DNA of 64,000 bases from Gemmatimonas sp. (lineage in GTDB: Bacteria > Gemmatimonadota > Gemmatimonadetes > Gemmatimonadales > Gemmatimonadaceae), in assembly GCA_031414535.1 (NCBI GenBank), contig JANNVQ010000014.1:96001-160000 (forward strand), written 5' to 3'. Below, in pieces: positions 1 through 64,000 of the stretch; positions within the stretch are counted from its first letter, which is position 1; each line of letters begins with the position of its first letter. Below the pieces are notes generated by a model. It was not told the DNA's origin and searched no databases. It worked only from the letters and a program-made list of their open reading frames with translations. Position numbers and translations under genes: made by a program.

Positions 1-104
1 TGCACGGTACCCTGCGCCAAAAGGCCACGCGGAGCTGCCCCGAGCGCGACAGCAAATGAGAGAAACGCAATGCTGAGGCAACGAGGACGAGTGCGCGAGA
101 ACAT
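1..104 (-). CDS. Partial CDS (5' end only), secreted protein, probably the next gene of the starch-utilisation locus
   Basis: ATG at 104 overlaps the amylase stop (TGATG). Reads MFSRTRPRCLSIAFLSFAVALGAAPRGLLAQGTV, a signal-peptide-like sequence, open to the window edge. Confidence 0.6.
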   Translation of the reverse strand, partial: MFSRTRPRCLSIAFLSFAVALGAAPRGLLAQGTV

Positions 105-1651
105 CAGGGACTGTCTCCGACGAGTAGGACCAGCGCCGAGCGAGCCGGCAATGAGAGCGTGACGCTTCCGTTGGCTGCCACCGTGTGCGTGCTGCCTGCG
201 CAGCTGCCACCAACGCGGCCGCCACTGAGTAAATCACAGTAGTTGCCTGCTGGCAACGCGGTGGGAATGGTGGCGTTCACCACGCTCGTCGCATTGTTGA
301 TGGCGACGAAGCCGAGAGCGCCCCGCGAGAATGCGACGGCATGTTGGCCGTCGTTCCAGGTCTGCGTCTGGGCAGTGCCATTCACCGCAATCCGGAAGCG
401 AAGCATCTGACGCAACCACGGATCACGATGCTCGCAGGCCCAGACGCCGACCGGCGCCGTGGCTGGATCGGCGGTGCACACCTGACCGGTGGTGGCGCCG
501 CCCCCGCCCACCGGGGGGCCAGCGTCGCGCCCAGCCTGAGAACTTGGCTCAAACGTGAACCCCGACATCACCATCGGATACCCGTAGGGCTGCGCGAGAA
601 GAAATACGTTGGCGATACGCGCCATCGGGCCATCCGACCAACGGAGGCCACCCGAGCGCTGGGTGTCGTGGTTCTGGAGGAAGATCATGCCTTTGTTGGA
701 CGGCATCAATCCCCAAGAGCCTTCACCGAAGGTGGCGAGTTCACTCACGCGCTGGCCGCCGACGCCGAGAAACTTGTTGTTGATGCCGGTTGCCTTGAAC
801 TCCGAAATGTCCGCGCCGCCACCGCTCGCGAAGCCAAGTCCGTAGTAGTCGCTACGTGAGACCGCCTCGCCGCCGTAGTCAATGACTTCGAGGAAGAAGT
901 AGGGACGCGGAAGTGCTTCGGCGACGAGCGTGCGGTTTACGAGGGTGACGATGGAATCCAGCTCCACCGGTTGGATGTGCTTGGCTGCGTCAATGCGGAA
1001 GCCGGCGACTCCAAGGCGCGACAGACTCAGGAGATAGTCAGCAATCTTTTGCTGAACTGATCGAGAGCCCGTGCGAAGGTCTGAAAGACCAACCAGTTCG
1101 CAGTCCTGCACCTGCACCACATTACTCCAGTTCTCGATCCCGCAGGGCGTATGGAAGTCTGCAGCCGTGTAGAGTCCGGGATACGAGTACTTGGTGAAGA
1201 CCGTGCCGTTGGTTCCGGTCCCGCTGGTGGCCGTCATATGATTGATGACGGCATCCACATAGATGTCCACGCCAGCCGTCGCGCAGCGACTCACCATATC
1301 GGTGAACTGCGCACGCGTACCGGAGCGGGACTGGGCAATGCTATAGCTCACAGGTTGGTAGCGCGTCCACCAGGTGCCACCGGCGATGTGCTCCTGCGGG
1401 GGCGACACCAAGGCCGCGTGATAACCCATCGGACCGAGCTGCAATTCGCACTCGCGTGCCACGTCCGTCCACGACCAATCAAACAGCTGTACCGCAACCG
1501 CTCCACTGGCTGCAAGCCCAGTCGGCGTATAGGTCTGTGGCAGGGTCGGCCGCGGGGGGATCACAGGGTTTATGCCAGTCCCGAGTGGAGTTTTCTCGGT
1601 GCAGGCAAGCAAGAATACCGTGAGGATGAGCAGCGTACGAAAGCGGGCCAT
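104..1651 (-). CDS. Alpha-amylase, GH13 (animal/actinobacterial-like), lipoprotein
   Basis: GH13 conserved regions DAVINH, GFRIDAAKH, EVID and FLQNHD, plus C-terminal AFSRG and GNYCD. Lipobox LLAC follows the ATG at 1651 (the ORF track starts further upstream at 1723). Confidence 0.9.
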   Translation of the reverse strand: MARFRTLLILTVFLLACTEKTPLGTGINPVIPPRPTLPQTYTPTGLAASGAVAVQLFDWSWTDVARECELQLGPMGYHAALVSPPQEHIAGGTWWTRYQPVSYSIAQSRSGTRAQFTDMVSRCATAGVDIYVDAVINHMTATSGTGTNGTVFTKYSYPGLYTAADFHTPCGIENWSNVVQVQDCELVGLSDLRTGSRSVQQKIADYLLSLSRLGVAGFRIDAAKHIQPVELDSIVTLVNRTLVAEALPRPYFFLEVIDYGGEAVSRSDYYGLGFASGGGADISEFKATGINNKFLGVGGQRVSELATFGEGSWGLMPSNKGMIFLQNHDTQRSGGLRWSDGPMARIANVFLLAQPYGYPMVMSGFTFEPSSQAGRDAGPPVGGGGATTGQVCTADPATAPVGVWACEHRDPWLRQMLRFRIAVNGTAQTQTWNDGQHAVAFSRGALGFVAINNATSVVNATIPTALPAGNYCDLLSGGRVGGSCAGSTHTVAANGSVTLSLPARSALVLLVGDSP

Positions 1652-1670
1652 GCGCAGTCTGGAAAAAGCG

Positions 1671-1712
1671 ACACGCGCCCGGCCCGAGACTGTCTCGGGC
1701 CCGAGCGCGTGT
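1671..1712 (-). terminator. GC-rich hairpin between susD and the amylase (terminator, attenuator or mRNA stabiliser)
   Basis: Perfect inverted repeat GGCCCGAGAC-T-GTCTCGGGCC (1681-1701), flanked by ACACGCGC/GCGCGTGT. No clear U-tract. Confidence 0.45.
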
Positions 1713-1733
1713 GCTAGGGACAATGGTGCCGGC

Positions 1734-3314
1734 TTAGTAGCCGGTGTTCTGCGTCAGCTTGCGGTTCGCGATCAACTCGCTCGCCGGCAGCGGGTAGAGC
1801 GCGCGGAAGGCAGCCGTGGTGGCACCAGCCGCCACGTCACCCTTGAAGGTCCAGATCTTGGTCGCGCCAGTGAAAAGACCGAAGCGAATCAGGTCTTGGC
1901 GGCGATGACCTTCCATGTACAGCTCACGCGCACGCTCGTCGAGGACGAAGGCGAGCGTCAACTGCGGTGCCGTGATATTGCCTGTGGCGTTGCCGTAGGC
2001 ACGCTGGCGCAAGGCGTTGACATAGGTAAGCGCCTGCGCCGCCGTGCCACCACCGCCACGCAAATTGAGCTCGGCGTACATCAGGTACACGTCACCGAGG
2101 CGGAACATTGGCACGTCGGTATCCACGAACTCCTGGTCGGACCCAGCCGCGCCACCCGTGGTGCGGTTGGTGTACTTCGGAGCCGCAGTACCCTGCTGAA
2201 AGTCCTGCATGTTGGTGATGTTCGGCTGATTCATGTTAGCCCAGAACACGGCACGAGCATCCACCGCACCGGCACCAATGCTCGGGAACAGCGCGCGCGT
2301 CTCAGGACGCATGCGCAGGCCCCACCACGCGAAGTTCAGACCGAAATCGCCAGCGTTGAGCGGACCGCCCACATTGGCGTGCGCCAAAAACGTCGTACCG
2401 CCGTAGTTGCGCATCCGCATACCGTCCTGCGGAATGGCGAAGATGAGCTCGGGCGAGTTCTGGTTGTCGGCTGAGAACATGCGGCGGTAGTTCGCGTCAA
2501 GCGAGTAGGCACCGCTGGCAATGATGCTCTGCACTTCCGTCATCGCGGCCGTGTAGTTCGGCGTTCCGACGTAGGTACCGGCATTCATGTACACCTTCGC
2601 GAGAATCATCGCGATGGTGCCCTGATCGAAGCGGCCGTACTCCGCCGCGCCGATGGCCGGCAGGTCAGGACGCACAGCAATCAGTTCGCTGACGATGAAG
2701 TCATAGATCTGCTGCTTGGTCGCCTGGGCCGGCGCCTCGGACACCGAGGTGTTCTCGGTCACGAGCGGAACGGCGCCAAAGAGATCGAGCGCATGCCAGT
2801 AGCTGAGCGCACGCAGGGCACGAGCTTCCGCCCGGTACTGCGCAATCTCAGGACGGGTGCCCGCAGGCACGCCGCGCTGGTCGAGCTTGGACGTCGTGGT
2901 CTCACGCAACAGCACGTTGGCCATTGCGACCTGGAAGAACGCGCGGTAGTACATCGCGCCCAGGAAAGGGTTGGACGAAGACCAGAGCTGCGTGTTCAAC
3001 TCGGTAAGGGCTTGGTCGCCCCACGCGATGATGGCGTCGTCGGTTGGCAGCGTCTGCATCTGCCAGTAGAGGCGCCAGTACTGCGAGAAACCTTCGTCAA
3101 TGCCGGCGATGTCGGGATCGCCGCAGCAGCCTTGCTGGCCGGTGACGGCGAGACCCGCGTACACCTTGGCAATGAGCGAACGGTAGGCCGCAACCTCGGT
3201 AAAGACGGTCTCGGAGTTGATCGTGGACTTCGGGGACAGCGTGAGATCGGTGCACGCCGAGCCCACGAAGAGCGCGACGACTGCAGCCAGCGTACTACGA
3301 ATGATGCGCTTCAT
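1734..3314 (-). CDS. susD: RagB/SusD-family nutrient-binding outer-membrane lipoprotein (starch SusD-like)
   Basis: Lipobox GSAC; motifs AEARALRALSYW, FRLGDVYLMYAE, ERARELYMEGHRRQDLIRFG and terminal QNTGY. Lies directly downstream of susC. Confidence 0.92.
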   Translation of the reverse strand: MKRIIRSTLAAVVALFVGSACTDLTLSPKSTINSETVFTEVAAYRSLIAKVYAGLAVTGQQGCCGDPDIAGIDEGFSQYWRLYWQMQTLPTDDAIIAWGDQALTELNTQLWSSSNPFLGAMYYRAFFQVAMANVLLRETTTSKLDQRGVPAGTRPEIAQYRAEARALRALSYWHALDLFGAVPLVTENTSVSEAPAQATKQQIYDFIVSELIAVRPDLPAIGAAEYGRFDQGTIAMILAKVYMNAGTYVGTPNYTAAMTEVQSIIASGAYSLDANYRRMFSADNQNSPELIFAIPQDGMRMRNYGGTTFLAHANVGGPLNAGDFGLNFAWWGLRMRPETRALFPSIGAGAVDARAVFWANMNQPNITNMQDFQQGTAAPKYTNRTTGGAAGSDQEFVDTDVPMFRLGDVYLMYAELNLRGGGGTAAQALTYVNALRQRAYGNATGNITAPQLTLAFVLDERARELYMEGHRRQDLIRFGLFTGATKIWTFKGDVAAGATTAAFRALYPLPASELIANRKLTQNTGY

Positions 3315-3335
3315 GAGTTCGTGGGGGTGAGAGGA

Positions 3336-6308
3336 TTAGAACGCGAGGCTCAACCCAGCGGTCACAGTGCGCGACAGCGGGAAGAGGTTGTTGTCGATAC
3401 CGTTCACGCCGGCGAGCGGATCCACGCCGGAGTAGCCGGAGAAGGTGAACACGTTCTGCATGGCGCCAAAGACGCGCACCGAGCGCGCACCCATCAGGCG
3501 GTCGAACGTGTACGCCGCGGAAATGTTGTCGAGGCGCAAGAAGGACGCATCCTCAACGTAGTAGTCCGAGAAGTACTGCGGGTTCACGAAGCCAGTCTCG
3601 AGTACCGAGGCGTGACGATTGCCCGGGGCATTGGTCTGCGTGAGGCCAGAGAAGTGGCCGAGGTTGGAGGCCACGTTGTTGTAGACGTGGTTGCCCAAGT
3701 ACGCACGAGCCGTGGCCGAGAACTCCCAGTTGCCGTAGCTGGCCGTGGAGGTGTGACCGATGATCAGGCGCGGGGCGGGATCCTTGTAGGCCCGCAGGTC
3801 GTCCTGGTTGATGATGCCGTCGGCGTTCTGGTCCACGTAGCGATCGAGATCCGTCGGACCGTTGACCGGCTGGCCATTGGCACCCTTGATGTGCTCGTAC
3901 ACGAAGAACGAGTTGAGCGCCGAACCCGGCTGCAGCACCTGGATGCGGCTACCGACGCCGCCCGCGATGCCGCCCGTAAGAATCCGGTCAGTCTCGGCGG
4001 CCGAGATCGACGTGATCTCGTTCCGGTTGGTAGAGATGGCGAAGCCGGCGTCATAACCCCAGCCGCCGTTGCGCCCTTCGAGCACCAACCACGAGAGCGA
4101 GAGTTCCACACCACTGTTCTTCATCGAGCCGATGTTGGTCGTCACGAAGTTGCCGGTGGTGGTGCCGGCAGGAACCGGGACCGAGAAGATCAGGTCGTCG
4201 GTTTCCTTGTTATAGATGTCGAGCGCGCCGGTCAGGCGATCATTGAAGAACCCGAAATCGAGACCGACGTTGTTGGCCGTGGTGCGCTCCCACTTGATGT
4301 TGGGATCAACCGCGCTCGGACGAAGCGTGCTCACGAACTGGTTGCCGAACTGGTAGGTGGCCTGTGCGCCGCCCGGGGTGTAGGTGGGCACGTACAGGTA
4401 GTTGCCAAACGATTGATTACCGTTCACGCCCCACGAGTAGCGGAGCTTGAGGTCCGAGATGTTGCGCGTGGACGGGAACCAGTTCTCGTCACGAATGCGC
4501 CAGCCAGCCGCGAATGAGGGGAAGGTGCCCCACTGATTGTCGGGGCCGAAGCGCGACGAACCGTCACGACGTAAGCTGACCGTGGCGTAGTAGCGCTCAC
4601 GGAAGGTCCAGTTGGCGCGGGCGAAGAACGAGATGAGGCGGGACTCCTCAACCGACAACGACGGGCGGGTCTCGCCGGCCAGCGGAATGCCGTTCGGTCC
4701 GAGCAGGTCCGTCGACAGGTCCTCGGCGAAGAACGAGGCATAGTCACCATTCTGCTCTTCGAAGGTGTAACCGGAAGTCAGGTCGAGGCGGCTCTCGAGG
4801 CTGGCGAACTGCCTGTTGAAGTTACCGAACACTTCCAGCAAGGTATTCACCTGACGCGGCGTGTTGCGATCGAGGCGGCCAGTGCGGCCCGTCTCGATGT
4901 CACCCTGCGCCGTGCTCGGAGAGAACGACGTACGCGACGAGGTGGCGTAGTCATAACCGGAGCGCAGTGTGCCGGTGAGCCCTTCAATCTGGCGGAAGTA
5001 CCACTTGGCTTCGATGTTGCCGACGCTACGGAAGGTGCTGCCTTCGTCGGACAACAACGCCAGGTCGGACAAGGGGTTGTTCGGTCCGAGCGGATTCGTG
5101 TACTGGAAGTAGCTGCCCGCAGTGAGCGGCGCCTGAGTCGGGTCCATCGAGACCGCATTGCCGAGCGTACCGCCAGGCGAGTACAGGTCGGAGTTGCGCG
5201 TGCCCTTGAAGTTGGCGCTCAGTTCGAGACGGTCATCGAGTAGCACGTCGCGATAGCTGGCCGAACCGGAGACGCGCTGAGTGTTGGTTCCTGCCAGAAT
5301 GCCATCCTGATTGAGCAGGCCGAGCGACAGGCGGTAGCGCATGTCTTCCTTGGCACCCGAGGCGGCGAAGTTATGCTCCGCACCGCCCGCCGTGCGCGTC
5401 ACGAGATCGAGCCAATTCGTGTTCGCGCTGCCGAGGGTTCCCACGTTGGCCGGTGCATTGGCCGTCACTGCAGCGCGGAACTGATCTGCCGTCAGGAGGT
5501 CTGGACGGTTGGCGATGCTCGAAGACGAGAAACTATTGGAGTACGTGAAGGCCGGCTCCGTGGAGGAACCCGACTTCGTCGTAATGAGCACCACGCCATT
5601 CGCGCCGCGCGAGCCGTAGATGGCCGTCGCCGATGCGTCGCGGAGCACCGTCACTTCCTTAATATCGTTCGGGTTCAGGAAGTTGAGCGGGTTACGGCCG
5701 GAGGAGAGGCCGCCACCGACGTTGAGCGGCACACCGTCAATGACGAAGAGCGGCTCGTTGGAAGCATTTACAGAGGTACCGCCGCGGATGCGGATGGAGA
5801 TACCGCCGCCCGGCTCGTTGTTATCGATAACCTGAACACCCGGCACCTTCGCCGTGATGAGCTGTTCGGCGCTGACCACGCGGCCGACGTTGAACTTGTC
5901 GGGGGTGATGGCCGCCACGGTGCCGGTCGCATTGCGCACATCCTGCGTGCCGTAACCGATCACCGTCACGCCCAAAACCTGCAGCGCGGTCGTGCGGAGC
6001 CGGAAGCTGAGCGTAACCGTCGCGCCTTCGGCGACAACGACGTTTGCGGCCGAATCCGGCGCGTAGCCGAGCCGGCGCACGACCACGGTGTAAGTGCCGG
6101 CGTCCACAGGCACGGAGAAGCGACCGTCGTCGCGCGTCTGCCCGACACGACGAACCCCGGTGCCGCGGACTTCAACTTCCGCCGCGACAATCGGGGTTCC
6201 GCCTTCCGCCGCGAACACGGTACCGACGATTCGAGAAGAAGATTGTGCGAGCGCAGGTTCGCTCGCACAGAGCACTGCGATCAGCGCAAAGACGCCGTAC
6301 CGCTTCAT
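3336..6308 (-). CDS. susC: SusC/RagA-family TonB-dependent receptor
   Basis: Signal peptide, carboxypeptidase-regulatory-like N domain, plug motifs PLFVIDG and LRDASATAIYGSRGANGVVLITTK, barrel motifs RRDGSSRFG and EDASFLRLDNI, terminal Phe. ATG at 6308 has GGAG upstream. Confidence 0.93.
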   Translation of the reverse strand: MKRYGVFALIAVLCASEPALAQSSSRIVGTVFAAEGGTPIVAAEVEVRGTGVRRVGQTRDDGRFSVPVDAGTYTVVVRRLGYAPDSAANVVVAEGATVTLSFRLRTTALQVLGVTVIGYGTQDVRNATGTVAAITPDKFNVGRVVSAEQLITAKVPGVQVIDNNEPGGGISIRIRGGTSVNASNEPLFVIDGVPLNVGGGLSSGRNPLNFLNPNDIKEVTVLRDASATAIYGSRGANGVVLITTKSGSSTEPAFTYSNSFSSSSIANRPDLLTADQFRAAVTANAPANVGTLGSANTNWLDLVTRTAGGAEHNFAASGAKEDMRYRLSLGLLNQDGILAGTNTQRVSGSASYRDVLLDDRLELSANFKGTRNSDLYSPGGTLGNAVSMDPTQAPLTAGSYFQYTNPLGPNNPLSDLALLSDEGSTFRSVGNIEAKWYFRQIEGLTGTLRSGYDYATSSRTSFSPSTAQGDIETGRTGRLDRNTPRQVNTLLEVFGNFNRQFASLESRLDLTSGYTFEEQNGDYASFFAEDLSTDLLGPNGIPLAGETRPSLSVEESRLISFFARANWTFRERYYATVSLRRDGSSRFGPDNQWGTFPSFAAGWRIRDENWFPSTRNISDLKLRYSWGVNGNQSFGNYLYVPTYTPGGAQATYQFGNQFVSTLRPSAVDPNIKWERTTANNVGLDFGFFNDRLTGALDIYNKETDDLIFSVPVPAGTTTGNFVTTNIGSMKNSGVELSLSWLVLEGRNGGWGYDAGFAISTNRNEITSISAAETDRILTGGIAGGVGSRIQVLQPGSALNSFFVYEHIKGANGQPVNGPTDLDRYVDQNADGIINQDDLRAYKDPAPRLIIGHTSTASYGNWEFSATARAYLGNHVYNNVASNLGHFSGLTQTNAPGNRHASVLETGFVNPQYFSDYYVEDASFLRLDNISAAYTFDRLMGARSVRVFGAMQNVFTFSGYSGVDPLAGVNGIDNNLFPLSRTVTAGLSLAF

Positions 6309-6395
6309 ACTTGCCACTCCGCTTTAGACTGGTGGGAAGGTGCACTCTTCCACCACCGCACGGAGATGCGCGGAGCGAGACGAGGCGCCTGTTAG

Positions 6396-6424
6396 AAGCT
6401 TCAGCCAAACGCACGTCCTGTCAA
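6396..6424 (-). promoter_or_regulatory. Candidate sigma-70 promoter for susC
   Basis: Minus strand TTGACA-17 nt-AAGCTT in the mch/susC gap. The -35 is perfect and the -10 is weak. Confidence 0.3.
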
Positions 6425-6476
6425 TATGTCGTAACGAAGTCTCGCTCGTGCTGCTTCAAAACAGGACGCGCGAGTC

Positions 6477-7583
6477 CTATCGGGACGCCGGCCGTGCCCC
6501 GATCGCCCGACGCCGCGGAATCAGCACCCAATAGTCGAACTCCAACACGACGCTCGGGTCGTACTGCCCTTGGTCAGTCTTGTAAGGAAAGGTGGACGCA
6601 GTCCTATCCTTTGTGGCCACACTTCGTACGCGCAACGCGCCCACATCAGCGCGCCCAGGCAACTCGGCGACCTCAAGAATCTCCGACCAGGCGTAGATGG
6701 TGTCGCCGGCGAAGCTGGGGTTCACGTGCCGTCCACCATTGATGCCCACCACGGTAAAGGCGTTCCCGAGCCCACTGAAGCTCAGGGCACGGGCCAGCGA
6801 AATGAGGTGCCCGCCGTACACAATCCGGCGCCCAAACCGGCCCTCGCGCTCGACGTGCAGATTGAAATGGACCTTGGCCGTGTTTTGAAACAGACGCGCG
6901 GCGCCCATATGATCGGCGTCCTCAATGGTCATCGCGTCCACGTGATCAATGCGTTCACCCACCGCATAATCTTCCCAAGCAAACGCCGAGCCCGCGAGCT
7001 CCGCGTCGTACGCACCATCGGCAATCGCGAATGGCGCGTGCAGGGTCTCGGGTGCCACTTGCTCGGGCAGCACCGGAATCACGTCCAATGGAGCCGGTGA
7101 GGCCGCGTCACGCTTACGCACCATAGCCCAGCGCGTGTACTCGCAGACCATATCGCCGCGCTGGTTCTCACCGCGCGAGCGCACCCAGACCACACCGGTC
7201 TGCCCATCCTTGTTGGCCTTCACGCCCAGCACGGTCGAGGTCGTACGGATGGTATCTCCCGGGTACACCGGGACGCCAAAGCGGCCATCGGCGTAGCCGA
7301 GGTTGGCGATGGCGTTGAGCGAGACATCGGGAACGGTTTTTCCGAACACGATATGAAACACGAGTATCGAGTCGAGTGGAGCGCGCGGGCATCCGACGCT
7401 CGCCGCAAACGGCGACGACGAGTTGACCGCGAAGCGCGAACCAAACAGCGACTGATACACAGCCACATCTCCGTCCGTCACCGTGCGCGGCGTGGCGTGC
7501 ACGATGACCTGCCCCGGCGTGAAATCCTCGAAGAAGTTGCCCGCCTGCATCTTCGTCACGGCCTTGTTCACAGTCTTACTCAC
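6477..7583 (-). CDS. mch: Mesaconyl-C1-CoA hydratase / beta-methylmalyl-CoA dehydratase (double MaoC)
   Basis: GNFFEDF...[28 protein letters not shown] and QNTAKVHFN...RRIVYGGH match Mch as I recall it. GTG at 7583 overlaps the mcl stop (GTGA). Confidence 0.9.
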
Positions 7584-8623
7584 AGCTCGTAGGCCGCGGC
7601 GAGGTCCGGATCCTTCTTGGCCACAAGGCGCGCGAGATCCACCATCACCTTGGCCTGTTTCCAAGTCGCGTCATCCTGCATCTTGCCGTCAATCATCGCC
7701 ACGCCAGAGCCATCCGGCATGGCGTCGAGAATGCGCTTGGCAAACTTCACCTCGCTCACATCAGGGCTGAACACGCGCCGAGCGATCGCGATCTGATTGG
7801 GCGCCAGCGACCAGGCACCCGTGCATCCCATAATGAAGGCGTTCCGGAACTGCGATTCGCAGCCGGCCTCGTCCTTGAGGTCCCCGAAAGGCCCATAGAA
7901 GGCCCGCATACCATATGATTGGCAGGCGTCCACCATCCGAGCCACGGTGTAGTGCCAAAGATCTTGCTGCACAAAAGCACGGGCACTGCCATCGGCGTTG
8001 GGGTCGCCCAGCACTCCATAGAAGGGATGCCCACCGCCAACACGCGTGGTCTTCATCCCGCGCGACGCGGCGAGGTCGGCGGGGCCGAGCGAAAGCCCGT
8101 GCATGCGCGGACTCGCCCCACAAATCTGCTCCACGTTCTTCACCCCTTCGGCGGTCTCGAGCAAAGCGTGAATCAAGATAGGCCGCGTGAGCTTGTACTT
8201 GGCCTCAAGCAGCGCGAGCATTTGGTCCACGAAGTGTATGTCCCAGGGTCCTTCAACCTTGGGAATCATCACGACGTCGAGCTTGTGGCCCGCTTGGCCT
8301 ACAATCTGCTCGAGGTCATCGAGGATCCACGGTGAGTTGAGGCAGTTGACGCGCACCCACAGCGCCGTGCCGCCAAAGTCGTGCTCCAGCGCGGCGGCAA
8401 TGAATCCAGCCCGCGCCGCCGCCTTGTCCTCTACCGGAATGGCGTCCTCGAGGTTGCCGCAGAGCACATCACACTGCTTGGCGAGCTCGGGCAGCTTGGC
8501 GCGGATCTTCTCAAGATGCGGCGGAAAGAAGTGAATCATCCGCTCGGGCCGTACCGGCAAACTCCGCAGCGGTGCCGGCGCGCCGATGGCGAGTGGCTTA
8601 TAGAAATTGTTGGGTAGCTTCAC
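7580..8623 (-). CDS. mcl: Malyl-CoA / beta-methylmalyl-CoA / citramalyl-CoA lyase (Chloroflexus-type Mcl, CitE family)
   Basis: [42 protein letters not shown] and [11 protein letters not shown], as I recall from the Chloroflexus aurantiacus enzyme. GGAGAG ribosome-binding site upstream. Confidence 0.92.
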
Positions 8624-8644
8624 GTAGTGGCTCTCCAGATTGGA

Positions 8645-9868
8645 TCAGGGGGTGGGGCCGGCAACGACTCCATCGTCGTGCAAAATGCCGAGCTCGGCTT
8701 CACTCAGGCCAGCGATGGTCAGCAGAATTTCATCCGTATGCTCGCCGAGCTTGGGCGCGGCAACAGCGTCCGCGACTGGTTCAGCGCTAAAGCGCAGCGG
8801 TGACTTCGGCGCCGGATACTCGCGTTGTCCGTGTGCACCCAGTGTGGTGAACAAGCCAGCGCCGGGCTGGCAGTCGGGATCTTCGTGCAAGGCTTCACTC
8901 AGGCTCCGATACGGCCCCCATGCCACGCGATGGGCCGTGAGCGCGGACGCCACCTCACTGTATGCTCGTAGCGCAAACCACGGCGCCAGCATCTGCGTGA
9001 TCTCTTCGCGCGCATGAAAGCGCTCGCCCTCATCCGCGAGATTTCGGCCCAGCTTGCTTGTGAGCACTTCGACTTCACTGGCCGTGCTCGTGGCCTTCAC
9101 GATGGCGTTCCACTGGCCATCAGTGAGTCCTACAATCATCACGCGCCGTCCATCCGCCGTGAGGAAGTCCTTGCCGTAGGCGCCATACAAATAGTTTCCG
9201 TAGCGCTCGCGGTCCTGGCGATGCAACACCGACTCGGCGATGAAGCCAAGGTTGCCAAGCATCGCCAGCCCAACATCCTTGAGCGCGAGCTCCACCAGCT
9301 GCCCTGCTCCAGTACGCGAGCGCTTCCGTTCAGCGGCGAGCATCGCGATCGCAATTTGGTGTCCAGCAATCGCATCCCAAGCGGGGAACACGTGATTCAC
9401 CGGCGTTGGGTCGTCCACGGGGCCCGTGAAGTCGGGCACGCCAATCTGCGGGTTTACCGTGTAATCGACTTCGCTCGTCCCATCTCGTCGGCCGCTGAGC
9501 ACGACCATGATGAGGTCCTGGCGATGCGCGCGCAGCGATTCGTACGAGAGCCAGCCTTTGGGCGGAAAGTTGGTGGAGAAGATGCCCGCATCCGCGCCCG
9601 GCGCCGTAATCACGCGTGTGAGCAATTCCTGCCCGCGCGGTGAGCGAAGGTCCACCACGATGGAACGCTTCCCCTTGTTCAATCCATCCCAGAAGAGCGA
9701 GCGCGAGCCGTCTGGCGTCAGCGGCCAACGGCGAGCGTCGAGCCCACCACCAATTTGGTCAAACCGAATGACGTCGGCGCCGAGCTGAGCGAGCGTCATG
9801 CCGCCGAGCGGTGCAGCGACGAACGCCGAGCCTTCCACCACCCTCATACCTGCGAGTATGCCAGCCAC
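8645..9868 (-). CDS. mct: Mesaconyl-CoA C1-C4 CoA transferase (class III)
   Basis: VVEGSAFVAAPLGGMTLAQLGADVIRFD, SEVDYTVNP, PAWD (catalytic Asp) and GNYLYGA are Mct signature segments. Confidence 0.9.
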   Translation of the reverse strand: MAGILAGMRVVEGSAFVAAPLGGMTLAQLGADVIRFDQIGGGLDARRWPLTPDGSRSLFWDGLNKGKRSIVVDLRSPRGQELLTRVITAPGADAGIFSTNFPPKGWLSYESLRAHRQDLIMVVLSGRRDGTSEVDYTVNPQIGVPDFTGPVDDPTPVNHVFPAWDAIAGHQIAIAMLAAERKRSRTGAGQLVELALKDVGLAMLGNLGFIAESVLHRQDRERYGNYLYGAYGKDFLTADGRRVMIVGLTDGQWNAIVKATSTASEVEVLTSKLGRNLADEGERFHAREEITQMLAPWFALRAYSEVASALTAHRVAWGPYRSLSEALHEDPDCQPGAGLFTTLGAHGQREYPAPKSPLRFSAEPVADAVAAPKLGEHTDEILLTIAGLSEAELGILHDDGVVAGPTP

Positions 9869-9870
9869 GT

Positions 9871-11112
9871 TCAGATCACCTCGCGCGTGCGCAGATCAGC
9901 GATTCGCGCTTCGTCGAGGCCGAGCAGATCGCGCAGGACTTCGTCCGTGTGCTCGCCAAGCGTGGGGCCGAGCTGACGAATGCTGCCCGGCGTCTCGCTC
10001 AAGCGCGGGACCACGGAGGGGAGAATCATGCTCTCACCGGTGCGATGGTCATCAATGGCCACAAGGTTGCGCCGCGCGTGGAACTGCCGGTCACTAAAGA
10101 TGTCGGCAATGTTGTTGAGCGGACCGGCCGGCGTGTGAGTGGAGTAGCAGCGCTCCAACACTTCCTCGCGCGTGAGCGATCCACACCAGTCGCGCACGAT
10201 CTCGTTCACCTGCGCGGCGTGTTCGAGGCGTGTACGCTGCTCACCGTACGTGGAGGAAGATGCCAACTCGGGGCGCCCCATCGCATTGGCCAAGCGCTCA
10301 AAGAGATGGTCAGTGGCGCAGGAGATGGCCACCCACTTGCCGTCCTTTGTGGCGAAGTGGCCGTGCGGACACGCGAACTCGTTGTGCGAGCTGCCCATGC
10401 GTTCGCGCACCGTGCCGTACATGGAGTAGGCCGGCGCGAGCTCATCAGTGCAGCGGAATACGGATTCGTACAGGGCCGCATCCACGTACTGTCCCTCTCC
10501 CGTCAGATCGCGGTGCCTGAGTGCAAGCAGGACGCCAATCGCTCCGTAGAGGCCGGTCATATAGTCGCCGAGCGTGGTGGAGCCTGGCGTGACGGGCGTG
10601 CCCTTGGGCATTCCGGCCAGATACGCGATGCCGCCCACGGCATGCGCCACACGCGCGAAGCCAGGACGATCCCTATATGGACCCGTCTGCCCGTATCCTG
10701 TTACACGCAGCATCACGAGCTTGGGATTTACTTGCTTGAGCCGGTCCCATCCGAGCCCCCACTTCTCCATCGTACCCGTGCGGAAGTTTTCGCAAAGCAC
10801 ATCGGTTTGCTTGATGAGCTCCAAGAAGAGCTCCTGCCCTTCTGGATGACGCAGATCAAGCGTCACGGAGCGCTTGTTGCGTGCTTCGCTCACCCAGGTG
10901 AGCGTATCGCCGCGCTGCGATGGCGTACCGAAGCGGCGGAGTCCGTCACCGCCGAGCGGGTGCTCAATCTTGAGCACGTCCGCACCGAACTCTCCGAGCA
11001 CGGTGGCGCAGAAGGGTGCCGCGATGATGGTGGCGATGTCTACCACGCGGATGCCTTCAAGCGGCATCGGCGACGGCACGATGGGCACATCAGGATGCAA
11101 GAATGTGCTCAT
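9871..11112 (-). CDS. smtB: Succinyl-CoA:(S)-malate CoA transferase subunit B
   Basis: CaiB/BaiF family; [36 protein letters not shown] and [10 protein letters not shown] match Chloroflexus SmtB as recalled. Tandem with smtA. Confidence 0.87.
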
Positions 11113-11115
11113 GGT

Positions 11116-12345
11116 TCAGATCACTCGCTGTTCGCGGAATTTTGCAATCTCGTTGGCTGCGAGCCCCAGCAACTCGCGCATCACCTGTTCGGTAGAATCT
11201 CCGAGCGTTGGCCCGAGACTGGTGACGCGTCCCGGTGTCTTGGAGAGGCGCGGCACCACGCCGGGAATCGCCAGGTTCTCGACAGGGCCATCGGACATGC
11301 GCACCAGATTCTCGCGGGCGGCAAACTGCTCGTCCTCGAAGATGTCCGCGATGCTGTTCACCTTGCCCACCGGAACTTCCTCACGCAGGCACTTATCGAG
11401 GACTTCCTCACGCGTGAGCGAGGCCACCCATTCAATTACCGTCTTATTGACCTTGTCGCGGTCAGCGAGGCGCTTGCGTTGATCGCCCCAGACTTCGCTC
11501 GAGGAGAGATGCGGCTGCCCCATCGCGACGCTCAAGCGCTCGAACATCTTGTCCGTCGTGCAGGCAATCGCAATCCACTTGCCATCACCGGTGCGGAAGT
11601 GCCCGTGCGGGACGGCGACGAAGCTACCGCTGCCTTCGCGCTCGCGAATTTTGCCGGTCGTTCCGTAGGCCGGTGCAATTTCCTCGAGCACGCGGAACAC
11701 GGCTTCATAGATGCCCACGTCAATCATCTGCCCGCGACCCGTAGCTTCTTGATGACGCAGGGCGATGAGCACACCAATCGCACCGAAGAGGCTCGCGATG
11801 TAATCGCCAAGTGGTACCGTACCCGGAAGCACCGGGGACTCGCCCGGGAAGCCCGAGAGGTAGTTGAGTCCACCAAAGGCCTGCGCGATGTGTGCGAATC
11901 CGCTGCGACGGCGATACGGGCCCGTCTGTCCATAGCCGGACACGCGCAGCATCACGATGCGCGGATTCGTGGCGTGCACGTCGGCCCAGCCGAGCCCCCA
12001 CTCCTCCATGGTGCCAGGACGGAAGTTCTCCACCAGCACATCCGACTTCTGCAGCAGACGCTTGAAGAGCATCACACCATCAGGCTGCCGCAGGTCAATG
12101 GTCACCGACTTGCGGTTGCGCGCCTCGCTCAGCCAACTGAGCGAAGCATCCTCACGCGGAGACTTGGTGCCGAAGTGCCGCATCGGATCGCCCGCGATCG
12201 GATGCTCCACCTTGATCACTTCGGCGCCGAACTCTCCGAGGATTGAAGCGGCGTAGGGGCCGGCGAGGAAATTGCCCACGTCAACGACCCGAACACCATC
12301 GAGTGGACGAGTCGTGAGTGTCGTGGCTGAGTCGTGCGTCGTCAC
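11116..12345 (-). CDS. smtA: Succinyl-CoA:(S)-malate CoA transferase subunit A
   Basis: DVGNFLAGPYAASILGEFGAEV, RRRSGFAHIA, PLGDYIASLFGAIG and AVPHGHF match Chloroflexus SmtA as recalled. Confidence 0.87.
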   Translation of the reverse strand: MTTHDSATTLTTRPLDGVRVVDVGNFLAGPYAASILGEFGAEVIKVEHPIAGDPMRHFGTKSPREDASLSWLSEARNRKSVTIDLRQPDGVMLFKRLLQKSDVLVENFRPGTMEEWGLGWADVHATNPRIVMLRVSGYGQTGPYRRRSGFAHIAQAFGGLNYLSGFPGESPVLPGTVPLGDYIASLFGAIGVLIALRHQEATGRGQMIDVGIYEAVFRVLEEIAPAYGTTGKIREREGSGSFVAVPHGHFRTGDGKWIAIACTTDKMFERLSVAMGQPHLSSSEVWGDQRKRLADRDKVNKTVIEWVASLTREEVLDKCLREEVPVGKVNSIADIFEDEQFAARENLVRMSDGPVENLAIPGVVPRLSKTPGRVTSLGPTLGDSTEQVMRELLGLAANEIAKFREQRVI

Positions 12346-12404
12346 AAAGACCTTGAAAGAGACAGTGAGTCGCGGGTGGCGCAGTCAAACACTAGCTTGC
12401 CCTT

Positions 12405-13295
12405 ATGTCCGACAAATCCCCGATGCCAGAAGTGGACGTTGCGGCATGGATTGGCCGCAGCGAGACCGTCCAAGACGACTGTTCGACGGCGCAAGCCTTG
12501 AGCGTGGCCGCGATGCTGAACCTCAACGCCTCGCAGATTGGCGAAGGCTCCGCCCTTCCCCTGCTCTGGCATTGGTTCTACTTCCTGCCGCGGGCGCCGC
12601 AGGCCAAGCTCTCGGCCGATGGGCATCCCGAGCGCGGTGGATTCCTGCCGCCCATCACCTTGCCGCGGCGCATGTTTGCGGGTGCGCGCGTCACCGTGTA
12701 TCAGTGGCTCACGCTCGGTCGCCCGGCGACGCGCGAAGGTACGATCCTCAACGTGCGGGAGACCAGCGGCAAGAGCGGCAAGCTGACCTTCGTCTCTGTT
12801 GGATACCGATTCCTGCAGGATGGCGTGCTGTGTTTGGAAGAGGAGCAGGACATCGTGTACCGCGAGCCCGGTGCTGCAGTGCCTGCGCCGACTGCCGCCG
12901 AACGTCCAGCGTTGGTAGACGGGGCGTTCAGCGAGGAGTTCACACCAGACTCGCGCCTGCTGTTTCGGTTCAGCGCGCTGACGTTCAACGCGCATCGCAT
13001 TCACTACGACCGTCCCTACGCGATGCAGGAAGAGGGCTACCCCGGCCTCGTCGTGCACGGACCGCTGATTGCACTGCTGCTGGCCGAACTCGCGCAGCAG
13101 CAGTCCCAACATCAGATCGCCAAGTTCAGCTTCAAGGGTATGGCACCGCTGTTCGACATTGGTAGCGTGCGGCTGTCGGGGGTGCGGACAGCCTTGAATG
13201 GCCCCGACGCGCGTGCCTCCGAGCGCATCGGGCTCGCGGCACACGCCGTGGACGGCACGCAGACGATGGCCGCTGAAGCGGTGTTCAGACCGTAA
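12405..13295 (+). CDS. meh: Mesaconyl-C4-CoA hydratase (3-methylfumaryl-CoA hydratase, hotdog fold)
   Basis: LWHWFYFLPRAPQ, DGHPERGGF, RRMFAG, EEEQDIVYRE and LFRFSALTFNAHRIHYD...GLVVHGP, inside the mct/mcl/smt cluster. Confidence 0.87.
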   Translation: MSDKSPMPEVDVAAWIGRSETVQDDCSTAQALSVAAMLNLNASQIGEGSALPLLWHWFYFLPRAPQAKLSADGHPERGGFLPPITLPRRMFAGARVTVYQWLTLGRPATREGTILNVRETSGKSGKLTFVSVGYRFLQDGVLCLEEEQDIVYREPGAAVPAPTAAERPALVDGAFSEEFTPDSRLLFRFSALTFNAHRIHYDRPYAMQEEGYPGLVVHGPLIALLLAELAQQQSQHQIAKFSFKGMAPLFDIGSVRLSGVRTALNGPDARASERIGLAAHAVDGTQTMAAEAVFRP

Positions 13296-16200
13296 TCGCA
13301 AGACCGCGATAGATGCGGGAGCGGTAGCGCGAATCCTTCTCCTCGGGAATCGGCGCCGCTGCCAACAGCACGGCCTTGGCAAAGCGCGCCAACTCTTCCG
13401 CCTGCTCCGCGGCATCGCGCGGCTCCTCGCTGCGCATACGCCGCGTAATGTTGATCTGGTTCACCGGCACATTGGTGTAGAGCCGCTCGTTTTCTACGCC
13501 CAGCGTGGCCGTGAGCGCATGCAAGGTGGTCTTCACGAAGTTGGCGATGGCGAACTGCGCCGGCGATCCGCCCACCGGCACGTCCGGCGACACCAGAATC
13601 AATCGCGCACCCTTGTAGAGCGAGACCTTACGCGCCACGCGGAAGTGCTGCGTGAGATTGCCCTCGACCACTTCCGAGAAGCCCGCCGCATCGAGGTGAT
13701 CCTTGCCCGCGATGCCAAACAATGCTTGCGGAATTGGCGTGAACGGCGTGGCAATCACGGCAGCAGGCAACCCGTGCGCGGCGACGGCCGCATCCATGCC
13801 CGACTCGAGTTCGTCACCGACCACACGGACATCCGCTCGCTCAGCGTGAGGCAGGCCAGAGAGTGACTCGCGGCTCTTAGCTGCGGCTTCGGCTGTTCTC
13901 ATGAGCACCACCAGACGCCCAACCTGTGCTTCGCCGAGGAAGGTCTCGGCGGCGGCGGCCATGTGCTCCGTGAGATGCTCGCCGATGATCCACACCGTCT
14001 CGCCTTCCATGAGCGCCACGCGCTCGGGCCGTGCGCGGCCAAACAACTCGCGTTCGGTGATGGTGCGCTCCTGATGCAAGCCACCGCTGGGCTCGAAGGT
14101 CTCCCCAGAAATTGCGCGGTCCGCCATGAAGAACACCGTGGCCAGTGCGACGTCCGTTTCCGTCGGCATCTGCTTCAAGTGCAGCATGCCGAGTACGCCC
14201 TTGGCGATTTTCTCGGCCTCGGCCATCACCTCGGCGGCGTTCAGGAACGGTTCGGCTGGCTCCGGCAGCTTGCTGAGCCAAGCCTCGGCGGACTCCATTG
14301 CGCCCTTTCCAGCAGCACTCACGACGCCGCCGTTGATCAGGCGGTTGAGGAAGCGCCGCGCAATGGCGGGCGTGAAGATGAAGCGGACCGAAGAGAACTG
14401 TGCGTCAGCTGCGCCCGTCCCAACGAGGCGTGACCCCAAGGTCTGGAGTTCCTGTGGGACCCCTTCCGCCTGCAGCGACGGCACGTCATTGCCCTGCATG
14501 GCGGCAAGGCAATCGGCCAAGCTCGCACCAGACTCAAGCGCCTTGAGTGTGGCCGTGTGCACGAGGGTCAGCCGCTTGTTCTCGTGAATCAGTCGCGCGC
14601 GGCGCGCGAAGAGTCCAGCCTTGCCGTCCTTGCCGGCGAGGCGCTGCCCATCCACCGGCCCCGGTGCGATTGCGTTGATCTGCACCTCCGGACCAACGAA
14701 CTTCGCGAGGTTCTCCACGAGCGCGCGCTGGCCCGCCTTGGAGACTGCGTAGTCCGCACGGTTCGGGTAGGGCACGGCAATAAACTTCTCACCGCCAAAG
14801 TACGAACTCACGTTGAGCACGTAGCCCGAGCCCTGCTTCTTCATCAGCGGCACCACCTTCTCGATGAGCGAGTAGTTGCTCTCGAGATTGGTGTTGAGCG
14901 TGTTGCGCCAGTCCGCAACGTCCATGTCCACGACCATCTGCTCAGCGCCGGCGATCCCTGCGTTGTTGATGAGGTAGTCGAGTCGACCGAACTCCTTGAG
15001 CGTTTTCGCCAAGGCCTCACTGAGCTTCGCTTCGTTGTTGGTGTCTACGTTGGCGATGTACTGCACGCGCTCGTGGGCACGGTAGTAGCCGATGTCCTCG
15101 AGTTCGCGCACGATGCTGTCGCGCATACCCTTAAGCTGCTCCTCGCGACGCGCCGTGATCATGACGCGAGCGCCAGCCATCGCGAGCAGGCGTCCGATTT
15201 GGCCACCGATACCCGCCGAGCCGCCGGTGATGAGGGCGACCTTGCCCAAGTGCAGGCCGTGGAGGGCTTCCATCCAACCGAAAGTGGCTTTGCGTGAGCC
15301 CGTGGCGTCCACGATGCTCGAGGGCAGGTAGAGATTCACCTGATTGATGCGGCGCTTGGTGTACATCAAGCGCGCTGCGTGGCTCGCCGCGAAGGGGAGC
15401 CCCTCATCCTCCGCGTTGGACCAACGGATGATTTGGTTGGACCATTCCACGACCTTGCGCTTGTGCATGGCGACTTGCACTTCTGTCTCGTCGCGCCAGA
15501 TGCGCACCAACTCTTCCATTGATGAGCGCAGAATGTCGGCGTAGGCGTTGGCCCCGCCATCGCTGCCATTCGAGAGGAAGATTGTGCGCGGGTACGAGTT
15601 GCGCGGAGCAGCCGTGCGCCAAAAGCGCGTCAGCTCGCGGGCGATCGCGATGGCACCAACGATCTCGCCCGTGATGAACTGATCAACGTCGGTGTCGCTG
15701 GCCTCGGCCAAGGGCGCGAGGAACTTGCCGGGACCATAGGCCGGCATGACGATGGCACCGTGGAGGACGTCCTCGCGGGCGCGCTCTTCATTGAGCACGG
15801 CGGAAAGCGTCTCGGGACGACGACGATCGAACAAGACCGGTGTGATGCGGCGGTCGCGGTCATCATCCTGAAGCGCAGCCTGCGCCGCGTGCACGTTCTC
15901 CTCGCTCCCGAGGCCAAGGATGACGCTCGCACCGCAACCCGCCTGCACGCGTGCCACCGTGAGTGCATCGGCCACTTGATTACCGGCCGCCACGAGCAGC
16001 GTGACGCCTGTGCCATCAACTGTCCGGAGCGTGGGCCGCGCGGTGAAGGTGCTACGCGACTCTTGGCGGACGGCCATGCCGTGCGTGACTTCAAAGTTGT
16101 GTCCGTTGAAGGCGGCAGATTCTTCGGAGCCCAAGAAGACGATGGTGTTGGCGACGTCATCCACGGTGGGGAGACGGCGTCCTGCAACGCCCTTCTCGTC

Positions 16201-17073
16201 TGGGCGAGCGAGGGTCATGAGGCCCGTCATCTCATCGTGCGTGGTGCCAGGCTTCATGTCGCGCAGTCCGTCCATGGCGGCGAACACGTTGCGAATGCGT
16301 TCGCTATCAATGGGGCCAGGGAATACGGTATTCACGCGAATTCCGCGGGGTCCAAGCTGCAGGGCCAGTTGGCGCGAGAAGGCATTGAGCGCTGCCTTCG
16401 GGACTACGTAGGCCACGCGTCCGTAGTACTGCGTGCGCGAGAAGATGGTAGACACCTGGATGATGGTCGCACCAGGCTTGAGATGCGGGGTGACGGCCCG
16501 CACGAGATTCCAAGAGAGCCCGAGCAGATTGCCCGCGGCGTCGCGCGCCGTTTCGGAATCGGCGCTGCCTTCGGTACGCAGCAGTTCGAGTTCGTCGCGC
16601 GTGAGCGGGACGTCCTCGAGAATTTGCTTGGGGCCCGCGGAGCCCGCGTTGTTGACCACGATATCAATGCGACCAAACTGCTGCATCGCCGCGTCGATGC
16701 CCCAACGCACCTGGCCGGGATCGGCGGCATCGAAGGGCAGTACGTGCGCGTTGGCAGCCTTGGCCTTAGTCTGCTTAAGCAGTGCCGTGCGCGTGGCCTC
16801 GAGCTTCGTGCGGTTGCGACCGACGAGGATGACCGTCGCGCCTTCCTCGAGATACCGACGCGAAATGACAACGCCGATGTTGCCCGCCGCACCGGTAACA
16901 AGCGCGACCTTGCCCGCGAGGCGACCGGCGCCGCGTACGGATGTCTTTGCCGATGTCTTTGCCGATGTCTTGGCCGATGTCTTGGCAGAGGCTTTTGCAG
17001 AGGCCTTGCTGGCGGCCGGCTTCGACTTCGCAGACTTTGTTGGCTTCGCTGACTTCTTGATGGTACGCGGCAT
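13285..17073 (-). CDS. mcr: Bifunctional malonyl-CoA reductase (3-hydroxypropionate-forming)
   Basis: 1262 aa with two intact SDR units: TGAAGNIG/NNAG/YVVPK and TGGSAGIG/NNAG/YFGGE...YPNRADYAVSK. Ends RIYRGLAITV. Has a ~45-aa Lys-rich N-terminal extension. Confidence 0.93.
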   Translation of the reverse strand: MPRTIKKSAKPTKSAKSKPAASKASAKASAKTSAKTSAKTSAKTSVRGAGRLAGKVALVTGAAGNIGVVISRRYLEEGATVILVGRNRTKLEATRTALLKQTKAKAANAHVLPFDAADPGQVRWGIDAAMQQFGRIDIVVNNAGSAGPKQILEDVPLTRDELELLRTEGSADSETARDAAGNLLGLSWNLVRAVTPHLKPGATIIQVSTIFSRTQYYGRVAYVVPKAALNAFSRQLALQLGPRGIRVNTVFPGPIDSERIRNVFAAMDGLRDMKPGTTHDEMTGLMTLARPDEKGVAGRRLPTVDDVANTIVFLGSEESAAFNGHNFEVTHGMAVRQESRSTFTARPTLRTVDGTGVTLLVAAGNQVADALTVARVQAGCGASVILGLGSEENVHAAQAALQDDDRDRRITPVLFDRRRPETLSAVLNEERAREDVLHGAIVMPAYGPGKFLAPLAEASDTDVDQFITGEIVGAIAIARELTRFWRTAAPRNSYPRTIFLSNGSDGGANAYADILRSSMEELVRIWRDETEVQVAMHKRKVVEWSNQIIRWSNAEDEGLPFAASHAARLMYTKRRINQVNLYLPSSIVDATGSRKATFGWMEALHGLHLGKVALITGGSAGIGGQIGRLLAMAGARVMITARREEQLKGMRDSIVRELEDIGYYRAHERVQYIANVDTNNEAKLSEALAKTLKEFGRLDYLINNAGIAGAEQMVVDMDVADWRNTLNTNLESNYSLIEKVVPLMKKQGSGYVLNVSSYFGGEKFIAVPYPNRADYAVSKAGQRALVENLAKFVGPEVQINAIAPGPVDGQRLAGKDGKAGLFARRARLIHENKRLTLVHTATLKALESGASLADCLAAMQGNDVPSLQAEGVPQELQTLGSRLVGTGAADAQFSSVRFIFTPAIARRFLNRLINGGVVSAAGKGAMESAEAWLSKLPEPAEPFLNAAEVMAEAEKIAKGVLGMLHLKQMPTETDVALATVFFMADRAISGETFEPSGGLHQERTITERELFGRARPERVALMEGETVWIIGEHLTEHMAAAAETFLGEAQVGRLVVLMRTAEAAAKSRESLSGLPHAERADVRVVGDELESGMDAAVAAHGLPAAVIATPFTPIPQALFGIAGKDHLDAAGFSEVVEGNLTQHFRVARKVSLYKGARLILVSPDVPVGGSPAQFAIANFVKTTLHALTATLGVENERLYTNVPVNQINITRRMRSEEPRDAAEQAEELARFAKAVLLAAAPIPEEKDSRYRSRIYRGLAITV
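16940..17011. repeat. Coding 12-bp tandem repeat (6 units, decaying) in the mcr 5' end, encoding (S-A-K-T/A)n
   Basis: Plus strand GATGTCTTTGCC x2, GATGTCTTGGCC, GATGTCTTGGCA, GAGGCTTTTGCA, GAGGCCTTGCTG. Confidence 0.9.
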
Positions 17074-17106
17074 CGTGAATCCTGCTCGGGTGAGAGAGGC
17101 GAGAGC

Positions 17107-20100
17107 TCAGGCGTCGCTGCGGCGGCGCGCGGCCCATTCCTGATACAGCTCGTCGCGGCTTCGGAGGCCTGGCCGCGGGAGCGCGTGGTTCACCACATAC
17201 GTGGCGCCGGCGTGGGTGTTATCCCACATCGCTTGGTGCGCCTTAGGTAGATCTTCCCAAGGCACGACAGTTGGTTCGGTCACTTCGAGCTGGCCCGCAC
17301 CGATCATCTCGTTCATCCGCACCACCTCGTAGGCGTTGCAGAGGTGCGTGCCGGCAATAGTCGCCGTCGGCATCAGGATGCGACGCTGCCGCATCCAGAC
17401 TTGTGGGGCGTAGAAGGTGAAGCGGCGGCCCGCGAGATCCTCGCAGTACACCACGCGTCCCGTGAACGGCTTCACCAGCGATGTGCTCGCGGCGAGTGCA
17501 TCGTGGCCAGCGCGTTCGATGATGAGATCGGGATAGCCGCGCGGGTTATCCGCCGTACGCAGATACTTGCCGACCGCGCTGCCGAAAGGCTTCATCGTGC
17601 GCTCTTGGTAATCGCGCACGGCATCCTTGAAGGCCGCGGTCTCTTTCTTGGCGTCGGGCATCGGCGGCAAGGCGTCTGGCCAATCGAAGCCATCGCCCTC
17701 ACGGCGGCGAATTTCCTCGAGCGATACCACGCCCTTCACCGCATCGCCAAATCCCAGCGACTGCACGAACTCGCGTTGTGCGTCGGTGGCGGTTGCCACC
17801 ACGAGCCGGCCGCGCAACGCTCGCACAGCCTCAATGGCTTCAAGGCCAACAGGATCGAGCAGCGCGCCGTCGCCTACTCCATAGTAGAGCAACACAGCTT
17901 CGCCGGCACGCAGGCGCGCGCGGCGCAGCATGGCATCAGGTGTCGATGCGCCACGCTTACCCACGAACGAGAACCAATACCCGCTCGTCGCACCGTAAAA
18001 AGTGAGTGTGCCTCCCTCAGCGAGCATCTGGAAGCTGCGTGGGAAAGCTTCCTGCCCGGCGTGCGAGACTGCGTAATCAGCGAGTCCACCACCGTTCTGA
18101 TCGCGAAAGGCCTGCAAGAGCGGCTCACCGTCGCGCTCCCACTTGGCGATGCCCGCGGCGTCTGACGGCACGGGCGTGAACACCTTGGCCCAGCGCGCGT
18201 CCTTACGATCAATCGCCCCGGCCGCGCCCTGCGCCTTCACGAAGGCAGCACGTTCGGCGCTCGATACGAGGCCAACCGCTGAAAGTCCGTTGCGGGCCGC
18301 GCTCTTGAGCGCCTCAAGGCCGGTACCCGTCGCCGCACCTTCCACGAAGATGCGCTTACCGCTCTCCACCTGAAGCGTGGTGAACAGCGCACGCACGACT
18401 GTGCCCAAGTTGAGCACATAGGAGCCAGCGGCCTCCAGCGTCAGATCAGCCGGCAGATGATGCAACTGCGGCCCCTGCGTGAGCAAAAACTGTTGATGCG
18501 AGCCGGTGTCCGTCTCGTAGCCTTGAATGGAGAAGCCCGCGTACATTGGGTCGCGACCAGCGAGTGGAGACAGCAACTCACTCTGGCCGGAGTAAATGGT
18601 GACGAGGTCCCCAACCTTGAGACGGCCTTCCTTCTTGAGTTCGCCGCCCATCGCAGCGACGAGTCCTACGCCACCAGAGCCCGTGACCTGGTAGTCGAGG
18701 TCGTGATTCTCAAACGGCGACACCGGAATGCCCGTGATGGCCCAGATGTCATTGAAGTTCACTTCCGACGCGAGCACGTACACGAGCGCTTCGTTGGGCC
18801 CAGGTGTGGGCACAGGCGCGACGATCTCACGCTCTTTTTCCCGCGGCAGGCCGTGGTCCGGCGCACCGGTGCGCGCGTCGCGCACCACAGCGTGACCAAA
18901 CTGCCAACGAGGCACCGGCGTGAGTCCCGGGAAGAATGGCGCGCCCACGGGGAGCAAGTCACCACTGGAAATCAGCGCCTCACGCACGGCACCGTGTGGC
19001 GTGGTATCGCGATGCGTGGGAAGAGCTGCGCTGCGTTTGTCTTGGAACGCTTGGATGCCCGCCTTGCCGCCGTCGGGATCAACCACGGCTTCGGCAAAGA
19101 GTCGCGCTTCGCGCTCGAGACCCGCATCAATGCCCCGCGTCCACCCGGTGCGCACGGCATCAACGATACGGGCAGCTACTGCCCCGCGACCCACCACATC
19201 TGCCTGCGCGAGCAAGCGTCGCACTTCGGGATCATGCAGCGCCGCATTCAAGTCATCACCACCCGGACCCTGCCAAGCACGCGCCGCCGCACGACGCGCC
19301 GCAAAGGTCCTGGCAACTAAGCCGCTACCCTTTTCATCACGCACATACTCAGCGGCCAAGCGCACCGCGAGCGTGAGCACGTCTTCTGAGTCAGAGGCCA
19401 GCGCGTGCACGAGGCCGTCGGCGCTCATCGCGTCGGCGTCCTGCGTGCGCCCACCGATGATGATCTCTAGCGCTCGTACGAGCGGATGCGCGTGCTTCGC
19501 AGTCTCAAGCAAACGCGGAAGTCGCTGCGTGCCGCCATAGCCGGGCAACAAATTGAGTCGCACCTCTGGCTGACCGAAGCTCGCCGAGGACTCTGCCACA
19601 CGCACGTGACAGGCCATGGCGAACTCCATGCCTCCGCCGAGCGCCACACCATTAATCGCGGCGATGGCCGGCTTGTTCATCGCTTCAATCTTGCGAAACG
19701 CGAGCTGTGCGTTGTTAGGCAGAGGAAGCGCTTCTTCAATCGTGCGCACTTCCTCGAGAAGCTGACGGATATCCGCACCTGCCACGAAACTCGCCGTACC
19801 CTGCCCCGTGAAGATCACAGCCTTCACATCCTCGCGACGCGCGACGTGGTCCACCACGATGTTGAGTTCGTCGAGCGCACGCTCGTTGAGCGCGTTCACC
19901 GGCGGATTATTAATGGTCACGACCGCAAGACGCGCCGTGTCGGACAGCGGATGATACAGAATGCGGAAGTAGCGGTAGTCCTCAAACAGGCGCTGCTCGT
20001 CGGCCACCTTCTGCCGCTCGAGCCAGTCCGCCACCACTCGGCGCAATTCCGGAATGCACTCAGGATTGCGCAGCGTTGAGGTATCGCCTACGTCTTCACC

Positions 20101-22605
20101 ATCCACGATAGCGCGCACCATCCGACGCATATACTTGCCGCTGCGCGTCTCCGGAAACTGGGAGACTTCAATGAAGTCTTCCGGTACCGCCGTGGGGCCC
20201 TTCTCTTGGCGCACGGTCTCAATGAGGCGACGGCGATCATCGCTCGTGAGCTTGCGGCCCGGCGCGGGCTTCACGAACGCCAGCGGCGTGAGCCCCTTCT
20301 GCGCATGCGGGGCGCCGACGACAATCACATTGCCCACGGGTGAATCGGGATTCACCTGCTTGTCGCGCAGGATAGCGCCTTCAATCTCTTCTGTGCCGAG
20401 CCGGTGGCCAGACACGTTGATTACGTCGTCTGAACGGCCGTGCAGCGAGAAGCCGCCGTCTGCGTACTTTACCGCAAAGTCGCCCTGCGTGTAGGCAAAG
20501 CGGCCCTGCCAGCGCGTCCAGTAGGTGCTGCGGTAGCGATCAAAATCACCGCGCCAGCTCTTGGACACCGCGTGCCCATCAACCTTAAAGCCTTCGGCGT
20601 CGCCCCAGATGGTGCGCGCCAAATACGGATACGGCGCCGCAATGACAATCTCGCCCTTCTCGCCGATCTCGGCGGGACGTGGCTTGAGACGGCCCTCGGC
20701 ATCAGGCTCGCTATCCGGCAACCACACATCGCCCTGCACCCACGGCAGAGGATACGTGTGGGCATCGGCGCGCAGCGGGAAATCGGCGTTGCCAAACAAA
20801 TGCGTCCACACGATGCCGCCGTGCTCGGTGGCCCAATACGAATTGATGTACCAGGGCGTCACGAGCTCCATGCCAAACTGCTGCACGCTCGGCGACGTGG
20901 GCTCGGCGCAGAAGGTCGCCACACGCAGCGAGTCGAGCGCGTATTGCTTGACGTCCGCCACGTTCTGCGGATCCGTCATCACCGTCTTCAAGAAGGTCAC
21001 GCCCGCCTTGAAGATCTTCACACCGTAGCGCTCAATCATGCTCGCGAAGCGGCCGGCGCTCGGGAATACCGGCGCGCCTTCGCCAATCACCGAGGTCACG
21101 CGCGAGGACAGCGCAGCGCAGATCATATAGCTCTGGCCCGTGATCCAACCGGGATCGGCCACCACGTACATCACATCGCCCGGCTGCGCATCGAAGGCAA
21201 CCTTCATCGTATGTGTGAGGCCGGCCACGTAGCCGCCGTGGACGTGCACGACGCCCTTGGGCTTGCCGGTGGAGCCGGAGGTATAGATGAAGAAGAGCGG
21301 AAACTCCGCGTCCACCACAGCCGGCGCCGACGAGGCCCAGACGGCTTCCACCAACGCACGGTCATCGAGCGCGAGCAGGTCTGCCTCGCTCGCAACATTC
21401 GCGCCGGCGCGCCGTGCCTGCTCCACAACGTGCGCGAGCGCCTTCGCGGTAAGTTCGTGCGCCCACTGGTCACGCTCGGCGCGCCAAACAATATCCGTCT
21501 GTGCCGTATGACGCACCACAATCACCGCACGCACCCGGGCCGGCGTGGCAACGAGCGCTGAGGCGATAGCGGTGCGAATGCGCGAGGCTTCGGCGGAGCT
21601 GAGGGCGGTGAAGGCCTCAAGTGCGAGACCCACGCCGCGCATCACATCCGAGCGCTCGAGCGTGATTTCACCGCGTACAGCGCTGGCCGCACCATCGAGA
21701 ATGGCGCTGGCCAAAGCGGTATCCAGCTTCAAGGACTCAACAGCGGCGCGCACAGTAGCCGCGGCAACCTCGGCCGGTACGTAATTGTCGAGCGCTGGGT
21801 CCGTATACACTTCCTTGAACGGCACCACCTGCGCGTTGCGATATCCACCATCGGCCGTGATGACCACGGACGCGCCCGCATTGTGAATGCGGTCGGAGAG
21901 CGTCTTGTCGGAGAAGCCGCCAAACACCGGCGTGTACACTACACCGAGTCGCTTGCAGGCCTCAGTCCAGAACACTTGCTCCGGAATGTTTGGCATGTTG
22001 ATGGCCACGCGGTCCCCGCGCTCGACGCCAAGATTGCGCAGCGCGATGGCGCACTTGGCCGTCTCGAGCAGGAGGCGCTTACGGCTGACCGCGAAGGACA
22101 CCACCGGGCCGCCGCGGCCACCATCGAGCGACTGGTCCCATCTGTCTCCTTCGAAGAGCAGCGCGGCTTCGCTGCCGTGGCCGGCCAAAACGTGGCGATC
22201 TACTTCATTAAAGCAGGCGTTGGTGAGACCGCCGGAAAACCAGCGGTAAAACGGGGCTTCGCTGTCGTCGAAGGCGCGATGCCAAGGAGTCCAGTCGGCC
22301 GCGAGCGAGGCTTCAACTTGAGCGCCAGTGCGGGCGTCGTAGCCGGCCCAACGGGAGCTCGTATCGTCCCAAGAGATCCAGGCACCGTGCATGCCCACAT
22401 CTGGTGCAAACCAATGGATTTCGCGGCTGGCGATGGCACCGTGATAGGCGCCTGGATCGGCGAGCACTTGAGCCCGCTGCGCGTCCCATTCGGCACGGCT
22501 ACGGATTGGGTTCACCAGGGCCAACGGCGGGGTGATGTCTGGCGCCGTGCCCGCAGCGTCCGCTGGTGCGGAACGAGAATTTCCCGTGCTAGTGCGCATC
22601 TGCAC
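17107..22605 (-). CDS. pcs: Trifunctional propionyl-CoA synthase (3-HP-CoA synthetase / dehydratase / acrylyl-CoA reductase)
   Basis: 1832 aa: acyl-CoA synthetase (YTSGSTGKPKG, PETRSGKYMRR), crotonase (GGGMEFA, GQPEVRLNLLPGYGGTQRL) and MDR reductase (SEVNFNDIW, EGAATGTG, QVWMRQRRI) domains. Start is GTG 22605 or ATG 22599. Confidence 0.94.
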   Translation of the reverse strand: MQMRTSTGNSRSAPADAAGTAPDITPPLALVNPIRSRAEWDAQRAQVLADPGAYHGAIASREIHWFAPDVGMHGAWISWDDTSSRWAGYDARTGAQVEASLAADWTPWHRAFDDSEAPFYRWFSGGLTNACFNEVDRHVLAGHGSEAALLFEGDRWDQSLDGGRGGPVVSFAVSRKRLLLETAKCAIALRNLGVERGDRVAINMPNIPEQVFWTEACKRLGVVYTPVFGGFSDKTLSDRIHNAGASVVITADGGYRNAQVVPFKEVYTDPALDNYVPAEVAAATVRAAVESLKLDTALASAILDGAASAVRGEITLERSDVMRGVGLALEAFTALSSAEASRIRTAIASALVATPARVRAVIVVRHTAQTDIVWRAERDQWAHELTAKALAHVVEQARRAGANVASEADLLALDDRALVEAVWASSAPAVVDAEFPLFFIYTSGSTGKPKGVVHVHGGYVAGLTHTMKVAFDAQPGDVMYVVADPGWITGQSYMICAALSSRVTSVIGEGAPVFPSAGRFASMIERYGVKIFKAGVTFLKTVMTDPQNVADVKQYALDSLRVATFCAEPTSPSVQQFGMELVTPWYINSYWATEHGGIVWTHLFGNADFPLRADAHTYPLPWVQGDVWLPDSEPDAEGRLKPRPAEIGEKGEIVIAAPYPYLARTIWGDAEGFKVDGHAVSKSWRGDFDRYRSTYWTRWQGRFAYTQGDFAVKYADGGFSLHGRSDDVINVSGHRLGTEEIEGAILRDKQVNPDSPVGNVIVVGAPHAQKGLTPLAFVKPAPGRKLTSDDRRRLIETVRQEKGPTAVPEDFIEVSQFPETRSGKYMRRMVRAIVDGEDVGDTSTLRNPECIPELRRVVADWLERQKVADEQRLFEDYRYFRILYHPLSDTARLAVVTINNPPVNALNERALDELNIVVDHVARREDVKAVIFTGQGTASFVAGADIRQLLEEVRTIEEALPLPNNAQLAFRKIEAMNKPAIAAINGVALGGGMEFAMACHVRVAESSASFGQPEVRLNLLPGYGGTQRLPRLLETAKHAHPLVRALEIIIGGRTQDADAMSADGLVHALASDSEDVLTLAVRLAAEYVRDEKGSGLVARTFAARRAAARAWQGPGGDDLNAALHDPEVRRLLAQADVVGRGAVAARIVDAVRTGWTRGIDAGLEREARLFAEAVVDPDGGKAGIQAFQDKRSAALPTHRDTTPHGAVREALISSGDLLPVGAPFFPGLTPVPRWQFGHAVVRDARTGAPDHGLPREKEREIVAPVPTPGPNEALVYVLASEVNFNDIWAITGIPVSPFENHDLDYQVTGSGGVGLVAAMGGELKKEGRLKVGDLVTIYSGQSELLSPLAGRDPMYAGFSIQGYETDTGSHQQFLLTQGPQLHHLPADLTLEAAGSYVLNLGTVVRALFTTLQVESGKRIFVEGAATGTGLEALKSAARNGLSAVGLVSSAERAAFVKAQGAAGAIDRKDARWAKVFTPVPSDAAGIAKWERDGEPLLQAFRDQNGGGLADYAVSHAGQEAFPRSFQMLAEGGTLTFYGATSGYWFSFVGKRGASTPDAMLRRARLRAGEAVLLYYGVGDGALLDPVGLEAIEAVRALRGRLVVATATDAQREFVQSLGFGDAVKGVVSLEEIRRREGDGFDWPDALPPMPDAKKETAAFKDAVRDYQERTMKPFGSAVGKYLRTADNPRGYPDLIIERAGHDALAASTSLVKPFTGRVVYCEDLAGRRFTFYAPQVWMRQRRILMPTATIAGTHLCNAYEVVRMNEMIGAGQLEVTEPTVVPWEDLPKAHQAMWDNTHAGATYVVNHALPRPGLRSRDELYQEWAARRRSDA

Positions 22606-22805
22606 TCACGACGACGTGGCGAACGCGTGACTCCGGCCTTGTGCTACCAAACCGGACACTGGGGGGTTGGGGGAAGTTATGCGCCGCGCTCCGAGTCACC
22701 AGCTACCCGAATGGGTTGGGTGGTTTGGGCACCACCGAGCCGGTTCGAGCATTCAAATGGGCTGTGGCGCAGCCACAACATTTCACCCGTTCCGTACACA
22801 TCGTC

Positions 22806-24194
22806 ATGCGCTCCTTACTCCGCCGAGTTCTCGCGGCCGCTCTTATCAGCCCCCTCGTTCTCTCAGCTCAAGAACCCAGTCGCGCCGGCGGACCGCCTGC
22901 CGGGGTAGCTGCCCAGCGTCCTGCCGGGCCCGATTCCTCGACGCTGCAGTCGCAGGCCATCCGGGTCTTCCTCGACTGTCAGGGCCGAGCCCGTGGCTGC
23001 GACCGCGACTTTCTCGTCACGGAAATCAACTTCGTGAACTGGATGCGCGACCGCTTCGACGCCGACGTGCAAATTCTGGCCCAGGCCCTCACGAACGGCG
23101 GTGGCGGGATTGAGTACACGATCACCTTCATCGGTCGGAATCGCTTTGAGGGGATGACGGACACGCTCAAGCTGAACACGCTGCCGAACGACGCTGACGA
23201 TCGCATTCGCCGCGAGCTCGCGCGCGTCTTCAAGCTTGGGCTCACGCGCTATGTGGCCCGCTCGCCGATCGCCTCGCGTTTGCAGGTGGCCTACACCGCG
23301 CCCTTTGGTGGGCAGCGCGGTCAGGTGGCGGCATCAAATCTGCAGGACCGGTGGAACCTCTGGACCTACACCACGAACCTCAACACCTTCGTGCGCGCCG
23401 AGGAGAGGCAGCGGGTGGTAACCGGGTCGCTGGCGTTCTCGGCAAATCGCTCCACTGCCGAATGGAAGCTCAACTTCTCCATTAGCGGCAACATTGACGA
23501 GCGGAAGTTCAAGATTCCGGCGAGCACCACGCGCCCCGCGTTCACGGTCACCAACGAGCAGCGCACGTACAACCTCAACTCGCTGATGGTGCGCTCGCTC
23601 TCGGATCACTGGTCGGCCGGCCTCAAGTTGGGCGCAGGCTATTCAGACTTTCTCAATCAGGATGCGGCAATCCGGGCGCAGCCAGCCGTCGAGTACAATG
23701 TGTTCCCCTGGACGGAGCAGACGCGGCGCCAGTTTACCATTTTGTACAACATCGGCCCCAACTTCTACGACTACCAGCGCGAAACCGTGTTTGGCGAGAC
23801 CTCGGAAGTCCGCTTCTCTCAGCAGCTGACGACGTCGTACGTGGCGCGCCAGCAGTGGGGTACGCTCAACCTCTCGCTGGACTGGCTGAACTACCTGCAC
23901 GATTTCAACCGTCACGCGCTGACCTTCACGACCAACGCCGACCTGCGCTTGGGCCGCGGTTTTTCGCTCAATATCAACGGCTCGGCCGCTCGCGTGCGCG
24001 ACCAAATCTACCTGCCAGCCGCCGGCAACACCGAAGAGGAGATTCTCCTCAGCCGTCAGGCGCTTCAGACCGGCTTTCGCATCGAAACGAGAATCGGCGT
24101 GCGCTACACGTTCGGCTCGATCTACAACACTATCGTAAACCAGCGTTTCAGCTCGCTGGGCTCAAGCGGCGGTCGCTTCCAGTTCTTCTTCTAG
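22806..24194 (+). CDS. Hypothetical secreted protein, probable outer-membrane beta-barrel
   Basis: Signal peptide from ATG 22806, N domain VFLDC...CDRDF, amphipathic aromatic-rich strands, terminal Phe. Confidence 0.6.
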   Translation: MRSLLRRVLAAALISPLVLSAQEPSRAGGPPAGVAAQRPAGPDSSTLQSQAIRVFLDCQGRARGCDRDFLVTEINFVNWMRDRFDADVQILAQALTNGGGGIEYTITFIGRNRFEGMTDTLKLNTLPNDADDRIRRELARVFKLGLTRYVARSPIASRLQVAYTAPFGGQRGQVAASNLQDRWNLWTYTTNLNTFVRAEERQRVVTGSLAFSANRSTAEWKLNFSISGNIDERKFKIPASTTRPAFTVTNEQRTYNLNSLMVRSLSDHWSAGLKLGAGYSDFLNQDAAIRAQPAVEYNVFPWTEQTRRQFTILYNIGPNFYDYQRETVFGETSEVRFSQQLTTSYVARQQWGTLNLSLDWLNYLHDFNRHALTFTTNADLRLGRGFSLNINGSAARVRDQIYLPAAGNTEEEILLSRQALQTGFRIETRIGVRYTFGSIYNTIVNQRFSSLGSSGGRFQFFF

Positions 24195-24210
24195 AAGTAC
24201 CAACAGTGAA

Positions 24211-24251
24211 AAAGACGGTCCGCCACGATTGCTTCGTGGCGGACCGTCTTT
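24211..24251. terminator. Bidirectional intrinsic terminator between convergent genes
   Basis: 18-bp perfect stem AAAGACGGTCCGCCACGA / TCGTGGCGGACCGTCTTT with a 5-nt loop and A/T tracts at the ends. Confidence 0.85.
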
Positions 24252-24276
24252 GCATTCACAGGCTCTTGCGAGTCGC

Positions 24277-25989
24277 TTACTGCTTGGTCGTGGCGGTTGC
24301 GTTTGGCTTCGCTGTTCCCTCAGCGGGCGCATCTTCATCGGTCAGCTTTCCAAAGGCGCCTGGCAACTCTACGCCCGCGATGTCGCGCAGCACGTTCATC
24401 ATCGGAGGCAGGGTGCCGGCCATGCTCTGTAGAAATCCGCTTGCTCCGCCTTTCCCACCCTGGCCCGAATCCCACACCACGACCTTATCGAACTTGATGT
24501 TGGAAATAGCCTTGGCTGAAGTCTCAGCGAGTGTGTCGAGATGCTCCACCATCATGAGCTGGAACGCCTCCTTGGCGCCGCCGGCGGCCGCGACCAGCTC
24601 CTTCATCGCCTCAGCCTTGCGCGACATGATCTCGTATTGGCCCCGAGCCTCCGCCTCCAGCTTCGCGTAGATGGCACCGGCCTCGGCCTGCGCCTGAATC
24701 CGTACGCGTTCGGCGTCCGCTTCAGCCTCGACGATTATCTGAGCCTTTTGTGCCTTCGCACTCGCCTCAAGCTTTGCGCGCTGCTCCGCCTCAACACGTT
24801 CTGCATCGGCGAGCGCCGCGCGCGCCATAGCCCGGAAACCCGCTTCCTGCACCGCCGCCTCCGCTTCGCGCTTGCGTGTCTCGGCAAGCTGGTACGATTC
24901 CGCTTCTTTCACAACCAGGGTAGCGCGAGTGGCCGCAACCAAGGCCTGCGAGGCAGCTTCACCTTCAATAGCCTTGGCTTCCGCGTCGGCCACAGCCACG
25001 CGGCGCTGGCGCTCAGCGTCCTTGATCTGCGCGTCACGTTCGAAGGCCGCACGCTGCTCGCCGATCTGTTGGTCGCGGTCTAGTTCCGCGATGCGTACCG
25101 CTTGCTGGCGCTCCGCTTCCTTCACGAGCGCTTCGCGCTGCAACGCCGCAGTCTGTTCGCCAACAGCCTGCTCCTTTTCGACTTCGGCAATGCGTACGAG
25201 CTTATCGCGATCCGCTTCGCGAATGCCGATCTCGCGGAACTTGCCAGCGTTCGCCACTTGCACGGCGCGCTCGCGCTCGGCCTCCGCCACGCGGACCTCG
25301 CCGAGCTTCTCTTGGTCGGCCACGTCGCCGCGCGCCTGCTGAACGGCCATTGCAGCTGCCTTCTTGCCAATGGCTTCGATGTAGCCGGAATCGTCCTTCA
25401 AGTCCGTGATGTTCACGTTGATTAGGACGAGGCCAATCTTCTTCAGCTCCGGCTCGAGCGACATCTGGATGCGCTGGAGGAAGCCCTCGCGATCGCGATT
25501 GATTTCCTCAATGCGCATCGAAGCGATCACCTGGCGCAGCTGGCCAAAGATGATGTCCTGCGCTTGACGCTTGATGGCCTCGTGGGCGAGACCGAGAAGC
25601 CGGATCGCTGCGTTGCTGCGAATGTCCGCTTCGGTACCGATGGCAACCGTGAATACGGAGGGCACGGCCACGCGGATATTCTCGAGCGAGAGCGCATCCT
25701 TGAGAGGAATGTCAATCTGGATTGGCTCCAAGCTGAGATATGCATATTCCTGAATGACGGGCCACACGAATGCGCCGCCGCCAGAGATGCAGCGCGCCGC
25801 ACCGTCCCCTCCTACGCGGCCCGAAATCACCAGCACCTTGTTCGCCGGGCAGCGGCGATAGCGCGAGACGAAGAGCACAACGAGGCCACCGACCGAGAGC
25901 GCGGCGACCGCGGGAAGGACGACACCAAGCATGCTGGTATTCTCCAGCATGTTGCCGAGTTGCAACAAGAGTCCGCTACCGCTGAGCAT
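24277..25989 (-). CDS. Flotillin (SPFH/Band 7) family membrane protein
   Basis: N-terminal TM helix, SPFH domain (GGGAFVWPVIQ, GQLRQVIA, INRDRE), long AEA/ERE coiled coil, AISNIKFDKVVVWD. Confidence 0.9.
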   Translation of the reverse strand: MLSGSGLLLQLGNMLENTSMLGVVLPAVAALSVGGLVVLFVSRYRRCPANKVLVISGRVGGDGAARCISGGGAFVWPVIQEYAYLSLEPIQIDIPLKDALSLENIRVAVPSVFTVAIGTEADIRSNAAIRLLGLAHEAIKRQAQDIIFGQLRQVIASMRIEEINRDREGFLQRIQMSLEPELKKIGLVLINVNITDLKDDSGYIEAIGKKAAAMAVQQARGDVADQEKLGEVRVAEAERERAVQVANAGKFREIGIREADRDKLVRIAEVEKEQAVGEQTAALQREALVKEAERQQAVRIAELDRDQQIGEQRAAFERDAQIKDAERQRRVAVADAEAKAIEGEAASQALVAATRATLVVKEAESYQLAETRKREAEAAVQEAGFRAMARAALADAERVEAEQRAKLEASAKAQKAQIIVEAEADAERVRIQAQAEAGAIYAKLEAEARGQYEIMSRKAEAMKELVAAAGGAKEAFQLMMVEHLDTLAETSAKAISNIKFDKVVVWDSGQGGKGGASGFLQSMAGTLPPMMNVLRDIAGVELPGAFGKLTDEDAPAEGTAKPNATATTKQ

Positions 25990-26521
25990 CACTGTCCCCG
26001 TGAATGAGTGGGCTACGACCAACCAAGACCGTATCGTGTGAGAGGGTGTCGACCACCCAGACTTGTGCGCCCGACGGAATCGATTCCTCCGCGGTCATCG
26101 CGGCAAGTTCGAGGAACCGTGAGTGGGCGGTGAGGTGCACCTTGCCCACGCCCGCGCGGGCGCCGGGGATCGGCAGAGCGACTTGCGCCGCCACTCCGAT
26201 GGTCATTCCAATCTGAAAGCTCTTATCAAGGTCGAGGCGGCGCATCCGCATCGTGAGCCACGCGATGCCGAATGCGGCCCCGGCGCCTACTACAATGGCA
26301 ATTGGGAGCGCGAGTAAACCCGGCACTCCCCATTGCACGAGACCTAGGCCGGCACCACCGAGTCCGGCGGCCGCGGCCGATAGGGCTCTGACCGTAAAAA
26401 GGTCGAGGCCGTCGCTGACATCCGATTCGAAATCGTCCCCGACGCCGAAGACGCCAAGCACGAACTGAATCACGATAACGCCGGTCCCCAGAGCGAAGAG
26501 TGTTAAAAAGAAGGCCGTCAC
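25976..26521 (-). CDS. NfeD-like (YuaF-type) membrane protein, flotillin partner
   Basis: Three hydrophobic segments then an OB-fold-like tail (IPGARAGVGKV...IPSGAQVWV). GTG at 26521 with AAGGAG ribosome-binding site; overlaps the flotillin start. Confidence 0.8.
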   Translation of the reverse strand: MTAFFLTLFALGTGVIVIQFVLGVFGVGDDFESDVSDGLDLFTVRALSAAAAGLGGAGLGLVQWGVPGLLALPIAIVVGAGAAFGIAWLTMRMRRLDLDKSFQIGMTIGVAAQVALPIPGARAGVGKVHLTAHSRFLELAAMTAEESIPSGAQVWVVDTLSHDTVLVGRSPLIHGDSDAQR

Positions 26522-26659
26522 ATCGTCTCCTTGAGGGAAGGTAAATCTGGAAACCCGCACGGGGATTTGGCTAGCCTCGCGATGGATGTGCTCGAGGCAG
26601 AGTCCCCGGTTACGTTCAGACGAGGTCCGGATAGAGTACAAACTCCCGGGAGTAAGGCA

Positions 26660-26821
26660 ATGAAGAAGCTGCTCGTGTTCGTGGGTTCCACTCTCGGCAG
26701 CTACACCGGCTGGTGGCTCGGCGAGGACTTCGGCTTCATGACGGCCTTCATTCTTAGCATGGTCGGCCTAGGCGTCGGAATGTGGCTCGGCGCCCGCTAC
26801 GCCCAGCGCTACGACGGATAG
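26660..26821 (+). CDS. Small (53 aa) glycine-rich two-helix membrane protein
   Basis: MKKLLVFVGSTLGSYTGWWLG...GLGVGMWLGARY, with GGGAGTAAGG upstream of ATG 26660. Confidence 0.65.
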   Translation: MKKLLVFVGSTLGSYTGWWLGEDFGFMTAFILSMVGLGVGMWLGARYAQRYDG

Positions 26822-26841
26822 CCACGCCGAGGACAGCTGTC

Positions 26842-26889
26842 ACTTTGTAGTACCAAGTACTTGACAGCAGGCGACGCGAACGGCATCCT
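26842..26889 (+). promoter_or_regulatory. Operator-like inverted repeat plus sigma-70 promoter, probably giving a leaderless transcript
   Basis: ACTTTG-TAGTA-CCAAGT (26842-26858), then TTGACA (26861) - 17 nt - CATCCT (26884). ATG lies at 26896. Confidence 0.55.
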
Positions 26890-26895
26890 CAGGGC

Positions 26896-27528
26896 ATGCC
26901 GAAGCCCGCCCGAGAGACCCCGGCGCTCCACGACCGAGCGCTGCAAGATCTCTCCTTCATTCGCCGTACCATGGAAGGCGCCGCTGCCTTCACCGACGTT
27001 CCCGGCTGGGGACTGGTGGTCAGCGGCGCCGTTGCGCTCGCCACCGCACCACTCGCCGCACGGCAACCGACACCCGAACGCTGGGTCGCGATGTGGACAG
27101 CGGCGGCGCTCGTCGCCGCGTGCGTCGGCTCCTGGATGATGTTCCGAAAGATGCGCCTACGCGTGGGCCCGCAGCAGCCTCTCTTGGTGAGCGTACCCGC
27201 ACGAAAGTTCTTGCTCAGCTTCTGGCCCAGTATCGTCGCCGGTGCACTCATCACCTTCGCCCTCATCGATCCCTTCGTTCCGGGGATTGATGCGCACCTC
27301 ACCGCTCGAGTGTTCCCGGGACTCTGGTTGCTTCTCTACGGCCTCGGCGTCACCACCGCCGGTGCCTTTTCCATCCGCGCCGTACCCCTCATGGGACTCG
27401 GCTTCATCACACTCGGTGCCGTAGCCCTCTTCGTTCCCGTACTCAACGGCGATCTGATGATGGCACTCGGCTTCGGCGCACTGCAGGTGGTGTTCGGCGT
27501 GCGCATTGCCCGGAGGTATGGTGGCTAA
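26896..27528 (+). CDS. Hypothetical multi-pass membrane protein
   Basis: About six hydrophobic segments; N-terminal ALQDLSFIRRTME; overlaps the downstream regulator. Confidence 0.75.
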   Translation: MPKPARETPALHDRALQDLSFIRRTMEGAAAFTDVPGWGLVVSGAVALATAPLAARQPTPERWVAMWTAAALVAACVGSWMMFRKMRLRVGPQQPLLVSVPARKFLLSFWPSIVAGALITFALIDPFVPGIDAHLTARVFPGLWLLLYGLGVTTAGAFSIRAVPLMGLGFITLGAVALFVPVLNGDLMMALGFGALQVVFGVRIARRYGG

Positions 27529-27925
27529 GAACGACGGCTCTGCCGCACGCGCCAAGCGACTCGACCCAAAGCGCCTCGACGCGAAGCACGAACGCACGAC
27601 CCTGAAGTCCGTGGATGGAGATGCCGCTATGCCCATGAGCCTCGACCGCGTCATTCACGAGCGCCTGCGACTCGCCATTGTGAGCGCACTCGCCGTGCAC
27701 GATTCGCTGACCTTCAATGAATTGAAGGCCATGCTCGAGACCTCCGACGGCAACGTGTCCGTGCACGCGCGCAAGCTGGAAGACGCGGGTTACGTGGCCT
27801 GCAAGAAGGGATTCGATGGCCGGGTGCCACGTACGGAGTACAAGCTCACGGCGGCTGGGCGTCGCGCGCTGGAACAGTACTTGTCGCACATGGAAGCGCT
27901 CATCAAGCGAGTGAGCGGCGTATGA
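27518..27925 (+). CDS. Winged-helix transcriptional regulator (MarR/ArsR-like, HTH_34 type)
   Basis: LDRVIHERLRLAIVSAL...LTFNELK...SDGNVSVHARKLEDAGYV...RTEYKLT. Start at 27518 or 27521. Confidence 0.85.
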   Translation: MVAKNDGSAARAKRLDPKRLDAKHERTTLKSVDGDAAMPMSLDRVIHERLRLAIVSALAVHDSLTFNELKAMLETSDGNVSVHARKLEDAGYVACKKGFDGRVPRTEYKLTAAGRRALEQYLSHMEALIKRVSGV

Positions 27926-28617
27926 ACGGTATCCCGAAGCATCTCGCTGTCATCATGGACGGCAATGGACGCTGGGCCTCACGTCGTGGCCGTCCGCGCT
28001 GGATGGGACACGTGCGCGGCGCACACACCGTGCGCGAGGTGGTGGCCCACTCCGCGCGAGTGGGCGTAGAGCAGCTTACGCTCTACGCCTTCTCCAGTGA
28101 CAACTGGAAGCGCCCCCGCGAGGAAGTTGGGTTTCTCTTTGATCTCTTTGCCTCGCACATCGAACGCCAGCTCGCTGATCTCGTCAAGAACGGCATTCGC
28201 TTCTCGATGATTGGCCGCCGCGATCGGCTGCCACGAGCATTGGTGAACGCCATCGCTGATTCCGAGCGCCGCACGGCGAGTGGACGCCGGATGCACCTGC
28301 GCGTGGCCATCGACTACTCGAGCCGCGAATCCATCCAAGGGGCGCTGACGCTCGACCCCTCCCTGCGCGGCCTTCCTGATGGCGCCACCATTTTGCCACC
28401 GGTGGATTTGCTGCTGCGCACTGGCGGGGAGCGACGTCTGTCGGACTTTCTGTTATGGGAAAGTGCCTATGCCGAACTCGCGTTCTTGGACGTAACGTTT
28501 CCCGACCTTACGACGGCCGACCTCGACGCAGCGTTCGCTGACTTCGCAATGCGCGAGCGTCGTTTTGGAGACGTACCGGCCAGCTCCGAGAACAGTCTCT
28601 CCGAGAGCGGCAGCTAG
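27922..28617 (+). CDS. uppS: Cis-prenyltransferase (UppS family), probably a paralog
   Basis: HLAVIMDGNGRWA, YAFSSDNWKRP and RTGGERRLSDFLLWESAYAE. ATGA overlap with the regulator. Confidence 0.85.
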   Translation: MNGIPKHLAVIMDGNGRWASRRGRPRWMGHVRGAHTVREVVAHSARVGVEQLTLYAFSSDNWKRPREEVGFLFDLFASHIERQLADLVKNGIRFSMIGRRDRLPRALVNAIADSERRTASGRRMHLRVAIDYSSRESIQGALTLDPSLRGLPDGATILPPVDLLLRTGGERRLSDFLLWESAYAELAFLDVTFPDLTTADLDAAFADFAMRERRFGDVPASSENSLSESGS

Positions 28618-29270
28618 CGCTTCTTGCCCTTCTGGCTCGTTGGCGTAAACCCGCCCGCATAGTCCAGCACGCACATCTCGCGGTAACGTGTGTGCGGACC
28701 GCAGGCGCCACCCATCACGCGCAAGTTGGGATTGAAGATGTTGCGCCGGTGCCCGCGCGACGGCACCCCATCATCCACAATCAAGGAGATGAGGACGTCG
28801 CGCGCGTTAGCACTCCCGTAATCAATGTTCTCGGCGGCACTGCCATTCCACGCGCCGTAGCGTCGAATGCGCGAATCCATAGAAGAGCCATCGCGGCCGT
28901 CATGACCCGTGGCTCCGCTCGGCCCTTGGTCACGCACGTGATCGCGAGCCGCGAGCGCGAGGCCATCTGCCCACGCGAGTGTAGGCAGGGGAGTCTGCTG
29001 ACGTAGCGCACGGATGGCCTCACGCACCGCATTGGGGCCTTCGTTGGTCTGCAGGCCAACACGACTTCCAGGGCGCCTCAAAATGCTGCCGTCAAAGTGC
29101 GGGAGGAGGGCCTCGAGGTGCGCGGCGTAGCCCGCTGGATCTGTGCGGGCCGCGTTGTGTTCGTCGAGCAGGGCGCGATTGAAAGCAGGCGCGAGCTGCC
29201 CGCCCGCCGTGCTCGAACACAGCGCAAGTGCGCCAACCAACAGTGCGGAACAAAATCGCCTAAGTCGCAT
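28614..29270 (-). CDS. Secreted CAP/SCP-domain protein
   Basis: Signal peptide; EHNAAR, AARDH, GHDG, AENI and LIVDDGVPSRGHRRNI. Alternative starts at 29288 and 29309. Confidence 0.85.
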   Translation of the reverse strand: MRLRRFCSALLVGALALCSSTAGGQLAPAFNRALLDEHNAARTDPAGYAAHLEALLPHFDGSILRRPGSRVGLQTNEGPNAVREAIRALRQQTPLPTLAWADGLALAARDHVRDQGPSGATGHDGRDGSSMDSRIRRYGAWNGSAAENIDYGSANARDVLISLIVDDGVPSRGHRRNIFNPNLRVMGGACGPHTRYREMCVLDYAGGFTPTSQKGKKR

Positions 29271-29321
29271 AAAGGGAATATGTTTCATTAGAGAGGTTTC
29301 GCCACTCATACTGGTGCCGCT

Positions 29322-31016
29322 GTGATGCTGTATGCCCCACCGCCGGTTGTGGCTGAAGTCCTTGCCCTACAGCAGGCCGCCACCTGTGATGGCTCGGTTG
29401 TGTCGCGCATCGAGTTTCGCAGTTACAAGCCGTCCCTGCAGACGGCTGCCGAGCGTGCAGCAGCCGCGACGACGGATGCAGTAGGCCTCGAGCACGCGCG
29501 CACGCACGCCTTCGTGATTCGCGCCTACCTTCGCTTCCAAGAGGGCGATCCCTGCACCGAACAAAAGCGCCGAGAGTCAGAGCGACTACTGCGCGCACAA
29601 CGCTTCATCTCTTCGGCGTCGGTCCAGACCTTCCCCGATGGCGAAGGACGCGTACGCGTACGCGTGAGTGTCGTGGATGAGCTTCCCTTCGTGGGGTCCG
29701 TGCGCGTCCGGGGTTTCACGCCGTCGGCGGTAACTATTGGCTCAATGAACTGGGCTGGCCGCGGCATCACAGCCGTGGTCGGCGCCGAGCACGAACCGGG
29801 CTACCGCGCGGGCGGCCGTATTCTTGTCGGACAATCAGGAGCGTTCGGACGTCCGGCACTCGCGGATGCTGAATGGCAACGCCGCACCTTGGGAAGTCTC
29901 TGGCGGGCGACATACGCAGAGCCTTTCCTCACTGCCGGACAGTCCTCTGCACTACATGCGAGCGTTCTGCGGGAGACTGCCTACCCGACGCTGCTACGGC
30001 CAGGAGAACCTGACGTTGTGGTGCGCACGCAACGGGCGGCCTACAACGCCGGCTGGGTGCGACGTGTGCGAGGCGGAGCGTCTGACCGCTTGGTTGGACT
30101 TGGCGGCATCATGGTGATGGGCACTGAGATTCAGACAGATGCTGTGTTGTCCATCCGCAGCGATAGCGGACTGATGGCGACAGACGATAGCAGTCTGTTT
30201 GGTCGTTACCGAGCACACGCCAACGGACGCGTCGCGCTGATTTCCGGATTGCGCTACCTACGGTTCAAGACCGTGCAGCGCTACGAGACGCTCCGCGCCG
30301 AGCAGGACCTCGCATCCGGTGTGGAGCTCGACGCCTTGGTGGGTCCGAGCATCAACCAGTCGGCGGGTGCGCGCGACCTCCTCATCGCAGCCGATCTCTA
30401 CCTTGGCGCGGCTGGCACCACTTCGTTCACCACGTTCAAGGTACGCGCCGAGGGCCGCATCACTGGCCGCGATGACGTGTGGGAGGGTATCGTCGGCAGC
30501 GCGCTCTTCTCTTGGTTCAAGCTCACGTCGCCCACGCGCACGCGAATCCTCAGTCTCTCCGGCGCAGCGGTGCAGAATCTCGCGTTCCCAGCGCAACTCA
30601 CGTTCCGCGATCATGAGGGTGGGCTGCTGGCCTTTCCCGACGGCGGCGAAGGTGGCGCGGCGCGCGCGGTGCTACGACTTGAAGAGCGATTGTTGCTGCC
30701 GTGGTTGAGCCGCCGTGCAGGCCTTGCCACGGGCTGGGTGGTGGACGCAGGCCGCATTTGGAAGGGAGATGCGCCGTTTGGGGCCACGACTCCGTTGCGC
30801 GGCTCGCTTGGCATCTCACTCCTCGGCTCTTACCCCGTCACGAGCAAGCGCCTCTACCGCGTGGATTTCGCGGTACCCATAAACCCTGGGCCAGGCGACG
30901 CGAAGTTCGTGATTCGCTTTCTCTCTGGCGACCGCACAGGCACCTTTTGGGCGGAACCTCCCGACGTGACACGCGCACGGGCCAGCACGGGACCGAATTC
31001 GCTCATCCGCTGGTGA
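29322..31016 (+). CDS. POTRA-like plus beta-barrel (BamA/TamA-like) outer-membrane protein
   Basis: N-terminal FVIRAYLRFQEGD...ESERLLR resembles a POTRA domain; C-terminal VDAGRIW and RVDFAVP resemble Omp85 barrel strands. Signal peptide unclear. Confidence 0.55.
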   Translation: MMLYAPPPVVAEVLALQQAATCDGSVVSRIEFRSYKPSLQTAAERAAAATTDAVGLEHARTHAFVIRAYLRFQEGDPCTEQKRRESERLLRAQRFISSASVQTFPDGEGRVRVRVSVVDELPFVGSVRVRGFTPSAVTIGSMNWAGRGITAVVGAEHEPGYRAGGRILVGQSGAFGRPALADAEWQRRTLGSLWRATYAEPFLTAGQSSALHASVLRETAYPTLLRPGEPDVVVRTQRAAYNAGWVRRVRGGASDRLVGLGGIMVMGTEIQTDAVLSIRSDSGLMATDDSSLFGRYRAHANGRVALISGLRYLRFKTVQRYETLRAEQDLASGVELDALVGPSINQSAGARDLLIAADLYLGAAGTTSFTTFKVRAEGRITGRDDVWEGIVGSALFSWFKLTSPTRTRILSLSGAAVQNLAFPAQLTFRDHEGGLLAFPDGGEGGAARAVLRLEERLLLPWLSRRAGLATGWVVDAGRIWKGDAPFGATTPLRGSLGISLLGSYPVTSKRLYRVDFAVPINPGPGDAKFVIRFLSGDRTGTFWAEPPDVTRARASTGPNSLIRW

Positions 31017-31132
31017 GAGATTGCGTCGGCGGTTCTCCGCGCGCTCAACGCCGCTGGCGCGATATGCGTTCTCGGGCTAGGCTCACTGAGCCTTGCAGCC
31101 CGCCGGCAGCGCGCCCCTACCCCGCTCAACCT

Positions 31133-31792
31133 GTGCCCAGTCACTCCCCGCGCTTCACGGCGCAACTAATTGTGATCGTGCTTGCTGCATGCACGCCGTC
31201 CCAGAACCAGCCAACGCCCGTGCCTGCTCCGCAAACGGTAACGCAGCCCGCCGCTGCGGCCGACGAGCATGCGCACCACGATATGGAAGGCATGCCAGCG
31301 GTGACCATTCCCGCCGGAGCCCTGTTTGTGGAAGCCGACGTGCGCTTTATGCAGGGGATGATTGCCCACCACGCGCAGGCGGTCTACATGACGCGCATGG
31401 CCGAGGGTGCAGGCGCCTCGCCACGCGTGCTGCGCCTCGCCAATAAAATCGATCTCTCGCAGGCTGGCGAGATTTCGCTGATGCAGGGTTGGCTTCGCTC
31501 CAACGGCCAGGTTGCGCCAGATACGTCGTCGTGGCGCTCCATGCGAATGGCCGGCATGCTCACCGATGCGGAGTTGCAGCAGCTCGCCGCCTCGCGCGGT
31601 CGTGATTTTGATCGACTGTTCCTGCAGTTGATGATTCGCCACCATGAAGGCGCGCTCTCCATGGTGAGCGACCTGCTCAAGACACCGCGCGCCGCGCAAG
31701 ACGTAGACGTGAACGTGTTGGCTAATGAAGTCGAAACCTCGCAGATGGCCGAGATCGAACTGATGTTGCAGATGCTCGAAGAGCTCAACTGA
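31133..31792 (+). CDS. DUF305 (ferritin-like, CopM-like) lipoprotein
   Basis: Lipobox LAAC, His-rich HAHHDM, ADVRFMQGMIAHHAQA and FLQLMIRHHEGA. Start uncertain (31064 or 31133). Confidence 0.85.
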   Translation: MPSHSPRFTAQLIVIVLAACTPSQNQPTPVPAPQTVTQPAAAADEHAHHDMEGMPAVTIPAGALFVEADVRFMQGMIAHHAQAVYMTRMAEGAGASPRVLRLANKIDLSQAGEISLMQGWLRSNGQVAPDTSSWRSMRMAGMLTDAELQQLAASRGRDFDRLFLQLMIRHHEGALSMVSDLLKTPRAAQDVDVNVLANEVETSQMAEIELMLQMLEELN

Positions 31793-31821
31793 CCCACCAA
31801 ACACACTTGGAGTCGCACTCG

Positions 31822-33624
31822 ATGGAAATGCTTCGCCGTTCCCTGCTGGCCGCTTCCGTAGTCGGAGCGCTAGCCACGCCACTCGTCGCGCAGACGTATC
31901 CCAACGCAAACGATCCGCGCAACAATCTTTCGAGCGGTCTCTCAAACGCCGGCATCGCCATCGAGGGAATGCGGCTGCTCTCCACCGCACCCAAGGCAGC
32001 AGTGCACGACTCCGTGCGCGGCCTCACCTTCGTGAACTCGGATCTCGCGTTCCGCGGAAATCTCGTCTACCAGGGCAACTTCGCTGGATTCGCCATCTGG
32101 GATGTCAGCAACTCCGCTACACCGCGTCTCGTCTCGGCCGTGGACTGCATCACGGCACAGGGCGATCCGTCCATCATCGGTAACCTGCTGTTCATCTCCG
32201 CTGAAGGCGCTGGCAACCGCAATGACTGCGCCAAGGGCGGTGTGACGAACGAAGCCGATCATATGGCTGGCGTTCGCATCTATGACGTGAGCAATCCCGC
32301 AACGCCCCGCTTGGTGAAGAACGTGCAGACCTGCAAGGGCTCGCACACGCACACTGTGGTACCGCACCCCACTGATCGCGGCGTCGTCTACCTCTACGTC
32401 TCCGGCAGCCAGAACGCGCGCCCGGATACTGAGCTTGCCGGCTGCCGCAACGGTGGCAACCCAGCCGATGAATCCAACTCGCTGTTCCGCCTCGACGTGA
32501 TTCGCGTACCGCTCGCCCGTCCCGAGGACGCCGCCGTGGTCACTGGCGCGCGCATCTTCACCGGACTTGGGCCCGCGCCGGCTCGTGGTGGTCGCGCCCG
32601 CGCTCAGCGTCCGATGACGGGCGTGGACAGCGCCGAGATGGCGATGGCCCGCGCCGCTGGCCCGCGTAACTGCCACGATGTCAGTGCGTACCCAGCGATG
32701 AACCTGCTCGCCGGTGCCTGCGCGTCGTATGGCATTCTCGTTGACATCTCTAATCCAGAAAAGCCGGTGCGCTTGGATGCCGTGGCCGACACCAACTTCT
32801 CACTCTGGCACACCGCCGTGTTCTCCAACGACGGCAAGAAGGTCGTGTTCACCGACGAGTGGGGCGGCGGCACCTCGCCCAACTGCCAGATCACGCACCC
32901 GCTGGAAATGGGCGGCAACACCACGCTCGTGATCGGAGAAGATCGCAAGCTCACGCAGCACGCGTACTTCAAGATTCCCACCGCACAGACGGCGCGTGAG
33001 AACTGCGTCTCGCACAACGGTTCGCTGATTCCCGTGCCAGGCCGCGACATCATGGTGCAGGGCTGGTATCAGGGCGGTGTAGACATCATTGACTTCACCG
33101 ATGCCGATCGTCCCTTTGAAATTGGCTACTTCGATCGCGGGCCTGTTGACGCGCCGACGGTCGGCGATTCGGCCAACAGCCGTGCACGCGGCACTATCGC
33201 TGGCTCCTGGGGCGCCTACTGGTACAATGGCAAGATCTACTCGTCCGAGATGGCGCGCGGTCTCGACATCCTCGAGCTCGTACCAAACGCCCAGCTCTCA
33301 GCCAACGAGATCGAAGCCGCGAAGCTCGTGATGTGGGAAGAGTTCAATCCGCAGAGCCAGCCGAAAATTGTATGGCCAGCGGCCTTCCCGGTCGTGCGCT
33401 CCTACCTCGACCAGTTGGTGCGCACCAACGGACTCGCCGCTGCACGTACGACGGCCATTGGTCAGATGCTAAACACCGCCGAGCGTCAGTCGGGTGCCGC
33501 GCGACGCACATCGCTCAATACACTCGCAACGGCAGTTGAACGTGACGCCGCTGGTGCGCGTGATGCCGCGCGCGTGCAGATGATGGTCGCGGCGATTCGC
33601 GATTTGGCGAACGCGACGCGCTAA
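31822..33624 (+). CDS. Secreted LVIVD-repeat beta-propeller protein
   Basis: Signal peptide; NSDLAF, GSHTHT, CHDV, DEWGGG, CVSHNG, WYQGG and repeated D[VI]SNP..P strands. Usual partner of DUF305. Confidence 0.8.
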   Translation: MEMLRRSLLAASVVGALATPLVAQTYPNANDPRNNLSSGLSNAGIAIEGMRLLSTAPKAAVHDSVRGLTFVNSDLAFRGNLVYQGNFAGFAIWDVSNSATPRLVSAVDCITAQGDPSIIGNLLFISAEGAGNRNDCAKGGVTNEADHMAGVRIYDVSNPATPRLVKNVQTCKGSHTHTVVPHPTDRGVVYLYVSGSQNARPDTELAGCRNGGNPADESNSLFRLDVIRVPLARPEDAAVVTGARIFTGLGPAPARGGRARAQRPMTGVDSAEMAMARAAGPRNCHDVSAYPAMNLLAGACASYGILVDISNPEKPVRLDAVADTNFSLWHTAVFSNDGKKVVFTDEWGGGTSPNCQITHPLEMGGNTTLVIGEDRKLTQHAYFKIPTAQTARENCVSHNGSLIPVPGRDIMVQGWYQGGVDIIDFTDADRPFEIGYFDRGPVDAPTVGDSANSRARGTIAGSWGAYWYNGKIYSSEMARGLDILELVPNAQLSANEIEAAKLVMWEEFNPQSQPKIVWPAAFPVVRSYLDQLVRTNGLAAARTTAIGQMLNTAERQSGAARRTSLNTLATAVERDAAGARDAARVQMMVAAIRDLANATR

Positions 33625-33640
33625 GGTCTCGTGAGTGAAG

Positions 33641-33677
33641 CGGCTCCCCGGGCTGATTGAGCCCGGGGAGCCGTTTT
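33641..33677 (+). terminator. Intrinsic terminator
   Basis: 14-bp stem CGGCTCCCCGGGCT / AGCCCGGGGAGCCG followed by TTTT, between convergent genes. Confidence 0.85.
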
Positions 33678-33696
33678 CATTTACTGCTACGCGTTG

Positions 33697-34356
33697 CTAT
33701 CGCGCGAAGCAGTAGAACAGTCCGTTGCCACCCGTCGCCACCAGATTGGCTTGGCCGCAACCGCGTGAGGGATGCGCTGAGTTCCAGGAGGTCGGGCGCA
33801 CACCGCCACCGATGCGGTCGTGATGGCCCACCATCGCACGCCCTGTCGCAGCATTGCTGGTCCAGTTGCTGCAGGTGGTGTCGAGCGTGTCCACAGCGAG
33901 GGTGCCGTCGGGATTTGAACCCGTGATGATATCGTGCATGTTGGGCGTGTCGCCTCGCCCGTTCACGGGCTCACCCTTCTCGTTGAGCGAGTTGGCCTTA
34001 CCCGCCTGGCTCTCCTCGGAGTGCAACTGCTCGAGGTTCTGGGCAATTAAAACACCCTTGGCATTGTACCACGGTCCAGCGCCGATGCGATCACGCGCGT
34101 GCACAGCCGGCTGTCCGCTCGTGGCCGCCGCGCTTAAGTACGCGTGCCACGTTTTGCCCAGCACTCCTGCCGCCTCGGCCAGCGTGTGACAGTGACGGTC
34201 CGCACCAGCGAGTCCGCCAATGTTTGCCCCGTCACCGGAGCCCACGGACGTAATAAAGAAGCTCATCGTCTCGCGTTCAGCCTTGTCGGGTGCCGCAGCG
34301 GCCGAAAATGTGACGATGGTTCCAGCGATGATGACATAGGGAAGTAGCGCGCGCAT
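33697..34356 (-). CDS. Secreted C-type-lectin/endostatin-like protein
   Basis: Signal peptide; GGLAGADRHC, ARDRIGAGPW, TCSNWTS and terminal FYCFA. Confidence 0.7.
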   Translation of the reverse strand: MRALLPYVIIAGTIVTFSAAAAPDKAERETMSFFITSVGSGDGANIGGLAGADRHCHTLAEAAGVLGKTWHAYLSAAATSGQPAVHARDRIGAGPWYNAKGVLIAQNLEQLHSEESQAGKANSLNEKGEPVNGRGDTPNMHDIITGSNPDGTLAVDTLDTTCSNWTSNAATGRAMVGHHDRIGGGVRPTSWNSAHPSRGCGQANLVATGGNGLFYCFAR

Positions 34357-34386
34357 CGGTGTTGCTCCTGTCAGGGATGAAGAAAC

Positions 34387-36612
34387 TTAGGGCAAGAGGG
34401 TTAGCAGGCGCTGATGGACGTCGCGCACTCGGGCACGCGCGGCATCAATGGCGGCGCGGCCCTCGCTGGACGTACCGCCGACTTCAAGATCTGTGAAGGC
34501 CTGCAGCGATGCGTCATAATACTCGGCCCACGTATTGATGATGTCGAGCTCGCCCGCCTTGGCGCCACCGCGACGAATGACCGCGGCACTGAGCCGCGCT
34601 TCAGTATTGAGGCGTGTGATGGCGGCGTCGCGCACTTCGGCAATCAGGCCACGAGCCATCACGCCGTCTACCGACGTCAGCGCCAACGCCGAGACGAGAG
34701 CGGTAATGCCAACGTTGCGTAGCTCGTTCGGCGACACCATCTCCAGCCGGTCGCCATCGGTATGATAGAACTGATCCGTAAAGTGCCAGAAGAGCAAGCC
34801 CGGCTTCTTGGCGGACAGGAAGGGCGTGTGATCACTCCCGCCCTCGAAGGGATTGGTGCCCACCACCCAACCATTGGTGGCCGCCTGCTCTCGCGCCCGC
34901 GCGATGGTGAAGTCGTTGAAGTAGTGCGGCATGAGCTGGGCCTTGGTGATGGGACTACCGCCCCACTCCGAGTGCTTATCCTCGCCGCGTGTCCAGATGG
35001 CCGAGGGGTCAGGCATCTTCTCAATCAAGAACGTGCCGCCCGTTTTCTCTGTATTCTCACCGACCATATCTAAGGAGAGGCCCCACTTGATGCCGCGTGC
35101 GCGCACGGAGTCCTGCTTGATGTAGCGATCCGTGGAGCGAATCTCGAGACCCCACAGAAAGGTGATGGTGCGCGCCGGATCTACCTCAGCGCTGCGCAGC
35201 ATTGCAGCCGCCACGCGCGCCATCTCCACCTGTGCACCTACGCCGGACGCATTGTCATTGGCACCTGGTTCCTGCACGTGGGCACTGAACACAAAGCGCT
35301 CATCCGGATGCGAGCTGCCCCGCACCTCGGCAACGACGGCTTGTTCAACGGCGTCTTGGGTCCAGCGCACCTCACTCTGCACTTTCACCATCGTCGGCCG
35401 ACTGGCGCTGCGCCCACGGGCCAGCGCAGCACGCAAACGCTCACGCGCCGCAAACGAGAGCGCGATGCCCCAGCTCTTTGCCGTGGTGTCTCGCGTGATG
35501 CCGCCAAACTGAATGGAATTGCGGTTGCGTTCCGGCTGCAGATACTCGGGAAGCGAGTAGCCGAGCACGCCGAGTGCCCCGCGGCGAACCACGGCCTCAG
35601 TGAACAGTCTGCCCACGCCTGTCTCGGCCAAGACGATCTTACCACGCACGTTGGCCGCATCCAGCTCGGCGGGAGTGCCGCGGCCAGCGTCTACCAGTTC
35701 AGCGATGACGCCGTTGGGGCCAGTCGCATAGGAGTTGGTAGCCAGCATATTGCGATTGGTCACAAAGCGTAGCACGGGTGCCTCTTCGCCTTCAATGCTG
35801 AGCGCGGCATCTATTGGCTCCCACGCGGGCTGCGCCATTGGATAGCGCTCCACGCGGTAGGTCAGGCGTCCTGCATTTGGGCTGCCTTCGCGCACGTAGC
35901 CTGCTGCCTCCAAGCGCTGCACGATGTGCGCGATGGATGCGTCGAAGCCGCGATTGCCAGGCCAGCGCACATACTGATCGAGAAATGCAACCGTCGCGAA
36001 GGCGGAATCACCCGAGAACCGAGGTAGGACCTTGGCGTGCAGTTCCCGAGTAGGCGACTGACCACTGGCCACGCTCCACGGCGCGCATTGCGGTGCGGTT
36101 GCACCAGCGGCGCGCGGCAGTGTGTCGCGCACGGCCATGAGCTCAATGTCGAAGATCAGCGTGGCGGCAGGGGGAATCACCGGAGGGCGGCCGCGCGGCC
36201 CGTACGCGAACTGCTGTGGAATGATCAAGCGACGCTTGCCGCCCTCGCGCATGCCATCGAACCCGAGGTCCCAGCCGACAATCACGCGCCGAAACCCAAG
36301 CGGAACGACGATTGGTTCGCGTTGAATGCCTAGCTCATTGGTATCGCGGGACGAGTCGAACTTAGTGCCGTCAGTGAGCCAGCCCGTGTAATGCGCGTAG
36401 ACGCACTTGTTGGATTCGGCGGTGGCGCCGGTGCCGAGCGCGAGCTCAATCGCATCGAGCGAGGCGATGCTGTAGCGCGGAGCCGTGGTGGCAGGGATGG
36501 CCGCAGGAAAAGCAGGCACCGGGACGGCAGGCGCGCCAGTAGAACGCGGAGCGCAGGCAATGAGGAGTGTACCGCTCGCCGCGGCGATGGTGCGAATGAG
36601 AGATGAACGCAT
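34387..36612 (-). CDS. Lipoprotein fusing an FKBP-type PPIase to a PA-domain M28 metallopeptidase
   Basis: Lipobox LIAC. FKBP motifs HYTGWLTDGTKFDSS, VIVGW and IPPAATLIFDIEL; M28 motifs SAH..EPGANDNASG, LDMVG, SDH and YHT. Confidence 0.8.
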   Translation of the reverse strand: MRSSLIRTIAAASGTLLIACAPRSTGAPAVPVPAFPAAIPATTAPRYSIASLDAIELALGTGATAESNKCVYAHYTGWLTDGTKFDSSRDTNELGIQREPIVVPLGFRRVIVGWDLGFDGMREGGKRRLIIPQQFAYGPRGRPPVIPPAATLIFDIELMAVRDTLPRAAGATAPQCAPWSVASGQSPTRELHAKVLPRFSGDSAFATVAFLDQYVRWPGNRGFDASIAHIVQRLEAAGYVREGSPNAGRLTYRVERYPMAQPAWEPIDAALSIEGEEAPVLRFVTNRNMLATNSYATGPNGVIAELVDAGRGTPAELDAANVRGKIVLAETGVGRLFTEAVVRRGALGVLGYSLPEYLQPERNRNSIQFGGITRDTTAKSWGIALSFAARERLRAALARGRSASRPTMVKVQSEVRWTQDAVEQAVVAEVRGSSHPDERFVFSAHVQEPGANDNASGVGAQVEMARVAAAMLRSAEVDPARTITFLWGLEIRSTDRYIKQDSVRARGIKWGLSLDMVGENTEKTGGTFLIEKMPDPSAIWTRGEDKHSEWGGSPITKAQLMPHYFNDFTIARAREQAATNGWVVGTNPFEGGSDHTPFLSAKKPGLLFWHFTDQFYHTDGDRLEMVSPNELRNVGITALVSALALTSVDGVMARGLIAEVRDAAITRLNTEARLSAAVIRRGGAKAGELDIINTWAEYYDASLQAFTDLEVGGTSSEGRAAIDAARARVRDVHQRLLTLLP

Positions 36613-36648
36613 TACCAATCTTACGCATTTCGCTCACGCCACGCCCAG

Positions 36649-39600
36649 CTAGAACGCTAGCCGACCCCAGTGCGCCACGAAGTTCATGAACCCGCCCATC
36701 GGGGGGAGCATACGATTCAGATCCTCGGGCCGCTCCATCCACTCGCTTTGGCCAATCAAGGCCAGAGCATCCAAGTACGGAATCACGCTCGGCCAGCCTG
36801 CAGTCACAAAGGCCACCTCGGCGTCCATCACCATGGAGCGATAGTTCTGATTTTGCGAGCCCATCATGTGATAGAACACCACGCGCTCGCGCTCTGCATC
36901 TGACAAAGAGGCCTCCCAGTCGCGCACGAAGCTGGTTCCAATGTCGAGCACCGCGTCCGGTGTCTCTTCCATTCGCATCACGGACTGGCCGCGGCCCTGC
37001 ACCTGCGCAATACGCTGCGTGACGAAACTCCACGTCAGCTGGCCCCACTCGGGCCGCTGCATGATGGTCCAGGCTTCACGCGAGGCGAAGTAGTTGGCTT
37101 TCAGATGGAGTCGCGTGCGGTCGTCGTGCTCAAATTCACGCTGGCGACTCGATGCCATCGCGAGACGCGCGATGTCCTCTTCGAGTCGCGCGAGATCTGT
37201 ATACGCCGCGTCCGGAAATCCGAACAATTCGCGTAGCCAGGGATTTGCTTCGAAAGTGGTCCGCACGCTGCGAACTTTTGCTGGGATGTCGGTGACGGCG
37301 ATTTTGCTGTCGAAGATGCCCACTTGTATCAGGCCGCCAGACTGCGCCAATGTTGCCGCGTGCCGCTCGCGTGCGGCGAGAATGCGCCAGAGCAGTTCGC
37401 GACTCAAGAGTTGAGTTCCGCGCACCTCCACGGAGTTACTGCGATACGAAGGCGCAATCACGAGCACACGGGCCCCGCGCAGCGCCGCGCCGAATAACGT
37501 TGAGCCCCAGAACTCCGCATTCCAGAATGAGTCGGGCACGAGAATGACGGATCCACTCGGCATCATCGTGTACAGCACGGCCTTGGCCACGTTCACGTGC
37601 TTGGAGTCGTAGCCCGTTTCGTTGTGAATGCTGAGCGCACGCTGGCTCACACCATCACGCGCAGCGCCAGCGCGCACGATGGCGTCATAGTCATCCGCGC
37701 GCGTGCGCAGCTGCAGGGCCTGCGGTAGACGATCCAGCGGCAGACGATGTGCCATCAAGTTGCGGCGCGCTTGATTTTTGAGATCTAAGGCCGCTGGCCC
37801 ACGTACGAGTATCGAGCGATCCTCCCACGTCAGGTTAGAGTAGTGCTCACCCACGCCGGCCCCTGTATACATGGCCTCGCCACGGTAGGGGTCTGCCTCC
37901 GAGATGTCGTAGAAGATCAGCTTGCGGTGATCACGCAGGATGTTGTCCGTCATCGGCAAGCCAGACGCCAAGCGCCACGACCGGAAGGCCGGATCAGGCC
38001 TATTCATCACGCTCACGTGCACCTTGATGAGGTTGCGCAGCCAGGCATCGCCCAATCGTGCGCGCTCCGCCTGTAAGCGCCGGGAGTTTCGAATGGCGGC
38101 GCGCAGCTCTTCCTGCGCCGCGCGGATTGTGTCTCCCCACGAACGGAACTCGCGGGGCAACGCTACCTCAGCACGAGTCGGATCTTCGAGGAACTTGAGG
38201 AAGAGAGATCCCGAACGCACCGAGTAGTACCACTGGTCGTGCAATATCAGATAGGTCGGGAAGCGGCCAGTTGAGTCGTAGGCCCGCACGCGGGCCGTCA
38301 TCGCCGCCAAGTACGAGCGCACCACTTGGCGATAGCTCACTTCGTCGGGGTCCCCAACATCGTCCACACCGCGGAAGTCGTGCGTCCAAAGTACGTGATA
38401 CTCCTCGGCGGCGCGGATGCTGCGGCTCAACTGATACTGAAACTGCTCATTGATGATGTAGGAAACGAAGTTTCCTTCCGTGAATGGCGTCTCCACCGCA
38501 CGCGACACAAGTGCATCGAGCTCGGCTTGTGTATCGTGCGCTTCGGCGCGCAGCGCCAGCTGAAGCGGAATCCAGCCAAAGCGTTCATCAATCCAAGCTC
38601 CGGCGATCTCTTCACGCTGCCTTGCGACAACATCGAGCATGGTTGCGAAAATGGCACCGGCGGCCGACACACGCGTGCGTCCAAGCGCGGGCAGGCCCTC
38701 AAGGTGCAACTGGAATGCATCGCGGGCATTGGCCAGCAACACCGGCATCACCCGAGGATGCTTGGCCTGGCCCAGCAGGCGATTGTACGGCAGGAGCACT
38801 TCATCGAGCAGGACTTGGCGCGCTAGGGCGGCTGCACGGCGCACGAGTGCGGCATCGGCTTCCGTCGGAGTAGCCGATGCTAGGGACTGCGCGAATGCGA
38901 GGTCTATGGCGTCGTGGTAGCGAGCGATGGCAGCCGCAACATCAACCGTCGGCGCCGCGCTGCGCTCGGCAGAGCCAGCCGAGGGAAGCGCGCGGCCTAA
39001 GAAGGGAACCACGTGCGTCGTGATGGTCGTGGCATCGCGATGGAGAGCGTCTAGCGTAGCAGCAAATGCAGGCGGCTTGTTTGCGGACGCGCTAGCCGCT
39101 GCGCGCCCTGAGGGTTCCCGCCTTGCCGGCATCGCCCGGTCCGTCGCCGGACGCTTGCGGCCCGCATTGACGCGTTGCACGAGTGGAAGCTCAATGCCCG
39201 CGTACAACTGACGGCCGCGACCTGGGATGTAGTCAAGTCGCAACATCGATCCGAATCCGACCGCGCCTCCACGCCTGAGCGGCGCGCGAAACGAATAGAT
39301 GGCGTCCGTGCGATTGCGCGCCATGTCGTGATCTGCACCGAGGGCCACACCTAAAATTGGAATAGCCAGGCGCGCACGCGCGCCGACGCTCGCGTCCCCA
39401 GCATCGGCGATGCCAGTGTAGGTCTCGAAGCTCAGTCCGAGCGCGTCCACCACGGGATTCTTGATGCTGTGATAGACGCCGAGTCGCAGCTGTACTGGGT
39501 CAGCGAGGGCTGGACTTCCTCCAAGCCCTCCGACGGCGAGGCCCGAAAGCCAACTCCATGGCTTGGGCTGGCCAAGCGAAAGCACAGCTCGTGGCACAGT

Positions 39601-39690
39601 GTCCGAGCCCTGCGCCCACACTGAGTTCGGCAGGCACCCGATGAGTGCACCACCGAACATGAGCTGGCGAAGGGTGGAATGGCATCGCAT
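36649..39690 (-). CDS. Large secreted phospholipase D-superfamily protein (cardiolipin-synthase-like core)
   Basis: First HKD motif HRKLIFYD followed by WEDRSILVRGPAA; second degenerate motif HLKANYF with a distant GSQNQNYRS. Signal-like N-terminus; start uncertain. Confidence 0.65.
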   Translation of the reverse strand: MRCHSTLRQLMFGGALIGCLPNSVWAQGSDTVPRAVLSLGQPKPWSWLSGLAVGGLGGSPALADPVQLRLGVYHSIKNPVVDALGLSFETYTGIADAGDASVGARARLAIPILGVALGADHDMARNRTDAIYSFRAPLRRGGAVGFGSMLRLDYIPGRGRQLYAGIELPLVQRVNAGRKRPATDRAMPARREPSGRAAASASANKPPAFAATLDALHRDATTITTHVVPFLGRALPSAGSAERSAAPTVDVAAAIARYHDAIDLAFAQSLASATPTEADAALVRRAAALARQVLLDEVLLPYNRLLGQAKHPRVMPVLLANARDAFQLHLEGLPALGRTRVSAAGAIFATMLDVVARQREEIAGAWIDERFGWIPLQLALRAEAHDTQAELDALVSRAVETPFTEGNFVSYIINEQFQYQLSRSIRAAEEYHVLWTHDFRGVDDVGDPDEVSYRQVVRSYLAAMTARVRAYDSTGRFPTYLILHDQWYYSVRSGSLFLKFLEDPTRAEVALPREFRSWGDTIRAAQEELRAAIRNSRRLQAERARLGDAWLRNLIKVHVSVMNRPDPAFRSWRLASGLPMTDNILRDHRKLIFYDISEADPYRGEAMYTGAGVGEHYSNLTWEDRSILVRGPAALDLKNQARRNLMAHRLPLDRLPQALQLRTRADDYDAIVRAGAARDGVSQRALSIHNETGYDSKHVNVAKAVLYTMMPSGSVILVPDSFWNAEFWGSTLFGAALRGARVLVIAPSYRSNSVEVRGTQLLSRELLWRILAARERHAATLAQSGGLIQVGIFDSKIAVTDIPAKVRSVRTTFEANPWLRELFGFPDAAYTDLARLEEDIARLAMASSRQREFEHDDRTRLHLKANYFASREAWTIMQRPEWGQLTWSFVTQRIAQVQGRGQSVMRMEETPDAVLDIGTSFVRDWEASLSDAERERVVFYHMMGSQNQNYRSMVMDAEVAFVTAGWPSVIPYLDALALIGQSEWMERPEDLNRMLPPMGGFMNFVAHWGRLAF

Positions 39691-39775
39691 ACCCACATGA
39701 CTACGCCTAAAGGAGAAAGCTGTCAAAGCGAAGACCTAGGCCTACTTCGTGACTGGCTTTCCCTCTAAGCACCCC

Positions 39776-39805
39776 GGAACACGCGTGGAACACGCGTGGA
39801 ACACG
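39776..39805. repeat. 11-bp direct repeat (GGAACACGCGT x2 plus GGAACACG) in a divergent promoter region
   Basis: Read directly at 39776-39786, 39787-39797 and 39798-39805. Confidence 0.8.
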
Positions 39806-39899
39806 GCTGGATTCCTCTCGGAACGCTCCCGGGACGCTTCCCGGACTGGGCGCGGACGAAGAGGGCACGCCGCGCCGGTAGCGTACGGGTGACTCCCAC

Positions 39900-40772
39900 A
39901 TGGACTCCGTCATGCGCCGCTTGAACTTCGCTCGCCAAATGCTGATCGCCGCCTTCGCACCACTGTACTTCGCCCCCGTTGCCGCACAGCAGCTGGGAAG
40001 CGAGGAACGCCGCATCGTAATTGCGCTTGACCAGTCGGACTCGAGCTGGGCGGCGGAGGGCATGAGCCAGCGCCGCATGTCCCTGCGGATGGCGCACGCG
40101 GCTATCGTGCACCGCCTGCGTGTGGACTTGGTAGACGCGCAGGGCGAGGTGATCACCGCCGGTGCAGACTGGGACGTGACCGTCTTCAGCGCGGCAATGG
40201 GTGGCGTGATGGCCACTCTCAATCAGGCGCATCCCGAGTTGCGCGTACCCCGCCCCTACGGCCTGCGCTTAGAGGCCACGGACTCGTTGACCGTGGAGAT
40301 GGATGTGCGCGCGTTCCGTGCAGGTGATGTGTCCTTGCGTGCGGTAATCGACTACGAGTTGCCCGAGGCCACTGCGAGCCGTTTGCCCGTATTGGCATTG
40401 ACCAGCAGCCGCGCAGTGCTGAACCCCACGAAGAACAGTGCGAAGGCAACTACTGAAGACGCGTGGACTTGGCAGCCGACCGTGCAGGGTCGCTTGGTGG
40501 CCGTGAGCAGCGAGGCCGTGGCGCGCGCGGACGAAATCGTCTTGGAGGATGTTGCAACCGGTGCCGTGCTGTGGCGCACGCGGACCCAGCGTCCGCTGAG
40601 CGGTACGTCTGGCTATCAACGTCAAGAACAGATTCGCCCCGGCATCAACCTAGAGGAAGGTCGCAGCTACCGGCTGCGTACCATCTACGCGGCCAACGAG
40701 GCGCCGAGCGCTGCGGAGCGCGCCTTGGCTCCGCTCGCGGTGATGCGGCCTAATAGTGCGGGCAATCAGTAA
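39900..40772 (+). CDS. Hypothetical secreted protein
   Basis: 290-aa ORF with a signal-peptide-like start (…APVAAQQ). No family recognised. Confidence 0.55.
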   Translation: MDSVMRRLNFARQMLIAAFAPLYFAPVAAQQLGSEERRIVIALDQSDSSWAAEGMSQRRMSLRMAHAAIVHRLRVDLVDAQGEVITAGADWDVTVFSAAMGGVMATLNQAHPELRVPRPYGLRLEATDSLTVEMDVRAFRAGDVSLRAVIDYELPEATASRLPVLALTSSRAVLNPTKNSAKATTEDAWTWQPTVQGRLVAVSSEAVARADEIVLEDVATGAVLWRTRTQRPLSGTSGYQRQEQIRPGINLEEGRSYRLRTIYAANEAPSAAERALAPLAVMRPNSAGNQ

Positions 40773-41868
40773 CGGCACTGGGCGCGGGGAGCGTGATGTC
40801 AGTCAGCATCCACGATCCCCGCGCCAGTTCGCGCGCAGTCCCGAGCTGCTCTCTGCACAGCGCGCTGCGCTCGCCACCGACCACGTGCACCAAATCAAAC
40901 AACGCGGCGCTCTTTCGACGCAGAGCATGCCGAGTGCCGAAGGAGTGCACCAGCCACGAGTTGGCGTAGCGACCTTCCGTCATGTCCACCGTCTCGAGCC
41001 CTAGAAACACTGCCGCCCCCGGCTCGCCACCAGCAATGCGCCCAGCACGGTGCGATCGGTTCACCCGCTGCGACATCAGCAGCACGCGATCGTCCGCCGA
41101 GGCGTAGAGCAAAAGACGCTTGGTGAGCACTTGGATGGCAGGCACCAGCACCGTGCCAAAGTGCTGCAACTCGATGTCCGGCGAGACGAACGCTACGGCA
41201 CGCAGGGGATTCGCACTGAGGAGCGAACGTAGGCCCTCGTGCTCGCGCAGCGTCTCGCCAACCATCTGGCCGCCAAGGGAGTGCGCAATCAGGAGCAGAC
41301 GGCCGTTGCCGGTTGCGGCAACGCTCGTGGCGAGCGCCTCTGCGAATGCGCCTTTGCTCGCAACCGCTGCGACGGAATCCGCCCGATACGCCGTAGTGAG
41401 CACATCGCCGTCGCGCGGCCACGCGATACCCGATCCAATTGAAGGCCAAGAAAAAACAATCCAGGGCTGATCGCTACGCGAGCGGGCTCGAGCCAAGGCA
41501 CTATGCTGCCAGAGATTGCGCAACGAGGTACCGTAGCCGTGCGTGTAGAACACGGCAAAGTGGTCCGTGTCTGTGCTGGGGCCAACGCGGGCTGCGAGGC
41601 GCGCCACGAACTCGTCTCGCGTGACGATTAGCGAATCGAGAATCTCAATGCGCGCGGCGTCCACCGTGGGATCTACCATTGAGGGCCGCGCGGTTATCAC
41701 AAGTCCGTACTCGAGCGACTCCGCGAGCCTTGCCTGCTCGCGGCCGCCTTCGCGCACGCGCGCTGATGCGTAAAAGAGCGTGTCTGTTGGAGTGACGGTC
41801 GGTGCGGCAGCTGGCGGCGACGTGCACGCAGCGCCGGCGAGGGCAGCAGCAGACACAACCGCACGCAT
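40750..41868 (-). CDS. Alpha/beta hydrolase (DUF900-like esterase) lipoprotein
   Basis: Lipobox GAAC after ATG 41868; YTHGY, FSWPS, nucleophile elbow AHSLG, SPDI and YASADDRVL. Confidence 0.8.
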   Translation of the reverse strand: MRAVVSAAALAGAACTSPPAAAPTVTPTDTLFYASARVREGGREQARLAESLEYGLVITARPSMVDPTVDAARIEILDSLIVTRDEFVARLAARVGPSTDTDHFAVFYTHGYGTSLRNLWQHSALARARSRSDQPWIVFSWPSIGSGIAWPRDGDVLTTAYRADSVAAVASKGAFAEALATSVAATGNGRLLLIAHSLGGQMVGETLREHEGLRSLLSANPLRAVAFVSPDIELQHFGTVLVPAIQVLTKRLLLYASADDRVLLMSQRVNRSHRAGRIAGGEPGAAVFLGLETVDMTEGRYANSWLVHSFGTRHALRRKSAALFDLVHVVGGERSALCREQLGTARELARGSWMLTDITLPAPSAVTDCPHY

Positions 41869-41869
41869 C

Positions 41870-43096
41870 CTACTGCGCAATCGCCTTCCAAGCGTCACGT
41901 ACGGAACGCGCTCCAGCCCGTGGACCTTCGGCGTGACCGAACACTCCCCGCCCCGCCATAAATCCGAAGTCGCGCGTCCCCAGTACGGCATAGACACGCG
42001 GTAGCGTTGCCGCAGAATCACTCCCCCCGGGTACCGGCAAGGCGCGCTTGATCGGACCCATCGGCTCTAAACAAGCCTCCACGTTCTCAAGCACTTCGCG
42101 CTCACTGAGCATCATCCGCGCACCGAGGCCTGGCATGATCACGGCATCGCAACCGGCAATGCGTTGCAATCGCGTGAACACACGGGAATGGATACCGAAG
42201 CTCGGCACACGCCCGGCGGCCGCAATCATCGGAAAGTGCCCGAAGAGCGGAACGCGCGCGTGCTCGCGCAGCATACGCACGCCGCTCAGCCCCACAGGCA
42301 AGGCATTCACCAGCAAAGCACTGGCCCCATTGCCCACCGCGGTGTCGTGCAACGCAATGAGCCGTGAAACCTCGTCCGTGACATTCGCCATGTAGAACTT
42401 GTGCTCGCCCGTCGCCCGCTCGGCGCGGGCTCTCGCCGCGCCAAGCACGGCCGAGCGCGCGGCGAGCGGCGACCACGCTGGATCAGCGAGCATCTCATCG
42501 TCCTTCGCGATGTCGAGCCCGCCCATCCACGCCTCCTCGGCGATTGCCGCGAATGGCTCAGGGGCGAGTCCAATGTTTGGCTTGATGACGCCAATGAAGA
42601 TGGGTCGATCGTACACGTCGAGCAGCTTGCGCAATCCCTCAACGCCGAATTGCGGGCCCGGAAACTGCGCCAAGAACGAATCAGGAAAACGAATGTCTTC
42701 GAGCCGAATGATTGGCACATCGGGCACGAAGAACACGCCCTCGCCCATCACAGCGGACATCAAGTTGGGCAAGCGTGGACCAAAGTTTGCGTGCGGGTGC
42801 GCGATGGTCACGTGGCAACGATGGACCTCTCCAGTAGGCGAGTTGGGGATTGCCAAGCTGAATCCCTGCGGGAGTGGCTCGCTCAAGAACTCCACCACCT
42901 TCGCGCCAAAACGCGGACGGAAGTCCTCGTCCACTCCCACGCGCTTCCATTGTGCCGTGCTTTGCTCGCGACAGATGCTCGCCGCCGCTACCCGAGGATT
43001 ACCAACACATTCAAAGGTGTAATCGAGCTCGAGGTAGGCCTCTCGCTCGAGTTCTTGGCGACTCGCGAAGAACCCAGCGATGTCGTCCGCGTTCAC
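41870..43096 (-). CDS. RuBisCO-like protein (form IV, IV-Photo clade)
   Basis: EQSTAQWKRVGVDEDFR, KPNIG, GGLDIAKDDEMLAD, LPVPGGSDSA and GRGVFGH closely resemble the Chlorobaculum tepidum RLP as recalled. GTG at 43096 overlaps the yjbQ stop. Confidence 0.9.
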   Translation of the reverse strand: MNADDIAGFFASRQELEREAYLELDYTFECVGNPRVAAASICREQSTAQWKRVGVDEDFRPRFGAKVVEFLSEPLPQGFSLAIPNSPTGEVHRCHVTIAHPHANFGPRLPNLMSAVMGEGVFFVPDVPIIRLEDIRFPDSFLAQFPGPQFGVEGLRKLLDVYDRPIFIGVIKPNIGLAPEPFAAIAEEAWMGGLDIAKDDEMLADPAWSPLAARSAVLGAARARAERATGEHKFYMANVTDEVSRLIALHDTAVGNGASALLVNALPVGLSGVRMLREHARVPLFGHFPMIAAAGRVPSFGIHSRVFTRLQRIAGCDAVIMPGLGARMMLSEREVLENVEACLEPMGPIKRALPVPGGSDSAATLPRVYAVLGTRDFGFMAGRGVFGHAEGPRAGARSVRDAWKAIAQ

Positions 43097-43518
43097 GCCT
43101 GCATCAGCTGAAGGTGCACTTCGCGCTGGGCCCGAGGGCCATCGAGCTCCACGAAGAACAGGGCCTGCCAAGTGCCAAGCGCAATCTCACCGCCGCGCAC
43201 CATAATGTTCTCGCTGGCCGGCATGAACAGGCCAAGGATGTGCGCGTGGGCGTTGTCACGGCCATCCACGGTGGCGCGATTGTGCCCATAGTCGTGGTCC
43301 TTGGGTGCCATCTGCTCCAAGTACGCCACCATATCACGCTGCAGCGCTGGGTCGAGCTCGTTGATGGTGATGCGCCCCGTCGTGTGCGGCGACGAGACCG
43401 TGAGCAGTCCATCCAGGACGCCCTGCTCGACGACCCAGCCCCGGATGCGGCTCGTGAGATCAACGAACTCGATTGACGCGTTTGAGCCCAGTGTCAGCGT
43501 GTGGTGGCGAATCGGCAT
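43093..43518 (-). CDS. yjbQ: YjbQ / UPF0047 family protein
   Basis: [15 protein letters not shown] and [16 protein letters not shown]. Confidence 0.9.
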
Positions 43519-43607
43519 GCGAGCAATATGGCGGAACTGGCCGCTTGCTGCTCTTGCCCCCCCGCACTTTTCCGCTGAGCTTGAAGGCATCTTCTTCCCC
43601 ATTCTCT

Positions 43608-44069
43608 ATGCGCATCACGGTTAACGGCACGGCCCACGAATTCGAGATTGAGCCGGAGATGCCCTTACTCTGGGCACTTCGTGACGAGCTCGGCGTCACC
43701 GGCCCCAAGTACGGTTGCGGCATGGGCGTCTGCGGTGCCTGCACTGTCCACGTAGATGGCAAAGCCGTGCGCAGCTGCTCCATGCCGGTTGGTAGCGTCA
43801 CCAAGCCGGTGACCACCATCGAAGGGCTCGGCACTCCTGATTCCCTGCACGCCGTGCAGCGTGCTTGGATTGAGTTGCAGGTCGCCCAGTGTGGTTACTG
43901 CCAGAGCGGCCAGATTATGACGGCGGCGGCTTTTCTCGCCACCAATCGCAATCCTACGGACGCTCAAGTAGATGACGCGATGAACGCCAACCTCTGCCGC
44001 TGCGGCACCTACCCGCGCATTCGTGCGGCCGTGCAACGTGCGGCCGCGCTGCTCCGCGAGGTGCGCTGA
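43608..44069 (+). CDS. (2Fe-2S)-binding small subunit of a molybdenum hydroxylase (IorA/CoxS type)
   Basis: [12 protein letters not shown]...[10 protein letters not shown] and NLCRCGTY. Confidence 0.92.
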
Positions 44070-44070
44070 C

Positions 44071-46317
44071 ATGGGCAAGCTCAAGACCATCGCACGCCGC
44101 AGCTTCGTGGTTGGCTCAGCGGCCGTAGCCGGCGGGCTCGTCGTCGGCTGGGCCGCGGTCAAGTGGCCAATTCGCAATCCCCTGCTCGATTCGCTCGACG
44201 AGGATGATGCCACGTTGAACCCCTACGTGCGCATTGATCCCAACGGCATCACCATCATCACGCCACGCGCGGATTCCGGGCAGGGCGCCTACTCAATGCA
44301 AGCGGCTTTGGTGGCCGAAGAGCTCGACGTGGAATGGGGAAGCTTTGCCGTGGAGCCGGGCCCGCCGAGCAAGGCCTACTTCAATGCGGCGGTGCTCGCC
44401 GAGGGATTTCCGCTCGCCGCTACCAACGATGGTTTTGTGGCACGCCAAGGTCGGGCTATGGGCGGAGCCATCGCCAAGCTCATCGGGCTGCAGATCACGG
44501 GTGGCTCTTCGACCGTGCCCGATGCCTACGTCAAGCTGCGCGCGGCCGGAGCCGTGGCGCGCCAGATGCTACTCGGTGCAGCCGCGAAGCGCACCGGAAT
44601 TGCCATCGCGGACCTGCGCACCGAACGCGGCGCCGTGGTCACACCAAATGGCGAGCGCATTGCCTACACCTCGCTGGGCGCCGAAGCCGCGCTCATTGAC
44701 CCGCCGGGTAAGGTGGCCCTCAAGGATCCTTCTGAGTGGCGCCTGCTTGGCAAGCCGATGCAACGGCTCGACATCGTCGCGAAGTCCACCGGCACAGCGC
44801 AGTACGGCATTGATGTGCGTTTGCCGGGAATGGTCTACGCGACGGTGCGCACCAATCCGCGCATTGGCGGAGCGGTGCGAGCCATTGACGATACGGCAGC
44901 AAAGTCGGCGCGCGGAGTTATCAAGGTCGTGCCAATCAATGGCGGCGTGGGCGTGATTGCCGACAACACTTGGCGTGCCTTTCGCGCGGCGGCGCAGGTG
45001 CAGGTGCAGTGGGGCGAGGCCCCATACCCCAAGAGCTCTGCCGAGATGTTCCGAGTAGTGGCGGAGTCCTTCACCGAAGAGCGGCGTGACTCGCGCTTTC
45101 GCAATGACGGCGACGTAGAGGAGGCACTCGCAGCAGCGGGCACTGGCGTGATTGAAGCCGAGTACAAGCTTCCCTACCTCGCGCACGCACCGCTCGAGCC
45201 CATGAACGCCGTCGTGCAACTGAAGGACGGAAAGCTCGACATCTGGACAGCGACGCAGATTCCACGCATCCTCGTCCAGTTCGCCGCCGAGACGGCTGGC
45301 ATTGATGAAGAGAACGTGACGCTGCACGCAATGATTGCCGGAGGCAGCTTTGGACGTCGCCTTGAGGACGATTACGTGCGACAGGCCGTGCAACTTGCCA
45401 TGGCGCACCAAGGCGTGCCCATCAAGATGACCTGGACGCGCGAGGAAGACTTCACACACGACTTTCCGCGCACGATGGCCATGGGACGCGGGCGCGGCCT
45501 CATCAAGGACGGCAAGGTTGAGGTCTTCGATTTAGGCATCGCCGCACCCGCCACGACGGCCTCCCAGACCGCGCGCATCAATCTTTCCGCGCCAGGACCG
45601 GATATTTCGATTGTGGCTGGCGCTTGGGACCAGCCCTATGCGATTCCACAGTATCGCGTGACTGGCTACCGTGCACCGGAGTTGGCGCCGATCAGTTCGT
45701 GGCGCTCGGTGGGCGCATCCATCAACGGATTCCTGCACGAGAGCTTCCTCGACGAACTCATTCACGCTGCCGGTGCGGACCCGCTGTTGGAGCGCATTCG
45801 CCTGTGCACGCACGACGCGTCGCGGCGCGTGATCGAAGAGGCCGGCAAGCTGAGTGATTGGGGCTCGGCGCTCGAGCCTGGACGCGGCCGAGGCATCGCC
45901 TTCACCACATCGTTCGGCGTGCCGGTGGCCGAGGTGGTAGAGGTGACCAATACGCCGGAGGGCATGCGCATTGATCGGGTTGTGGTGGTGCTCGATGTCG
46001 GTCGCGTGCTCGATCCGCAGAACTTTGAGAACCAGGTCCAAGGCGGAGTCATTTGGGGCTTAGGCCACGCGATGAACGCCGAGCTCACGTTCGCCGATGG
46101 TGTGGTGGAGCAGAGCAACTTTCATCTCTACGAGACTATGCGTCTGAAGCAGCTGCCGCAGATTGTGGTGAAAGCGCTCGACACCGACTCCAAGGTCCGT
46201 GGCGTGGGCGAGCCGCCAGTACCTCCTGCCGCGCCGGCCTTGGCCAATGCCATCTTCGCGGCCACTGGGCAGCGTATCCGTGAGTTGCCAATGCGAAAGG
46301 CCATTCGCTTCGTATGA
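44071..46317 (+). CDS. Molybdopterin-binding large subunit (IorB / aldehyde dehydrogenase beta type), Tat-exported
   Basis: Tat motif ARRSF; GQG, QITGGS, HAPLEP, GGSFGRR, WRSVG and GVGEP. Confidence 0.9.
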   Translation: MGKLKTIARRSFVVGSAAVAGGLVVGWAAVKWPIRNPLLDSLDEDDATLNPYVRIDPNGITIITPRADSGQGAYSMQAALVAEELDVEWGSFAVEPGPPSKAYFNAAVLAEGFPLAATNDGFVARQGRAMGGAIAKLIGLQITGGSSTVPDAYVKLRAAGAVARQMLLGAAAKRTGIAIADLRTERGAVVTPNGERIAYTSLGAEAALIDPPGKVALKDPSEWRLLGKPMQRLDIVAKSTGTAQYGIDVRLPGMVYATVRTNPRIGGAVRAIDDTAAKSARGVIKVVPINGGVGVIADNTWRAFRAAAQVQVQWGEAPYPKSSAEMFRVVAESFTEERRDSRFRNDGDVEEALAAAGTGVIEAEYKLPYLAHAPLEPMNAVVQLKDGKLDIWTATQIPRILVQFAAETAGIDEENVTLHAMIAGGSFGRRLEDDYVRQAVQLAMAHQGVPIKMTWTREEDFTHDFPRTMAMGRGRGLIKDGKVEVFDLGIAAPATTASQTARINLSAPGPDISIVAGAWDQPYAIPQYRVTGYRAPELAPISSWRSVGASINGFLHESFLDELIHAAGADPLLERIRLCTHDASRRVIEEAGKLSDWGSALEPGRGRGIAFTTSFGVPVAEVVEVTNTPEGMRIDRVVVVLDVGRVLDPQNFENQVQGGVIWGLGHAMNAELTFADGVVEQSNFHLYETMRLKQLPQIVVKALDTDSKVRGVGEPPVPPAAPALANAIFAATGQRIRELPMRKAIRFV

Positions 46318-47516
46318 ACGCACCACTGAACGCGCCTCGTCGCTGGTCCAGCGCCGTTACGAAGGGCGCGCCGCAGACACCCGTGTGGTCGGCACCAGAC
46401 CCCGCCCTCGCCGCGGCGGGTATTGAAGGCGAGTACGTGGTGGCGCGGGTCCGGTTCGCCGCCATGGGTCTCTTGCTCATCTCGCCGACGTACAGCTTGG
46501 TCTCCACCGGCGGCGGCGATCCGATGCACGTCGTGGGATTCGTCGTGACCATTATCTCCTTCTTGGCCTCCTTTGCCATTTGGGAGATGCTGCGTCGCGG
46601 CCATTGGCGGCCGTGGATTGGGTTTGCGTCCAGCGCCTTCGATGTCTCCATGATTTCGGTGGCGCTCGCGAGCTTTTACGTCGTTGCCACGCCGCTGAAC
46701 GCCATCAACTCGACGGTCACCTTCGAGATGTATTTCTTGGCACTCGTGGCGACCTCGCTCCGCTACGACGCGCGCATCTGCATCGCGGTCGGAGGGCTCG
46801 CCATTGGGCAGTACGGCCTGCTCTGGGCCGTGGCCGCTGCGAACAACGATTTGCGTGCCGCCGAGTATGTGCTGCGGGCGGGGCCCTACATCCCCGTGGA
46901 CCTGTTCACGCGTCTCATCCTGCTTGGCATCGCGACCATCCTCGCCGTGAGCGTCGTGCGTCGCGCCCAGCGCCTGCTCTACCTCGCCTCGCGCGACCGC
47001 CTCACTGGATTGTTCAATCGCGGGCACTTCGACCGCGCGCTCATCTCGGCGATGGACCAAGCCACCCGCGACAGTGTCCCACTCTCGCTCGCGCTCATTG
47101 ATGTGGACCACTTCAAGCAAGTCAATGATGTGCACGGCCACGCCGTGGGTGATCGTGTGCTGGAGCAGCTCGCTGACCTGATGTCGCGTTCCATGCGTCG
47201 CACGGACATCGTGGCACGATACGGCGGAGAGGAGTTCGTCATTCTCCTCCCCAGCACCACGCGAGATGCCGCCTACCATCGCATTGAAGCCCTGCGGCGC
47301 GAGGTCAGTGACTTCCCCGTACGGCTCGACGGCGATCGCATGCTACGCATCAACTTCAGTGCCGGCATCGCTGGGACCGTGGCCGATGCCGGCGTGACTG
47401 ATCCGAAGGTACTCATTGATATTGCCGACCGGCGACTGCTCGCGGCAAAGCGCGCCGGACGCGGGCGTTGCTTCGGTAGCGACGACGAGAGCGATCGCGC
47501 GGCATTGAATGGATGA
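46314..47516 (+). CDS. Membrane-bound diguanylate cyclase
   Basis: About six TM helices; DRLTGLFNR, DVDHFKQVND.HGH..GD, I-site RRTD and GGEEF. Confidence 0.92.
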   Translation: MNAPLNAPRRWSSAVTKGAPQTPVWSAPDPALAAAGIEGEYVVARVRFAAMGLLLISPTYSLVSTGGGDPMHVVGFVVTIISFLASFAIWEMLRRGHWRPWIGFASSAFDVSMISVALASFYVVATPLNAINSTVTFEMYFLALVATSLRYDARICIAVGGLAIGQYGLLWAVAAANNDLRAAEYVLRAGPYIPVDLFTRLILLGIATILAVSVVRRAQRLLYLASRDRLTGLFNRGHFDRALISAMDQATRDSVPLSLALIDVDHFKQVNDVHGHAVGDRVLEQLADLMSRSMRRTDIVARYGGEEFVILLPSTTRDAAYHRIEALRREVSDFPVRLDGDRMLRINFSAGIAGTVADAGVTDPKVLIDIADRRLLAAKRAGRGRCFGSDDESDRAALNG

Positions 47517-47908
47517 AGCCACCGAGACCCGGATTTAGCACAGGTTGGCGCGAAGGGCACTTCTTTGACTTGTGGATGCTCGTGCACTTTGCGAGCGGCG
47601 CGGCTGGCGGATTCGCTAACGTTTTCTTCGGGCTTGGCACGCTCACCGTTTACATCGTGGCCACGGTGATGATGACGCTCTGGGAGCTGGGCGAGTACCG
47701 CATGGGCGTACGCGAGTCCATGAGCAATCGCTTACTCGACATAGTGGTCGGGCTCGCGGGTGCACAAACGGCGCTCTGGATTGCCGCGCCACTCTCACGG
47801 CGCGGGCGTGTTATTGCGTTCATCGTCGGCTTCGGACTGGCGCTGGTGTTGGGCGCACTGGGCGCGATTGCCTCTCGGCGCCGCGAAAAACAACAGGCCA
47901 AGACGTAA
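47513..47908 (+). CDS. Small membrane protein
   Basis: Three to four TM segments with D.W..VHF, WELGE and ES.SN...D. ATGA overlap with the cyclase. Confidence 0.7.
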   Translation: MKPPRPGFSTGWREGHFFDLWMLVHFASGAAGGFANVFFGLGTLTVYIVATVMMTLWELGEYRMGVRESMSNRLLDIVVGLAGAQTALWIAAPLSRRGRVIAFIVGFGLALVLGALGAIASRRREKQQAKT

Positions 47909-47914
47909 GGCGAA

Positions 47915-47947
47915 CGAGGCCCGGTCAGAGAAGATGACCGGGCCTCG
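47915..47947. terminator. Terminator hairpin between convergent genes
   Basis: 13-bp stem CGAGGCCCGGTCA / TGACCGGGCCTCG with a 7-nt loop. Confidence 0.7.
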
Positions 47948-47977
47948 CTGCGTTTTGTCGCTGACTCGAATCCGTGC

Positions 47978-50900
47978 TTACTCAGTAGCTCTGCGCAGGC
48001 GCGTGATCGCGTTCAGCGTAGACTGCGCCTGCACAGCGCTGATGCGCCCGCTGCGAACGAGCGCGTCAATCTCATTCTCCAGAGCACCCAGCTGGCCGAG
48101 CAAGGAGTTGTCGTTGCCGCGCTCGATGCTGGCCCGAATGGCCCGCACCTTAGTGAGCAGCGACTGCGCCTCACCACGGTTCCGTAGCGAACCCGCGAGC
48201 GCCTCGACCTCAGCCGCCACCTGTGCCGCTGCCTCAGCCGTCGTGGCCTGCGCCACTTCGACCGTGCGGCTCACGGTGTCAGCGAGACCATCGTTGTCGG
48301 TGATGACGAGCTGCACCGTGTAGCTGCCGAAGAACTGATACTCGTGCGTTGGCGCAGCGCCGCTGCCCGTGTTCCCATCGCCAAAGTTCCAAGCATACGA
48401 GACGATGCTGCCATTGGGATCAATAGAACCGGCGGCGCTAAAGGAGATTGGCGCGCCTTCTGTTCCCGCAACTGGCACGATGTTCGCCAAGGGCGGCTGC
48501 GTGCCTGTGATGAGCGCGCGACGTGTCTTCGCCGGTAGTGCCGTGAGGAAGCGGTAGCCGCTCAAGCGCTCCACTGAGTCTGCAGTGACCACATACTGGG
48601 TCTGCCAGTTGGCATTGCGAATGCCTGGCGCGTTCGGCATCACCACCGCGACCACCTGCAGGTCTCGATAGTCGCGCACGTCCTCGAGGCGCGTGCCGCG
48701 CGCAGCGATGACGCTGACCTTCCAAGTCCACGCTGGGATTGTGATGAGCCCTTCACCCTTCACCGTCCCGACGGAACCCGTGGCGCCGGCGAAGATGGTG
48801 AGTTCCTTGTTCTGACCCTCGGCGAGATCGCCTAAGTAGTTCTCGTGCTGAGCCCAAGGACCCTGATTGTTGTCCGAGAACTGCGGGATGATGTTGGAGA
48901 AGTAGAAGGTGCGGGCGTTGTCGAGTTGACCAACGGTGCGGTCAAACGAGCGCGCCAAGTGGCCGCGATCAATGCCTGCGCCAGCAGCCGCTCCGGCGCC
49001 GGTGTAGTCCGCCGTGCTGTAGCGCGAGAACCCGGCCGTCTCGAGCTCCGGATCGAACGTGAAGCAGTCGCAGCGCTCCTGCCCCGGTACGATGTGGTCG
49101 CCGGTCAGGTTGTAGGCCACCCAGTTCGGGATGCCGCGGCCGCCGTTCCACGAGCTCGTGAACTCACGACGCGAGACGAGGAAATCATCGCTGGCATCGC
49201 TGTCCACTGGCAGGCCGTACTCAGAGGCCTCACCATAAGCTGCGCTGCTGCCGAGGAACTCCTTCACGATGAGCCGCAGGTTGCGGCCGGTGCCGTCCTG
49301 CGCCGTCACGCGAATGGTGCCCGCGCCGGCGCCTACTCCGCGAACCACGCCGCGTGCATCCACAGTGATGATTGCCGGCGTCAGCGAGGCCCAAGTGAAG
49401 GTTGTCGTAACGATGGCATTCGACGGATCGCGCAGCGTAGCGAAGATCTGGTCTTCGAAGCCCACCGGCAGGGTGTCTGCCGTCTCGCGGCCCGAGGTTG
49501 TGATGCGGTTGGCCGAAACCACCGGCGCCACGTCTTCGAGGCCCGTGTTCTCTGCGTCGGGAGTGCCGTAGTCGCCGTCGCCGAAGGTCGTAGTGGAGAA
49601 GCCCCACTCCGAGCCGTCAGCGTTGGACACCGGCGCCACACCCGGGCGCAGACCCTTCGTCACGCCGCGGGGAAGCGTCGTCCACGACACCGAGTCGGCC
49701 AAGGCCTGCGCCGGGTCGAGCAGAACCAAGTAGTCGTTGTTGTCGAGCCAAATCGTGCTGCTCGATCCCACGAAGTAGTTGTAGTCGAGCGTCACACCGC
49801 CGTTGCGGTTGAAGTCATTGCCACGGCCGAGCACGGCGTAGCCACCCGCCGGCACAATCACGCTGCTGTTGATGGTGTGCACCGGCTGTCCGCTGCCGCC
49901 GCTCAAAATGCGCCAGCCCTGCAGATCAACCGGCTCGCTGCCGTTGTTGCGCACTTCAAACCATTCGCCCCAGCTCGCGCTCTCGGCGTTAGCCGGATCG
50001 CCCATCAGTTCGTTGATCTGGATATCGAAGGCCGACACCACACGCGGAGCGGCCGTCACTGTGACCTGCACCGTTGCCGACGCCGAGCCCGCAGTGGCCG
50101 TGATGACCGCCGAGCCTGCATTCACCGCCGTAATCAGGCCGCTGGTGCTCACCGTGGCGACCGTGCTCGCGCTGCTGCTGAAGGAGACGGGGATGCTGAG
50201 CGGCGCGCCGGCCTCGTCGAAGACGGATGCCGACACCGTTACCGTCGCGCCAACCACCAGCGTAACCGAAGGCGGTGTGACCGACACCGAGGCCGCGACC
50301 GGGCCCGTGGCGCCGCCGCAAGGCGTGATGGTCGCTGAGGCCGTGTTGCGCGGGCTTGGTGCCGCCGCGACGAAATCCGCGCTCGGCGAGCCCGTGTACG
50401 CGCAACCCGCTTCGCCGCGAATCACCGCATTCGTGTTGCTTGGCGCCGGCGTGCGAGAGGTCCATTCCGTGATGCAGTTCCCCGCGGCTGTCGAGTTTCC
50501 GAATGCCACGCGGTCCACCACAGGTGCATCCACCGGGCAGGTTCCGCTGAGGGCGGTGCCGTTAGAAACCAACACCACCTTGCCAGCGGTCGCGGACATC
50601 GCGATCGTGCCCGAAGCGTCCGGCGTGGGGAGCGCCTGCGTTCCACCCGTGCCCTGCCCCTGCTGGACGAGATAGTATCCGCCCGGCTGAATGACACCGG
50701 TCAGCGAGGTGTAGGCCCAGCTGGAGCCCGTCGCCGATGCGTAAGCCACGCGCCAACCCGTCACGGTCACCGGCGTACTGCCGGGATTGAACAGCTCAAT
50801 GAAGTCGTTGCGCAGCGTAGCGCCGGAGTTTCCGCCGCCGCCGTAGATCTGCGAAATCAGAACCTGAGGGCCGGCATAGGCAGCCGCAGCACCACCGGAA

Positions 50901-51007
50901 ACGAGGCGTAGGCTGACGCTCGGTGGTGCGGTGGGCGCATCGGCGCAGGAGAGCGCGAGGACAGCGGCGCTGAGGGCGGCAAGGCCGCGCGAGGTGGAGA
51001 GACGCAT
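47978..51007 (-). CDS. Multidomain surface nuclease lipoprotein (LTD, Ig-like, LTD, Ig-like, DNA/RNA non-specific endonuclease, PKD)
   Basis: Lipobox ALSC; lamin-tail motifs ISQIYGGGG..DFIELFN and INELM..EWFEVRN; nuclease motifs DRGH and NIIPQ...NQGPW; PKD motif YAWNFGDG. Confidence 0.85.
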   Translation of the reverse strand: MRLSTSRGLAALSAAVLALSCADAPTAPPSVSLRLVSGGAAAAYAGPQVLISQIYGGGGNSGATLRNDFIELFNPGSTPVTVTGWRVAYASATGSSWAYTSLTGVIQPGGYYLVQQGQGTGGTQALPTPDASGTIAMSATAGKVVLVSNGTALSGTCPVDAPVVDRVAFGNSTAAGNCITEWTSRTPAPSNTNAVIRGEAGCAYTGSPSADFVAAAPSPRNTASATITPCGGATGPVAASVSVTPPSVTLVVGATVTVSASVFDEAGAPLSIPVSFSSSASTVATVSTSGLITAVNAGSAVITATAGSASATVQVTVTAAPRVVSAFDIQINELMGDPANAESASWGEWFEVRNNGSEPVDLQGWRILSGGSGQPVHTINSSVIVPAGGYAVLGRGNDFNRNGGVTLDYNYFVGSSSTIWLDNNDYLVLLDPAQALADSVSWTTLPRGVTKGLRPGVAPVSNADGSEWGFSTTTFGDGDYGTPDAENTGLEDVAPVVSANRITTSGRETADTLPVGFEDQIFATLRDPSNAIVTTTFTWASLTPAIITVDARGVVRGVGAGAGTIRVTAQDGTGRNLRLIVKEFLGSSAAYGEASEYGLPVDSDASDDFLVSRREFTSSWNGGRGIPNWVAYNLTGDHIVPGQERCDCFTFDPELETAGFSRYSTADYTGAGAAAGAGIDRGHLARSFDRTVGQLDNARTFYFSNIIPQFSDNNQGPWAQHENYLGDLAEGQNKELTIFAGATGSVGTVKGEGLITIPAWTWKVSVIAARGTRLEDVRDYRDLQVVAVVMPNAPGIRNANWQTQYVVTADSVERLSGYRFLTALPAKTRRALITGTQPPLANIVPVAGTEGAPISFSAAGSIDPNGSIVSYAWNFGDGNTGSGAAPTHEYQFFGSYTVQLVITDNDGLADTVSRTVEVAQATTAEAAAQVAAEVEALAGSLRNRGEAQSLLTKVRAIRASIERGNDNSLLGQLGALENEIDALVRSGRISAVQAQSTLNAITRLRRATE

Positions 51008-51195
51008 TTGACTCGGGTTGGGTTCGGCCAGAACAAACTTCTGTAATTCAGAAATAGCCTAGGGAAGCTCGCCGAATTCGCGCCCGCTGTCAAAGCGCAT
51101 CTGTCACGCCAATGTCTCGGTGTCTCTGGCGCGGGTACCGTAGTTGCGGACATCTTGCGCGTGTGACGACGCCTGTGACCACCGCCGCGCGCCCA

Positions 51196-52023
51196 ATGCT
51201 CTCTGGCATCGTGGACTTGCACAGCCACTTCATCCCTGGCGTGGACGACGGCGCCCGCACGCCGGACGAGGCGCTGCGCGCGCTGATTGCGATGGCAGCG
51301 CAGGGCTGCGACAGCTGCGTCACCACGCCGCATCTTGATGCGTCCCTGACCCGTAACGCTCCGGCGCTGGCTAAGCGGCTCGCGGACTTCGACCGCGGCT
51401 GGGATCAACTCGGCGCCGCCTGCGGGGCGCATCTCGGCCAGCAGGGCGCCGCCGCCTTGCCGATGCTGTTTCGCGGCGTGGAGTTGATGCTCGATGAGCT
51501 CGAGCCCGATTTGAGCAATCCCAAGCTCAGGCTCTGCGGTGGGCAGTACGTGTTGGTGGAGTTTCCGGCGCTACGGTTGCCCGTAAATGCCCACGTGGGC
51601 ATTGCGGCCTTGGCCCGCCAAGGCTGGCGGCCGGTGGTGGCGCATCCGGAACGTTACCGGAATCTCGATGTGAAGCTCGAGTCACTGCGTCGCATCCGCG
51701 AAGCGGGCGCCTACTTCCAAGTGAACGCCGGCTCGCTCACTGGCAAGTACGGCTCGCGTGCGGAGCGGACGGTGCGGCGGCTCCTAGATCAGGGCTGGGC
51801 GAGTTTTATGGCCAGCGATCATCATGCGCGCGGGACGCCGCAGATTGCCGGCGCAGTTGAATTGTTGGCGGAGTCCGGGGGAGTCGAGCAAGCCACGCGA
51901 CTGCTCGCGGAGAACCCGCGGCGCATTTTGATTGGGGCAACGCCGTTGGATGTGGCGGGGATTGCACCGGCACGTGGGAGCGTGTGGTGGAATCGGTTGA
52001 TGCGTCTCACAGGGAGCGCCTGA
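51196..52023 (+). CDS. CpsB/CapC-family PHP tyrosine-protein phosphatase
   Basis: DLHSHFIPGVDDG, TPH, AHPERY and ASDHH. Start uncertain. Confidence 0.88.
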   Translation: MLSGIVDLHSHFIPGVDDGARTPDEALRALIAMAAQGCDSCVTTPHLDASLTRNAPALAKRLADFDRGWDQLGAACGAHLGQQGAAALPMLFRGVELMLDELEPDLSNPKLRLCGGQYVLVEFPALRLPVNAHVGIAALARQGWRPVVAHPERYRNLDVKLESLRRIREAGAYFQVNAGSLTGKYGSRAERTVRRLLDQGWASFMASDHHARGTPQIAGAVELLAESGGVEQATRLLAENPRRILIGATPLDVAGIAPARGSVWWNRLMRLTGSA

Positions 52024-52025
52024 GC

Positions 52026-53093
52026 ATGCGTCTCGTCACGGTGGTGGGCGCGCGACCGCAGTTCATCAAAGCGGCACCAGTAAGTGCTGCCCTACGCGAG
52101 CATCACAAGGAGTGCCTCGTGCACACGGGGCAGCACTACGACCCCGAGCTCTCCGGCGCGCTGATTGATGAGATTGGAATGCCTCAGCCGGACATTGCCT
52201 TGGGCATTCATGGTGGATCCGCGGCCGAACAACTGGGGCGCTGCGTGCTCGCGCTCAACGAGGTGCTCGTCAACCAGCAGCCCGACGCCGTGATGGTGTA
52301 CGGTGATACCAACTCCACGCTCGCTGGCGCGCTTGCTGCCGACCGCTGCGGCATACCGCTCGTTCACGTCGAAGCTGGACTCCGCTCCTTTGACCGACGC
52401 ATGCCCGAAGAGCGAAACCGCATCGTCGCCGATCATCTGTCCAGCCTCTTGCTCTGCAGTTCCGAGTCTGGTGCAGTGCAGTTGCGCCGCGAAGGCATCG
52501 CGCACGGCGTGCATGTGGTTGGCGACGTCATGCAGGACGCCTTACTCGCCACTCAGGCGCGACTTCAGGGCGCCAACAGCGCGGCCATTCTTGCTCGCTT
52601 CGGTCTTGTGCCTGGCGGGTACGTGTTGGCCACGATTCATCGCGCCGAGAACACTGATGACTTGGCGCGGCTGCGCGCAATCCTAGGCGGGCTCGCCGCC
52701 GTGGGTGTTCCGGTGATTCTGCCGCTGCATCCCCGCACGCGGCAGGCAATGGCGTCCTCGGGGTTATCTGCCGAAGGCCGACTAAGCACGGTCACCTCGC
52801 TAGGGCACCTAGAGTTCGTGGCCTTGACGTCTGCGGCGCGGTGCGTCGTCACCGACTCCGGCGGACTGCAGAAGGAAGCCTTCTGGCTTGGAGTTCCTTG
52901 CGTGACTGTCCGGACGAGTACCGAGTGGACGGAGACTGTGACGAGCGGTTGGAATCGCCTCGTGGATGCGCAAGCGAGTGACATCGTTAGCGCCGTTGGT
53001 GCGGCGACGCCACAAGCGGAGAGACCGGCGCTCTTCGGACCGACCGGCGCCGCTGCGCGTATCGTCGAGTTGCTACCGCGTGTGCTCGAATAG
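52026..53093 (+). CDS. wecB: UDP-N-acetylglucosamine 2-epimerase (non-hydrolysing)
   Basis: GARPQFIK, HTGQHYD, GDTNSTLA, HVEAGLRS..MPEE.NR and TDSGGLQKEA. Confidence 0.92.
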   Translation: MRLVTVVGARPQFIKAAPVSAALREHHKECLVHTGQHYDPELSGALIDEIGMPQPDIALGIHGGSAAEQLGRCVLALNEVLVNQQPDAVMVYGDTNSTLAGALAADRCGIPLVHVEAGLRSFDRRMPEERNRIVADHLSSLLLCSSESGAVQLRREGIAHGVHVVGDVMQDALLATQARLQGANSAAILARFGLVPGGYVLATIHRAENTDDLARLRAILGGLAAVGVPVILPLHPRTRQAMASSGLSAEGRLSTVTSLGHLEFVALTSAARCVVTDSGGLQKEAFWLGVPCVTVRTSTEWTETVTSGWNRLVDAQASDIVSAVGAATPQAERPALFGPTGAAARIVELLPRVLE

Positions 53094-53116
53094 CACGCAC
53101 CTCTTGTGCGATTGAA

Positions 53117-53812
53117 TCAGCGCGGGAGCCATTCGCGCAGTTGCACTGGTGCATCACGATCGGCAACGCACAAGGCACCAACGAATGGCGCCGGTAGACC
53201 GAGCGCATGCAGCTTCCAACGGTTGATGTCTGGCGTGTCCGCCGCGTAGAGGAGCCGGGGTGTCGCATCGCCTGCCGTCACCGCGAAACGCGCCAGCGCT
53301 GGGCCGATCCCGACTCCCGTGGCCTTCACATAGGCCTCCTTTCGCGTCCAGATGCGATAGAAGGTTTGCAAGCGCTCGGGCTCGGGCACCGTCCAGAGCG
53401 CCGACTGCTCTTCGGTGGCAAAATGGGACTCCGCCACACCCTGCATCTCAGGAACCGGCCGCGGGTCCTCCACATCCACTCCAACGACGGCGCCAGTTGT
53501 CACTGCCACAAGGGCCATTGCGCCAGAGTGTGATAGGTTGAAGTCGATTCCTGCGACGTCGAGCAGCGTGGGCTTCCCGTTAGCATCGCGCCCGAATCGT
53601 AGGGCCTCTGGTGAGAGGCCCGTGGCGCTGGAGAGCACGCTGCGCAGCGCCACGTGCGCCACCCGCCAGCGATCCGCGTGCTCGGTGGCGTAAAAGCGGG
53701 CCGCTCGATCGCGCTCCGCGTCGTCTAGCCAGGCGAGTCGCTCGGCATTCAGAACTTTGCGCTCGTCGAGCGGCACCATCCACACAGTCGTCACTTCCGA
53801 AAGAAAGCACAT
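53117..53812 (-). CDS. Sfp-type 4'-phosphopantetheinyl transferase
   Basis: GKP, FNLSHS, VGVDVE and WTRKEAYVKATG. Confidence 0.9.
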   Translation of the reverse strand: MCFLSEVTTVWMVPLDERKVLNAERLAWLDDAERDRAARFYATEHADRWRVAHVALRSVLSSATGLSPEALRFGRDANGKPTLLDVAGIDFNLSHSGAMALVAVTTGAVVGVDVEDPRPVPEMQGVAESHFATEEQSALWTVPEPERLQTFYRIWTRKEAYVKATGVGIGPALARFAVTAGDATPRLLYAADTPDINRWKLHALGLPAPFVGALCVADRDAPVQLREWLPR

Positions 53813-53860
53813 TGGCACTGGGCAGGCGAGCCGATGTAAGTTGCCTCGGCCGCTACCATC

Positions 53861-55096
53861 ATGCGCGGCACCACAGTCCTCAACTTTTCGGAGTCGCGTT
53901 TGCTCGCTGCGCTGCTGTTCATCATTGGGGTCTGTGCAGCGGTCACGTTCTACGCGTATTTCGGGTATCCGGCGCTGCTATGGCTACTCGCCAAACTGCG
54001 GCGGCCTCAGCATGTACATCGTGCTGAGCCCTCGGTGTGGCCTCGCATCTCCATTACGCTACCCGCTTACAACGCCGAACAGACCCTGCGTCCGGTGCTC
54101 GACGCACTTATGCTGGTGGACTATCCGCGGGACCGCCGCCAGATCCTCATCGTGTCAGATGGCTCCACGGATGGCACGGACGCGCTCGTACGTGAGTACG
54201 CATCACAGGGTGTGGAGTTGCTGCGCATTGAAGGACGTCTGGGGAAGACGGAGATCGAGAACCGGGCTTTCGCCTCGCTCACCGGCGAAATTATCGTCAA
54301 CACCGACGCATCGGTCACCATCGATCCCGCCGCCGTGAAGCACCTCGTGTGCGCTCTCGGAGATCCCGCAGTGGGCGTGGCCTCCGGACGCGACGTTTCG
54401 GTCGCGTCCGTGGGTGCGAAGGGCGACGCCAGCGAAGCGGCCTACGTGGGATACGAGATGTGGGTGCGCGACCTCGAGACTGCAATTGATGGCATCATTG
54501 GGTCGAGCGGTTGCCTCTACGCCATTCGCGCTCCACTGCACCGCCGGCAACTTGGCGGCCATTTGAGCCGCGACTTCAGCTCTGCGCTCTGGGCGCGCTT
54601 GAACGGCGTGCGAGCCGTGTCCGTGCGCGATGCGGTGTGCTTCGTACCGCGCGCCGCGTCAATGCGCGTTGAATACCGACGCAAGATTCGCACGATGAGC
54701 CGCGGCATTCAGACCCTATTCTTTCATGCGCAGCTCTTGAATCCGTTTCGCTACGGATTGTTCGCCTGGATGCTGGCGAGCCACAAACTGCTGCGCTGGC
54801 TGGTCCCTTGGGCGCTTCTCGTGGGCGCCGCGCTCACGCCGGCGCTGCTCATACTCGCGGTCGCTGATCGCGCCACGGTCTGGGGGGCGCTCGCGGCGCT
54901 CGGCACAGCGGGAGTGCTGGTGCTGCTCGTATTGGGCGCGCTTGGCTGGCGTTGGCCCGGGCCTCATCCTCCGCGACTTGCCGCAGTAGCCGCATATTTT
55001 GTGGCCGGCAACTGGGCAGGCATCATTGCCTGGGTTCAGGCAGTGCAGGGCCAAAGTGCCGCGCGGTGGGAACCGACGCCGAGGTCCCTCAGCTAG
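53861..55096 (+). CDS. GT2 glycosyltransferase with flanking TM helices
   Basis: PAYNAE, SDGSTDGT, TDA, GCLYAIR and EYRRKIR. Confidence 0.85.
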   Translation: MRGTTVLNFSESRLLAALLFIIGVCAAVTFYAYFGYPALLWLLAKLRRPQHVHRAEPSVWPRISITLPAYNAEQTLRPVLDALMLVDYPRDRRQILIVSDGSTDGTDALVREYASQGVELLRIEGRLGKTEIENRAFASLTGEIIVNTDASVTIDPAAVKHLVCALGDPAVGVASGRDVSVASVGAKGDASEAAYVGYEMWVRDLETAIDGIIGSSGCLYAIRAPLHRRQLGGHLSRDFSSALWARLNGVRAVSVRDAVCFVPRAASMRVEYRRKIRTMSRGIQTLFFHAQLLNPFRYGLFAWMLASHKLLRWLVPWALLVGAALTPALLILAVADRATVWGALAALGTAGVLVLLVLGALGWRWPGPHPPRLAAVAAYFVAGNWAGIIAWVQAVQGQSAARWEPTPRSLS

Positions 55097-55102
55097 ACGA
55101 AA

Positions 55103-55858
55103 TCAGCGAAGCAATGCCGCGGCCAATAGTGGACCTGCAATCAAGCTTACAACTTGAAGAACGATGGTGCGATCCCAAGGTTGGCGCGCAGCGTCAATCA
55201 CGAGGAAGTCGCCGTCGCGCACGCCCAACTCGGCGAGCGTGCGCCCATTCACGATTGCTGAGCGGACTTCACTATTTGAAATTGTCTCGGAATTATTCCG
55301 CACCATGCGCATCCGCATCGGGTCTGCCGTCTGCAGCGGTCCACCGGCGGCCGTGAGCACGTCATCCAAACGCGCATCGAGTGGGGCGAGTTGGTAGCCC
55401 GGTTGTGCCACCGGACCGAACACGGCCACGCGCAGCAACGGCCGCACGAGCACCTCGGCGTCGCGGGCCGTGTTGCGCACGCGCGACCTCACGCGCTCCG
55501 CGGCTTCGGCGCGCAGCACACCCGTCAGCGAGACGGCCCCAAACGAGCCCACAAAAACTGTCAGGGAATCGTCTACCACCAGCGTCTCGTCGAAGGACGC
55601 ATTGCCCGATACCTTCACGATGATTCGATCGCCAGCCCTGAAATCCCCGCGCTCAAGGCGAGTACGCAGAGTCTCCGCACCACGTGTAGCCCTCGCGCGC
55701 AGACGCAATCCGTAAGCGGGCGATGCAGCAACAGCTTCGAGACGGGCCGCCTCGGCAGTGACTTCCTCACGAGAAGCGGCAGGATCCGATCCGCGAGACG
55801 CCGATTGCGCAGGGAGCGCTGCGGCGAAGAGGCTGAGAGCCGTCGAGAGTGTTCCCAT
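55103..55858 (-). CDS. Polysaccharide export / SLBB-domain protein (Wza-like)
   Basis: Signal peptide; GDRI, VAVFGPVAQPG...LTAAGG and RDGD; C-terminal helix. Confidence 0.7.
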   Translation of the reverse strand: MGTLSTALSLFAAALPAQSASRGSDPAASREEVTAEAARLEAVAASPAYGLRLRARATRGAETLRTRLERGDFRAGDRIIVKVSGNASFDETLVVDDSLTVFVGSFGAVSLTGVLRAEAAERVRSRVRNTARDAEVLVRPLLRVAVFGPVAQPGYQLAPLDARLDDVLTAAGGPLQTADPMRMRMVRNNSETISNSEVRSAIVNGRTLAELGVRDGDFLVIDAARQPWDRTIVLQVVSLIAGPLLAAALLR

Positions 55859-56205
55859 CGCAAAGCGGAGGTGCGAGGTTCTCGGCGCAAAGATGCAAGT
55901 CATTTTCCAATGCTAACCTACGCAATCCCACGGCCGCTACTGAGTGCATTGCTCGCAGATTCTACCTCGGAGGGAACTTGCGTCTGGACAGCGATGTTGC
56001 ACCTTCGCACCAGTACTGGCACGGTGTGTGGCCTAGGCGCATCGGGACTGGCGCACATTTTCGACGCAGAAGATACCGTAAGTCGTTGTTGTAAAGTTAC
56101 TTAGGAGATTCCCAACTCCCTGCATGACTCTTGCGTATATGTAACGTGATTGTCCCGAATCCCATCTCGGGGTACCAGTGACAAATCCCACCTAATCTCC
56201 CGTCC

Positions 56206-57132
56206 GTGATTTCAACGCCAAGTGCGACCCGCCGTCCCCCGCTGACGCTCATTGCCAACGGGCAGGAGTGGAACGCCCGCTCGCTTGAGTCCATTCTCGC
56301 CCCGCACGGATACGCCGTGTTGCGCGCATACAACGGACGTCAGGCCATTGAGCGCACGCTTAGTGCGCGTCCAGACCTGATCATCATCGACACCGATCTC
56401 CCGGACCGCAGCGGATTCGACGTCTGCCGCGCGATCCGCGAGCATCCCAGCATCAGCCGGGCGACACCAATTCTCATGACTACGGCCGGCAATCCCAGTC
56501 GTGCTAAGAAGCTTGAGGCTCTACGCGCGGGCGCTTGGGAGATGCTTGGCGCAACACTCGATGCGGAGGAGCTGGTATTACGCCTCGACGCAATGATTTC
56601 GGCGAAGCTCGAAATCGATCGGGTAAAGGACGAGAGCCTGCTCGACGAGATTACTGGGCTCTACAACCTGCGCGGGCTCGATCGTCGCGCACGTGAGTTG
56701 GGCTCTCAGGCCTTCCGCGCGAAGGGTGCGCTGGCCTGCGTGGTGGTCACCCCGCTGAGCTCCGACGCCGACATTGACATCGCAAACTCGTCTGTGATGG
56801 TGCGGCTGGCCCGCGTATTGCTGCAGACCGGCCGCAATTCCGACGTGATTGGCACCATGAGCCCAGGTGAGTTCGCCATTGTTGCTCAAGGCACCGACGC
56901 CGAGGGAGCCGAGCGACTTGCGCAGCGTATTGCGGTGGCAGCCGCTGAACAGTTTGGGAACGAGTCCGTACATGTCGCGGTGGGCTACGACGCAGTGCTC
57001 GACTACTCCGAATCCCCGATTGATCCGAGCGACCTGCTTTCCAACGCGAGCGCCGCTATGCGCGCATCGCGGACGAGCGCCGTCGGGGGACAGCGCGTGA
57101 GCATCAGCCGCTTCGGCGCAATCCTTAACTAA
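56206..57132 (+). CDS. Response regulator with a degenerate GGDEF domain
   Basis: Receiver (PDLIIID, TPILM) followed by DEITGLYN...RNSD.....SPGEF in place of GG[DE]EF. Confidence 0.8.
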   Translation: MISTPSATRRPPLTLIANGQEWNARSLESILAPHGYAVLRAYNGRQAIERTLSARPDLIIIDTDLPDRSGFDVCRAIREHPSISRATPILMTTAGNPSRAKKLEALRAGAWEMLGATLDAEELVLRLDAMISAKLEIDRVKDESLLDEITGLYNLRGLDRRARELGSQAFRAKGALACVVVTPLSSDADIDIANSSVMVRLARVLLQTGRNSDVIGTMSPGEFAIVAQGTDAEGAERLAQRIAVAAAEQFGNESVHVAVGYDAVLDYSESPIDPSDLLSNASAAMRASRTSAVGGQRVSISRFGAILN

Positions 57133-59486
57133 CCGTCGCCCGGCGTCGCCTGGGAGACGCTACCTGACGGCAAGGCAGCCACCTCGTTCTGCTCGCCGGC
57201 TGCGTAGCCAGGCAGATACGAGTAGTACCGATAGGCTCCCGTCGGCTTCACATCGTTGAGCACCGCGCCGAGCACGCGGATAGACAGGCGCCGCAGATCA
57301 GCCAGGCGTGCGCTCGCGAGCTCACGGTCCGTGAGGCCGTTCCGCAGCACCAACGCGAGCGTCCCGCTCAGCGAAGCCAGCACAATTGGATCCACGCCCG
57401 CGCCCAGCGGGGGGCTGTCAATTACAATCGCTTCGTAGGTCCCGCGCACGTCCATCATCAAACGCGTCATCTGCGTGGATGAGAGAAGCTCCGGGATATT
57501 GGACCTCGGCGTACCCTTCGGCAGGAAGTCGAACTCCTCGCCCACGGGCCGCACAATCGACTCGGCTAGGCTGCTTTGACTCGAGAGGACTTCCGACAAG
57601 CCCGGACTCCGTGGGACGTTCAGCGTGCGGTGCAGGTAACCGCGGCGATTGTCACCGTCCACGAGCAAAGTCCGTCGCCCAGTAAGGGCGATGCTCTGCG
57701 CGAGCAGCAACGAGACGAACGACTTCCCGTCTCCGGCGCCCGGTGAGGAGATGGTGACGACAAACGGGCCGCCGCTCCCGTGCGCGAAGAGCAGTCCCAT
57801 TCGAATGCTGCGCGTCACCTCAACCAGCATCGCCTGGTCGTCCTCTCGCGCCTGCCCATCGCGTCCTTTGCGTAGTAGCGGAAGCGCACCGAGAATCTGA
57901 AGTCCAAGGTCTCGCGTCACCTGCTCGGGGTAGCGGATGCGCCGATCAAAACGATCTCGCAAAATGGCGAGCGTCACGCCGGATCCGAAGCCAAGGATGA
58001 ATCCGACCACAATCACTAGAACGACTTGATCGCTTACAGGGCGCGTCGGTGGCACAGCGTAGTCGAGCAAGCGCACATCCGGCGCCGAGCTCAGCTCGGA
58101 AAGTCGGGCCGATTCGTACGCGGCCTGCACTTCCTTATAAAGATTCTGTGCTACGTCCCTGTTGCGCTCGCGCCGAGATTCCTCGGTGGCGCGAAGCGGG
58201 ATTTGCTGCATCTCGCGTGACGACGCTGCAATCCGCGAGTCCAAGTCTGTGATCCGAGCCTCAAGTGCTTGCCGCAGATTCGCGGCCTGTCGCGGAATCG
58301 CCACGCGCTCAATCTCGAAAATCTCCGCTTCGAGCTGGCGCAGCGGAGGATAGGTCGATGAGAAGGCAAGGCGCATCTGCCTCGCCTCGCCGCGCTTCGT
58401 AGTGAGCAACTGCAAAGTGCCTGTCAGCTCCGAATACTCGCGCACGGCAGGAATCGCGGCCAGCGAGGCACCCAACGAGGTCGTGGTATCGCTCTGCGCC
58501 TGGAGGGCACGTTCGATGGCATCGCGGTCGCGCACGAGGTCATCGCGGTCCATCCGCAGCCGGAAGAATGCCTGCCGCACCGGGTCGCGAGTCTCCGCAA
58601 GGCCAGGCGTAATCGGCGCCGCCCCGCGATCGCTTGGCAGAGTAATGGTGTTCACCTGATACTGCTCGAGTGCGCTCTCCTCGGCTGTAAGTTTCAGGCG
58701 CGCCACCTCAAGCTGCTCGCGTAAGGCCTCGGTAACGGTCGTCAGCTTCTCACGCTTGAGCTGCGTCGCGACTTCAACAAACTGATCCGCAATCGTATTG
58801 ACCAGCCCCGCCGTGTTGGACGCATCGTATCCGCGGAGCGAGAGCTTCAGCAGGGCGCCGTCCAAAGGAAGCACGGGCTCCATCTCATTGTTCAGGCGCA
58901 CGGCCGCGTCGCGAGGAGACCGAACGCGGAACCGCACCTCCAGCCCGCCGGGTGACGGAGGCGTCCACAGAAGCCCGACCGGGCGACCGAGGGAATCACC
59001 CGCCGGAGCCGAGTCCAAGAGGGTCCCCTCGACGGAACTGAGCCGATTGGTCCCCGCACCGTCACTGCTGAACACGTACTCGCCCCAGCGGGCTTCCGGT
59101 GCAATTGCAAAGGTAGAGAAGAAGCGCCAGTCGGTGGACGCTGCCGGCTCGAGATACAGTCGCCGCTTGCGCACCACCTCGTCGAGGACCGCGTAGGAGC
59201 GCAGCAACTCAATCCAACCGCGGCCTTCAAAGAGCGGTGCGCTACGTAAGGGATTGGCCGCGCCGAAGCTGCGGGTCGCTACCGGCACTTGGAGCGAGGC
59301 CTGCGCTTCATACACGGGCTGCAGGAGCCGAGACAAACCAGCGCCAGCTAAGAGACCGCCGAAAGTGAGCGCCAGAATCAGGACGCGCTGACGCCAGATG
59401 GCCGACCAGAGCCGCCGGAAGTCGATTGCCTCGTCTTCGTACAGATAGTCACTTCCGGCTTTCGACTGAGGCTTGGTGGACGGCAT
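57129..59486 (-). CDS. wzc: Wzc-type polysaccharide co-polymerase / tyrosine kinase
   Basis: Two TM helices flanking a coiled coil; Walker A SPGAGDGKS, LVDGD.R, IDSPP and a C-terminal Tyr cluster YRYYSY. Confidence 0.88.
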   Translation of the reverse strand: MPSTKPQSKAGSDYLYEDEAIDFRRLWSAIWRQRVLILALTFGGLLAGAGLSRLLQPVYEAQASLQVPVATRSFGAANPLRSAPLFEGRGWIELLRSYAVLDEVVRKRRLYLEPAASTDWRFFSTFAIAPEARWGEYVFSSDGAGTNRLSSVEGTLLDSAPAGDSLGRPVGLLWTPPSPGGLEVRFRVRSPRDAAVRLNNEMEPVLPLDGALLKLSLRGYDASNTAGLVNTIADQFVEVATQLKREKLTTVTEALREQLEVARLKLTAEESALEQYQVNTITLPSDRGAAPITPGLAETRDPVRQAFFRLRMDRDDLVRDRDAIERALQAQSDTTTSLGASLAAIPAVREYSELTGTLQLLTTKRGEARQMRLAFSSTYPPLRQLEAEIFEIERVAIPRQAANLRQALEARITDLDSRIAASSREMQQIPLRATEESRRERNRDVAQNLYKEVQAAYESARLSELSSAPDVRLLDYAVPPTRPVSDQVVLVIVVGFILGFGSGVTLAILRDRFDRRIRYPEQVTRDLGLQILGALPLLRKGRDGQAREDDQAMLVEVTRSIRMGLLFAHGSGGPFVVTISSPGAGDGKSFVSLLLAQSIALTGRRTLLVDGDNRRGYLHRTLNVPRSPGLSEVLSSQSSLAESIVRPVGEEFDFLPKGTPRSNIPELLSSTQMTRLMMDVRGTYEAIVIDSPPLGAGVDPIVLASLSGTLALVLRNGLTDRELASARLADLRRLSIRVLGAVLNDVKPTGAYRYYSYLPGYAAGEQNEVAALPSGSVSQATPGDG

Positions 59487-59629
59487 CTACTATAAACTGG
59501 GGAAAAGAATATGAAAAAAGGGGGCAAACCCCTGCGAACATGAGACGAATATACGCTGAAGAGGTAATGAACTAAGCTCTTGACGCGCCTCTAATTAGGC
59601 CGTACCCTACGATTCCAGATTTTCTTCTG

Positions 59630-61192
59630 TTGCGCGGCTGCCACAGGTCCGTGGTAGCCATAGCCCGCCCGAAATTGAGCGCTTCTCGTTCTGCTGTCAC
59701 GGATTCCCACAATCCGGATGACCATTCGCTAGTCGGACGCGAATTTCGATCCAGTCTCAACGTATTGCTCGTGGACGATGAGCGTACGCTTCGTGAGACC
59801 TGTCGCACTATTCTCGAGAGCCTCGGCTACGTCGTGGATGTCGCGACACGAGGTGAAGAAGCACTGAAGCTGTTGCAGCGGCGCATCTACGACATCGTGC
59901 TCAGCGACCTGTATCTGCCCGATATCACCGGAATTGACATCTGTAAGGTTGCCGTTGAGCGCTCGGCACGGACTCTCGTCATCGTGATGACGGGAAATCC
60001 CAGTGTCTCCTCAAACGTTGAAGTGCTTCGCGCTGGAGCTTGGGATTATTTGCCGAAGCCGTTCTCGGCGACCCATTTAGAAATTCTGATTGGGCGAGCC
60101 GCGCACACCATGTTGGTAGCGCGAGAAAACGATGGCCCTGACGGTCAGGCGCGGGAGGTGCCGGAGGATCCTGATACGCCCATCGGCGTGTCACAGTCCT
60201 TTCTGCGCTGCCTTTCGCTTGCGCGCAAAGTTGCGGATACCGACGCATCAGTTTTTATCACTGGTGAGACGGGCGCCGGCAAGGAGATGATCGCGCAGTA
60301 CATCCATCGCCAGAGCCGTCGGCGCACGCGCCCGATAGTTGCCGTGAACTGCGCGGCCTTCCCTGAGGGTCTGCTCGAGTCCGAGATGTTTGGCCATGTG
60401 CGCGGATCGTTCACGGGTGCCGTGCGAGACAAGGCCGGGTTGCTCGAGACGGCCAATGGTGGCTCGATGTTCCTTGACGAGCTCACCGAGATGCCGAAGT
60501 CCCTGCAAGCCAAGTTGCTGCGCGTCATTCAGGACGGTGTCGTTCGGCGCGTCGGAAGCAACGCAACCAACACGGTCGTCAATGTGCGCTTCGTGGCCGC
60601 GTCCAACCGTGACCCCGATGACGCCGTGCGCGATGGAGTCCTCCGCGAGGACCTCTATTATCGTCTCCGCGTGGTTCCAATCGCAATTCCGCCACTGCGC
60701 GATCGCCCCGAAGACATCGAACCGCTCGCCCAGCACTTCCTGCGCCGCTATTGGCGCCAACACCGCGACGGCGAATCTCGGGTCCCGAGCCTAGCGCCTA
60801 GCGCGCTCGAGGCACTTAAGTCCCACTCTTGGCCGGGGAATGTCCGCGAGCTCCAGAACTCGATTGAGCACGCGGTGGTCCTGTTGAATCCGGGGCAAGC
60901 GGTGCACGCTCAGGATATTCCGTTGCATGGGATGCGCGCCCGCGCCGCCGCGGCCGCGCCGGAACCCGCCGTGGAATCTCCGGTGGATTTGTTACAGGAG
61001 AGTTATCACGCCGCGCGCGATCGAGTCATTGCGCAGTTTGAGCGGCGGTACATTGATGCGTTGGTAGTCGCGGCGGACGGAAATATGTCGAAGGCAGCAC
61101 GCCTGGCTGGCGTCGACCGCACGACGCTCTACCGATTGATGGAACGACACGACCTGCAGCGCGACGCGGTCGTGAGTACAGATCTCTCGTGA
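59630..61192 (+). CDS. Sigma-54-dependent response regulator (NtrC/AtoC family)
   Basis: Receiver VDDE...D; AAA+ motifs GETGAGKE, ESEMFGH..GSFTGA and WPGNVREL; Fis-type HTH. Start uncertain. Confidence 0.9.
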   Translation: MRGCHRSVVAIARPKLSASRSAVTDSHNPDDHSLVGREFRSSLNVLLVDDERTLRETCRTILESLGYVVDVATRGEEALKLLQRRIYDIVLSDLYLPDITGIDICKVAVERSARTLVIVMTGNPSVSSNVEVLRAGAWDYLPKPFSATHLEILIGRAAHTMLVARENDGPDGQAREVPEDPDTPIGVSQSFLRCLSLARKVADTDASVFITGETGAGKEMIAQYIHRQSRRRTRPIVAVNCAAFPEGLLESEMFGHVRGSFTGAVRDKAGLLETANGGSMFLDELTEMPKSLQAKLLRVIQDGVVRRVGSNATNTVVNVRFVAASNRDPDDAVRDGVLREDLYYRLRVVPIAIPPLRDRPEDIEPLAQHFLRRYWRQHRDGESRVPSLAPSALEALKSHSWPGNVRELQNSIEHAVVLLNPGQAVHAQDIPLHGMRARAAAAAPEPAVESPVDLLQESYHAARDRVIAQFERRYIDALVVAADGNMSKAARLAGVDRTTLYRLMERHDLQRDAVVSTDLS

Positions 61193-61211
61193 TTCTTTCG
61201 CCAATTATTTC

Positions 61212-62339
61212 GTGAACCAGCGTCCCTCGCACCGCATCGGCTACATTCGTCCGTCATCGCCCGACGCCCTCATTGAAGTGGCGGCGGACCGTGAGACGAT
61301 TCAACGCGCCGTCAACCGCTCAATCGGCGTTTGGCGGGAGCGCCTAGGCGACGCGTTCAAGGACGACGAGATCCACGAGGCAGCGAGCTGGGCGGTCGAG
61401 GCCCTCGCTGCGGCCGCGAGCGGCGCTGAGATTCGGACGCCCGAATGCTCGCCCGTGCTCTGTCACTTCGTACTCGAGCGCAGCAGCGCAGCTCTGCTTG
61501 AGGACGCCGCATCGTCAGCCACCATCGGCAAAGACGCCATCATTAGGCTGATGCTCGCAGTCGACGCCGCGCGGCGCCTCGTGGAGCCCGAGTGGGGACG
61601 ATACTTCGAGTCCGAACTCTCGGGCCCTGACGGGCTCAACTTGGTCGTTGAAGTCGTGCACGATTTGCGGTCGCCGCTCACGTCCATCCGGTGCTTGGCC
61701 GAGATTTTGGAGCGTGGTCAATCTGGCCCGGTCACGCCGCTCCAACAGCGGCAGCTTCGTCTCATTTACGGCGCGGCCATGGGGCTAGGCTCCATGGCCA
61801 CCGACGTGCTCGAGATGGCGCGCCGCGGTGACCAGATTGCGGACGTCGAGGAAACCCAGTTCTCGATCAACGAAATTCTCAGCGATGTCTTCGCAATGGT
61901 CCGCCCAATCGCGGAAGAAAAGGGCCTCCTGATGCAGGCTGGCGCCCTAGTGAGCGACCGCCGACGCGGCCCCGCGACCCTGATCAGCCGCGTCCTACTC
62001 AACTTGGTCACCAACGCGCGCAAGTTCACCGATGCGGGAAGCGTCGAGGCGCGCCTGCGCGCCGTCTCGCGCTCGCGGGTGGAGTTCTCGGTGGTTGATA
62101 CGGGCCCCGGCATTCCGGATGCCGCACTCCCCGATCTCTTTAGGCCCTTCCGACGTTCCGCAGCGCGTGCCGGCCGCTCGGGTTTCCTGCTTTCCGAGAC
62201 GGGACTCGGCCTCGCCCTGTGCCGACGACTGCTCCGGCGCGTGGGCGCGGAGCTGAATTTCGAGACCACCGCAGGGCAGGGTACACGCTTTTATTTTGAG
62301 CTTGACATCCCGCCTGTCGGTGGTTTGCAAAGCTCGTGA
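61212..62339 (+). CDS. Cytoplasmic sensor histidine kinase
   Basis: H-box HDLRSPL, N-box NLVTNARKF, DTGPGI and GLGL. No TM segment. Confidence 0.85.
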   Translation: MNQRPSHRIGYIRPSSPDALIEVAADRETIQRAVNRSIGVWRERLGDAFKDDEIHEAASWAVEALAAAASGAEIRTPECSPVLCHFVLERSSAALLEDAASSATIGKDAIIRLMLAVDAARRLVEPEWGRYFESELSGPDGLNLVVEVVHDLRSPLTSIRCLAEILERGQSGPVTPLQQRQLRLIYGAAMGLGSMATDVLEMARRGDQIADVEETQFSINEILSDVFAMVRPIAEEKGLLMQAGALVSDRRRGPATLISRVLLNLVTNARKFTDAGSVEARLRAVSRSRVEFSVVDTGPGIPDAALPDLFRPFRRSAARAGRSGFLLSETGLGLALCRRLLRRVGAELNFETTAGQGTRFYFELDIPPVGGLQSS

Positions 62340-62473
62340 CCGCAACACCGCACCAGTTCGTGTTGCGCCATGTCTACAGTGTATGAAATGTTGCCGGCCA
62401 TTAAGGGTCATTAGAATGCCGTAAGCTGTTATCAAACAACGAGATAGGTACCAGAAGGACTCGTTGAGTTCGA

Positions 62474-62489
62474 CGGCACAATACGTGCT
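62474..62489 (+). promoter_or_regulatory. Candidate sigma-54 (-24/-12) promoter
   Basis: CGGCACAATACGTGCT has GG-N10-GC spacing and a GGCAC core. It lies just upstream of the sugar transferase and downstream of a sigma-54 activator gene. Confidence 0.5.
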
Positions 62490-62504
62490 CTGTAGTATCG
62501 TTTG

Positions 62505-63227
62505 ATGACAACATTTGGCCTACACACAGTTATCCCAAAGTTTCGGCGCGCTGACACGGCGCTGCCGATTCCTGAGGATCATCCCCATCGGCGTGAGCGA
62601 GCCCGCCGAGCCCTGAACGTCACCGTCGCGGCCATTGGGCTGGTAGTCACTGCGCCTATCATGGCGCTGATTGCGGTGGCCATCCGGTTGACTGACCGGT
62701 CAGGTCCTGTTCTGTATCGTCAAATGCGGGTCGGGCTTTGCTTGCGCTCAACCTACGGCGGAAACCACCGCCGCCAGCAGGACATCGGTGGCCGCCCTTT
62801 TATGATCTACAAGTTCCGCACGATGCGCATGGCGAGGCCGGGTGAGGAAGTGCAGAAGTGGGCCTCCTTGGACGATCCGCGCATCACCCGGCTCGGTAGC
62901 TTCCTCCGCAAGACGCGGCTCGACGAACTGCCGCAGCTTTACAACGTGTTGCTCGGCGACATGAACGTCGTCGGTCCGCGCCCGGAACAGCCTGAGATCT
63001 TCCAGACCCTTCGGTCGGACGTCCCCAGCTACTCCGCCCGTCAGCGCGTTCGTCCCGGGATTACTGGCCAAGCGCAGATCACTCTGGCTTATGACACCTG
63101 CCTTGAAGACGTCAAAAAGAAGGTCGCAGCTGATCTTCTCTACATCGAACGTCAGTCTGTCATCACCGACTTGAGCATCATGCTCAAGACCTTTCCGGTC
63201 GTCGTGTTCCGTAAGGGCAGTCGCTAA
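62505..63227 (+). CDS. Priming (polyprenyl-phosphate) sugar transferase
   Basis: KFRTM, DDPRITRLGSFLRKTRLDELPQ, GDMNVVGPRPE and RPGITG.AQ. Confidence 0.92.
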   Translation: MTTFGLHTVIPKFRRADTALPIPEDHPHRRERARRALNVTVAAIGLVVTAPIMALIAVAIRLTDRSGPVLYRQMRVGLCLRSTYGGNHRRQQDIGGRPFMIYKFRTMRMARPGEEVQKWASLDDPRITRLGSFLRKTRLDELPQLYNVLLGDMNVVGPRPEQPEIFQTLRSDVPSYSARQRVRPGITGQAQITLAYDTCLEDVKKKVAADLLYIERQSVITDLSIMLKTFPVVVFRKGSR

Positions 63228-63242
63228 GGCTAGTTTGCTGGT

Positions 63243-64000
63243 GTGACGGTCTCGCCAATTTCTGACGAATCCCCTAGAGAACGCCCGCCGGTACGCGCCG
63301 GTGGGCGTTCTCGTCTGTTAGTGATTGCCGCCTCGGCCTTGCTCGCGCTCGCGGCAGTTGATCTCGTGGTGCGGCGGGTGGCGCCGCCGCGCAATCTGCG
63401 CGAGGTCCAAGATGCCGTGAAGGAACTTGAGCGCAACGACCCCACCGTCCTCGCCATCGGCTCCAGCCACGCGCGCACCTTCGCTGTCCTTGCGGATTCG
63501 CTGGCCGCGCGCACCGCGGGGCGCGAGCGATTGCTGGCGGTGCCTGTGGAATGGGGCAAGCTGAGCTCCTACCGCTGGACGCTCGAGGAACGCCTCCTCC
63601 CGCTCTTCGACGAGCGGAATGCCGCTGGGCAGGTACGTCGCGGCAAACTGCGCCGTGCCATCATCGTCACCGAGTGGTGGGACTCCTGCGCGGGCTCAAG
63701 CCAGCCCCAGAACCTTCCAGCGCGCGCTTGGGCTTGGCGGCACTATTGGGATGACCTCGGCCGCAACGGATTCTCCGACTACAACTCAAGCTTCCTGAGT
63801 TATCGCCTTTCTCGATTGACGCGTTTCTCGGCCCTCATGCAGGACCGCGGACGCACGCGATTCCCGACGGCGCTTCGCGAAGCGCTTGTGCCTGGGCCGG
63901 CCCGCGAAGAAACCAGCGGATATCGCGACCAGATGGCGAACTGGCAGGTGCTCGTCGAGAGTGGCGACAAATGCATCGGCGACCAAGCCCAGATGGAGTC
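63243..64000 (+). CDS. Partial membrane-anchored protein, possibly SGNH/DltD-like (polysaccharide acylation)
   Basis: Frame open from GTG 63243 to the window end (absent from the ORF track because it has no stop). N-terminal TM helix then VLAIGSSHA, resembling SGNH block I. Confidence 0.5.
   Translation, partial: MTVSPISDESPRERPPVRAGGRSRLLVIAASALLALAAVDLVVRRVAPPRNLREVQDAVKELERNDPTVLAIGSSHARTFAVLADSLAARTAGRERLLAVPVEWGKLSSYRWTLEERLLPLFDERNAAGQVRRGKLRRAIIVTEWWDSCAGSSQPQNLPARAWAWRHYWDDLGRNGFSDYNSSFLSYRLSRLTRFSALMQDRGRTRFPTALREALVPGPAREETSGYRDQMANWQVLVESGDKCIGDQAQME

Follow-up and report, generated by a model that had tools for sequence, protein, structure and literature searches.

Positions 6477-22605 of the window (the whole 64,000-nucleotide stretch analysed) hold eight intact, open, full-length and adjoining reading frames, pcs-mcr, meh on the opposite strand and smtA-smtB-mct-mcl-mch (Table 1). 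The gaps between neighbours are -4, 21, 2, 3, 59, -11 and 33 bp, so that no extra gene could fit, in agreement with the first-pass annotation, which had described eight adjacent intact genes with nothing between them. Seven genes lie on the minus strand and meh alone on the plus strand, where it diverges from smtA and shares 11 bp with the 3' end of mcr, while mcr begins 33 bp after pcs. From this orientation the cluster probably forms three transcription units, not one operon; a sigma-70 consensus was sought in the 59-bp smtA/meh gap and not found. All eight genes are under purifying selection (dN/dS 0.06-0.22), and catalytic residues are kept in the enzymes checked (Mcr, Mct and Mcl).

Table 1. 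Features of the cluster, in window coordinates
Feature	Positions	Strand	dN/dS	Assignment
mch	6477..7583	-	0.12	beta-methylmalyl-CoA dehydratase (mesaconyl-C1-CoA hydratase), ~368 aa
mcl	7580..8623	-	0.06	malyl-/beta-methylmalyl-/citramalyl-CoA lyase, Chloroflexus type, 347 aa
mct	8645..9868	-		7XKG/8APQ match, 573/561 bits
smtB	9871..11112	-	0.10	87-90% identical homologues carry the name (JGI)
smtA	11116..12345	-	0.10	PF02515; 56% identical to SmtB; conserved position before smtB
smtA/meh gap	12346..12404			59 bp between divergent starts; putative two-way promoter region
meh	12405..13295	+	0.22	probable mesaconyl-C4-CoA hydratase, 296 aa; named by family and conserved position
mcr	13285..17073	-	0.16	bifunctional malonyl-CoA reductase, 1262 aa
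pcs	17107..22605	-	0.10	trifunctional propionyl-CoA synthase (ligase, dehydratase, reductase), 1832 aa

The identities first given to pcs and mcr are upheld by full-length structural matches. Pcs carries AMP-binding, ECH and ADH_zinc domains in that order, and residues 37-1828 align to its closest structure (6EQO, 2519 bits), which at the level of domains and overall match makes it a trifunctional propionyl-CoA synthase. Mcr matches 8HI4 and 8HJW from residues 47 and 50, respectively, to 1262 (1174 and 1126 bits). It is full length with both catalytic sites of the bifunctional reductase, keeping T209, Y216, R219, Y222 and K226 as well as S757, Y769, R772, Y775, K779 and R825 (residues named in PMC10470521).

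The names of the six-gene block likewise hold by structure, profile or homologue matches, at differing strength. Mct keeps L43, R47, Y136 and D165, all four residues of PMC9813914, as expected of an intramolecular CoA transferase. Its TIGR04253 score of 609 bits lies under the cut-off of 725, a threshold reached by only one of the 33 family-sample matches. Mcl scores 636 and 634 bits on 6KIN and 4L7Z against 197 on 4L9Y and is thus of Chloroflexus type. It keeps E60, D61, R92, E157, D184 and D318 of PMC3832036 at an offset of -1. The gene content does not fit the ethylmalonyl-CoA pathway: Mcl is of Chloroflexus and not of Rhodobacter type, and Ccr was not found, a search of the genome with the Pcs reductase domain giving only Pcs itself and one 25% match. 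Mch is recognised directly (539 bits on 4E3E, 455 bits on 8HGN, PF19315 present). SmtB is named from its homologues, being 80% identical to Ca. Chloroploca proteins and 83% to a Gemmatimonas groenlandica record, and SmtA is assigned from its position and paralogy. Meh is the weakest call of the eight and only a probable one. It has no match among Pfam and NCBIfam profiles, and its best solved relative is itaconyl-CoA hydratase 8KHG (212 bits); the same divergent position is kept at 14 of 20 family loci and at loci encoding an Mct identical to a named Chloroflexi or Accumulibacter protein.

Contig integrity, on which the earlier reading depended, is supported. Contigs of run X1, possibly the source run, match the region without any difference at an even depth of 11-15 and bridge both outer junctions, with a 78-bp hole in the listed matching pieces. 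The susC-mch junction is also bridged by a relative from a second study (X3) that is ~87% alike there; within the cluster genes, 26 of its 29 listed differences fall at third codon positions. As far as these junction and depth checks reach, the locus is not chimeric.

The genome of the uncultured host is 98.4% complete and Gemmatimonadaceae-like, with no 16S assembled. Syntenic orthologues occur in 19 of 24 loci named Gemmatimonadota, at a median identity of 62% versus 43% for Gammaproteobacteria loci, and same-family Mcr sequences intermix with named Gemmatimonadaceae Mcr; this is strong, if indirect, support for a host in the Gemmatimonadaceae. Flanking genes include SusC/D and Wza/Wzc as first described, whereas the supposed Omp85-like gene (22806-24194) has no Pfam match. 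The Acc, Pcc, epimerase, mutase, SDH and fumarase that the first-pass annotation proposed to look for elsewhere in the genome are all present: accA, accB, accC and accD over cut-off, a PccB-type carboxyltransferase with biotin carboxylase and carrier (propionyl-CoA specificity predicted from its family), an epimerase over cut-off, SdhCAB, a class I fumarase, and a split mutase whose predicted substrate follows from its family and from a Tyr motif. The genome also has GlcDEF, PntAB, Acs, beta-carbonic anhydrase, a PPDK motif, PEP carboxylase and an FdhA-like subunit. A search for acetate or glycolate transporters of ActP/GlcA type gave no clear candidate. Isocitrate lyase, malate synthase, Gcl and Ccr were not found either, and no alternative pathway of net acetyl-CoA or glyoxylate assimilation came to light in this genome.

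The same genome encodes pufLM and AcsF, with BchE and RuBisCO I/II not found (the sole RuBisCO-like protein is form IV-like), a gene content characteristic of an aerobic anoxygenic phototroph, and AcsF without BchE fits a pigment synthesis that depends on oxygen. Alternative complex III and complex I genes are present, and a trio of MBL-rhodanese, TauE and ArsR genes adjoins the puf-bch genes. The one candidate for an inorganic donor system is a type III SQR that scores over cut-off and has TusE-like and DsrE2-like neighbours; hydrogenase and SoxY were sought in the genome and not found.

All eight specific enzymes of the 3-hydroxypropionate bicycle of Chloroflexus aurantiacus and Roseiflexus castenholzii have orthologues in the window, the block order meh / smtA-smtB-mct-mcl-mch is the same, and the host here also has a type II reaction centre and alternative complex III. 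C. aurantiacus, however, has mcr, pcs and the block at three separate sites, against one in the window, in line with the first-pass annotation, which had placed mcr and pcs apart from the block there. That organism also has a glyoxylate shunt and CO dehydrogenase, neither of which was found in the present genome (CoxL being sought by a sequence motif). Unlike both organisms, the host has AcsF without BchE, and autotrophy, proven there, is only a candidate function here. The suspicion that such a pathway might not be wholly new was well placed: the accessible text of Garritano et al. 2022 (PMC9802188) reports complete gene sets in two Gemmatimonadales MAGs, in Ga0077523 and in Burkholderiaceae MAGs. 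The Gemmatimonadales MAGs share order, family, complete gene set and salvage-operon order with the genome here, differ in coming from glacier forefield soil and being linked to inorganic donors, and are described in that text with no mention of pcs-mcr adjoining the block. The cluster is not new in kind.

The eight genes are contiguous, as claimed, yet this is no peculiarity of the genome. All eight also stand together, with meh divergent, on a named Gemmatimonadetes contig (L288/L008) and at eight of 80 metagenome loci (L225, L249, L251, L255, L259, L266, L269 and L270); the L288 genome has pufLM as well. Their order differs, meh / smtA-smtB-mct-mcl-mch-pcs-mcr, with pcs-mcr downstream and co-directional, whereas in the window pcs-mcr lies on the other side and converges with meh. 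Since their Mcr proteins fall in other clades, the joining there was independent. Elsewhere only one half is in view, pcs-mcr in Steroidobacteraceae and aerobic phototrophic Alphaproteobacteria (6EQO, 6K8S) and the glyoxylate block, in the same order, in Ca. Accumulibacter; such partial sets cannot run the bicycle on that alone, while the window holds both halves.

Across 400 family genomes, 29 of the 32 that carry Mct have a reaction centre, against 34 of the 368 that do not, a contrast confounded by kinship, and on the supported branches of an RpoB tree only three independent pairs remain (sign test not significant). The accessible literature on the pathway contains no mention that we found of this link to phototrophy across the family or of a cultured carrier. 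The 34 phototrophs without Mct in this sample, and all 22 phototrophic congeners, manage without the pathway. Mcr occurs in 32 of the 33 Mct carriers tested, so both halves are retained even in genomes where they lie far apart; mcr and pcs are absent from all 20 stretches around family mct, and the halves therefore usually occupy separate sites. No inorganic donor system is common to carriers (among 33 others, SQR-III in nine, four over cut-off; NiFe hydrogenase family in nine; SoxY in none), and a 2026 preprint found photoautotrophy not enriched among carriers outside Chloroflexota. Named records place Mcr, SmtB and malyl-CoA lyase in cultured Gemmatimonas groenlandica, which grew only on organics and gave negative tests for photo- and chemoautotrophic growth with sulfide or thiosulfate. 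Those tests are not clean, because yeast extract was the only nitrogen source accepted and H2 is not mentioned.

The genes are missing from all 54 congeners examined, and their patchy distribution indicates that they were gained laterally in the past. Nearest relatives differ between the pcs-mcr pair and the six-gene block (AU p 0.003 and 3e-45), and Mcr from the pcs-mcr partial sets forms a sister clade of the window Mcr. The lineage may have gained the genes sideways from other Gemmatimonadaceae, the two parts coming from different sub-lineages and later being joined. The proposal that the cluster is transferable as one unit is unproven, given this mixed ancestry: the annotated genes on either side of the cluster in the window include no transposase, integrase or tRNA, Mcr has no match in 72,556 plasmid records, and composition is host-like (tetranucleotide distance rank 103 of 206 windows). 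Mobility genes, a tRNA site, terminal repeats and foreign composition, the marks of a mobile element or genomic island, were sought and none was found.

We favour, with moderate confidence from gene content, a working complete bicycle used by an aerobic anoxygenic phototroph for light-powered co-assimilation (photomixotrophy), with enzyme chemistry taken by analogy from the Chloroflexus orthologues; expression, the direction and size of flux and the role of light in the pathway are what we infer. AccABCD would carboxylate acetyl-CoA to malonyl-CoA, which Mcr and Pcs would reduce through 3-hydroxypropionate to propionyl-CoA, and a second bicarbonate would enter through Pcc, with epimerase and mutase leading on to succinyl-CoA. 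Glyoxylate could then be released by the action of SmtAB, SDH, fumarase and Mcl, and the sequence Mcl-Mch-Mct-Meh-Mcl would convert glyoxylate plus propionyl-CoA to pyruvate plus acetyl-CoA without CO2 loss. With ATP from cyclic photophosphorylation and NADPH from partial oxidation of an organic substrate (TCA cycle, PntAB), acetyl-CoA, glycolate-derived glyoxylate, propionate or 3-hydroxypropionate would become C3/C4 precursors while bicarbonate is added. In the accessible part of a review, co-assimilation is the documented everyday use of the bicycle in C. aurantiacus. PEP carboxylase counts against this reading, since it gives anaplerotic CO2 uptake another route, and the lack of isocitrate lyase in all 34 carriers adds little to it, because absence is usual in freshwater Gemmatimonadota (present in 3.3%).

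Rather unlikely, though the separate sites and histories of the halves speak for it, is a pair of scavenging routes with little net CO2 gain, in which Pcs would recover 3-hydroxypropionate or acrylate, the block would remove glyoxylate derived from algal glycolate (GlcDEF is in the genome) and Mcr flux would be low. Each half does occur alone, pcs-mcr without Mct in the one Steroidobacteraceae genome tested and the block with an Accumulibacter-type Mct. Salvage does not, however, need an Mcr that makes 3-hydroxypropionate from malonyl-CoA, and here Mcr is intact, constrained and placed directly after pcs; almost all carriers keep both halves, which have been joined in at least two orders.

Net CO2 fixation through the full bicycle in phototrophic Gemmatimonadaceae, with this lineage facultatively autotrophic and able to grow on light, sulfide and bicarbonate at low oxygen, is improbable. 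SQR would pass electrons from sulfide to the quinone pool, and reverse flow through complex I and PntAB would supply NADPH for pyruvate synthesis from bicarbonate alone, as in Chloroflexus. Every bicycle enzyme is encoded, the SQR neighbourhood, the trio beside puf-bch, the reaction centre and the electron-transport genes would suit such a life, and freshwater sediment is a possible source sample. The SQR/PDO pair is, however, a common detoxification set, SQR-III is sparse among carriers, and oxygen-dependent pigment synthesis brings in a competitor for quinol. Both the G. groenlandica result and the failure of an analogous aerobic phototroph with RuBisCO to grow lithoautotrophically argue the same way. 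Were it true, the lineage would provide the first functional example of 3-hydroxypropionate autotrophy outside Chloroflexota and a case of autotrophy among aerobic anoxygenic phototrophs; 29 of the 63 phototrophs sampled in the family, nearly half, carry the genes. Of the CO2-fixation or mixotrophy module first proposed for a non-Chloroflexota host, the complete gene set stands and autotrophy is unproven.

A use of Mcr and Pcs mainly as an electron valve, disposing of excess NADPH when respiration is held back by light or oxygen runs low, with CO2 uptake as a by-product, is decidedly improbable: it accords with the reaction-centre association, the lack of a CBB cycle for that role and the naming of redox balancing as a bicycle role in the accessible part of a review, yet leaves retention of the glyoxylate block unexplained and overlaps with light-powered co-assimilation, from which sequence does not separate it. 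Absence from the congeners and the low Mct profile score might point to acquired genes that are silent or decaying, or to an artefact of assembly or binning. This reading is highly improbable and already largely refuted by the open, constrained frames with their third-position differences, by the bridged junctions and host-like composition, and by a 358-kb contig on which both cluster flanks match congeners at 74-81% DNA identity.

The eight open frames pcs, mcr, meh, smtA, smtB, mct, mcl and mch fill the 3-hydroxypropionate (3-HP) cluster with intergenic gaps of -11 to 59 bp; meh, encoded on the plus strand, diverges from smtA and converges with mcr. Full-length matches to solved structures were obtained for Pcs, Mcr, Mcl, Mct and Mch, and the catalytic residues of Mcr, Mcl and Mct (taken from the available portions of PMC10470521, PMC3832036 and PMC9813914) are all kept. 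SmtB was named through close homologues; SmtA and Meh are probable assignments from their families and conserved positions. The dN/dS values of the cluster genes, each calculated against one near homologue, are 0.06-0.22. Thus the open frames, full-length matches where structures are solved, kept residues and low dN/dS bear out the intact eight-gene cluster described in the first-pass annotation, and a decaying cluster was rejected. Contigs of sequencing run X1, which may be the source sample, match the cluster exactly at a depth of 11-15 and span every outer and inner junction; the pieces listed leave a single hole of 78 bp. Contigs of X2, a run from the same study, span the pcs-flank and smtA-meh junctions, and contigs of a relative in X3, from a different study, span the susC-mch junction. 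A chimeric contig was also rejected. A promoter and terminator scan returned fewer sites than in shuffled sequence and is uninformative. No terminator-like site was seen where meh and mcr overlap, and read-through there would yield antisense RNA over meh or mcr.

The host genome (3.70 Mb in 58 contigs, 98.4% complete, 1.9% contaminated, no 16S rRNA assembled) is taken as Gemmatimonadaceae on the basis of synteny and identity, intermixing of Mcr and the cluster flanks. Genes beside pcs-mcr in Gemmatimonadota-named loci have syntenic orthologues in the host genome for 19 of 24 loci, with a median identity of 62% (157 hits) versus 43% for Gammaproteobacteria loci (96 hits). The Mcr sequences of same-family genomes intermingle with named Gemmatimonadaceae Mcr in the tree, while the two flanks match congeners at 74-81% DNA identity. 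A Chloroflexota host was rejected.

The remaining bicycle enzymes, which the first-pass annotation had left to be sought elsewhere in the genome, are all found there: AccA/B/C/D, a Pcc-type set, the epimerase, a split mutase, SdhCAB and class I fumarase, alongside malate dehydrogenase. The genome also encodes GlcDEF, PntAB, Acs, PEP carboxylase, pufLM and AcsF. Family searches of the genome did not find isocitrate lyase, malate synthase or BchE; Gcl and Ccr were not found in it either, and the ethylmalonyl-CoA pathway was rejected. CoxL and PFOR were not found by a motif-only screen of the genome, a weak negative because the same screen missed PEP carboxylase, which the family search found. 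The sole RuBisCO-family gene found by family search encodes a form IV-like protein; as a CO2-fixing enzyme it was rejected, its best NCBIfam scores falling far below the cut-offs. Such RuBisCO-like form IV proteins are known in freshwater phototrophic Gemmatimonadota (available text of PMC8547001).

Coordinates of the cluster and of other features in the window and host genome (G000, genome studied; C, contig; window, G000:C14:96001-160000)
Feature	Location	Strand	Observation
3-HP gene cluster	window 6477-22605		
SusC/SusD and amylase locus	window 104-6317		Adjoins the cluster
Overlap of meh and mcr	window 13285-13295		11 bp, genes converging
Repeats in mcr	window 16940-16999		Four 12-bp-spaced repeats coding for a Lys/Ala/Ser-rich N-terminal tail of Mcr, unmatched in solved structures
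RuBisCO-like (form IV) gene	window 41870-43096	-	
Site syntenic with pcs-mcr loci	G000:C41:43365-46059		Orthologues of surrounding genes flank pcs-mcr in 19 of 24 Gemmatimonadota-named loci; unrelated small genes at the site here
Photosynthesis genes	G000:C49:17800-35600 and 87400-111000		Single contig, two groups separated by about 50 kb; gene names presumptive, in part assigned from sequence motifs
Sulfide-related sites	G000:C29:208976-211104 and C49:35637-38160		SQR type III accompanied by TusE-like and DsrE2-like genes; trio of MBL-rhodanese, TauE and ArsR genes adjoining puf-bch genes
Formate dehydrogenase alpha-like gene	G000:C34:81333-84308		Above TIGR01591 cut-off; NuoG-like N-terminus; adjacent partner subunits not obvious

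Possession of the pathway tracks phototrophy in the family sample. A single draw of 400 genomes from the family includes 32 with Mct and 63 with a reaction centre, the two surveys being treated as the same draw because their per-genus totals agree. Phototrophs account for 29 of the 32 Mct carriers versus 34 of the 368 other genomes, Mct thus occurring in 29 of 63 phototrophs, and all 7 Mct genera fall among the 16 phototrophic genera (77 genera in total). The association p-values (2e-23 at the genome level, 5e-6 at the genus level) both overstate the link, since kin are not independent and independent pairs are too few: a phylogenetically independent comparison gave 3 pairs on supported branches and a sign test that was not significant. 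The distribution is patchy: on an RpoB tree of 24 rows it requires at least 4 changes, and grouping of the carriers as one clade is rejected (AU p 2e-6). Mcr was found in none of the 100 nearest relatives, in none of 54 genomes of the genus and in at least 8 of 400 genomes from across the phylum, every one a member of Gemmatimonadaceae, the last count being a lower bound from a stricter first look. One family genome (locus L075, G443:C17) carries a single TGA stop within its Mcr match.

We favour photomixotrophic co-assimilation as the probable role of the cluster. Light would provide ATP and partial oxidation of organics would provide NADPH, while the bicycle would add bicarbonate to acetyl-CoA and propionyl-CoA and absorb glyoxylate without loss of CO2. 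It would be the sole route found in the host genome for net assimilation of acetyl-CoA and glyoxylate. The best outside evidence for this reading is Gemmatimonas groenlandica, whose named records contain SmtB and a full-length Mcr that is 62% identical to the window Mcr and carries no label beyond 'SDR family oxidoreductase'; these are the two bicycle proteins checked there. A RAST supplement lists malyl-CoA lyase for this species and not for G. phototrophica (PMC7844134), and the available text of the same paper gives yeast extract as the only nitrogen source that served. Because Mcr and SmtB are encoded by a liquid-growing type strain, activity of the pathway can be tested now. That the enzymes instead serve separate scavenging routes is unlikely.

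None of 20 family stretches around mct contains mcr or pcs; 14 have meh divergent from smtA-smtB-mct-mcl-mch, contig ends truncate 2, and in the other 4 smtAB is missing from the stretch. Among the 33 carriers (32 with Mct and one found by Mcr), Mcr is present in 32 and isocitrate lyase in none. At four loci of genera g50 and g176 (L147, L152, L154 and L155) meh is divergent from mct-mcl-mch with no smtAB between, and in these genomes the first cycle may be open. In 71 Mcr loci from named genomes, pcs lies upstream in 58 and genes of the six-gene glyoxylate block lie beside mcr in 4. All eight genes are contiguous in one named Gemmatimonadetes contig (L288), whose genome has pufLM. The same holds for 8 of 80 metagenome loci, two of them apparent duplicates, and 5 more reach pcs at a contig end. 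These one-cluster loci have the order block-pcs-mcr, unlike the window, whose gene order occurs in no other locus among those compared. Joining of the halves in two or more different orders suggests that selection favours their staying side by side. In contrast to the contiguous window cluster, the three parts in C. aurantiacus (mcr, pcs and block) are scattered (available text of PMC3150298).

Sulfide-driven autotrophy is a distinctly improbable alternative to co-assimilation. Of the electron-donor systems named in the first-pass annotation, SQR was recovered as a type III enzyme, the other candidate being an FdhA-like subunit, but NiFe hydrogenase and SoxY were not found by family searches of the host genome. 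Across the 33 carriers SQR-III and a NiFe hydrogenase-family gene each occur in 9 and SoxY in none, and G. groenlandica grew neither photo- nor chemoautotrophically on sulfide or thiosulfate according to the available text of PMC7844134. The sulfide-related genes of the host could serve in detoxification or as a sulfide electron inlet. We give still less credence to a role as an electron valve, and decay or artefact is scarcely credible for a cluster of this integrity.

A complete gene set with the same salvage order is reported for two Gemmatimonadales MAGs (available text of PMC9802188), and the one-cluster form recurs, so the cluster is not new in kind. The accessible part of a preprint describes 3-HP marker genes in freshwater Gemmatimonadota without enrichment for photoautotrophy and calls for validation (bioRxiv 10.64898/2026.09.02.748891); that of PMC13702023 describes three Greenland AAP MAGs with complete 3-HP pathways and does not mention Gemmatimonadota. 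In their available portions, PMC8547001, PMC10581226, PMC9426454 and PMC11316326 do not report the pathway for this phylum, and PMC8547001 and PMC11316326 call their genomes non-autotrophic and describe phototrophic Gemmatimonadota as pure photoheterotrophs without carbon-fixation genes. Our literature search found no report of 3-HP function in Gemmatimonadota, of the single cluster or of the G. groenlandica Mcr, though PMC11194577 may be relevant. What is noteworthy is a pathway complete in a near-complete aerobic phototroph genome without alternatives, tracking phototrophy in the family sample and testable in a cultured strain. It touches on whether the 3-HP bicycle functions in phyla other than Chloroflexota and whether CO2 fixation by aerobic anoxygenic phototrophs is meaningful; an active pathway would mean that estimates of light-driven bicarbonate uptake are too low for these freshwater and glacial bacteria. 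For work on synthetic CO2 fixation or a photorespiration bypass, the compact 16-kb cluster would also supply all eight enzymes from a probably mesophilic source.

The two halves of the cluster have conflicting relationships. In the RpoB tree the host is nested among congeners without the genes, while the window Mcr is sister to genus g176 and the six-gene block falls with genus g53. Topologies in which one half takes the position of the other were rejected (AU p 0.003 and 3e-45; LG+G4, 14/18 and 16/33 rows, groups chosen after viewing earlier trees); trees built from Mcl, Mch or Meh singly are poorly resolved. The cluster is host-like in composition (tetranucleotide distance rank 103 of 206 windows; GC3 0.72-0.78 vs 0.77 +/- 0.04). 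No mobility gene or tRNA was seen around it, no repeats at its ends and no Mcr on plasmids, and a recent genomic island was rejected. From the tree conflict, host-like composition and lack of mobility signs, the genes were probably acquired laterally some time ago, the halves having been joined in the present lineage or in a donor; transfer of the cluster as one unit is possible. The Mcr trees contain no Chloroflexota Mcr and are therefore unrooted and do not give the direction of transfer. Steroidobacteraceae and Burkholderiales Mcr (loci L004-L074) form a clade sister to the window Mcr and its g176 neighbour, which under midpoint rooting falls inside gemmatimonad diversity and hints at transfer of Mcr from Gemmatimonadaceae to Proteobacteria. 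Further upstream of the SusC/SusD-amylase locus the contig carries glycogen and PTS genes, named by eye, and one congener has the same SusC/SusD-amylase locus without the cluster.
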